A stretch of DNA of 59,151 nucleotides, filler included, from Dugesia japonica (taxonomy: Eukaryota), in assembly GCA_001938525.1 (NCBI GenBank). It is 5 parts of 5 records of this genome, joined end to end, with 100 filler letters (N's around TTAATTAATTAA, not from the genome) between each part and the next. Parts side by side here need not be neighbours in the genome. Positions count along the whole stretch, not along the records: positions 10,636 to 19,160 come from MQRL01546168.1; 4 more parts are not named here. One strand, given 5' to 3'. This document shows, piece by piece, positions 1-59,151 of this stretch (within the stretch, counting starts at the first letter, position 1; each line of letters starts with the position of its first letter). The translations under genes were made by a program, and so were the position numbers. Below the pieces are notes generated by a model. The model was not told the origin of the DNA and made no database searches. It saw only the letters and a program-made list of their open reading frames with translations.

Positions 1-66
<66 letters not shown>
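1..66. repeat. (AAT)n microsatellite
   Basis: Perfect AAT run at the window start. Confidence 0.95.
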
Positions 67-67
<1 letters not shown>

Positions 68-1196
68 TTAATACCATTGTGCAACATGATAATACGCAGA
101 ATAGTATCAATATTATGAATAGTATTAATTAAATGTAGAATAGCAATGGTTACTGATGCGAAACACCTGATTTAAAAATAAATCAAGCACAAATAAGTCA
201 ATGGAAAACCATATTTTGAGAAATTTTTTATTTACTTGCATTTCAAATCAGTAAATTAAGCATAATGAAAATATTTCTTTTATAATCGGCATACTAGACA
301 AGTAAAAAAAAATGACAGTTATTAATTTACTNAAAAATTGTCCGTCAAAATTGCACAAATTTCTACTTGGAAGTTATTGGTGTGTTAGAAAGTTTCGAAA
401 AAACAATTATTATCGAACATAACAATATTGTATTCTAGGTTTAATTTCATTAACGGGTTTTATTGAAAAATTAGAATAGAAAGGAGAAAATGAAATGAAA
501 TGAAAAGAGAAAAAATGAATAAAAGTGCTATAAAATATTTTAAAAAAAACAAATAAATTCGAACACTAAAATGTTTATTGATTTTGTAAAATTTCTAAAA
601 TTTCCACAAATAACTCATTGTTTANAAGAGAAAATTTTCTGAATTAGAAATTCCACCAAATATAGCTCCAGTTTATTTCTCCTACGATACTTTTTCAAAT
701 ACTCCACAAACTTTTAATGGTTTTGTATGTACATTAGAATCATCTGGAGAGACAAAGTCGGTAGGGTTTCACAGAATAACTTATTGTATTTCCATAAAAA
801 TCCCGAAAATTTTAGTTATTGTATTCATTAGGATTATTTTACAGTATTTGTTTCATTGAATTCATTGGTCTTATATGGTTATTTTTGCTAATTTTTTGTT
901 GGATTGACGGAAAGATGATAGTTAATTTAAAAAAACCTCGATATTGAAATTGAATCGTATTCTTTTTGTATTTATTTATTGAAATATAGCAATTTAAATA
1001 GCAGTTGGAAGTTTTATGTTATTATTTTAATTTNNNNNNNNNNNNNNNNNNNNNNNNNNNNNNNNNNNNNNNNNNNNNNNNAAATATTCTTTTTATAGTA
1101 AGTAACTAAAATTAATTCCAAAACTATTAATGAACTTTGAATAAACATCTGACTTCTAATTACTATAAAATGATAAAAATTTTATGAAATTTCATA

Positions 1197-2219
1197 ATGA
1201 TGAAACATCTAGTGATTATTTTGATTGTTATTGAATTTGTAATATTTATCACTTCTAAGTCGATAATCAATGATGAATTAAAAACAGAATGGGAATTATT
1301 CAAAATGAAATTTAATAAATCTTATTCAGAAAACGAGGATAAAGCAAGAAAAATGATTTGGAAAGAAAATTTGCAATATATTCAACACCACAATGTCAAA
1401 TATGATTTAGGACATCATACCCATACGTTGGGAATCAATCAATTTTCTGACGTAACTAATGAAGAATTCAAAAGGTTTTATTTATCATCAAAAAATATTG
1501 AACAAAGCGATGGTATAGATTATTTACCACCATTAAACACAGATAATTTACCAGATTATGTTGACTGGAGAACAAAAGGCTATGTTACCAACGTTAAAAA
1601 TCAAGTTAAATAAATAGTTAATTTAATTATAAAATTATATTAAGAAATTTTAGGGGCAATGTGGATCTTGTTGGGCGTTTTCAACAACTGGATCTTTGGA
1701 AGGTCAGCATTTCAGAAAATATCATGTATTGCAGAATATTTCAGAACAGCAATTAGTAGATTGCGCTAGTAAAAATTATGGTTGTAATGGGGGGTGGATG
1801 AATATTGCGTTTGAATATATTGCTAGCAATGGAATAGAATCAGAGATCAGTTATCCATACAAAGCAATAGTTAGTAAAACATAAAATATATAGAAATAAA
1901 TAGAAATTTAATAATATTTTAGCAAGGAAAATGTTTGTACGATAAATCAAAGGTTGTTGCAAGATGTAAAGGATTTCAAAAAATTGAGCATAATAACGAA
2001 AATGATTTAGCTAGTGCTGTCGCTACTGTTGGACCGATTGCAGTAGCGATAGATGTTAGCGACAGTTTTCAGCATTACAAGTATTTAAAATTTTTTTCTA
2101 TCATATGAAAGATTTGAAGAACATTTAAAGAAATCATAAAATTATAACTATTAGTCAATATTATGAATATAAATATTTCATCTCAAATAAAGTAAATTAT
2201 TAAAAAAAAGAATAATAAT

Positions 2220-2281
<62 letters not shown>

Positions 2282-2343
2282 NNNNNNNNNNNNNNNNNNN
2301 NNNNNNNNNNNNNNNNNNNNNNNNNNNNNNNNNNNNNNNNNNN

Positions 2344-2411
<68 letters not shown>

Positions 2412-3508
2412 GAAGAATAGTAGGAATAATTTATTCCAATGCGTCTTTTCTTTGCACAAATTAGGTATTTAATTAAACTATTTGTTGAGGACAAATTTAA
2501 AAGGAATGAAGACATAAATATTTATTTTCTCCATTTTATTTAAGTTGATAGTTGTGAAAATATGTTTTACAAAGTATAAAAACAATAGAATAAAAATAAA
2601 TTCCTAAATTTATTTTTCCATTAGTATTATGTGACCATTAGTATTTCTTTACTTCATTAGATTGTTTAATATACATATGGAAATTACAACTAATGCAAAG
2701 CAGGTTGGTATTCCACATATAAATTCTTTTTTTGAATATTAAATCAAGATTAAACTTCATGATCAACAAAAATGAGAAACAAAAGTCAATATTGGAATAT
2801 TTATATAAAAAAAATTTAATATAATTAAAATAAATAAATATTTCCTCAAATATTACAACGGAATTCCTTCTTTTTTTACATATTATTTTACAAACTAAAA
2901 ATTAATTTTATTTTACAGAAACTAAGCATAAGCTTTTTGAAGGTTATTTAATTGTAAAATGCTTTCGNACTTTCTCTTATTGATTTTTCTTTCTTTTGAA
3001 ATAAAACAAGTTACGAAGATACCGAACGAAGAAAAATAAATTAAGAAATAAAAGAGATTAAATAATCGCATGTAAAAATTGAGCATCATATATTTGGATT
3101 TCTTATTAAGTTTCAAAATAAGTAGTAAAGTTAAATCATTCTAAATGTAGAATGGGCATAATTGAAATTTTCATTTAACTTATCGATCTATATATAAGTC
3201 TATATCTTTAACTTTATACACTTCAATTTTTGATATATTTCTTATATTCAGACAAGGTGTTTACTATGAGCCTTCGTGTAATCNNNNNNNNNNNNNNNNN
3301 NNNNNNNNNNNNNNNNNNNNNNNNNTTGAAAATGGACTTAAATATTGGCTCGTGAAAAACAGGTAAAAAGAAATTGCTGAATTTTAAAATTACAATTACT
3401 ATTTTTAGTTGGGGAACATCCTGGGGTATGAATGGATACATAAAAATGTCGAAAGACAGAAACAATAATTGCGGAATTGCTACAACTGCAAGTTTCCCAA
3501 TTGTCTGA
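1197..3508 (+). CDS. CTSL: Cathepsin L-like papain-family cysteine protease (C1A), 5 exons: 1197-1604, 1654-1869, 1923-2080, 3252-3362, 3409-3508
   Basis: Signal peptide; I29 propeptide with ERWNIN variant ([20 protein letters not shown]) and GINQFSD; LPDYVDWR; VKNQ|GQCGSCWAF catalytic Cys across a 49-bp GT-AG intron; SEQQLVDC; GPIAVAID; YWLVKNS|[13 protein letters not shown]; [12 protein letters not shown]. The catalytic His should fall in the 42-N gap (3284-3325), which keeps frame. Confidence 0.93.
2211..2410. repeat. (AAT)n microsatellite with gap, in cathepsin intron 3
   Basis: AAT runs on both sides of an N gap; source of the poly-Y/I/L ORF artefacts. Confidence 0.9.
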
Positions 3509-4429
3509 TCATCGTAAATAAAAAATATTCAAAATGGAAATTGTTGATTAATTTACTTAATTAAACATGTATATGTGTTTGTTAATTAGATGATTTTTGG
3601 CATTTTTTGAAGTTCTGTATACATATTATATAGTTCCAATACAGAAAATGGCAGCAATAACATATCTAACAAAAAAATGTCGCCGAAGAAAGAAATCAGT
3701 ACATATTAAGTAAAATTAACCAGTATACGAATGTATGAAAATGTAAAAAATCTCATTACCATTATTAAATTAAATAAAAAATAAATATTTAAATATTATG
3801 AACAATTAGTTCAAATAAAATTTTTCAAAATGCAAAGATCAAAATTGTTGTTTTTCAATTTTTTTAAAGATTTTTCAATATTTCGGCATAGTCTTAATCA
3901 GGAGCGATTGTTCAATTTATTCTAGTCAGCAATTCTTAATGGAAACGATTTGAATTAATTTGATTAAAATAAATTTTCATTGGTTAAGAAATTATAACAT
4001 CGGAAATCATTGAAAATATTTTCGGTTAATTTATGCAATCATTAAAATAAATGTTTTCACTTGTAATCGATTCAAATGAATTTAGTTTAGTAAATTAAAA
4101 TTTTTTATAACATTCAGATTTCATCATTTCACATTTTACTTGTGAGTTCTTATTACATTCATTACATATTGTAATTTGAAACAAGACAATTTTTAGACAC
4201 ATTTCTTAATTAAGCAACATTTATTACAGTAATATCATTTTTAATATTTGATTCAGATATTAACGCAATTAAATTGGGGGCGTAAATACTGCACTAGTCA
4301 GTATCAGGTAATGTTGCTTCAATGACACATGCCGGATTGAAAGTGTTAACTAATCCTGCTAGAAACCAAAAGCTATTTACTAAAACAAAACACAATTATG
4401 TAATACAAAACTAAATACATATTTTAAGC

Positions 4430-5100
4430 CATTCGATCAATTTGATTTGATAGTGTGATACAAACTTGGCAGTTATGGACCATCATAATGGAAATTATTT
4501 TTCTTCCTGTTTAAGGCTTCTTTCCTAACCAATACCTTGTCTAAGATTTTGAAATCACGTTGACCTCGCTTATCATTTTTGAAACAGGCCATTCTCTCAG
4601 TAGCATTTTCAAAATTCTTCCTGACTTCTTTTGTAATTTCGGTATCTGGTAGGTTTTGGTGATTCATTTCTGAATATAGATTAATTTTGTAACCAAATAC
4701 GATTTCAAAAGACGAAAATCCTGTCAAACTTTGTTGAGTTGTGCTAATACTAAATTCAATGCTCGGAAGAAACTCATGCTAGTTTTTTTCTTTACAACCT
4801 CCTTTTAAAGAAGTAATGATCATGTCATGGATGGTTCTTATCCCTCTTTCTACTAGACCATTTTNNNNNNNNNNNNNNNNNNNNNNNNNNNNNNNNNNNN
4901 NNNNNNNNNNNNNNNNNNNNNNNNNNNNNNNNNNNNNNTTGAAATTCTTTCATCTGTCTGTCAAAATATATATTGGTCTTCCAAATTTATAGATCTAGCT
5001 TGTCATTATTATTTTAACATTGATCAAACATTCAGCTTTGACAATGCGTTGAAACTCACTAACTTGTTAAAACGATCAATGAAGACAACGAAAAACTTAT
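4430..5100 (-). mobile_element. Gypsy-type integrase C-terminal remnant
   Basis: ORF 4473-4727 TGFSSFEIVFG...DKVLVR...YDGP (GPY/F-like); upstream NGLVERGIRTI-like helix. Confidence 0.7.
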
Positions 5101-5319
5101 GTGTCACATATTTTCTTTTTCAAATTAGCAGTACAAATATTGCAAATTGAGCACAATTTGACTAAAAATAACTTTATCAAATTTATAACGCCGATAGAAT
5201 TTGGTTGCAGTTTTATTTACAATCACTTCTGGCAATCTCATCCTTGGGCATTAATTAAAAAGGATAACAAATATTAATTTGGAACCTGTAAATTTTCATT
5301 TTTAAAAATAAATGTTTNC

Positions 5320-5447
5320 GATGAGGGATGCAGATTTTGTGACGTCATATTTAAGGGGATTCTGACTTTTTGTGACTAAGTGTGACAAGGGGGAGGGGGT
5401 GTAAAGAATCATCCAAAATCGTGTGACGTCATTTGTGGATGACCCCT
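5320..5447. mobile_element. End of a non-autonomous DNA transposon (TIR GGGTCATCCACAAATGACGTCAC on - strand)
   Basis: GC-richer block with repeated TGACGTCA and a terminal GGATGACCCC, resembling MITE ends; no partner end found. Confidence 0.4.
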
Positions 5448-6104
5448 ATTGCAAAACCAGTAATTAACTGTTGAGTGCCATTTTGGTCAAACCTTTATAG
5501 ATTTCTTGATACACATTCACTTTTAAATTTATTTTAATCTTATTTTATTGGATTGATTGCGTAACAGGTTTTATTGGCCAGTATATAAAGAATTTCCTTC
5601 TTATTTGACCACATTAAATTATGATGGGCATAGATTTGTTCGAAACTTCTATTACAAAAAGATGTTTTAAAAAATTGCGTAACCTGCATACACAGAACAA
5701 AGACGGGACCGGAAAATTTTGTTCCGTTTAAGCGAAAGTTCTGTTTAAGCATTTCCTATTATATAATACATATCAAAATAGAATGATAAAGCAAAATAAA
5801 ATTTAACATTTATTTACGATTATTATTTGTTTTGACTTTTCTCTAAGAATTTTTCTTGAAGATTATTTTCAACATCTAATAGCTCTTATTACATTGAAAA
5901 TTATTAATAATCAATCTTTCAGCGCTCTTGTTCTGTTTAACCAGGGTCTATTTAAGTAGGTTGCAGTTATTATATATACCAAAAATACCAGTATTTCTAA
6001 CAACCAATACCGGTATTGTCAGTATTTTAATTTTTCATCAAAAACTATAATATCGAAAATTTTATACCTAATTCAAGAATTTCCTGAACCATTTTTTAAT
6101 TAAA

Positions 6105-6480
6105 TTATAAGGATTCTTCCGCACTATAAGTCCTTAAATCCAGAATTTTTACTAGATAATCTTCATTCAAACCATGATCTACCACTAATTCAGTAATATG
6201 ACCAATAGCTAAATCTACGAATCCTTCACTTCCTAATGTATTTGTTAATTCAATAATTTCTGAATATTTAATCTGTACTAGCGAAACGATACTATTACAA
6301 TTTCTGCCATATTGTTTTCCAACATGCATTCAGTGTCGATATTTGTCAGTGTATGCTAATGCAGCATCCTATATATAATTTAAGATTGAAAAAGTTTTCC
6401 ATTCATCTGTTAATGTTAAGGATTTATTAAAGAGTGACGAAATATTATATGCAGCTCATTCATGAAACCAAATTCAAAAT
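6105..6480 (-). mobile_element. pogo/Tigger-like transposase C-terminal remnant
   Basis: LTDEWKTFSILNYI*DAA..ISTLNACWKTIW and IIELTNTLGSEGFVDL resemble the TIGD/Tigger DDE tail; has stops and frameshifts. Confidence 0.6.
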
Positions 6481-6569
6481 ACTAAAAAACAAATTTATAA
6501 TTTTTGAAAACGTCCAAAAGAAGTACCGTGTAAATTGGGGGATATATATATATATATTTCATTAACATA

Positions 6570-6785
6570 AAAGCTTCGCAAAAATAATTTTTGTTTTTGA
6601 TAGTATATCGAGCTTTCGACTTTGTATTCGTCAGAAAAAGTTAATTCCTGATAAAGACAAAGTCAAAAATTCGAAATACTATCAAAAACAAAACAACATT
6701 TTGATTGAAGCTTTTATTTTATTGAAATCTCAAAAACGATCAATGGTTACGTACAACAATTATTCTCGCAATAATTATAATTGTG
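6570..6785. repeat. Inverted (palindromic) copy of the hammerhead-bearing dispersed repeat
   Basis: Imperfect palindrome centred at ~6641; its arms match copies at 20955-20994/25035-25150, 38060-38275, 54458-54612 and 57185-57325. Confidence 0.75.
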
Positions 6786-6789
6786 CTAG

Positions 6790-7117
6790 ATTTATTATTG
6801 CAAAGTCTATTAATAAGTTGAATAAAGATGAAACTGTGATTAAAAAGGCTCCGAAGAAATTGACGACTAATGTAATCTTAATTATAGAAAGAATATTCGA
6901 GGAAAATCCATCGAGTACTTTAAAGCAAATGCAAAAAATTGTTTTGGAAAGGTATCCTATTGAGAGAATTTTCTCCAAAGATAAGTTTCTAGCAAGATCT
7001 GAACTTACATCAAATTTTAATCTTGGTCTGAATATTGAAATCGAAGATGTTATTTATGTTTTAGAAATGATGAGAAATGTTTCTTTGGCTTTGGAAAGAA
7101 GACCTTTTCTAAATTAA
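6790..7117 (+). mobile_element. IS630/Tc1-like transposase fragment
   Basis: PKKLT...IFEENPSSTLKQMQKIV HTH-like segment, then DVIYVLE (degenerate first catalytic Asp motif xIYxDE). Confidence 0.5.
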
Positions 7118-7259
7118 ACGATATTATTTTAATATCTTTATTCAATTTTTAAATATATTTAATGTTCTTGAAATATATTAAAATTTTCTTAAATTGTATG
7201 ATTATTTTTATAAATTGTTTAATTATTTTTGGAAAAGGTTGAATACTTCTTGGAAATGC

Positions 7260-7290
<31 letters not shown>

Positions 7291-7569
7291 CAAAGACAAG
7301 ACCGGAAAATTTTGTTCCGTTTAAGCGAAAGTTCTGTTTAAGCATTTCCTATTATATAATTTATATAAAAATAGAATGATAATGCAAAATAAAACTTAAC
7401 ATTTATTTACGATTATTATTTGTTTTGACTTTTCCCTAAGAATTTTTCTTGAAGATTATTTTCAATATCTAATAGCTCGTATTACACTGAAAATTATAAT
7501 TAATCAATCTTTCAGCGCTCTTGTTCTGTTTAACCGGGGTCTATTTAAGTAGGTTACAGTTATTATATA

Positions 7570-8362
7570 TACCGAAAATACGAGTATTTCTAACAAACAA
7601 TATCAGTATTGTCAGTATTTTAATTTTTTTATCGGAATCTATAATACCGAAAATACCAGTATTTCTAACAACCAATACCGGTATTGTTAGTATTATAAAA
7701 TTTTTCCATCAAAATCCATAATACCGAAAATATCAGTATTTCTAACAATATCGGAATTGTCAATATTTTAATTTTTTATCAAAATCTATAATACCGAAAA
7801 TACCAGTATTTCTAACAAAAAATATAGGGTATTGTCAGTATTAAAATTTTTTTTAATTAATTAAAAAATTGAAATGTAATTTTAAATGTATTTTTCAATC
7901 AAATCTATAATACCGAAAATATCAGTATTTCTAGCAACCAACACCGGCATTGTCAGTATTATAATTTTTCAGCCAAATCGATATTACTGATAATACCAGT
8001 ATTTCTAACAAACAATACAGGTATTGTCAGTATTCTAATTTTTCACCAAAAACTATAATACCAGTATTTCTAACAATCAATACCGGTATTGTCGATAATA
8101 CCGAAAATACCAGTATTAGTTTAATTTCGAAAAATTAGTCTTTACAAGAAATACCGGTATTGTCAGTATTCTAATTTTTCATTAAAAACTATAATACCAG
8201 TATTTCTAACAATCAATACAGGTATTGTCAGTATTCTAATTTTTCATCAAAAACTATAATACCAGTATTTCTAACAATCAATACCGGTATTGTCGATAAT
8301 ACCAGTATTGGTTTAATTTCAAAATATCAATTTTTACAAGAAATACCGGTATTGTAATCCCT
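7570..8362. repeat. Tandem array of ~50-60 bp units (AATACCGAAAATACCAGTATTTCTAACAAxCAATACCGGTATTGTCAGTATT) ending in a hAT-like TIR
   Basis: About a dozen units; ends AATACCGGTATTGTAATCCCTA (TAGGGATTACAATACC on - strand), typical of hAT MITE ends. Confidence 0.75.
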
Positions 8363-8472
8363 AATAATATTCAATTTCTACAGCGCACTTTATTTGTTGC
8401 TGAAACACGCAAGCAATAAAAATGAAAATTAAACAGAAAAACCAAGTGAAAAGTCAAATGAAAATTTATTCG

Positions 8473-10182
<1,710 letters not shown>

Positions 10183-10535
10183 CTAGAATTAGAATTCATA
10201 AAAGAAAATAAANATGAACTGTGAGTATTGCTTCAAAGAAAATATATTAAAAACAATATCATTATGATNGAGAATCGAGAAAGATTCGATGACTTTATAC
10301 AATCTTGAATAATTAAAATATAATTTATAATTCTCATTAATTAACACTTATTGGTTACACTCGGTAATGATATTTTTAAAATCAATTTCTTAAATGTCTA
10401 TTGATTTTTGATAAGAACCATAGTGTAATATGTGTTGCTTTGGATATAGTGTTTATACAGTTTCTAAATTGGTAGCACTTGTTTAGAGGTTTATACTTAT
10501 TTGTTTATAATTTGTATAAATAATAATTCGTTTTT

Positions 10536-10635
10536 NNNNNNNNNNNNNNNNNNNNNNNNNNNNNNNNNNNNNNNNNNNNTTAATTAATTAANNNNNNNNN
10601 NNNNNNNNNNNNNNNNNNNNNNNNNNNNNNNNNNN
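10536..10635. other. Artificial scaffold spacer N44-TTAATTAATTAA-N44
   Basis: Exact 100-bp spacer with stops in all six frames; repeated identically four times in the window. Confidence 0.95.
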
Positions 10636-11519
10636 ATATTTGGACATCTATGTGGAAACTACGTGCGAAGAGCGTACGATTTCTTGCATTAGCAGAAATC
10701 TGAAGTGGATACCAACTGTATCTGTCAAAATTTAACGATACAGTGAGGTATAAAAGGAAATCAAAATCAGTGGAAAATCATTCTTGAAAATTGGATTTTC
10801 TGTAGCTCTTATTAGTCGACTAAACCGAACTTTTAAGTAGCATCTACATTATCAACGGAAAAGCTAAAAGATGTAAATCATAGAAGTAAATTTTTAAATT
10901 TATTTATAATATTATTATGTCAATTATAAAACTGAAAACTGAGGTGATGGTCGTCATAGCTAGCCTTGTTGGTATTGACGATCACCATAACTTAGATATC
11001 CACTGCACCAGATCATCNNNNNNNNNNNNNNNNNNNNNNNNNNNNNNNNNNNNNNNNNNNNNNNNNNTATTTCTAAAACACTTACAAGTTTCAGAAATTT
11101 ATTATTGAGGAAAAAACTTGAGGAAAAACATAGGACATCTGTGAGCACATAATCCGCTACAGAATTAACAAAAAATAAAAATAATCCCGCCCATATTTGG
11201 ACATCTATGTGGAAACTACGTGCGAAGAGCGTACGATTTCTTGCATTAGCAGAAATCTGAAGTGGACACCAACTGTATCTGTCAAAATTTAACGATACAG
11301 TGAGGTATAAAAGGAAATGAAAATCAGTGGAAAGTCATTCTTGAAAATTGGATTTTCTGTCGCTCTTATTAGTCGACTAAACCAAACTTTTAAGTAGCAT
11401 CTACATTATCAACGGAAAAGCTAAAAGATGTAAATCAAAGAAGTAAATTTTTAAATTTATTTATAATATTATTATGTCAATTATAAAACTGAAAACTGAT
11501 GTGATGGTCGTCATAGCTA
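10636..11519 (+). repeat. Near-identical direct repeat (10636-~10962 vs 11193-11519), period ~557 bp
   Basis: Both copies start ATATTTGGACATCTATGTGGAAAC and differ by only a few substitutions; bounded by gaps. Confidence 0.85.
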
Positions 11520-14500
11520 NNNNNNNNNNNNNNNNNNNNNNNNNNNNNNNNNNNNNNNNNNNNNNNNNNNNNNNNNNNNNNNNNNNNNNNNNNNNNNNNN
11601 NNNNNNNNNNNNNNNNNNNNNNNNATAAATTTAGACTCCGTATTATGAGATAATGTTCTGAACGCGAGGGATACAAATATCGTTAAAAGGAAGGAAACAT
11701 ATCTTGTTTGGAGAAGTGAAAGTTAGCGATGTTTTAAGAGATGAATAGTGTTCAGAGATCTTGAGCAGAGAACGAGAAGTGATATTATGAGAGATAAATA
11801 TTGTTAGTATGAGTGAGATAAATTGGTAAAGAGTATACACGAATTAGCAACATGTATATGAGATTTAGCATGAATATATGAAATAAATGTTTAACAGTTG
11901 ATAAGTGGTGGTTGCGTTAACTCTAATGTAACGTTTAATGACTATAGTATGAGAAATATTTTCGGTTTTCAATAAAAATATCAAGTTGAGTTAATTAGTT
12001 GTTTAATACACGATTATATTATGCCACTTTAATATCATAATTATTTATTTTTTGTTTTGATTATTCATGATTATTATTGTTTTACATATTATAAAATTTT
12101 AATTGATAATAAATTCTCATTAACATAATTTTAGGTATTGTTGGGATGAAACACGCCACTAAAAAGGAGACAAAGTCGCTACAGAGGAGATAATGGTAAA
12201 AGTAAGACAAGAACCATAGTTACGAATGGAAAATACACAAAGATAATAGAAATAAGAAGAAGAGAGTTGAAAACCCATTAGTGGATGAATAAAATAAAAC
12301 TGGGTAATCAAAATCAGTATCCATTCATGCACCTCAATTAAAGTAAATTAAAATTTATTATATGAAGAAAAAAAGAAATACATAATAAAATAATTAATTA
12401 ATAGAAAAATATCAATTAATTAAACAGAAAAAATAAATGAAAATAAACTCCAAATCAGTTTTCCTCAAATAATTTTACTCCCGAAAGTCACAGGGACTCG
12501 AAGGAAGAAACTTTGAGTCGGGATTGGCATCGGGCAACCAAATTTCCTAGTTCAAAAGCGTTGCGACCATCAGGAGGACCGTCATAAGGTTGGGAAGATT
12601 GAACCAATGAGAACCTGGAAAATAAACATCTAACAAAGAACAAAAGCTCATCTGATTATCCAAAAATGACTACCAACAGAATCACAGAAAAGTCTGTAAA
12701 ATTCCAGAAAAGTAGCATCAACGCCAATGGAAACGTACTATTTTAAATTAAAAATAACTGGCCAATGCCAAACAAGTCGGGGTGTCTCGGGAATCGTATA
12801 AAAGAACCTTATGTTTAGTAACAAAAACTACAAAAAACAAAACTTAACAAAATAATTGTCGGCAATTATAACGAGAAGATATTTCAATAAGAGCAATTGT
12901 ATCCGTGATAGCTACGAAAGAAATAATTTTGGTTACTAATTAACTAAAATTTCCATCAATTCGACGAGAAACATTTATCCTCTTCGAAGTAACTTCGAAA
13001 AAAAAATTTTTTTTTGATATTGATTACTATTATTTTCAAGGACAAGAAACGTACCACAACAGTATTATCCAGTCCAGAAAAATAGCCCCCGGAGAAAATC
13101 ATTATTCGAATAGCAATATAATAATATTAATCATCTCGTGAACCTGTTGAAGAAAGTCCTAAATTTGTTCTAGAAAAAGTAAATTTTTATTTTTCGATTG
13201 TACGAATAATGTTGTTATCGAAGTTTACATGTTTATTCTAATAAATCTATTTTTCTAATTTGTAACTTCATATATTTAGCTTACTGATAATATAGTTCAA
13301 ATAATAAATTGGGGTTTATATAAAATTTTTAGACCTATTAGTTAGTCAACATAAAGGCAGGTTCCACCACATTGTGTATTAAAATAAATCAGACAATGTC
13401 AAACATTGCTAATAAAGCTAAGACATGAAATCAGTATTTAATTTCCAAGTCAACATCAACTGGGGAATGAACAAATTTTTATAAATAAAAAAAACTAAAT
13501 TTCCAACAGTAATTATATAAAGATTACTTTGGTCGATTTCTAATTTTCCGAAATGATAAACTAGCTGAGAATACCACACTGAGAATGCCATAATTTAACA
13601 TTCAGTTATTTCTTGCATAAAATTCCTTTTTCAGGTTTCATTAAAATCCATTCCCGTAGCAGAGATAAATGTCCAGTTTCTGATAGACAGAAATTGATGA
13701 ACAATAACAGAATAGTCATTGACCGTCATATCACAAACTCGTATTAATCATAACAGAATTTGACGCCACTCTGATTTATCTGCATACATACGACGACACG
13801 CATACAAACTCATTACCAATAGTAAAAAATCGGGTCGCTAAGGAAACCGTCGTCATGCAATAATAACGGTGAAAATTTAAAATACAAATTATTATAATTT
13901 TTGGCTATTTTATAAATGTTAAAGGTAGTTTTATGGACTATCAAAATTACAAATATTACTATTTATAATACTCAACTTATGAAAAGCTTTTATATTTTTT
14001 GTTTTTCTGTATAAGTTATATCATTCAGGGAGTTTATGCCGGGTTAAAATTATCATGCTAGATGACAATAGTATTATTAGGATTCCACACCGCTATCGGG
14101 AATAATCCCAGTACGGGTAGTATTAAGATAATTCTACTGCCGGTTGCTATCATTGTAATACGGGTTCTAGTGTTATTGATCGAATAAGCTATTATGGTTT
14201 TGCGTGATAATCTCCTCATAATTAATAGTTATACTAGACCATGAACCTTCAGTCTATACCGACAGTCAGGAATGAATAATTTTTCTTTTCGCGTTCTGAA
14301 TTAAATATTACGATTAATAATTTCACTCTTCAGTTATGCAGACGAAATTATATCGTATCCTGAGATGGATCAGAAGGCGGCGTCAAATTAGTCGGTCTAA
14401 GCAATTATTATCCCACTTGTTGACAAAAGGGAAAATCGAACATCCGGATAAAACAGACCTTTGTTGTCTCGCCGAGATGTTTCCTTCAAAGAGGAAAGTA

Positions 14501-14628
14501 GACAGGGACGAGGGAGGACTGTTGTTTTATGGATATCCTTCTGATAAAATAATATTTTTGTGCCTGTGTTTAAATAAATTATTTGCTACATCTTGATGCT
14601 ATGTTTAATATTCTTTTGTTATCCTTAG

Positions 14629-17045
14629 AAATGGAATCCATATGGGAGCGGATCGTAGATAGGCGCACCCGTCGAATAATTTTCCGGCGGCATCACAACC
14701 CTTACAACCGTGAGGCGGGGACAAGTCCAATCTACCTCCCGTCGAGGCCGCTGTTGCACGTATCCAGAGCTTCGGGGAGCGTCTGAACTACAGCCAGTGG
14801 AATGGGCCAGAGCGTAATCACGTTACCCCATTCCGTTACCAGCCTCCAGCCCCCCCGCCAGTAGTCCAGGCCTTCATTGCCAATATGCTCTATCGGATTA
14901 GAGAACCTTCTGGGACAGAAGACGCCGAGAATACGGCTCCAGCGGACAATAAAAATTCGGCATCTTGATGTCGCTATGATTTTAAATATTTCTTGTAATA
15001 AATAAGTGTTTAAGTTGTCTTAATCTACTCGTTAATTCATTAAGGGGNNNNNNNNNNNNNNNNNNNNNNNNNNNNNNNNNNNNNNNNNNNNNNNNNNATG
15101 TCATATAATAAATGTTTTCGAGAATCATTGGCTTAAAATTTTTTATAAGTTAACGGAAAATTATTGAACCCGAATAGAAAGGTTTATGGGTGTGCACCTC
15201 CCATTAAGAGAGAGGTCAACCACCATAAACTGAATACCTACCCTAGGGGTGGTAGGTAAAATTCTTGAAATGGTTCCCCTGAGGGCTGTTTTTATTTTCC
15301 CAGCCACGATATCTTTCAACCAACTCAGGTGGGACCCCAACAGTATTCAAGTTAATATAAGCTGTTTATTCGGTAGAAAAGATGCCATGTGAGATAGACG
15401 GGAAACGAGAGGAGGATCATTCATGATGGCGAACGAACCTAGAGTGAATTAGAGTGACTAAATAAAAATGAAAATTAACGATTTTGCTTCACGATATCAA
15501 ACTGTTAAACTGTTAATACGGTCATATACTCTCGGTTCGGTCAAGAATGATGAGTGATCCTGTACCTACTCAAGAATTAACGACCCTGATAGTAAGGATT
15601 CTTTTATAACTAGAAAAGATTTTTATTAACCATCACGCTAGTTGAGTTGAAAACTATAATTCACTAATTTGATAATCATGATTGAAATTTTGTTATGCAG
15701 ATGTCACGTCCGATCAAGCTAAAAGAAGTCGAAGCGAGTTTGAGCGACGACGGGTGGAGGTTTTGGACCAATGCAGCAAATGACATGCCGAATTCATGTG
15801 ACGCACTAAGGCTGGAAGGTACCAATACCGAGCCCTGGTAGATGATACAAGATAGAATAAACCAGAGAGAGGATCGCATTCAAATACTAGAGAAGGAAAT
15901 GGCTATTCAGAAACAACAACATTTCGAGAAATTGAATCGATTGAAGGAGCAAATCAGGGAACAAGAGCAACAGTACAAACATCAAATAACCAAAGTCGTC
16001 ATGAATCAGGAGGAGAGAGAAAAAGACTAGTACGACTGCTGACAGATACGATCGGGCTAAATAACCAGCAACATAGATTGATCACTACAATGAGGGCCAC
16101 ACAGTTGAAGGCTGAGGAGTTTACAAAGCAAACAACTCGACTAGCTAAACNGATTGAGACCGAACTCAGCTCCATATTGATGCCGTTAGAAAAGAGTGAT
16201 TATATTGAAAATCAAGATTTGTGTCAGTATTAATATAGCTTTCCGTTTTGATTCATTTATTCATTTCAATGTTATTTTAAAAGAAAATGTTTGTTTTAAG
16301 TATTGACTGACACTGGGAGTAGTATACTAAGGTTAAATAAAGAAACTTATAATTTTCACAGTAGTTAACGCCATCTATATATTAAAAAAAGGTTTTCTTT
16401 ATTACTTAACTTATTTGACTTCTATATTTCATTCAGTGCGAAATATAAGAAAATTAACATTGGGTACTTCAAGAGCAGATCTTTAAAAAAATGGGGTTCA
16501 ATGTACAAAACGTTGCAGAACGAGAACACAGTTTTGCAACAGAAGAACAATCATTTAAGAGATGGGAACGCGAAGTTAAGAGAAAGAGATTTGGCGTTGA
16601 CTCAAACATGTCGCACAATGGCCGACGTGATAAAATCTTATGCTGATCAAGAAGGGGTACTAATTGCCACCGTCCGTACCCTCAGTCAGGTGTCGAAAGT
16701 AGACAAGGAAGTTGGCCAAGTGGCTGCCGAGGAAGTGATCGATTTGAATGGTTGAATGACTTGTTTTAACAATAAATATCACACATCTTACAAATTTTTA
16801 GCCAAGAAATATGTTCAAAGGAATTAAATTGAGTGTAACCAGAAGAAGATTGAAAACACAAAACGGGATACCACATAGTCCCGCATGGACTCGGGGTGGA
16901 TGTAGCAACACAGGGAGTGTTGCCAAATTTCTGCTGGCTCCGGGGTATCTGCCCCTAGAAGATAACGAGATAAAAGGAATGACAAGAAAGAAGTACCAAG
17001 AGTTATAAGAGAGGAAATAAAANATCAAAACCTCGGAGCTCAACA
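14629..17045 (+). pseudogene. Unknown multi-segment coding cassette, copy A (segments ~14631, 15701-16030, ~16480-16755, ~16803-17045), coiled-coil-rich
   Basis: Each segment aligns at the protein level with segments at 31548-31675 (+) and 36700-37899 (-); several follow pyrimidine-rich AG acceptors; family not recognised. Confidence 0.6.
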
Positions 17046-17131
17046 GTAATATCTAAAACATTATCAAAATTATTTTATTTTATCAAAACTTACTTCATTC
17101 TAGTTAATTATTTTCAAGATATTGAGATAGT

Positions 17132-17640
17132 TTACACTAGTATTGCTCTGTCTGATGTAATTTGGATTTCATTTTCGAATACTCCATAGATTATTACATA
17201 TGCTGGTGTAGTCAAAGCATATCAAAATTTGATATCCAAACTCATATTCCCATGTTGGAAAAATTCACTCTGATTATTATCGAAATCTGGAGCAAGTATG
17301 AAGGTAAAGAATGGATGTTCGTTTATAAACTCTTCAAAAGTGTTTCCACAATTCATTTTCTTGTTTAGATATCCCAAATTTTTAACTACTGATTGCATGT
17401 ATTATGTGCTGTAATTATCATTTAGAAAATCTTGAATATATGATTCTCGATAATCACTGTTTTTTGAAAGAGTTATAGATTTGACATTGAAATGATCAAA
17501 ATTCGAGCTTAAAGTTTCAAAGTTTCCATTATATTGATATGTAGTTTGAAATTTTACCAACAAAAGGATTTGTAATCGACGATTTCCAAAGATTTGCTCC
17601 TTATTAAACGTTGTACTATCTTTACTGATTGCATAAACTA
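17132..17640 (-). mobile_element. Polinton/Maverick major capsid protein (double jelly roll) C-terminal remnant
   Basis: One frame with two stops: QYNGNFETLSSNFDHFNVKSITL...DFLNDNYST*YMQS..LGY..NCGNTFEEF..FTFILAPD..GNMSLDIKF*YALTTPAYVIIYGVFENEIQITSDRAILV*. Matches my recollection of the Polinton MCP C-terminal pattern (FNGS..NPFNFxHF; AFDLxPD; GxLxLxLxF; VIVYxEFxNxIEI). Confidence 0.7.
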
Positions 17641-17756
17641 AGTAAAAAAGGCAATTTGCTGATGAAAATAGGAATATCTATCAAGAAATTGAAAAAGTTT
17701 TTGATTTACGCTTCATTGTTGGTTAGTAGTTATTGTAAAAATAATTTCAATTGCAA

Positions 17757-17817
17757 AATTATTATCTTTATTATTATTATATTGTATTATTATTATTATA
17801 TTGTATTATTATTATTA

Positions 17818-17875
<58 letters not shown>
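17757..17875. repeat. (ATT)n microsatellite
   Basis: ATT run into a gap. Confidence 0.9.
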
Positions 17876-18096
17876 NNNNNNNNNNNNNNNNNNNNNNNNN
17901 NNNNNNNNNNNNNNNNNNNNNNNNNNNNNNNNNTTGTAAATTTCGTTAGAACTATTTGTTCTAATTTACAATATTTATCAGTAAACAATAAACAATGTAA
18001 ATTTTGAATATTTTAATTTATTGGGTTAAATGATGACTGTATAAATCCATGGTTTCGATTGTAATCTCAGGATATATCAACTAATTTAAAGATATC

Positions 18097-19160
18097 ATGA
18101 TAAGATCTGAAGTGCCATTAAATTATTATTCTTATTCATTTTTAAATAACGTATCTGTTATGATTTTATTACCAAATTTCTCTGTTGAAGAATTTAGCGT
18201 TAGTAGAAAGGTTTCTCTTTATGAATTGAAAGATATATTGATGAAAGAACTCAAAACTAATCCAATATACGAAAAGGAATTTGCTTTAAATAATTTTTCT
18301 TCATACATATTCTGTGGCGTTAATAGGGAAGCTGAAATTGAAGAATATTATGATGAATCACAACTTCTTTGTAATTTAAATTTGATGGATTTTGTTTTAA
18401 ACTGTTTAGAACGGAAAGGAAATAAACTTGAATCTCAGTTGACATCCGTTATCAATCATTGTATTGGATTAAATTTAGATAATATTCCGAAAGAAAATGA
18501 TGATTTGGAATTGTTGTTTGCTAGAAAATCATATTTGGAAGTTGTTCATAGTGAGCATGAAAATTTATTGAATAATAAAAATGAAGTTTTACTATATCAA
18601 TATGGAGCAGATTATAATGAGTACACTACACTAACTATTAGACAAATTCTTCAATCAATGAGTAATTTATATATAACATCTATAATTAGTTATAAAACTG
18701 CCGATAAATTTAAATGTATCATTAGTATATCGAAAGAATATACTGTTAAAGACACAATTAAAAAAATTCTTTATGATAAAAAAGAATGCTTTGAGTATGA
18801 TGTAAATACAGATTTAAGAGTTTGGTCTTCAGAAAATGCATCTAAATATGTTTTAAAAATTTCATCTTTGGATTCATATTTAATAAAACCAGATGATAAA
18901 TTAATTTATTATGAATATGTACAGAGTTGTCTGTACAATAACGAGTTTCCAATTTTAAGTTTATACCCGATAAGTTATTTAGAGAACATATCAATTACTC
19001 AATTTCTCATTCCTTCATATTTTTATCAAAATATGCCACAGATTAAACGTAAAAACCAAGTAGACATTACCAGTAAATATTTTTCGATATTTCTCAAAGG
19101 TGCTCAATTAATTTGTAAAGAAAATTCTAAGTTATATATCCGAGCTGCCATGTTTAATGG
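18097..19160 (+). CDS. Class I PI3-kinase catalytic subunit p110-like, 3'-partial (adaptor-binding domain, Ras-binding domain, start of C2)
   Basis: ILLPN...SLYELKDIL...SSYIFCGVNREAEIEEYYDESQLLCNL (ABD); YVLKI..DSYL...LIYYEYVQSCL (RBD); KLYIRAAMFNG (C2). Open for >1 kb and cut by the scaffold end. Confidence 0.85.
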
Positions 19161-19260
19161 NNNNNNNNNNNNNNNNNNNNNNNNNNNNNNNNNNNNNNNN
19201 NNNNTTAATTAATTAANNNNNNNNNNNNNNNNNNNNNNNNNNNNNNNNNNNNNNNNNNNN
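19161..19260. other. Artificial scaffold spacer
   Basis: N44-TTAATTAATTAA-N44. Confidence 0.95.
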
Positions 19261-19467
19261 TCAAAATTTCATGTATTTTTAAATATAATTAATTTCAACT
19301 GTTGTCATTAAATTTGCACATCAGTATATTAATTGTAAATATAAATAATCTTTTTAAAAAAGATAATATTTGAATTAATATATGTAAATTTATTATAATT
19401 TTTTATTGCTAAATGGGTGTATATATATATATATAATTAAAAACGCAAATTTTTAAAATTTTTATTT

Positions 19468-19900
19468 GTAAGACATGTTTCGAGCAAATATATCATCCGT
19501 TAATGTCGTAAGTTAAAAGAGGAAAGTGTTTATATATTGGCCAATAAAACATGTGATTAATCCAATAAAATAAGATTAAAATAAATTGAAAAGTGAATGT
19601 CAATTTGAGTATTATGAATCGGGTTATGCGACGCAATTCATTAAGCATCGTATGCAATTCTTTCAAAATATTTACCAAAACCACTTTACCAAACTGTAAA
19701 TTCATCAATACTTTTTTCTATTTTTACAGCAACAGGCATGATTTAAAACTGAAATTTTCTACTCGATTGTATATACTCACTGACACGTGTGTGAAGATGG
19801 CGTTTTGTCTCTACAATATTCGTGGCATCATACCCGTTACAATTAAATTGATAAACTAAGTTAGCGAGCAAAACTTTTGGTGTTGTAGATTTGTTGCTTA
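19468..19900 (-). mobile_element. Penelope-like element 3' fragment: GIY-YIG endonuclease plus degenerate hammerhead
   Basis: LVYQFNCNGYDATNIVETKRHLHTRVSEY (GIY-YIG consensus VYxxxC..YIGETxRxLxxRxxEH); downstream CGGATGA...CGAAACATGTC. Confidence 0.75.
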
Positions 19901-20994
19901 AATAACGGGAAAATGAATCTAAAAAAATAAAAGTTGTGCTTGACAAAGAAATAATGAAAATATAAAAAATTAAAATTATAATTAAAAGTAGATAAACACA
20001 ATAAAATACAGATTCAAAAATGTAATAGAGTTGAAACCAATCGCAGCCTTGTCAAAGTCTACAAATATAATAATATAACAAATAAATCGAAAGTATATCA
20101 GAAGAAAAATAAAATAAAACAAAAACATTAAATTGAAGACAAATAGTTGCAAACTCAAGTATATCACATATTATAATAACAAATATAAAATTGATAAGTC
20201 AGGAATATTGGTTTCAATAGAGTTACCTGGAATCACTAGACACTGTCTACTGGAGAAAACAAATAATTAAAGTTATTATGAAAGTTAAAATAAAATGATA
20301 TATAAATTTTGAACAAAAATTTTATATCATTCCCCTGGTTTCTGGGTTTTATTAATGGTTTCAATGATATTTATGGGTCCCTGATTATTTACCGTTTGAT
20401 GTTACGGATTTGGTATAGATTTCAATCTTTACTAATCCATTCGGAAGATGTTCCTTTTTATGGGCGCATATTTATGACTTTGAAACCATAATCATTGTAG
20501 ATCACTTATTGTTCTCTACAAATAATTTATTATGTATTCTATTTATAATACACCTAATTTTGTTTTTAGGCGAGCTTATTTTACGCAAATTTTATTCAAA
20601 AATGCAATGTATTAAATCGAATCAAATCGTGTAAAAAGAATGTAATGATTTTCTTTACTGACTTAAATTAAATTTGCATAGAAAAACTCTCGTAAAAACA
20701 GATTGGGATATATTAAGATTAGGCTTAAATTTATAACTTTCTGAGTTTGGTAGTAGATATGAACAATCAATAGTTTCATGAGTCTGACTCTTAATAATTA
20801 AACCAAAAACAATGATTTTATTTAGTTTAAAATCAATAATTTTCCTAAGCATTTTGTAAAATCTATTACATTTATTATTATTACAATTTTTAAAGATCTA
20901 AACATTTACAATGATTTAACATGATATATTAATTTCTATACATTAATATTATATTACAATTGCAATTATGTCTAGAATAATTATTGAACGTACC

Positions 20995-23900
20995 TGTAAG
21001 AATTAAAAATTGAAAATTGCAATTTAAAGTTTGAAGAAGAAAATGTTATAAAAGATTTCAAAATTTTTTTAAAATATTTAAAAACTTTGTTTAAATATTC
21101 AGGTTTCAAAAAATAGTTTTTGAAGATTCGAAATTTAATTTCATAAATAAAATTTTATTGAATTTAATGAACTTATCAGAAGTTTTTTTTTGCAATTAAC
21201 ATGGTGACCAACGCTTCAATGGACCTCATTTGAGAAACCCTACAACCAGGAATTTACCGGCATGGGGATGACATTGAACAGTTCATCAATGATTGTACCA
21301 AATACTTTGAATGTATTGGTGTAAAGAAAAAGGATATAAAAAAGCTTAATTGATTGAGAATTAAGAGAAGCATATGACTGCCGAGATGAATTACTAGATT
21401 TTGAGGACCGACTGAAGAAAGCGTTCTACAAAAAGACTATTCTAATACAAGACTTGGAACAAGCTTTAAAGTGCAAGAGAATGGATAAACACGTTTATGT
21501 GTACAAATAAAAGATTTTAGCACTGTTCGATAAAATCTTTGCTCACAAAATAGACAAAGAACTGATGACAAAATAATTAATATACAATAGTTGCCGCGAT
21601 AAAAGGAGGCAAATAAAGATTAAAGGAGACAAACTAGCCAACTCGGAAGAGATATTTGAAACTATAAAAACAAATGATGAACTAAAAGAGAACTTGAAAT
21701 AAACAGACAATGTACATACGGTAGAGAGTTACAGCAATGCATTCAAAAGAGGCATGGCAAATGCACGTTTCTCAGGAATTAAACGAACTCAACGTGAAAT
21801 TAAAAAATAAATTAAATGTTGGTCATGTCAGAAGATAGGTTATATCAGCAGAAGTTGTCCGGAAAAGAAAAGAACGTTTTACGCATGCGGATCAGAGAAT
21901 ATAAGAAGAAATTGTAATAAATTAGATGTTCAAAATGTGGAAAGAATTGACATCATACAGAAAAATGTTATACTNNNNNNNNNNNNNNNNNNNNNNNNNN
22001 NNNNNNNNNNNNNNNNNNNNNNNNNNNNNNNNNNNNNNNNNNNNNNNNNNNNNNNNNNNNNNNNNNNNNNNNNNNNNNNNNNNNNNNNNNNNNNNNNNNN
22101 NNGGAGGACATCAGTCAATAATGGATTCATGAAAAGAGATTGCAGTAGATGTGTAAACGCAATGGTAGAAGAGGATTAAGAGTGCATAAAGAGAGGAGAT
22201 AATATTTATTATTATGATGAGGACTAGTGGAAGAAGACAGTAGTGGAAGAAATGAGTCCGAATCTTTTTGGAGGACTAGACATGTAGCGCCAATTTTGAT
22301 ACTGCTTAAAGAAAGAAACAAAGGATTATGAGGATGAACAATGGATCTGCAACATATTCGCAAGGTTTGGCGGAAATTGAGGATGCTGAAAGAGAACACA
22401 GAGCTTTAAGAATTTTGATGACAAAACGAGACGAGAAACTGGAAAAGGTAATAGTTTAACATCGAAGAGTATTCGTGGCAGATAACTTAGATGTTGGATG
22501 TACAATGCTGGCGGAACATAAGATAGTGACAAAGGATTATCCAATAAATACGAAGCCTTGAAGACAACCCATTAATCTAGAAGAAAAAATAGATACGGCC
22601 ATAAAACATTTTGCGGAAGCTAATATTATGAGAAAATGTAATTCGCAGTAGAACACACCACTAATATGCGTCTGGATTAAAGAAAGAAAGGATATGAGAC
22701 TTCGCTTGGACTTCAGGAAACTTAACAAAGTTGCAGAATGACCGGCTTCCCAATGCCAAACGTGGAAAAATGTTAGACAATTTGTATGGGGCCAAATATT
22801 TCAGTACCATAGACTTGGGAAAAGCGTATTAGCAGGTACCGTTAGAAAATGAGTTACAAGAGAAAACAGCCTTTTCGACGAAAATTGGTCAATATTGCTT
22901 CACAAGAATGTCATTCGGCATAGCAGCAGCCCAGGAATATTCCAAGAACTAATAAGAAAAGTAGTGGACGGTATAGAGAAGGACTATCTCAGAAGGACTA
23001 AAAGAGCATTATATAACTCTGGATCAGGTATTAAAGCGGATCCAAAAGACAGGGTTGTGATGTCACCTTAGTGAAATTTCTTGGTCAAGGAATTCGAACA
23101 TATCTAATGAAAATCGAAGCCATCAAGAATTTTGAGAAACCCAAATTCGTAAAGAGACTAAGAGGCTTCCTCGGAATATGCAATTATTACAGGTTGTTCA
23201 TAAAAAATTGTTCAAAGAAATTAAGAGCCCTAGAAGAATTATGTGGAAGCAACAGCACCAAGNNNNNNNNNNNNNNNNNNNNNNNNNNNNNNNNNNNNNN
23301 NNNNNNNNNNNNNNNNNTAGAAGCACCTATTCTTGGATTCCCTGATATAAAGAAAACATTTATTTGAGTTACTGACGCCAGCTTCGACGCAAAAGGAGTG
23401 GTCCCATCACAAAATGATGACGATGGTAGAGAAAGAGTTATTGCTTACGGCTCACGTGCAATGACATCACATGAGAAGGGTTACTGTATCACACGGAAGG
23501 AATTACTAGCAATCTACTACTTCTGCAACCACTTTAAACATTTTTTATATGGAAAAAAATTCATAACGAAGACTGATCACAAAACCATCGTATTCATGAA
23601 AAAGACAAACAAACCGATAACACATCAGTTCCAGACATGGATGACTTACCTTAGCAACTTAGACATGGAACTAATATATAGACAAGACGAGAAGCAGGCA
23701 AACGCAGATATGGTCTCAAGAATGAAATCCGGAACGTTCACTCAATGTCAAATGCAACATGAAGATCCTGAGATTGAGAAGATGAAAACAAGACAGATAA
23801 ATCAGATGATAAAGATATAGAGATGTAAATGGCAATAAGGAATAGAGGAAATCAAACTAATCAAACGAGATATTCAAAAAGGAAAGAATTCAAAGTATAG

Positions 23901-25034
23901 AGTCGAAAGTAATATAGTGAAAACAAATGATGGAAAAATTTGTATTTCAAAAGAGAAAAGAATATCATTGATCAAAGAGGTATATACATTGTTAATACAT
24001 GCAGGAACAAAGAAAATGATCAGATATATAATCAGCAACTGCTACATGGAAGAACTGAATAAGATAATCACAGAATTGATAAGACAGTGTGAAGCACGCC
24101 AAAAGAACAAAGTTAATACTGTAGCAACAAAAGAGACAACAGTAAAATTAAGCGCAGTTTGTCCATTTGAAAAGATATATATGAACATATGTGGGCCTTT
24201 TCGAGAGACTGTGAACAGACGAAGATATATATGTGAAATAATAGACCAATACTGTCGATATGTAAGCCTAAGGGCAATCAGTAAGCAAGATGATGAAACT
24301 ATTAAAAAAGTGATAATGGAAAAATGGATTCTGAGATTTTGAGCACCGAGAGAAATTCATGTGAACAGTGGTAAACTTTTGGATCGAAAAACCTCAAAAA
24401 TTTGATGGAATCAATGAATATAGAAGTACATTTTTCAAGTCCATACCATCACAACACAAACTGAATTATAGAGAGATAATTCCTCACAATCAGAGACTGT
24501 ATTAACGCAACCACAGATGAAGATAGAAGAAAGAGACATTGGGGATATCACCAGCAGAATTGATATTCGGTAGGAGAATTCACTGAAAACAATGGTTCGA
24601 CAGCCAAAGAGATGACAAAGAGTCGATGAAAGAAACATGTACAAAAATGCAACTTCTATGCTGGAGACGAAATATTGCTAAAACTAGAATAAAAGACAAT
24701 GAAAGATACGCTGGCCCATACAAGATCACGGAGAAGGTACATGAGAGAAGAAATCGTATACGAAATGCAAATGGAAAAGTGCTAGAAAGGAACGTAGAAA
24801 AGCTTAAACAATTCTTTTAATCAAGGGGGAAAATTAGGAAAATTACAATTTAAAGTTTGAAGAAGAAAATGTTATAAAATATTTCAAGAATTTTTTAAAA
24901 TATTTAAAAACTTTGTTTAAATATCTAGTTTATAAAAATTAGTTTTTAAAGATTTGTAGATTTGAAATTTCGTTTCATAAATAAAATTTTATTGAATTTA
25001 ATGAACTTTTCAGAAAGTTTATCTGTAACTAACA
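20995..25034 (+). mobile_element. Full-length degenerate Gypsy LTR retrotransposon (5' LTR 20995-21201; 3' LTR ~24831-25034)
   Basis: TG...CA 5' LTR matching the 3' LTR; PBS TGGTGACC at 21202; PPT AAGGGGGA at ~24823; gag CCHC-like at ~21817; RT (DFRKLN, FSTIDL); RNase H (TDAS, ELLAI, TDHK); integrase; TSD-like GTACC/GTAAC. Confidence 0.92.
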
Positions 25035-25252
25035 GTAACCATTGATTGTTTCTCAGAATTCATTAAAAAAAAGCTTCGATCAAAATTTGTTTTTTTGGTA
25101 TTTAAAAATAATTTTTTTATTTCGATTTTGTCTTTGTCAGAAATTGACTTAATAATATTAATAACATTATATATTCTGAATTAATATTATATATTCTGAT
25201 AACTATTTTGTATTATTTTGAATTATTTTTTCATATGGTTTCTATTGTACAG

Positions 25253-28200
25253 GTTATGCTGGAGTTGAATATTCAGGTCAAACTATTCCACAGAAGCCAC
25301 TGTGTACATTAGAAGTAAAACTTAATAATTCCACTCATAATTGCGACCAATTGGTTCATCTCGCTGAAAGTTTTTCACATAATGGACAAATCGAACATGA
25401 CTCTAAAGGTCGACCGTTAACCGAAGAAGCCCAGAAAGACTGGGTTAACATTAGTAAAAATAAATTAAGGTTTGAATCTTTTTTTAATTTTACTAAATTT
25501 AGGTAATTCAGTTGATACTATTGCACGGTCAGATTTAGATCTTCGTGAAGTAGCACAGGAGGTTGGTAGTGATTGGCCAACTCTAGCTAAGGAGCTAGGA
25601 ATGACGAATAATTTTATTAATAAATTACAAATTGAACATATTAATGAAGAAGAAAAAGCATTACATTTATTAATTTCTTGGAGTGAGGACAATAAACATA
25701 TTGCAACGGGAAATGAATTGGATCGGGCTTTGCGAAGAATTGGTAGAGAAGATGTTGTTAAATCTTGTATGAAAAATTTTCAGCGTGTAACTGAAGAGGA
25801 AGAACAAACAAAAGTAAATTTTCATTTCAAGTGCATTCATTAAAAAAATAGTTAACTAAATCACATCAGTTTGCATCATTTATTAAATGCTAATATCTCA
25901 AATAAATTTTTTATATACAGTAAGCAAAAAAATAATTTTATCAATTTTAGTGATAGTAATCGAATAAAGTGATAAGATTATTTTTTTGCTTACTGTATGT
26001 TAAAATAAATATAAAAAATTTTCACAAAAATACTTTCAATCTTTGCATATTTTTTTGTCTATTACTCATTATTAAAATTATTTTCAATTTATGTAAGAAA
26101 TTTTGCCTGAGAATTTATATCCATAGAAATCAGAGAAATAAAACGTTTTCAATTAAATTTCTAAATTAATTATTTCATTTAATATAATTTTTGTATTATC
26201 TTGTTTTATTTTTCTTATATAGTATTTTTTTTTAATTTTGTTTCATAATTTTTAACATTTCTGAAAAATGGAATTTCGGTTTTTATTTATGAGATATTAT
26301 TACGTGATTACCATGTATTATCTTGCCTTTTTTATAGTAATTATACCGAGGACTCTTCTCACTGACTTTGTATTAATTTTGTTAGACATTTTAACTATAA
26401 ATTTTGACAATAATTACAAAAATTAACGTAACGAAATCAATTTTCTTTTCTTGCTTAAAATAAAATTATTTTACTATTTTTTTTGTAAGTAATTTTATAT
26501 AGATATTTGTTAAAAATTTTATGTTGCGAATAGCTATTATAATCACTACTTAAATTCAATACGCCAGTCTTATTTAGGTCGTGTTTCTCTATTTCATTTA
26601 TATTGTCTATAAGATTAAAATGATTGGATAAACGGAAATAGAAAAATTATTTTGTTTAAAAGCTAAAACCTGCAAAACATTTGAAAAAGAATTAGTATCA
26701 GTTTATTTTGTTTTTATACTGTGTTTTAATTCTATTTTCTTCTCTAAAAATTCTAGCTATCATTATTATTCAATTTCTCACGAAACTGAAATCAAATTTA
26801 TTGTTTTAAAATTATTATTAATTAAGTTTATGCATTAGAGAAAAATAGAAATAACAATTTAATTAAAGTGTATTATTTTATTAATACGAATTTTTAATTA
26901 ATGAAAACTTATTGTCATTTTCTTTACTTTATATTAATAGTAGTAATTATTTCAAAAAATGGTACTTCAATTAAAAAATAAAACTTTTAAAAATCTAAAT
27001 TTTGAATTATTTTAAAATAAATTTTATTGAATTCTTTTTTTGGTCAAATAAAATCCAAATTAAATATTGAATATTATAATAGGCTAGACATCAGATGAGT
27101 AGAGAAGGAACAAGAGAAGCATCTTTTGATGTAGACAGCCAAAGTGAATTTCAAGCTCTTTCTGATGAATATGAACAACGAACACATGTTGAAACACTTC
27201 CGACAAACACGGAACAAGGGAAAATGGAACCAGTAGAAATTCCAGATACAGATATAGTTCGAGAAAGTGAATCAATGACAACTAGTGATTTTGAAGATCA
27301 CGATGAAAATCAATCCACTGTGCCTATTGATAATCGTGAGTTAATAATTGAGTCAATTAAAATTTATTATATTTCAGCATTTTTTGAAATCGGTATAATT
27401 TGTTTACATTTCTAGATATTGACCTAAGTCTATTAAATCAATTCGATGAACTGCAATTATCTATTCAGCCGATTACAGATGAAAGNNNNNNNNNNNNNNN
27501 NNNNNNNNNNNNNNNNNNNNNNNCCTTATAAAATATTTCAGTAATAAGCATATTATTACAGTAATTATTAAATGTAAAATAGAATAATTAAGAACTGCTA
27601 ATGAAAATGTGTATTATACAACAATAATATATGTTAAATATAGTAATTATCCAATTGATTATGTTTACAATTATATCATCAAATAGTTAAATATATTAGT
27701 TTTCAGACATACAAGCAAACATTCAATTACACAATATTAAATAATTAAATTAATTAATCTCATATCACAATAATAATGATTCATATTATATTGTAAATTA
27801 TATATATAAAATTTACAAATTACGAGTTAAAATTGTAAGTGTTCTACAATTTATTACTTACAAATTAAAAAATAGATATAATTTATTAATTAATTTAACA
27901 TTATAACTCCAGAAATTCGTTTTCTTTAAACATTTCATTATATAAAAATTAATAGGTATCTCACAAACTTTGTTATGATTTAATTTAAAATATTTAATAA
28001 ATGTAATTTTAATAAATTTTGTTTAATAAGTTTTTCATACTTTATTCTCATCTTTCTGATCCAACTTCATTATGCTCTATCAAAATGTTCAATTCACTGT
28101 TATTACCGGGTTCTCGTGTTTTAGCCCAACACACACACACACAAAAGCTGGCTTACAAACCATGAAAGTAATGCTCTGCATCTGATGGGATGGGAAAGGC

Positions 28201-29402
28201 CTAATATATGATGAAATTTTTACACAAGCTCAGACCTCGAATTAAAGCTTCCGTTATAAAGTGACCTGTACTGGGAAATAGTAAGAATATTCTTTTTCAC
28301 TGAGAAAATTCTAGACCTTGTATATCTTTGATAACTCAACAGAAAATTGATTAATTAGGTTGAGAACAAATAAGTCATCCATTACATTCACCTGACTTAG
28401 CGCTATCCGATTTTTATTTATTTAAACCTCTAGATTTTTTTATGCGGAAAATATTTCAAAACCCAAAGGCCAGAGAAAACTACTTGGATCAATTTATAGC
28501 CGAAAAAGATGCTTCCTCAAANNNNNNNNNNNNNNNNNNNNNNNNNNNNNNNNNNNNNNNNNNNNNNNNNNNNNNNNNNNNNNNNNNNNNNNNNNNNNNN
28601 AAAAAAAAAATGAATAAAATAATCATTTTGAAGTTTTTGGATTAAAATAAATATTTATCCGACAAAATAGAATTTTACTATGAAAAAAATATTTTTCTTT
28701 TACAGATATTAGCAATAATTCATTTTGAAGAGGAGCAATAATTAACGAAAATTTAAATGTCTTGATATGTTTTCACTTTTCTATATTTAATATTAAAATT
28801 CTACATGTAAAATCATTTGACTAAGCTTTCTATTAGTTGCCTCCTAAAATCTCTTTATCTTTAAAATTAATGTTACAAAATATTTTTAGCACGTGGAGTT
28901 ATGGGCTTATAAGTACTACAAATAACTAGTTATCGTGGTATAAATTCATCGTTAATTTTCTGAAAATGACTAATTATGACTTTTTTTTAATTAATTCACT
29001 GAATAAAGAATTAGAGGTTTATAATCCAATAGAATTAATTAATAACTTTTATCGTTTTCTAATGGTTTAGAAATGCAACAAAATCATGAAGTAACACCTA
29101 AATTCGAAAAGGAAAACGACTCAGAAAATCCATCAGATAATTACTTGGAAGAATCTCAAGAAAAGTCAAAAGAAAATACAAATGTATCCGAAGAAAATGT
29201 TACAAATGAAATTCAAGAAGTGTCTGTAGAAGTTACTCAACAAGAATCTCTAAACGAATTTCCTAAAGATATAGAGGTGCCTTCACAAAGTGATTCAGAT
29301 GCCTCAAAATGGCCTGTGGAAGTGTCTTCAGATACGATTCCTTTAGTAAATCCATCTTTAACAGATGATTTCCAAGAAGTTTCAGAATCAACTTTGCATT
29401 GA
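25253..29402 (+). CDS. Ankyrin (ANK/UNC-44-like) 3' exons: 25253-25453, 25503-25813, 27083-27335, 27416-gap, 29071-29402
   Basis: QKPLCTLEVKL (end of UPA domain); death domain DLDLREVAQEVGSDWPTLAKELG...ALHLLISW..ATGNELDRALRRIGREDVV; acidic tail; phase-compatible GT-AG junctions. Linkage of the last exon is inferred across a gap. Confidence 0.8.
27950..28670 (+). mobile_element. mariner (DD34D) transposase remnant in ankyrin intron
   Basis: KVMLCI*WD at ~28165 and HPLHSPDLALSDFYLF (YSPDLAPSD motif) at ~28377. Confidence 0.85.
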
Positions 29403-29965
29403 CCATTGCATTAAAATATCACTTTTCTATAATTCTAAGCCACAACTTTATTTATGTAAAAATCTTCATGATTAGATTTCATTATGATTTTAATGTTATT
29501 TTAGCATGAGACTATAGCTTGCATTAATGTGTTTGTGCAAATAATTTTTAATAACAATGATTATCTTTTTTTCAATCAGAACACCATTCTGCATTGAAGC
29601 CAGTGTAATTTATAATTTTTATGATATTTAATGTTATTATGAATATTGCTACGACTTATTATTATTAGAATGGTTGATCTACTGTGATTTCCATATTTAT
29701 TGATCTCACCTAGTAATGTTTTTATTTGACAGCATCCGATTTGTTTATTTAGATTTTCTTTATATTAGATTATTTATTTCGAATAAAATTGCTGCTGGTG
29801 ACCAAATTTCGATTTTTTCAAATAAAAATATATTTCTAGTAATATTAAATTTTTAAGATTCTAAACTAAAAGTTCATTGAAAAGATTTGCTTTTCATAAA
29901 CAAAAATAAGAACAGTGTGATTTTTAATTTCAAACCAAATAAATCTTAATAAGAATATTGAAAAT

Positions 29966-30065
29966 NNNNNNNNNNNNNNNNNNNNNNNNNNNNNNNNNNN
30001 NNNNNNNNNTTAATTAATTAANNNNNNNNNNNNNNNNNNNNNNNNNNNNNNNNNNNNNNNNNNNN
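29966..30065. other. Artificial scaffold spacer
   Basis: N44-TTAATTAATTAA-N44. Confidence 0.95.
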
Positions 30066-30116
<51 letters not shown>

Positions 30117-30118
<2 letters not shown>

Positions 30119-31975
30119 GGGGTGAAACACCCGGTTTTAACAAGGGAAATCCAAACCAAGGATCTATATTAGAAATAATGAGCTAAAGAAAGAGGCTAAT
30201 TAAGAGTAATTATTAATTTGGTAAATCCAGAACAATCATATTAATTAAGAATTGGAATAAAAAGGCAAATGAAGAAGGAAAATATTAGAGGGACGTAATG
30301 TCAATGTTAATAATCAGAGAAAAATATGATTATCAATTAAAAATGAGAAAATGATAGATAAAATAATAATTAATTATCAAAGATAAAATTAATTAATTTT
30401 TTGCAAAAAAGAAGAATAATTGACGGAAAATCAGTTTTTGAAAGATATCTTCACCTTAGAAGATCATAAAAGATTCTAGTAAGAAAAACTGGACAGAAAA
30501 AGTGACAGAGCAATAGAATTTTTCAACAAGATTACCTTAACATTACCTCGTGTGACGGATGAGTAGTGATTCAGGCGTAGTACTATTTCTCCTTTTACGG
30601 ATTAATTAAAGTTGTATTATTAGCATTGAATTCATTAAAATTGTTGACATACAAGACTACCAACGCAGGAATTGATATATTTACAATGGTTGAGGGTTAT
30701 TTAGTTTGTACTTGACTGTAAATTGGCAATGCAGTAATTACTAAAGTTATGGATACCGCTATTCATAAGGATAATGCCATTGTTAATACGGATATCGGTA
30801 AAATAATTATTATAGTTATTACTGTTAACATTATTACTGGTAATATAATCGGTAGTAGGATTATTTTATTATTATTAAAAATATAGTACTATTGCCTTAG
30901 AAATTAACATCATTGATATGTCTACCACTATAAATACGGTGAATTACCATTAAAAGTAGTTAGAGAAATTCCGATCGCGGTTATTAATATTAAATTCCCC
31001 ATTATTATTAACGTTATTATTAATTTTGGTATTACCCATATGAGTAATGTCTGTACACTTTTTAACATTATCATTCTATTACCATCAATGTGTTTTATTG
31101 ATGCAAGCACTAAACTAAGGCCGACATCTTGCAAAGCTTCTTTTTACCGGTATTGCATGGTGGGAGACGGGTCAGTGTACAGTGAATTTTTCCTTCCTAC
31201 GACGCCTGCATGAATTATATTAATTTTTTAAGATCTACAGGTTAATGATGATCATTAATTTAACTTAATTTAATCATACTTATTATTAATATAGTAAAAA
31301 CTATCATAAAAATATTAAACAGACTTACAGTGTTTCGTCGAGATGTTCCCATTGAATTTCACTGTAGATATAGACGCAGAAAACTCATCATCTTGTTAAA
31401 ACTATTACAATTCGTTATAATTTTATTAAAATAAATAATAATTCGGTCAATTTGTTACTCTTACACAATTAGTTTTGGTTAGGTTTCACATATCATATTA
31501 TTATTTTAATTCTTTTATCGACAATAAAGTTTAATTTATTTTTATAGTGGAGTATAAATATGAAATCATCCTCGATCGTAGAACTGGTCGCACAGTTTTT
31601 AAGCGCTATAGGAACCCGCACAATCGAGATGATGGAGTTCTTGTTGACCGATACAATTTGTCAACAGAGATATGAACGATGAGAGGCAGTGGGACACCAA
31701 TGAGCACTAGGCCTATTATGAGTGGAATGGCCTTGATTGAACCCGTGAAGTTTTCCACTCTACTACAAGCACACAGCCCGCCAATAATGATGACTTCCAT
31801 ACTTCGAGTGAATGGCGTGAAGGGCCTTCTTTCGTTCGAATCACTACAATTTAATTTGACAATGTTTCAATCAATAATGAATGAAAAGTTAAATTTAGAT
31901 GAATTGAGAATTTTTGACGAGAACAAAAGCGAGTTGCATTTAATAATGGAAAGTATAGAAAGAGAATTATATTGA
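30117..31975 (+). pseudogene. Unknown cassette, copy B, 5' part (loosely colinear with 12130-14970)
   Basis: EYKYEIILDRRTGRTVFKRYRNPHNRD (31548) vs ESIWERIVDRRTRRIIFRRHHNPYNRE (14631); shared TTGGGxTGAAACAC and AAATCAGTTTT anchors upstream. Confidence 0.5.
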
Positions 31976-32996
31976 TGTTTAAACAGCAGAAAAATTTTTA
32001 CTATTGTTTAGATTCATTGTTTTAGAGAACTAATAAAATAAGAAAAATATGATATTGAAAATAATGACTTTTGTGAAAATATATCACTTGAAGAAGCAAT
32101 CGAAAAGGATCTAATTATTCCCGAACTTGTATATGTTAATTTAGAAAGCCAAAATAAATTAATAAATTCAAATGAAATGATCGAATGTGGAATATTAAAT
32201 GCATTAGCAAATGAAATCAAAAGAGAGGAAGAAGGGGGAGAAAAATAATTTTAATGAGATTTCAAAAGAAACTAAAACATAAATAATATCACCAATAGAG
32301 ATAAAGAAGTTGTTCCTTTTTATTTATTTTTGTATGAAAAGCTTTTGCGATTAACTTGAAAATTTAATTTAATAAATTAAATTCATTCGATCTTACTTCA
32401 AACTTGGTTGATTTATTAATTTTATTTACAAATAAACATGTTCTTTAATAGAAAAAGAAATTTGTTTTAATTAATTGAATTTGTTGGTTTAATGATTTAA
32501 TTTCAATTGTGTTGAAATACTTTTGTTTAAACTATATTCTTTGGTTCCAAATATTTAGGAAATCCTCATTAATAGTTCATTTCATTTAAAACAATTTGAA
32601 TTTGTTTGAATAATAATTTTGCTACGGTTAATGTAATAAAACAATTTTGCGGTTAAGGGTAAAAATAACGACATTTCGTTTTTCTTTCTCGTCTATTTGA
32701 ATGAAACAATAAATTTTTTGCCGACGAATTAATTCACATTCAATAGATTACTAAAGAAAATAATTGAAATAACAAATTAAACTAGAAATGTAGTATCACT
32801 GAATTTATTAAAAGGATTTTTCTTTAAATCAGACATCTGTCTATATGAGAATTAAGACGGACTAACACTCTGGTCCGCTGGACCCAAATAAAAGGGTAAG
32901 CTCATGCACTCCTTTTAAATGGAGAGTCACTGGGGTCATCCCGAAAATGATCTTAGGACAATCATTAAAATGCTTGTGGTTTTCACGAGTGTGCCC

Positions 32997-35982
32997 CTAC
33001 AGAAAAAATATCTTTTTATATTCGTGAAAACCCAACATAAGTAGTGACTGAAATGGTTTGCAAAAATAAAATATTGCCAGCAGCTCCGTTCTTGTTCTAC
33101 AATACCTCAATTCGTGATTATTTGTTGCGTGTGATCCATACGCTATCGTTTTTTCTTGTCCATTGTTGTCAATTTTTAATAATACGGCACCGATTGTATT
33201 GTAGCTTGCTTCTGTATCCAGTATGAATTCTTTCCTGACATCCGGAAACACTAAAATTGGTGGCTTTGTTAACGCTTCTTTCATATCTCTGAACGATTGT
33301 TCGCAGCTCTCCGTTCATATTAAGTTCTTATTGTTTACACTGCACAGATTTTCTAGTTCTCTAGACTTTTTTGCGTAATACTTTATGAATCTTCTGTAAT
33401 AGCAACATATCGCCAAGAAACTCCTCAATCCTTTCACGCATTTTGGTCTTTCGTATGTCTGTATTGCAGCCGATTTTACTTGATTGGTCTGAACTCCTTT
33501 TTCACTTATGATGTGTCCCAAAAATTTGATCTCTGTTCTTAGTAATTGACATTTTGACGGTCTCAAACGTAATCTTGCTTGATGTATTTTATTAATTACT
33601 TCATCCAGTGTTTTATAATGCTCTTCCCAGTTTTCTGAATATTTTAGAATATCTTCTAAATACACCGTTGTTCCTTTTATTGTACCTAAAAGCTTTGTCA
33701 CGAGTTCCTCGAATGTTCCAGGCACCACAGCTATGCCAAACGACATTCTATTGAAGCAGTATTGATCTGACTTTGTTGAAAATGCTGTTTTATCTTTTGA
33801 CTCCTCTTCATCCGCAACTTGATAGCTAGCATTACATAAATCTAATGAGCTGAAGAATTTAAACTCGCCTAATCTGTCCAGAATCTATTCTACATTTGGC
33901 ATTGGAAATGTTTGTCTTTCCGTAATAACGTTCAGCTATCGAAATTCGAAACAGAGACGAATGTCTTTCTTTTCTTTTTCCCAGATATATATTAATCGGT
34001 GTTGCATGTTGAATTGCAATTTCGTATATTTCCATTTTCAAAAAGTTTTCGTACCTTTTTGTGCATCCTATGTCCCATTTATCCCATTTTATTAAAGATA
34101 TTTGAATGTTTTCTTATCTCGCTCAAAGCTTTTTGACATTTTTCTTCATCTTTATTAATTCTTCCAATATGTTGCTCGATATTGCAAATCCGATCTTGAT
34201 TATCTTTTTCTGTTTTATCTATCCAATGTTGCTCTAATCCAAAACTGGTCTGTAACTCAATGCTACCAATTATGCTTAGGATTACCTTTTCCACAACTAT
34301 GAAATTAATCTATCTAGTACTATTGCCGATCCTCACTTCTACCTCAAATCCCTCTTTGGTACTTAATGAACTATCGTTAGCGCAACGCAATTTATCCTTG
34401 GTTGTTATTACCGAGATATCCTTGAATTTGTTAAACACATCCATACCCATCACATAAATTCTTGCTCCGGTATCCAATAAGCATTCAAACTCCATGATTT
34501 GGATCTTTATCGCAATACTTTATTTACCCTCCATCATATCATATCTAATCAAATCTTTTCCCATTCTTACACCGTTGCGATAGTTGATTCCACTGATGTT
34601 TCTCACTTGATTTCTGATACAAATTTCTTTAAAAATTATAAACGCGTTCTTACACATCATCCTCTATATTATTGATTTGACTATTTTTACTATAACTACC
34701 GATATTTCGGGGATCACCCATTAGATTTTGAGTTCTACAGCTCCTACCATTCCCCCTATTGACAGAGCCTCTATGTTTGGGTTTCTCCTTGATTCATATA
34801 CGTTTGCGTTATATCTGTTGTTACTATATCTAACGTCTATATATCTGTCGTCTTCATATTCCTTATTACTTGTTTCATCATTTTCCACGGCATTGATGTT
34901 AACATGCCTACCCGGAAATGGGAGTTTTTTTACCTCATATTTCATATATTCCGAAGGATATTCGTTTCATCTTTTGTAATCCATCTTTGTGAAACAGTAT
35001 TCGGTTTAATAACCGTTCTTGTTGAATTTTCCGCACTTTAGCTTGCTGTACTGTCTTCTTATATGCACTATATTTCCACATGCGCATCATGTGGGAGGCT
35101 TTCAGTTTGGATACTCCCAACTTATGTGTCCCAATTTGTGACATTTCCAACATTCTATTTTCTCTGTTATGTACTCCCTTCTGGTATTTGACTCTTTGTA
35201 AGTTGATTCCTGCATATTTGGTACCGTTATTTTTGGTTCCGTTTATAATGCCTCCTTGTAGCTACGCATCAATGTTATTACTTTGTCTTTTTGGCGATTC
35301 TTGAAACGTCTCTGATTATTTCTTTTATTTCTTCCAGGTCGGAAACTTTTTTCTTTCTCTTCTCTCTCTTCTCTCTACTTAACTCTTACTTTGCCTTCTT
35401 CTATACCGTTGCGTTTATCAGTATTGCTGATATTAACAACTCTTTTGGCAGATTATGGCTAAGCAGATTATTTGCCAGTTTTTCTACATCGTGGAAGAAT
35501 ACCTCATTATCGGTATCACCCAGCCTGTAACGAATAAATTCTTCTAGGTCTTTAAAAACTTCTCTTGATCTTTCCACAGTCATAGCCTAGCTTCATACCC
35601 CTTTACTTTGTTCTCTGATGCTTCATATCTTTCTTCATGATTCGGGTCTTGATCTTACCGATTACAATCTCTTGTAAATCTTTTGGAATTTCGGCCTCTT
35701 TGAAGGATCACCCGACGTCCCTCAAGAATCTGTCAAGATTGTCGCTTAACTTGAAAGGTCTTGGGTGTAACAAATCTGTTACTAAGTTTTAGCCTGACCT
35801 GGTTGCCATATTAGCAAGAAAAAGGCTATCTTCATAAAAAAACTGAATCAGAATAGTTTTAATATTGAAACAAACATTCGCAATAATTATTTTCTTGAAA
35901 TATTTTAAATTTCAAAATTTGTTTAAATATTTTAATTGCGCATTTAAATTTGAAATCAAACAATTCAAATATCATTCTCACA
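32997..35982 (-). mobile_element. 3'-truncated Gypsy element: 5' LTR ~35809-35982, PBS, gag, protease, RT, RNase H
   Basis: PBS TGGCAACC at 35801-35808 (-); LLDTGA protease; YLEDIL (YxDD); FILDTEAS..IGAVL; ELLAI. No integrase: the element is cut at ~33040. Confidence 0.88.
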
Positions 35983-36699
35983 TTGAATACTATTAATTTA
36001 AAATCTTGCTAAAATGACTTCTATTATTGTTATTTGCATAACAGTTTGAAACAAAATATAAAAATAATCTTAAATTATGATTAAGATTTATATTTAATAA
36101 TTTTTAACATATTAATATATAACTAAATAATATTTCAATAACAAGTATGATTAAAATTTGTTTATTTAGACTAGAGGTGCACTACCAGCGGTCCAGAAAG
36201 GTTTTATGTTCGCCTCTCGCAGATAGTTAAAAACAAAAAATCCCAATTACAGAACTATTCAATTATGAATCCATGTACATAAATTATATTATTAATATTT
36301 ATCCAAATTATTAGATTCCCAGTGAGTGAAAGGTCTAACAAACATTATTCTGACTCTTATTATTTGTCAAGAGCATAAGATGATATTTATCGAATTTTAT
36401 AAATACAATAAAATTTGTTTAGAAGAATTAAGGTTAAATTAATATAATATAGTTGGAATAAAATTAATTACTATAAATAGTAATTGATTTTTTAAATAAT
36501 ATAAACAAATACTAAAATTAGTGATTTGTTTAAATATTTTAATTTTTATTTTGCTAATTTAATTGTTAACTAAAATTTTAATATGGATTTCATATACAAA
36601 AGATAAAAGATCAAAATTTTGATATACACCCTATAAAAATCTAGATCTAAAGCATAAATTCAAATTTAGTTTTTATTCGCGTAAGTTTTAATTTAATAT

Positions 36700-37899
36700 T
36701 TGTTTGGCTTCTAGGTTTTTGGTGTTAATTTTCTATTCTCTTTATTTTGCTTGTTTTTCATTTTCCTTCTCGAGTATCTTTACTAAGGGTAGATACTCAG
36801 AAGCCGGTATAAATTTGATTAACACCGCCTGTGATGAGACCATCTACACTGTGGTTTGTGGGGGACTTTGCGGTATCTTGTCTTTGTAGAAAGTTTATTG
36901 GATGTGATTTGTTGCTACGTTTTTTTCTGTTAATTTCCATTTTTTTTAACAACTAGTCTGAAGAAAAAAGTTTCTTATTTTTATATACAGATCACGGAGA
37001 ACCAAAAATCGTTATTTCGGTGATGGCACACTTCTGATCAGTATTATTCTCGGTATCATACTCCCTCTAGAGAGTTTTCACATTAGCGAGAACAGCGGCC
37101 TCTCAATCCGTACATGATTTAACTATCTCTGCTAGCATGCAGTAATTTCTCTCGGACATCTCACACTCAATTGTTCTTGAAAAGTACCCATAATACTGGC
37201 TGTCTCTCTTATCTCTTTGTTCTCATTGGATAACTTCTTTAATTCCATCCTGTTGATCAACCAACAACTCCTCCTGAGTAGGTTAAATGGTTCTCATTGA
37301 CATCCTATAATAAATTTATCAGTTATCATAACATAAATCAATTTCTCATAATCATTATCCCAGAAATTTTCACAAGAGTTTAATCATTGGTAAGTGAATT
37401 TTCGGTGATTTCATTAAGTTATTAAATTCTCGACAAACATGAGGTTATTTCATTAACAAAATCCGATTGCTTCTCATATTCCTCGTTCTCTAACGACACT
37501 GATTTGATTAATGCTGCTAACCTGGAGGGCTCTCTCAATTGTTGTCGAGATTCGCTTTGCATGGCCCCCCAATTTTCCTGCTTGATTGACCTGCCGTCTC
37601 ATTATTTCCGATAACTGATGTTTATAGTTCCATTCTTGTTGATCGACCCATTCTTGGAGTAGCGTCAACTTTTCTAAGTTCTCTGTGGGGTTGTTTTCCT
37701 GGATCGCCAGCTTCTCTTTTATTTCTCGTATCTGTATATAATTTTGTCGTAGGCGGTCGTGGATAATCTACCAGGGTTCGGTGTCCACCCTCAGCGAATC
37801 CCTCAGTTCTTGCATACTATTAAGTGATTCGGTGGTGAATGACCATCCTCTTGGTACTAGCGATTTCTCTGCTTCTGCAAACATGATTCTCCTTGTCAT
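36700..37899 (-). pseudogene. Unknown cassette, copy C (homologous to 15701-17045)
   Basis: MTRRIMFAEAEKSL..GWSF..DTEPW*IIHDR..LAIQ..YKHQL; MLAEIVKSCTD*EAAVLANVKTL; IPQSP..KFIPASEYLPL. Same segment order as copy A. Confidence 0.6.
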
Positions 37900-38759
37900 C
37901 TAGACACAAATAATAATATTTTTTATAGGTCAGTTTGCACTATGTTAACACTGAATCTTTATCAATTAGTTTAAACAATCATTGACTCATGTATTTAATG
38001 GGCAAAAAATTACAGAAAAATCTCTCATTTTATTTTAAAGAAAAATCTCTGAGATATATAAATCTGATAATGATTCTTAAAATTCTAATATTGGTTGAAT
38101 CAATTAAAAAGTTCAATTCCTGAAGAAGATAATTATCGAAAATTTGGATAACTACCAAAAAAATAAAGAAAAAAAACAAAAGAACATTTTGATTTTAGTT
38201 ATTCATTTAATGAAATCTCAAATGCGATCAATGGTTAAGTCCAGCAACTATTCTTGTAATAATTGTAATTGTAAATTCTGTAATAATGCAAATTTTATGA
38301 AAGAATGTAAAAAGAACATAAAATTGGTGGATGATATCCTCAGTTCAATTACAAGTGGATATCTCATTATTTTATATAACGTTTTAAGAGCAAAGTACTT
38401 TGTTTAATTAATTTATTAACAACTTTGTAATAGAACCACCAAAAATAGTTCTTCACAAAAATATATTACAATTTAATATAAAACTAAGCTATTAAAATAT
38501 AAACATAATTATAATATATAACCGCAATCTGGCGATTTCGTATAAATTTCTAAATATAACATTAATTAGTTAATTTAGTTGTACTAATATCTTTCAATAT
38601 TTGCGCTACATAGAAAACATTTCTAAAAATACAACCAAAAGAAGCGTATGATCCAGTGAGTAGGAATATTATTTTTTCTGAAGAAAGCGTGAAAACAAAA
38701 AAATTATTATTATTAATTAGATACAAAAATTTAATTAACAACAAAGATGTGGAAAATCG

Positions 38760-39170
38760 AAAGCAAAGAATGTAAATTTGATGGAGAAAAGCCAAAGAAC
38801 AAAGTGTTTTGTTTAATTTGTCATGAAGTTCTCAGTGTTATTAAGAAATTTAACTGCAAACGACAACGAAAAATGTCTCAGGAACTCAAAGCTTTTCAAT
38901 TAAGACTGTTACTCTTTAAATAACAATTAAATAAACAATTTGTCATAACAAATTTTAAAAAAATTGAGAAAAAAATCTACCAGTTAAAGAAAGCTATGGT
39001 TGCCAACCAAAGCTTTCTTTAACGTAGGTTACAAGAATCCAAATGTTTGACATGATCTAGTTGTAATGTAGCACGGATCATTGAAAATTCATGCCATTTT
39101 ACTGATGGTGATTTTGTAAAGAATGTATCTAATGTGTCTACACGGAAATGTGTCCGGGTATTTCTCACAA
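38760..39170 (+). mobile_element. hAT (Buster/SPIN, GTF2IRD2-like) transposase N-terminal remnant
   Basis: KVFCLICHEVLSVIKKFNCKR BED-type finger; SCNVARII..FTDGDFVK motif; frameshifted. Confidence 0.75.
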
Positions 39171-39482
39171 CCAAGTGATTTTATGGCTCGTCTGTTTTAA
39201 CTATTGAATCAAATGTGTCTCTGAATTTTATGGGTGTTGATATTATATTCGTGTGTCAATACAAATACTATATAAACTATATCGTTAATTGAAAAGTATA
39301 AATAGAGTAATATATGTATGTCTTCCCTTATATAAATAAATCAAATAATCACCTTTATACTTTATTTTTTATGTATAACACAATATAGGTGTTGGGCTGA
39401 AAAATATTAAAATTATAGAAGGAAATAAATTAAAGAGTAATAAGAAAATGAATTTTAAAAAAAACTAAATAAATAAATAAAT

Positions 39483-39582
39483 NNNNNNNNNNNNNNNNNN
39501 NNNNNNNNNNNNNNNNNNNNNNNNNNTTAATTAATTAANNNNNNNNNNNNNNNNNNNNNNNNNNNNNNNNNNNNNNNNNNNN
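39483..39582. other. Artificial scaffold spacer
   Basis: N44-TTAATTAATTAA-N44. Confidence 0.95.
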
Positions 39583-39625
39583 CCCCCCCTTTGACCTACT
39601 TTGTCCTGGTGTCCTCATATCCTAC

Positions 39626-39659
<34 letters not shown>

Positions 39660-41089
39660 CTATGATTGAGTAGAAAACCATTTTGACTACAGAGATTATT
39701 TAAAAACGAATATAAATCATTTGACAGTATTTCGAGTTGTATGTTTATCTATTTTCATTATTAAAAATTACAAAACAATAAACAATTTAACGAAAAAAAT
39801 ACACTACACAATTTTATGTTAAAAATATTAAATGTAATTATAAATTGAGACTAACACTTTATTAAAAAATTCAATTCATTTGTAAATACTTTTTTTGTTT
39901 CATCAACAAACGGAAATAATTTAAATATTTTGTAAATTATAATTTTCAATTTCAATACTTANNNNNNNNNNNNNNNNNNNNNNNNNNNNNNNNNNNNNNN
40001 NNNNNNNNNNNNNNNNNNNNNNNNNNNNNNNNNNNNNNNNNNNNNNNNNNNNNNNNNNNNNNNNNNNNNNNNNNNNNNNNNNNNNNNNNNNNNNNNNNNN
40101 NNNNNNNNNNNNNNNNNNNNNNNNNNNNNNNNNNNNNNNNNNNNNNNNNNNNNNNNNNNNNNNNNNNNNNNNNNNNNNNNNNNNNNNNNNNTTGGAATTA
40201 TTAAATAAATGAAAATATAAAAATGTATGTTAATAACTCTGTAATTATTTAAAATGGTTGCAAACAAATAAAAAAAATACAATGAATAAATTAATTAAAT
40301 GAATTAATAAATAAATAAAATTTAAAGATCACAAAAATGAATAATTAATAAAAACATAAAACATTAATAAAAATTATAAAATCATACGTACTACAGAAGA
40401 TATGCATGCAAGCATAAAATAGCCACAGGGTACATGATACATGCATATAAAAGCAAGTCACATCCATTCAGCAATATTCTACAATAATTAACACCTAATA
40501 TTCGAGTTCACAATGAATAATTTCTGAAATCAAATGCTAATGATTTATTCTATGAAAAGTTTCTGTAATACTATTGTAATTTAATCAAATTTCATTTTTA
40601 TTTTCATTTAATTAATAAATAAATTAAATTGCTAATTTTTATTATTATTACTTTTTTAATTTTGTAAATAGTTCTTATTTTAATCTGATAAATACAAAAA
40701 ATAAAAGATTTATTATAATTTTTTTCAATTTTTTTTAGTGTAAATGCGTTTTTAATAAAGTTGTTTCATTGGTATGTGAATTTCATAGAACGTTGTTATC
40801 ATTATTTTTATTATTATTAATGATTGCTATTTTTATAATACTATAGTATGGATAGGTACACACTGGACCATTTGCAAAATTTATTCTATTATATAATTAT
40901 TGCACACATAATTAGCATTTAAATTTACATTATCACCTTTATGTAACTCGACATTACACAAAACTACACATATTGCTACTTTACTTAATATATTTAGTAT
41001 TTTCATTATCATTATAATTATATGATGATGATTTGTGTGAAGAATATTCGAAGACTTTGAAAAATGTTGATGGTTTTCAGGCTCGCTTA

Positions 41090-42042
41090 CGTTTGGCATT
41101 TGAGAAAGAGAAAGATGTTATCAAAGACTTTCAAAATTTGATTAACTACTATGCGGAAATGAATAGATTAAAGCTTATTTTAAACATGTAAAAAATTTAG
41201 TGAAGATTATTTACAAATAAAGATTTTACAGTAGATAAAATGATAGCAAAGATGTTAGTTTATTGTTCAGATAAAAAAAAATTAACGAAGAGGTTAATTT
41301 GCAGAAACGGCAGAAAATAGAAGAAATTGAAAAAGCAATGACCTTAGTAGATCGAGTAGAGAAACCCAGAGATCAATTCGATGAAGTTAGAAGTTATGCA
41401 ATAGTTAAAAATTGAAATTTTCAAAAACCTGTAAATCATACAGTGAGTAGACATGTGGATCAAAGAAACGAAAAACGAAATATCGAATATTGGTTATGTC
41501 ATAATGTCGGTCATACTAAAAGATATTGTCCGTCAAAAAGTGGTAGAGTGTTGACTTGTAAGACGTATAAGTCAAGATTGTCCAATTAAAAACCAATAAA
41601 ATCCTTTAGCTGTAAAGAAGCTTGCCATATTATTAGGTTATTGCATTATAATGGACGGTTATTTCAAGAAGTGAGGTCTGAAAGATGTGGAAATAGTAGA
41701 CAAGACAGAAAAGTGCTACACAAAATTTAAAATGAAAAGAACAAATGAGAAATTTATGACTTCTGAAAGACCAAGAAACCAATATAATTGAGTACATGCG
41801 ATTGTATATGAAGATGTCAATACAAATGATGAATACGATGAAGTGTATGAAAGTGATTCCTAGAAGCAGTACCTAAACGGCAGGGCTCCACCAGTAGAGA
41901 AGTTGGCTGGAGTCATCTACTCATAAATAAAGTGAGTGAATACCCTGAATGGATAGAAAAGTGGGATAATATCGGGAAAGTTACAGAGAAAGTATACTCG
42001 TACTTAAAGAGAGAAAATTTTGCGGATGATAAAAAAGTAGAA
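41090..42042 (+). mobile_element. Gypsy gag remnant
   Basis: Decayed CCHC knuckle YWLCHNVGHTKRYC at ~41488; resembles the gag of the 21-kb element; interrupted by the next element. Confidence 0.65.
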
Positions 42043-44215
42043 TGTTAGGTAAATCTTCAATTGTTAATTCATTTTGTAAATCAGAATTCATATTGTTAGA
42101 CATTTTTTATTTTACTACTACAAACTATATTTCATAAGAAAAATGATTATTGAATAGTATTTTAAAAATCTTTTTCCAGAATAAACTCAATTTCTATTGG
42201 CTCAAAATTATTAAATAATAATTATTTCCTCATATCTCCATTCTTAAGAAACTTTTTAAGTCTTCCACATTTCTTTCTAATCGCTGTCCATTTTCTCCTT
42301 GTACCGCATACCGTCTTTCATGAATTTTCTCAATTATTTGATANNNNNNNNNNNNNNNNNNNNNNNNNNNNNNNNNNNNNNNNNNNNNNNNNNNNNNNNN
42401 NNNNCCCACTTTGAATTCTCTTTTAGTAATCACGTCTGAAGTGTTTTCTTTAGCTCTTTCTGAAACGTCTGACTCATATTACTTTTCTCTACTAATTTTC
42501 TTTCCAAAAAAAATCTCAGCTGGGCTCTTTCCAGTCATCTTCTGTTTGGTTGCGTTCATTGTAAATTCTATTTCCGGTAAAAGAGCTGCCCAATCTGTTG
42601 ACTTTCTTTTCTGAAGTGTTGCATTAATCAAATATCGAATTGTCCTGAACTGTCTTTCAATTTGTCCGTTTGCATTATGATGATAGGGACTCGAAAAGCA
42701 AAGTTTAATATTTAGCTTCTGTGCAAACTATCTCATAACTCTGGATTCAAACACTTTTCCACAATCTAAATTTATTTCTCTTAAACATTAAAAATCTCAA
42801 TATCTCCTTTTCAAAAATAGCTTTTCGTATTGCTTCCTTGACTTGTCTAGGCAATGGTATAAGAACCATATATTTACCGTACTGGTCGATTATTAAAAGA
42901 ATGTATTTTTTCCGTCCACTTGTTTCCCGCATTGGCCCACATATATCTGTGAATATCACTTCAAATAAATTGGTAGCTTCTAAACTCTTTGTTTTCTCTT
43001 TAGTTGCTGTCGTCACTACTTTGATCTTCTGACAAATTTTACAACTTCGAACTATCTTCTGTATTTGGCTGCACAAATTCTTTGCAATATATTTTTTTCT
43101 CATATATTGGTACAAATTTTCAACTCCTGTATGAATTAATAATTTATGTATTTCTTCTATTATTTCATGTAATTTGTCATCCGGAGTTTTCTTTTTCTTG
43201 ATCAAATCTGTTTCCTCAGAAATGTTTAAATGATCTTCTTTTTCTTTTTCAATTATATTCATTATACTCGTTTTAATCTTCCCTTTCTTGGCATCTTCAT
43301 GTGACATTTAACATTGTACAGATACCTCACATCTTGGTCTAGATAACATATCTGCATTACTGTGTTGAATTCCTTTTCTATATTCCAAATCCATGTCTAA
43401 ACTGCTCAGATAATGTCTGAAATTGTGACGCAATTGGTCATGAAAGTTAGAGCTTTATAATCTGTTTTAAGAGTTAATCGTCTACCATACAAATAATGTT
43501 TTAAATGTATACAGAAATAATAAACAGCCAATAACTCCTTTTGTATAATGCAGTAGCCCTTTTCATGACTTATCATTGAGTGTGGCCCATAGGCTTCAAC
43601 TCTTTCTCTTCCTTCTATATCTCTCTGTGACAATACTGCTCCAATCGTATCAAAATTGGCATCTGTATCTAATATACATTCTTTGTTTATGTCCGGAAAA
43701 CACAATATTGGTGCAGTCATTAAAGATCTTTCAGACCCTTAAAAGTATCGTTTATTTCATCTGCCCATTCTAATTTTTTGTTACTTGGTTCACTACACAA
43801 CTGCTTTAATATCTTTGATTTTATTTGGTTTTCTATAAACTTCCTGTATAAACTTCCTGATAAACTTCGTAACTTCTTCACACAATTAAGTTTGTCAAAC
43901 TTTCTTATAGCTTCTATTTTAGACGGATCAGTTCTAACACCATCCCTGNTAATTATGTGTTCAAGAAACTTGATTTCACTTTGAAGAAACTGGCACTTTT
44001 CTGGATTAATTCTTAGACCAGCCTTCATTATTTCCATCAATACTCTTTCAATTACTTCATATTGTTGATCTTTATTGTTCGTAAATATTATAATGTCATC
44101 AAGATAAACCATGGCTCCATTAATTCCGCAAACCACTTTTGTCACCATCTCTTGAAATGTCCCTGGTGCTGCTGCGATGCCAAATGGCATTCTATTAAAA
44201 CAATATTGTTCGTGT
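42043..44215 (-). mobile_element. Gypsy pol (RT-RNase H-integrase) with 3' LTR 42043-42232
   Basis: RMPFG, VYLDDII, LDTDAN, ELLAV, H..H/C..C integrase finger, DICGP; purine tract just before a TG...CA LTR. Confidence 0.9.
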
Positions 44216-44429
44216 TCCGTTTTTTCTTGAATTTTTTTTCGAGCTCTACCTGATAGTATGCATTTCCCAAATCTATATGCATTTCCCAAAACATAAGAAA
44301 ACAACTATCAAAATGTAAACAGTGTAATGCGCATAAATATATTAACGAAAGAATTAAAGTCCCATTGTAGAATATAACCGAAAAAGAACCATTTCAAAGT
44401 ATTGTAATAGATATTACAGGGCCATTTTG

Positions 44430-47400
44430 CTAAGCGTATTCGTATCGAGAGCAGTGTTTTAACTGGCAAGAAAGAGGAAATCATAGTAAAAGCATTTATT
44501 AATGGCTCGGGACATAGAAAATTGGCAAATGCACTAAATATATTCGAATCAAAACCATCGGAAGAGGCTATAGAAACTATAAAAGATGAAAAAATTACAG
44601 ATGACTACGAAACGAATGAAAATGTATTATGTAATATGCGCCAAGAGAATGAAACTATAAAGAATTTGAAAATTGAAATAGAAAAGCTAAAGAATAAAAT
44701 TGCCGAAATAAAGAGACACAATGACGAATCTCGTGCACCAAATGTGTAACTGTGGGTAGACAAAAAACAAAAACATGCATTACATGTGATAAAAAGGCCA
44801 TATAGATAGAGATTGCAATATCAAAAAATGTTTCAGTGGTTGAGGTGACCATCTTAAAAGAAACTGCAAACAAACAAGTAATCTAAGATCCCATTATAAA
44901 GAAGAAGAGCAAACAGAATCCGTAATCAATGAGGAATCAAAAGAAAAAGATTACAGCGATAAAGTGATAACGATAAGTGAAAATAAACCATCTTGGAACA
45001 CTCAAAAATCTACTGAATTAATTAAAACGTTTAAACCGTCACTTGAAGATAAGTATATCTATTGTATAGAAGGAAATGGAGCACGACCAAGACAAACACT
45101 TAAAAAATATGAACTAACACTAATATCAGTGTCAAGGCCAGAAAAGCAAAATATAAACCAATTTTTGAATGTCAGGTTGCAGGGATACAAGTAAAAACTA
45201 TGTTTGACACGGGTGCTGATTTGAATGTTATAAGCCAGGAATTAGCCGAGCGTATCTGTAAAAAAGAACACTGCTGTAAGAATTTTTAAATCTATGACAA
45301 AAGTAACATGCGCAAATAGTACAACAGAAGAATGTTTAGGGAAGATACAATTAAATATGTCAATTAGACCTGTAATGACTGCACATGTGTTTGATATTGT
45401 GCCAAACATATTTCTACATCTATATATTGGATTAAGAAGCATGAAAAAATTCGAAATAATGGTGGATGCAGCAAATGATGGAATAATAATACAAAATGTT
45501 AAGATTCCATTTATTTCAAAAACAGTTCTACCTGAGTCAATAAAAACTAACACCGACCGTGTTAATGAGTTGTAATACGGAATTTGGAAAAGCAGAGACT
45601 CATGAGATTTATGATAATCAATGTTATAGAATTGCGGTATCTGAAAACGTAGATGTAAGTGGAATTGGTGAATATTTTATCAGAGGCATGATAATGAACC
45701 ACTCAGGTCAGAAAATTACTTATGACACGAGTAAGGAATTGATTTTCACTGGAGATAGAGAGTAAATGGCCGTGCGGAAACTTTTAGTAACAGATGGAAT
45801 TACAATCAATAATAATAGATACATTTGGGTAAGAATGTATATGTTAGAAGGCGGATATAAAACTCTACACACTGGAACTACACTCGGATATGTAGAAGAG
45901 TTTAATCACAATGAAAAAGTGTTTAAAAAAGTATCACTTAGACAATTGTTCTCTGAAAAAAAATATACTGCAGAAAATTATAAATGATATAGAAGTTGTA
46001 AACAATTACTACGATATAGTCAAAACATTAGTAATCCTTAAAATGCATTTAGTCGATATAAGATGGATGTGGGTAAAACTGATATGATTGAGCATAAAAT
46101 ATAAACAACCGATAGCAGACCAATTGCTTTCAAGCCATGAAGAATACCAAAAAGACTCGAAAAAAAGTAGAACATATGGTAAAAGATTTGATAGGCGCCG
46201 GTGTTGTAAAGCCGAGTACTTCTTCGTGGAAGTTTCCAATTGTAGTTGTGAAAAAGAAAAACGGTGATAACCGTATGTGTGTTGATTACAAGGGCACTGA
46301 ATGCTAAAACAAACCGACCAATATTTCCAATACCATCATCAGAGGAAATATTTGACAGTATTGCTGAAGCTAACTATTTCTCAATTCTAGACCTTGCAGG
46401 TGGATATCACCAAGTTCCGATAGCTAAAGAATATCAGGGAAAAACAGTATTCAGCACAGAGTTTGGACAATAAACATTTACCAGAATGCCGTTTTGGTTA
46501 TGATCAGCACTAGCCATATTTCAGTGGCTTATGAATATTGTATTGCAAAATGAAAATTGAAAAAATTCGTAATATATTTAGACGATGTTTTAATATTCGT
46601 AAAAATGTAAAAGAGCATAATGAAAGACTACATCAAATATTAAGAAGAATAAGAGAAGCTGAACTTAAATTAAGACCAAATAAATGTAAATTTTTACAAA
46701 AAAAAGACATTATCTCGGACATATAATAACTAAAAATGAAATCGCAACAGATCCTAATAAGATAATGGCAATGGCAAAATGGGAGATTCCGCAATGTTGA
46801 AAAGAACTTCAAACATTTATAGGGTTTTGTAATTATTATAGGCGATTCATAAAGAATTATGCAAATTTTATCAGAACCTCTCAGTTCGATGCTAAAGAAA
46901 GAAAACAAATTTCAGTGGACAGATGAAAAAAAAGAATATTTTTACAAGCTACGTAAAAGGTTGACAGAACCACCAGTGCTAGCTTTGCCAACAAAGGATG
47001 GAAAATATATCTTGGATACAGGTGCTTCTCACAACGCAATTGGTGCTGTACTTTCTCAAGTACAAGATGGCAAGGAACGAGTATTATACTATGCATCGAA
47101 TACACTAACAAAAATTCAGAAACAGTACTGCATCACAAGAAAAAAGCTTCTGGCAATATATTTTTTTGTACTCAAGTTTAAGCACTATTTAATGGGATCA
47201 CAATTTGTGGTACGAATAGATCATCAAGGGTTAAAATGGGTGCTTAATTGGGATAGCCCAAATACGTCACAATACTGCATATGAAAAGCTGAACTGGAAA
47301 TCTTTGATATAATTTTAGAATTTAGAAAAGGTCGTGAACATATTAATGCTGATGCACTTCCACGATTACCAGATTGCGAGGAGTGTTTAATAAAACATGA

Positions 47401-49028
47401 AGATCCTAAAAGAAAATTAACGTTAAAATATACAAAACAACAGAGAAGGTGAGGAACAAAGTATACACTCAAAAGAATTTATAAATAAAATATACCGAGA
47501 AGATGAATTGGAACAAAGAAAAGATTTAAATATACAAATAATATTACAGGCTCTAGAAAGACACGAGAGAACACTTCGTGGCGTAGAGGTAAATAAGGAA
47601 ATACAATCGTATTGGGAAAAAAGAAAGAACTGCAAATACGAGGTGAGATGCTATATTTAGAAAATGATGAGAAATATCTTCTTATTGTGTCCAGACATAA
47701 AAGAGACGATGTCATTTGGAATTATCATAAATTATTGGGTCATCCAGGAGTAGTGAAAACAACATGAGTTATCGAAAATGAGTATTATTGGCCGTGTATG
47801 GATAAAACATAAGAAAACAACTATCAAAATGTAAACAGTGTAATGCGCATAAATATATTAACGAAATAATTAAAGTACCATTGTAGAATATAACCGAAAA
47901 AGAACCATTTCAAAGTATTGTAATTGATATCACAGGGCCATTTTAACCAACTCAATATGGTTAAAAAATATTCTCTTGGAGTGATGTATTATCTTTCAAA
48001 GTTTATATGTTTAATTCCATTACGAACAATAACAAGTAAACATATATGTGAAGCTCTTTGGATACATAGATATCCAAGTTTGAAATACCTAGTCGAATTC
48101 ACTTGGAATGTGGAAGTAATTTTAGTTCAGGTGCATTGTATAAATATTGCAAGCAATTAGGAATTGTGAAAACATTTTGATCTCCATATTATCCTCAAGG
48201 AAACGGATTAGTAGAAAAATTATTTAGTACCGCGAAATCAAGTCTGGAGTACGATGCTACCAATAATAGAATATGGATTACGAACAACAACACAAAAAAC
48301 GACTAAGTACACTCCGTATGAAATAATATTGTGGAGGAAACCTAGAATGTTGAACGCTGGAAGGAGGGAAACGAACATCACAAAGAATTCTGATCAATAT
48401 GTAGAACAATTAAAAAGAAATATTATGAATATTCACGGCCATGTAAGAAAAAATATTGAAGAACATAATGAAGTTACAGCAGCTAAATAATGACAAATAT
48501 TGGTAGAGAGATGAAAATAAAATTGATGATAAAGTTCTTATAAAAACCAATGCACATGAAGGTTTTAAAAGGCGATATATTGGACCATTTAAAGTAATCA
48601 AGAAAATTAATGAATGGTATTACACATTGTTTGATGAAAATAGAAACACTTTAATTCAACCAAATCAAAAGAATACCAAAAGATGAACTTTCCTACAAGT
48701 CCTGGAGCACATATATACCAGTAAGAAGCAAACAGAAAACAGCTTTACCAGTACAACCTGACCGACAAATTGAGAGCGACATCAGAAGACGTTATCCAGA
48801 AAGAATGACAAAGAATCAGAATCCTCAAAATCGATAAAGCAAAGGGAGGAATGTGATATATTTAAATTATGATAATATTTNNNNNNNNNNNNNNNNNNNN
48901 NNNNNNNNNNNNNNNATTAAATATTCAAAATATTAAAATGAATTTGATTTGTTTTAATATTGCTATTTTATGAAATATAATTTAACTTGTTAAATATCTA
49001 ATTATTTAATATCTACATTTATATAACA
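44430..49028 (+). mobile_element. Second-family Gypsy element: partial gag, protease, RT, RNase H, integrase, 3' LTR ~48852-49028
   Basis: FDTGA at ~45202; RMCVDY; FSILDL..GYHQ; YLDD at ~46574; DTGASHNAIGAVL; GHPG; GPF; PPT AAAGGGAGGAA before TGTG; many stops. Confidence 0.9.
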
Positions 49029-50869
49029 AAAATACTTATGATAGTCAAGCTAATTTGATATCGTTGAGCTCAGAATAAAACACGAAGCATATTCCATATA
49101 GGGTTTCCTGTGTAAAATTGTATTACATTTTTTATTGAATTAAGCATTAATTTCAATTAGAAATATACTGGTTTTATGCAAATCTTAATAAGTGTACTCT
49201 TATGTATGTACTAATATCATAACTATAAAGTACTTTCTTATAAATATAACCAGAGTTTTCATAAAATTTATCATCATACATTAAATTTATTTAATATTTA
49301 TACTACCCAAGTCAATTAAGCCATATAAAACTAAATACAATCTATAAACGAATTGTTGAAAATTATAAGTAAAGTATGCCTCGGGCATTAAGATTTTATT
49401 CATATTAATCATAAAAACATAGAAATGAAGGAAATATTTCTATAAATTACTAAAAGTGCTTGCTTTTAATTTTTAAAGGAAAGAAGAAATGGAGAAAGCA
49501 GAGGTACAAGCAGAGAGGTAGATGAGTTGTAAGCAAAGGTGCAATCAGAAATGCAGGCAGATAGTGTTGATGAAGATTAAATGATAATGTAATTTTAAAA
49601 GTGTTGATTTATACAGAATTTCTTGGAAGTGTTAGAATATTATACAGAAGTTCAGAGAAGTGTTCTAAAATTATCCAAAGTTTCCGAGTAGTCATGGAAG
49701 TTAATCTAAACTTTCATACAAGTCATGGAAATCTATCTAAAATTTGCAAGTAGTGTGTGAAAATTATTCAAAATTTCACAGAATTCATGAATTTGTATCC
49801 GATGATAAAATATTTCATACTCTATTTAACTATGTTCAAAGATTTCCATTGTAATCATGCAGTTGTCTTTCTTTAGATTAAAAAAAGTTGTTATATATAT
49901 TTTTTTGATGGGTACAAGCCATTGATTCTTGATAATGGAGTACTTGAAACCTGAATGTCATATAGTCATATTTCAAAAAAAGCATACTATTAATTTTAAA
50001 TAATTCTTAATTAAAATTAAGTATTGAGGGTAGCCTTATTTAATGTTTTATGCCTAATTAAACTATTTTGATTTAATTTATTTTGTTTATTTATTTTATT
50101 TTAGACTATTTTATTTGTGCAGAGGAATTTTGCTGAACCCGGCAGCGTCTCTTGGATCAGTGTTGGGACAGCCGGGGGGTATGCTGTGTTAGATAATTTA
50201 TTTTTCAATTACACCAAATAAAAATATAAAAATATTTAACAACAAGATTAAAAAAAGTTTATCACATTTTATTAACAAAAAAACTTTTTAATTTACTGTT
50301 TTTTTCTTTGGACAAGGGACAACTGAATTTAGGTTTGCTTCTACTAAAAAAGTTTCTTTAGTATTCAAAAGTTCTTCTTTAAGATCTTTATTTTGCAAAG
50401 AAAATACTTTATTGCGTTGTTTAAAAATCAACTCACGATTACTAATCCATACATCGTCGTTGTCAAGTTATTTCGATGGGATAATTTTCTTTTTAAGTTT
50501 TCTTTTAATTGGTGGTTGTCAAATATTTCCACAGTTTTTAATTTATCTCTTTCAGTCGTTTTTGATTTTTAAAGTTAATTTCAATTTGTTTTCTGGCTGT
50601 TACCAAGAAATCTTTATAATTTTTTATTTCAATGGAGGTTCCAATTGTTCTATTTTTTATTTCATTAAGTGGTTGTCAAGAATATGTTTTTTTAATTTCA
50701 AAATTTCAAATTTAATTTATTTGTGTCAATTTGTGTGTAGTCGAAATATATTGCAGTCACATATAAGCAAATTGTAACCAACTTTGTTTAAATTCCCATC
50801 ATCTCTTGTACATTGAGACATTAGTTTGAAATTTTTCTATTCTAACTTTTATTTGAATAACTTGATTTT

Positions 50870-51360
50870 ATAAAATTTTTTTAAGTTTTCAAAAGGTTTA
50901 TTAAAAATATATATTAAATATATTATATATATAAATATATATAAATAAATATATTATATATAAATTAAAATATATATAAATAAATATATTAAATATAGAC
51001 CTTTGATTAAAACACACTAATTTCATTAAGATTTGTTAAATTTTTAATTATTGTCTTAATAATTTTTCTAAAGTTATTTAAAATTAAATAAATTAATAAT
51101 TAAATAATTAAATTAATTAATAATTAAATTAAATTAATTAATAAAAAAATTAATAAATAATTAAATTAATTAATAATTAATTAATAATTAAATTAATTAA
51201 ACAAGTCCATAAGCAATGTCATTAAAATATATAGACCCGTGATTAAAAAAAACCGATTTTATTAAGATTNNNNNNNNNNNNNNNNNNNNNNNNNNNNNNN
51301 NGTTTAAATTTTTATTAATTTTCTTAATAATATTTCTTAAGTTATTTAAAATTAAATAAT
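50870..51360. repeat. Extreme AT low-complexity region with a ~100-bp direct repeat (50993 and 51230)
   Basis: ATATAGACC..GATTAAAA...AAGTTATTTAAAATTAAATAA occurs twice. Confidence 0.7.
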
Positions 51361-51799
51361 TGTACTAACATCACTTTAATTTCATCCATTTCTCTAAAGT
51401 GTATTCAATATAATAGGGTTAAAAGATTGATAGCGCTAACGATTATCGTACAATAGTAGAAAACAATGTGTTAAACAGACAAATTTATTAAGATTTATTA
51501 AATTTTCATTAATTTCCTTTATTTCTGTAAGTTTTATTATTTTCAGAGTTTAGCAAGGGATACTTAAAGCCAATAAATACAGTAAACAAGTTGATAGAGT
51601 AAGCAAATGGGTACAGAAAACCGATCTGATACAGTAAAACCCATGTGTTACAGAATATAATAGTTAGAAACGGTCAAAACATATACACATCAAATTTTTA
51701 AAAAAATAGTAAAACAACAATATTGTTATAATTAACAATAAAACAACAATATTAAATATAGTAAGATAAAATTAAACAATTCTTTTTACGAAACTTTAT

Positions 51800-52640
51800 T
51801 ATTTGTCAAAATTATTTACCACAAAAAAAATATTTGCTTGAAAGATATCCCTTTACTCTTCATCATTGTTTGTTCATCTGTATGAAGTGAATATGACTTT
51901 TGGCGAAGAAATATCCATTCTTTAAAGCCAGACCTTTATTTTCAACCTTAAACTTTCCAATGGCTGCTGTTAATTGTGTGAATAAAAAGGATCTTCTTTC
52001 TAAAAATTAAAACTGTCTAAAGGTTCGTCTTTAATCATTGCTGGAAGAAGCTGTTGTCTATGATTAACATTCTTGCATTCGAGAAAGAAACTGTCTATGT
52101 CTCCAGCGACAATGTTAATTTCACAATTAAATCTTTTTCTGTATGACTCCAATTCCTCATATTGTAACTTGTACATTCTGAAGTTCGATAGATCAAAAAC
52201 CACTTGTCCGATATATGATGGTCTATCCAATGTTACAATATTCTTTTATAATAAAACTGCAACAAAATCATCGACAATTTTGATTGAATCTTTGAATTGT
52301 GGCTTACTGGCATATGTAATACGTTTCCTCTCGTTGTTGCACAATCTCAAATTCATACTTTTTAATAGATTTTCAACAGTCTTTCCATACAGACTGTTGT
52401 TCTTGCGTTTGAAAAAATCTTTCTCAGAAGCGTTTGTTGATTGTGCCTGTTTTTCTGAATTAAAGTCGATTTTTGACTTTAAAACAGAGCCTTGATCAAA
52501 AGCTATAGCCCAAGGAACTTTATCTTCTTTTGCACCCAGTTCCATAAACAATTAAAGCAGCCTATAATGTATAACATAATGCTGCTTTGCTTCATTTGAA
52601 AAATGTAATTTTTTAACTTTACTTCATAGTGGGCATTGAT
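51800..52640 (-). mobile_element. Polinton protein-primed DNA polymerase B, C-terminal remnant
   Basis: EKDFFKRKNNSLYGKTVEN (motif B); RPSYIGQVVFDLS; AGDIDSFF (motif C, xDTDS); IGKFKVE. Confidence 0.88.
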
Positions 52641-52870
52641 TGATTGTTTTTTCTTTTATGGCTTCTTAGTACCAGTCTTTACTCGTTTCTTAAAACAAAT
52701 ATTTAATGGTTTCCTAGTTAATATATTCTTTTTTGACGTCTTTATTGGTTTGATATCATGAACATTTGAAATATTAGATTGAATCTTGTTTTGTTCAATA
52801 TTCATATCTTTCATTTGATCAACCCCAACTTTAGTAAATTCGTCATTTCTAAATAAAATAAACCTTACTT

Positions 52871-53340
52871 TTATTGTGTACATAGTGTTACGCTTTTTGA
52901 ATTGAAAATATCAGTTCGCACTATAAGATCTTCTGGACATTGTTGTGTGAAGTCTAGAAAAATATATCCATGAGGTTTTACTATTGCATCTTTGAGTGCA
53001 TCCATAAGAAATTGAATATTTTCCGGATACGCCTGTCTCGTTAAAAAATTAACAACTGTTTGATCTCGAGGATTTTTAAATATAACCAGTTCTTGAAAAT
53101 TTAAATTTTGTGTTCTGTGATCACCCCCTATGTGAAATATATTTTGAGTAATAAATATCACAGTTACATTACAATGTCTTGATATCTTGGTGAATAAATC
53201 GTTAAAGTCTTTTTCCTTGTTCCCTTCCTGATACAGATCGTCAATTATAATCAAATTACATTTGCTCAATCTCTTGCTCTATTTTTCATCAAATTCATTT
53301 AAAATTTTCATTTTAATATTGCTGAGTTCAGATTTAGTTA
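52871..53340 (-). mobile_element. Polinton A32/FtsK-like packaging ATPase, C-terminal part
   Basis: Walker B LIIIDD; LFTKISRH; VIFITQN; VIFKNPRD; PHGYIFLD. Walker A not seen. Confidence 0.9.
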
Positions 53341-53621
53341 GTCCTGCTCTTCATCTGCTCCTCTTTGTCAGTATATGTTGTTGAATTTTGATTTGAATAA
53401 ATTTTATTTCAATATGTTTAATCATTGACAATTTTTAACAATGCTGTTCTTATTCAGCATAAAATGCTCTATGTCATAGATAATGTTTTGCTCAAATTTG
53501 AGTTTCTTCTTTTTAAAATATCAACTGTTTCTCGGTGGATACATAAATTATTCTGTGAGCAACTTATGATACGTACTTGTTTTGATTTATTTCATTGATA
53601 ATAAAGATTGAAAACTTTTAC

Positions 53622-53645
53622 CTAGTGCGCTACTATCTACCTACT
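53622..53645 (-). mobile_element. Putative Polinton terminus (5'-AGTAGGTAGATAGTAGCGCACTAG on - strand)
   Basis: Exact reverse complement of 57450-57473; 5'-AG start with AGT-like repeats, next to the ATPase. Confidence 0.55.
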
Positions 53646-54457
53646 TGATAACGTTACATACATTATTCCTTTCTAATAGATATTCAGCAATATTGTCTTT
53701 TAACCTTCTTTATATCACCGATTAAAATTCCTCTATTCTTTAAAAAAACTTCAATTTCTTAAAATATCTATAGGCAACTTTCTGTTACCATCAACCAATT
53801 TCTATTAATTCATTTACTNNNNNNNNNNNNNNNNNNNNNNNNNNNNNNNNNNNNNNNNNNNNNNNNNNCATACATTATTCCTTTCTAATAGATATTCAGC
53901 AATATTGCCTTTTAACCTTCTTTATATCACCGATTAAAATTCCTCTATTCTTTAATAAAACTTCAATTTCTTAAAATATCTATAGGCAACTTTCTGTTAC
54001 CATCAACCAATTTCTATTAATTCATTTACTATTAGATTTATTTATTAATAATCGATTTACAAGGTCATTATTTTATCTTCTCTACTTTTAAGTTTATCCA
54101 TTATCTGAGCAATTATTGTAGGACGAGTCTTGTATCATTTTGTACTGGTTTTCTTTTCATTTTAAAGCAAATCGTTATTCACTGACGATTTTTATAGATG
54201 ATGTGCTCAATTCAGACAAGATTTTGCTACTATTTTATAACATTGATGATTAAATAAATTTGATAATTTGAACTCATTTCTACGTAATAATTGGAAATGT
54301 ATCATTTTAATAAATCCATTCAAACAAACTCACTAAATCGAATTAATTCAAAACAAAATTTTTTAGAAAGATCTAATTATGACAATAATTCTTGTTAAAG
54401 TTTAATATTTAAAACGTCTATATTAAATTCATTTTACTAAATAAAAACAATTTTTAA

Positions 54458-54612
54458 ACAATTGTAATTATTTCGAGAATAATTGTTTGGCGTAACCATT
54501 GATCGTTTTTCGGAATTCATTTTAAATAAAAGCTTCGATCAAAATTTGTTTTTTTAATTGTTTTGAGATTAATTCTATATTTAAACTTTGTCTTCGTCAG
54601 AGTTTGACTTTT
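54458..54612 (-). repeat. Copy of the hammerhead-bearing dispersed repeat
   Basis: Minus strand CTGACGAAGACAAAGT followed by the family body. Confidence 0.75.
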
Positions 54613-55289
54613 GACACAAAATATGTACTATATTGTAAAAGCAAGTAATTATTTTAAATGTCAGCACTAAAGATTGTACAAAACATTTGTCTCTCGCAGA
54701 AGTTGGTAAAATCCGCTAATTTGCGTAAACTTTATAAATAGTTACAGGTATATGGAACTGGTAACATCTGTCTAATGCTGGAACAAATGCTCTTATCGAT
54801 ACCCCGTCGTTCAAGAAGGAAGACATTTTCAGAATGTTTGTTGCAATCAAACACCTGAACTAAAGATTGTACAGAACATTTGTCACTCACAGAAGTGTAG
54901 CAATAAAATTATAATTGAAGTTATTTAAATTATGAGAAAAGCATACATCATTAATAATATAATAATAAAACTGAAAAGTGAAAATTAAATAAATTCTGTG
55001 AATTCTACCTGATCTCAATACATTTGTCATTTAATTCATCAAATCTGAAACATATTTCATATTATTTGACCCTTGTCTCATGAAATTTGAATGACTTTTC
55101 ATTATAATACTNNNNNNNNNNNNNNNNNNNNNNNNNNNNNNNNNNNNNNNNNNNNNNNNNNNNNNNNNNNNNNNNNNNNNNNNNNNNNNNNNATATTATT
55201 TAACTATAAATCCAAATGAAAATGACTAGTAAATCATAGCAAAATTCAATTAAAACTTAAAGAATTCACCAATTATTAATTATTCATAT

Positions 55290-55780
55290 ATATTTCTTTG
55301 TCAACCACACTTACTTTTTCCTTTATTTTTCTTTTTCTCTTTAATTTCCTCCTCCTCTCAATTATCTTCATTTATAAAACAATATGATTTTGATTTCAAA
55401 GCAAAAAATTCTAACATTGTTCTACCTCCTAATTCATCTGTAAAATAACCAATTACTTTTTTTGTGCTTAGTTAAATCTTTAGGAGTTAATTGTAATTCC
55501 TTTTCAATTTATCATATCATATATCATAATTACAAAAGTCGAATAATTCTTTTAAATTCTTTTCTCTTATTTCTTTATATAAATCATCTGATTTAATATT
55601 AAATACCCAAGAAGCTATATCTGAATATATTGGTATGATATCTAATTTATGATTTAATTCTTCATAAAAGGATTTATACATATGTAACTTTGATAATTCT
55701 AATATAACAAATACAATGTAAATTAGTTTATTCATTTGTATTTGTTTCTTTGTAAAGTGGTGAGCAAATAGATAAATAAA
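55290..55780 (-). mobile_element. Second, divergent Polinton pPolB fragment
   Basis: NKLIYIVFVILELSKLHMY; IYSDIAS (decayed YxDTDS); KKVIGYFTDELGG..EFFALKSKSY. Confidence 0.82.
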
Positions 55781-57449
55781 ACTCTAAAATAAGACAATTT
55801 ATTCAGAATTTATTTTATTATTAAATCGTTAATTACAATTAAAAACCAAATGTTCATTGGTTATTTAAATTTTTCATTCAAACTTTGTAACAAACTTTTT
55901 ACTTTATTATTAAATCGTCATTTTAAAATTTAAAACCAAATACTCATTCGTTATTTAAATTCTCAATCACAATTTAAATCTTTTTAAATAAAAGATTTTT
56001 AGAAAAATGATCACCAATCAAACAAAAATTTCAACTTGCTTTTCCAAACATACTGACAATAACAATAACTCTCCATTAAAAATATCAAAATCACACACTA
56101 AACGCAAGTTAACTGAAATGGACAAAAACTAAAATCAAAGTAACCAAATTAATTTGGTTTCTGAAATACTTTTGAAACATATAGCCTACTATGTGAATAA
56201 ATTTGAATTTCTTTGGTAAAATACTCAAATTGCAAAATACAATTTTTTTAAATAACCAAAAAAAATTATATTTTATTTTTTCGTTGATAAAAAAGGAATA
56301 AGAATAGGAAAAGAATAACGAAAACTAATAAGAAATTTTTCACGTAATATTTTTTAAAAATGAACCAAAACGCCAATTCTGGTGAAATTAAGCACTGACA
56401 CATGGACTTAAATGTAGCACATGGGTTTACTGTGTCCCATTGGTTTTCTGTACCAATTGGTTTACTGGATCCACCTGTTTATTGTATTTACTGACTTTCT
56501 GTATCATTTAACCCACTGTATAAATATAATTACCAAATTCTATGCAAATTTTGAACTAAGGGAATTTTGTTTGCTTATATGTTAATATAATTTATTCATA
56601 GTGGTTATAATTTACTCATAACTTGCATTAATTTGTACATAATTTACTATATTTTACACATAGGTGTTGATAATTTTCTCATAGGGACTACAATTTGTGC
56701 ATAGGTGTCAGACGTTACACATCGATGGTCGCAGTTTGTACATAAGTACTAATAATTGGCTTGATTAGCCTTGATGAATATTCAATTGACAAATTAGTAA
56801 TAAGTCAAAAAATTTAATTTGATTTGATCAGGTACTATGTGTGGTATTCATTGACTTTACTATATTACAATGGTTCTTCTGTAACACTTGGGTTTTACTG
56901 TGACTATCGATTTCAAAGTTACACATTGGTTTTTACTCGTCTGCTCCTTAGCTTTCTCATCTGCTTTTTGTGTTTCTTCGTTTCTTTAGATTTCAAATAA
57001 TCAGTATCGTTGTTAGTAAAATTAATTTATAGTTTAAATTTAATAAACAAATGTTTGACATTTTACCTTTACAAGCAATACTTTGACCGTTCCAACCCGA
57101 GTTCAAAAGTTTTATTCATGTATTCGTTACGTCCATTCAAAAACCCTACATACAAAATCAAAAAAACACTCAAAATGTTTAAAAATTGACAATTACAATT
57201 TTGGCGAGAATAATGGTTGGACATATTTATTGATCTTTTTTTAGAATTCATTAAAATAAAATCTTCTACCAAAAAAAACTTTCTTATAATTATTCTAATT
57301 TTTGACTTTGATTTCGTCAGGATTTGATTTTCCTTTGAATAATTTTCTTTTCCATAATTAAAGTTACTATTTTATTAACTTCTTATACAAAGTTTATTCC
57401 TTATTCATACCCAGAAGTCATGAAATTACTGTAAAAAATATTGCAAATG

Positions 57450-57473
57450 AGTAGGTAGATAGTAGCGCACTAG
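57450..57473 (+). mobile_element. Putative Polinton left terminus
   Basis: AGTAGGTAGATAGTAGCGCACTAG, identical to the reverse complement of 53622-53645. Confidence 0.55.
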
Positions 57474-58769
57474 ATCACTAAGAAATATTAGTCGCTTATA
57501 AACTACTTACAAATAGTAAGTAGCTAAATTAAATTAAATAATGATTATAAAAANNNNNTATGACTCATCATTTTTTTAAACAAAGAAACGAGTCATACTG
57601 ATGAGTCATCGGTCCTGTAGAACAAAGACAATGACTTATCGGATGACTCATACATTTTTTCAAAAATATTTCTAAATCAGAACAAAGAATCAACTCTCCC
57701 CTAGATCATAACCCCCTTGCGACGAAGAAAANNNNNNNNNNNNNNNNNNNNNNNNNNNNNNNNNNNNNNNNNNNNNNNNNNNNNNNNNNNNNNNNNNNNN
57801 NNNNNNNNNNNNNNNNNNNNNNNNNNNNNNNNNNNNNNNNNNNNNNNNNNNNNNNNNNNNNNTTTTTTGGTTAGTTTTTTTTATTTGAAAATTTTTTTTT
57901 ACTCACTCAATGTGTCTTTATTTAAACTGCTCACCAAATGCATTTCTATATTCTTTTTGCATTTCAAAATAAAATCGCGTTTGATAATTTAATTATTTTG
58001 ATTAAATATGTTATAATTAAATTAAAGTTTATTGTTTCGATACATTTTATACTCTAAAAATACAAATTTGAACAAATGTATATTTTTTCTATGCATTTTT
58101 TGAAAGTTTTTGTAGACTTCTTTGTAATTTATTAAAAATTGTAATGACATCTATTTAATTTTGGCAATATTTTAACTTTCATCTAATTATTACAATTGAA
58201 ATATCTATGTAAGATAACACAAAAGAAAATTATGAAAAATTTATTTAAATCACATACATGTTATTTTTTTATAATTCAATCAATATGTCTTCATCAATCG
58301 TTTATTTCCTCATTGGACTGTAAATCAGTCATTTCCTCACGAATCATATTCTTATTTGTATTTGTGTTAGGTTTAACTTCATCAGAAATATAAACATTTG
58401 GAACCATATCAATTATTTCATCATCATCAACAATGACCTAATTTGGCTGTGCATCAATCAGTTTCTCGGTAATAATATCATCATTTAGTTGAGTATGGTT
58501 AATCTTTCTTTTTAATGTTGCATCTATTTCATCAATTTCAAATGGTGTTCATCTATCTCTACATCATTTTCTAGAAAATCATCTACTATTAAATAATTAT
58601 TTAGATTAATATTAGTTATTATTATTATTACCTTGAACCGATGAANTTATATGTTCAATAATATTATACAAATGCATTACTAATCAGTTGTTTATATCAA
58701 TCCTTTGTTTATTTGACATTGTCGTTGCATAACATGGATTAATATGTATACAACTTTAATATTTCCCCG

Positions 58770-59151
58770 GGAGCTTTTAATATTATGTGTATTATATAAC
58801 TGTTTTTTTGGTTTATTGAGAGCATTTAATTGTATATAATAGGTTTATTCTATATACTTAATGACTCTATATGGTTTATTGTATGTATTTAATTGTATAT
58901 ATAGTGTTTATTATATGTGTTAACTAGTTCAAATGAGTTATTTGTGTGTATATGATGTCATTATTAGGTTTATTGTAAGTATTTAGCGACTTTATATGAT
59001 TTTTTTATATGGTTTAATTAGGTTTCTTATGTATTTTATATGGCTCTGTTGGGTTTATAGTACGTTTTAAAAAACATTATATGATTTAATATGTAAGACC
59101 AATTGGATTTCTATGCATAAGATAATATTAGGTTATTTATGTATTTAAGTG
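58770..59151. repeat. Degenerate ~35-bp tandem repeats (GGTTTATT..GTATTTAA..TATAT)
   Basis: Recurrent GGTTTATTG/TATTTAA motifs. Confidence 0.5.

Follow-up and report, generated by a model that had tools for sequence, protein, structure and literature searches.

A ~4.9-kb repeat with three short coding segments in the Dugesia japonica genome, a probable solo LTR of a giant Gypsy-like element

The window analyzed here is a stretch of 59,151 nucleotides from the Dugesia japonica assembly GCA_001938525.1, in which five scaffolds follow one another with a fixed linker between them (separators at 10536, 19161, 29966, and 39483). It is about 72% AT and contains (ATT)n tracts, decayed Gypsy elements, and host genes (cathepsin L, PI3K, and a death-domain protein). 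Two copies of one repeat unit are found in it. Copy A (12139..17045, +; ~4.9 kb, 4907 bp) starts with TGTTGGG and ends with CTCAACA; it contains an N50 scaffold gap at 15048-15097, across which its left and right halves were joined. Copy B, in scaffold 4, is split into a left half with the left end, block h, and gene d (30115..31990, +), preceded by an (ATT)n tract, and a right half with gene a, gene b, and the conserved right end (36702..37950, −; terminus AAACA at 36702). The family accounts for 8032 of the 57375 called bases and occupies two of the five scaffolds, no copies being found in scaffolds 1, 3, and 5. A first-pass annotation of 14629-17045 had paired four peptides of copy A (d, a, b, and c) with scaffold 4; all four pairs were recovered in place, and the order a-b-c is preserved between the copies, as it had proposed. 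The homology also extends to the left of that segment, as far as 12139/30115 (0/500 shuffles).

Several other features of the window were recorded. Repeats of 98% identity flank N gaps at 10636-10962 versus 11193-11519 and at 53657-53818 versus 53869-54030; they are probably haplotype or scaffolding duplications and call for caution on the joins of this assembly. A tandem array of diverged ~150-bp units (7564-8355) also matches 5688-6060, and a short interspersed repeat with a core of ~100 to 150 bp occurs in all five scaffolds (5513-5680, 6636-6784, 25035-25150, 38169-38277, 54458-54612, and 57184-57331; copies 74 to 83% identical), with one copy just upstream of gene a in copy B. An Elp3-like gene (8473-9861, −) and the N-terminal half of PI3K p110 (18085-19160, +) are long uninterrupted frames with few or no introns, in contrast to the rest of the genome, which looks intron-rich. 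The best PDB match of the cathepsin L was 2o6x, presumably a fluke enzyme (E = 2.7e-24; next match, 1.7e-21), and the protein search gave no match for it at the cut-off used.

Genes d, a, and b are protein-coding. Gene d (14631..14968, +) lies between an AG at 14627-14628 and an AATAAA at 14997; its first 30 codons are Arg-rich and conserved (14631 versus 31547, +; 0/100 residue shuffles over scaffold 4 reach the score), and its downstream part is frameshifted and has no significant match in copy B (164/2000 shuffles). Gene a (15701..16233, +) consists of a 46-codon head, an amber codon at 15839-15841, a coiled coil, and a second break at ~16028; it shares 41% identity with 37899-37477(−) (15701 versus 37899, −; tblastn E = 6e-16; 0/100 residue shuffles over scaffold 4), and its tail does not match copy B significantly. 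Gene b (16504..16755, +) is a coiled-coil-like open frame of 83 codons behind an acceptor-like AG at 16436, whose match to copy B (16618 versus 37135, −) was reached by 2/100 shuffles over scaffold 4 and by 2/2000 in the interval between a and c; in copy B it is interrupted by two stops. Identities at codon positions 1/2/3 are.63/.73/.37 for gene d,.49/.65/.37 before and.48/.77/.32 after the stop of gene a, and.53/.56/.29 for gene b; the first and second positions are kept and the third are saturated, indicating long selection on the proteins. Of the four coding segments initially proposed, these three stand, but segment c (16858-17045; IPHSP..KFLLAPGYLPL) does not: its match is reached by 1/100 shuffles and is the best DNA match of the entire unit (z ~11-12), its identities are equal over the codon positions (35/47, 36/47, and 36/47), and many of its indels are non-triplet. 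Segment c is a cis-acting, non-coding sequence, not a gene.

At the DNA level, the unit is conserved mainly toward its two termini, and synonymous sites within the ORFs are saturated; in the DNA window comparison, 4 of the 60 windows were flagged, one of which (14175-14266) is off-diagonal and was counted as chance. The left-end block (12139..12510, +) is non-coding and matches copy B over 12141-12510 versus 30117-30486 (score 102, 0/500 shuffles); we infer that it represents the U3 start, on the integrase attachment side. Non-coding block h (14403..14510, +), matching 31267-31376 (0/500 shuffles), lies 120 to 170 nt upstream of the gene d acceptor and is a candidate internal promoter or leader. 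The right-end block (16770..17045, +), which includes segment c, shows ~76% identity, equal across codon positions (z 11-12), and is a candidate R-U5. In copy A it carries a TATA-like/AATAAA motif at 16771, an acceptor- or initiator-like site at ~16800, an AATAAA at 17016, and the terminal CA; the AATAAA at 16771 may just as well serve gene b as its poly(A) signal. Copy B has TATATAAAA ~30 nt upstream of TTCAGA, where the conserved right block begins, and copy A has AATAAATA at the matching position; the TATA-like box near the right end is clear in B and ambiguous in A. The AATAAA stands 29 nt (A) and 44 nt (B) upstream of the terminal CA. RNA folding at the unit ends gave unusual stability only in the right block of copy B (9/200 shuffles), a consensus fold of the two sequences had 1 compensatory pair of 14, and Rfam and tRNA scans over the window gave no matches.

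Read by eye, both copies have acceptor-like AG sites at matching positions ahead of d, a, b, and c, in keeping with the annotation; a strict T-rich acceptor scan, however, recovered 5 of these 8 sites, and control DNA carries 2.4 such sites per kb. In copy A, an AATAAA follows each of d, a, and b. The combination of an AG before and an AATAAA after each gene suggests separately spliced, polyadenylated mRNAs. Two further sets of frames were noted. A possible antisense ORF remnant, e, rich in Ile, Thr, Pro, and Asn (14061..14228, −), resembles 30600-31150(−) in composition, and its match to copy B is not significant (17/500 and 33/100 shuffles reach the score). After gene d, copy B also contains acidic open frames at 31676-31975 (99 codons) and 32042-32248 (68 codons) on the plus strand, the latter with an acceptor-like AG at 32011 and an AATAAA downstream; they may represent a fourth LTR gene, and they have neither a counterpart in A nor a Pfam or PHROG match.

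The annotation recognized no TE or host domain in the cassette, and the Pfam, PHROGs, and protein searches likewise assigned no family to it. Pfam scans (21, 11, and 11 proteins) and PHROGs (11 proteins) gave only weak coiled-coil-type matches, and the best of them, Baculo_LEF-11 (E = 0.0012, below the curated cut-off) and phrog_1536 (E = 7e-4), were rejected. A word-index search of 5.8 billion proteins with the two gene a copies confirmed 0 of 60 candidates and gave no named homologue. HMMER over 1.84 billion representatives with the same two copies returned one match at E ≤ 0.001, P0001 (E = 7e-4), an unnamed protein of 171 aa that forms a two-member cluster with the equally unnamed P0002 (176 aa), both from ~2-kb contigs; when these two were added to the word-index search, P0001 alone was confirmed among 709 candidates. 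P0001 and P0002 share with gene a the head motif (against P0001, 0/5000 shuffles for the head of A and 20/5000 for that of B), followed by a long helix, but are open at the column of the shared stop; past this column, P0001 by itself does not match gene a significantly (727/5000 and 3325/5000 shuffles). An AlphaFold model of P0001 (4-row alignment; pTM 0.36) shows one 90-residue helix with a low-confidence head, Foldseek found no match to it among viral structures at E ≤ 0.001, the protein atlas gave no family for it, and 0 of 81 pattern matches in GTDB genomes were confirmed, as expected. The searches run thus far gave the cassette neither a family nor a fold nor a parent element. Duplication of a decayed host gene with several exons, or of a gene cluster, could also account for acceptor-like AGs, coding selection, and coiled coils; it is nevertheless extremely improbable, given the single unnamed homologue, the sharp shared ends, and the separate start, stop, and AATAAA of every segment, with no splice donors noted at the segment ends.

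Both copies of gene a carry TAG at one alignment column, directly after TEPW (15839-15841 in A, 37770-37768 in B), and coding selection is found on both sides of this stop, each side being matched between the copies at 0/5000 shuffles; P0001 is open across the column. As a control, the decayed Gypsy copies of the window have a stop in one copy at 24 and in both copies at 1 of 1641 aligned columns, these columns being non-independent and such alignments tending to break at stops; the one double stop sits in a 95%-identical duplicate of 38 columns. Under a simple decay model, two independent stops would meet at the gene a column with a chance of 2 to 4%, for an observation made post hoc, so recoding of the stop is possible. 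We regard its retention during the divergence of the copies as somewhat more probable than chance coincidence, and as a roughly even call with the rarity of such stops weighed in. A retained stop would need readthrough, another form of recoding, or reinitiation; the codon that follows it is ATG in A, but not in B, and the RNA around it has no conserved or unusually stable fold (z −0.3 to −1.3).

The annotation had advised a search for element ends, and these were found at the limits of the A/B homology, which coincide with TGTTGGG (12139) and CTCAACA (17045) in copy A, so that the unit runs TGTTG..CAACA, i.e., TG..CA with a 5-bp inverted repeat. The start of copy B, TATTGGGG, follows the (ATT)n tract, and both of its ends fall in the same alignment columns as those of copy A; its right end, AAACA, keeps the terminal CA, and its left start reads TA, not TG. 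Possible target-site duplications are GGTAT/GTAAT around copy A (3/5 matches, or 3/4 if 4 bp) and ATTAT/AATAT around copy B (4/5 matches), and chance is a plausible source of both in AT-rich DNA. Reading of the flanks revealed no primer-binding site (PBS) 3' of the right end and no polypurine tract (PPT) 5' of the left end in either copy. The TG..CA ends, the conserved non-coding end blocks, and the absence of PBS and PPT together make up the anatomy of a solo LTR. The same lack of PBS, PPT, and parent in both copies would also be expected of a self-contained, non-autonomous element of 5 kb, or a small virus-like integrant, that has TG..CA ends, is devoid of gag-pol, and is moved in trans by the integrase of another element; an acceptor-like site and an AATAAA belong to every ORF, block h could serve as a promoter, and the homologue P0001 lies on a contig of ~2 kb. 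We consider such an element unlikely, since a U3-type end plus a U5-type end and nothing more is the definition of a solo LTR, inverted ends of 5 bp are too short for a DNA transposon, and the Pfam and PHROGs scans gave no replication gene inside.

In copy B, the two halves are in opposing orientation and face each other, which requires either an inversion or two truncated copies. Between them lies a decayed Gypsy gag-protease-RT-RNaseH region (33000..35812, −; RVT_1 E = 3e-17), whose own PBS-like TGGCAACC overlaps the gag start (35811), 890 bp from the end of the unit. This layout of LTR end, PBS, and gag start matches that of the decayed but complete-looking Gypsy in scaffold 3 (21006-25020, +), which has a ~200-bp LTR pair (21006-21185/24830-25020), a polypurine tract, and a PBS-like TGGTGACC overlapping its gag ATG; the scaffold-3 element seems to sit just upstream of ankyrin-like exons (25469-25843). 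The PBS-like site at 35811 leaves the cassette outside the LTR/PBS-gag interval, unlike the leader sORFs of MDG1-type elements, and the scaffold-4 Gypsy is most likely a separate element outside the unit. If a-b-c were instead the extended 5' LTR or leader of this Gypsy, comparable to MDG1 sORF1/sORF2, copy A would be a truncated piece. The cassette of copy B does lie upstream of gag on a common strand, and the MDG1 group, as far as described in the part of PMC11952523 used here, has two selected small ORFs before gag and an alternative poly(A) site. We judge this quite unlikely, however: the CA end and gag lie 890 bp apart, with unrelated AT-rich DNA in between; the PBS-like site coincides with the beginning of gag, an arrangement shared with the scaffold-3 Gypsy and its ~200-bp LTRs; the other decayed Gypsy copies (scaffolds 3 and 5) have no cassette; and no gag follows copy A. 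A second breakpoint, as an inversion in copy B would leave, was not found: no integrase remnant marks one, and no further part of the scaffold-4 Gypsy was found beyond 38000.

The arrangement of the halves also bears on whether they belong to one unit. The left half (ends, h, and d) and the right half (a, b, and c) could be separate repeats that scaffolding brought together in A and coincidence in B, as the N50 gap between them in A and their opposite orientation in B would allow; immediately to the right of the gap, copy A does not match copy B significantly (318/500 shuffles), and a syntenic hint at 15165/32879 is reached by 77/500 shuffles. Such a coincidence is very unlikely, because the halves occur together within 8 kb in two scaffolds and are absent from the other three, and because their outer ends are reverse-complementary in A.

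Next to copy A, 17132..17677 (−) translates into a decayed C terminus whose motif we take to be that of a Polinton major capsid; it ends ~90 bp from 17045. The distance and strand agree with the annotation, but its Polinton label has no library match: the Pfam, PHROGs, and PDB sequence scans yielded no capsid. The proposed link of the cassette to Polintons is not supported, as copy B has no capsid, and beyond the shared right end there is no A/B homology (167/500 shuffles reach the score) and no tblastx match. The capsid remnant is a neighbor of copy A and neither its carrier nor a part of the unit. In the left flank, 11646-11990 (−), on the same strand as the right-hand remnant, resembles what we assume to be a Polinton minor capsid C terminus, and neither Pfam nor the atlas assigned it a family (best atlas score 0.83); minor and major capsid remnants flanking copy A on one strand would mean insertion into a Polinton. 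Scaffold 5 contains Polinton-like remnants of what is presumably a DNA polymerase (52000-53278, −) and of a packaging ATPase (55517-55783, −; Pox_A32 E = 7.5e-4). Polintons have long terminal inverted repeats. That the unit is accessory cargo of a Polinton/Maverick would fit the capsid-like remnant 90 bp from its right end, the ATPase elsewhere in the window, and the standing of Polintons as a recognized class in planarians (PMC8532177, from the part consulted). It is highly improbable all the same, for the capsid counterpart is missing from B, the homology stops at CA, and the unit ends form an inverted pair of 5 bp, not a long one.

The earlier view of a repeated, once-selected, and probably spliced family is supported. 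The further proposal, that the cassette is cargo of an undescribed large mobile element, is retained as to its mobile-element origin; its LTR-type ends, however, favor a retroelement's terminal repeat over interior cargo as the reading of the unit. Copy A is probably a solo LTR of a giant, Burro-sized, Gypsy-like element whose U3 encoded spliced accessory genes. Besides the imperfect target-site duplications, the join of copy A across the N50 gap, the facing halves and TA start of copy B, and the chance frequency of acceptor-like sites, two further points count against the solo-LTR reading: the window contains neither a parent element nor a paired LTR, and genomic RNA would have to skip the internal poly(A) signals. 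The long U3 of such an element would encode three or more short accessory proteins (d, a, and b). In the intact parent, each would be expressed from the 3' LTR copy through a separate spliced sub-genomic mRNA, in which a common leader, supplied by cis-splicing from the 5' end or block h or else by trans-splicing, is joined to the AG before the ORF; each ORF would end with its own AATAAA, and the final ~250 bp would form the promoter/R-U5 end. Gene a would probably yield a 46-residue short product and, through recoding of the shared amber, a longer coiled-coil form. To judge by their predicted sequences, all three are likely regulators that would act on the host or on particle assembly, a and b through coiled-coil contacts and Arg-rich d by binding nucleic acid. 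Reverse transcription would place the accessory genes in both LTRs; recombination between the two LTRs would then remove gag-pol and leave solo copies, subject to later decay, interruption, and rearrangement.

Known systems, each cited here from part of its source, resemble the unit in some respects. Burro (GYPSM1) elements of dugesiid planarians exceed 30 kb in total, with internal regions of up to 25 kb, so a ~5-kb LTR fits their size, and occur in thousands of copies; they are similar to the unit in terminal-repeat size class, high copy number, accessory ORFs, and decayed copies in some species (PMC6431247). Their accessory ORFs and domains, in the internal polyprotein or in an ORF upstream, are MATH, BIR, BCL2, ankyrin, and Env (PMC6431247), all of which are absent from the unit, and the account of Burro in the part of that paper used here names no genes within LTRs. 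The window contains no internal region that could tie the unit to the ~5000-aa Burro polyprotein. The sag gene of MMTV likewise lies wholly within the U3 of a long LTR, but it is a single ORF, and the LTR of this mammalian retrovirus measures ~1.2 kb (PMC3621094), compared with at least three ORFs in ~4.9 kb here. Plant Ogre and Retrosat2/RIRE elements have LTRs of 2 to 6.5 kb, many solo LTRs, and fast-evolving extra ORFs without homologues (PMC6431247; PMC3485330); in plant elements with LTRs of >3 kb, however, the extra ORF is internal, before gag, and not within the LTR (PMC3485330). The MDG1 group of Drosophila shares short selected accessory ORFs, sORF1 and sORF2, and an alternative poly(A) site, but its sORFs lie between LTR and gag and are reported as unspliced, and sORF2 is a membrane fusogen (PMC11952523), whereas d, a, and b have no such hydrophobic segment by eye. 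By analogy with these systems, the unit would work like a U3-encoded accessory cassette. Planarians contain abundant, piRNA-silenced Gypsy, Burro, and Polinton elements, and the parts of these reports used here do not mention LTR genes (PMC8532177; PMC11410931). In the literature searched, mostly non-subscription main texts, no report of an invertebrate LTR with several genes in it was found; published repeat libraries may already contain the sequence of the unit.

The usual view is that LTRs do not code for proteins and that solo LTRs are inert promoters. The broader proposal, which we put forward tentatively and hold to be doubtful at present, is that an invertebrate LTR of ~5 kb serves as a multi-gene transcription unit, with at least three genes from families not yet known, separately spliced and polyadenylated, one of them switched between a short and a long form through programmed recoding at a conserved amber codon, and that every solo copy scatters the complete cassette through the host genome. 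The cassette yields three orphan protein families, along with a candidate site for recoding. If the unit is the LTR of a Burro family that is already catalogued, the repeat itself is known, and its genes are seemingly undescribed in the literature searched. If the proposal holds, thousands of solo copies of a gene-bearing giant LTR would carry protein-coding cassettes, and some of the repeat DNA left unassigned in these hard-to-assemble genomes would be accounted for.
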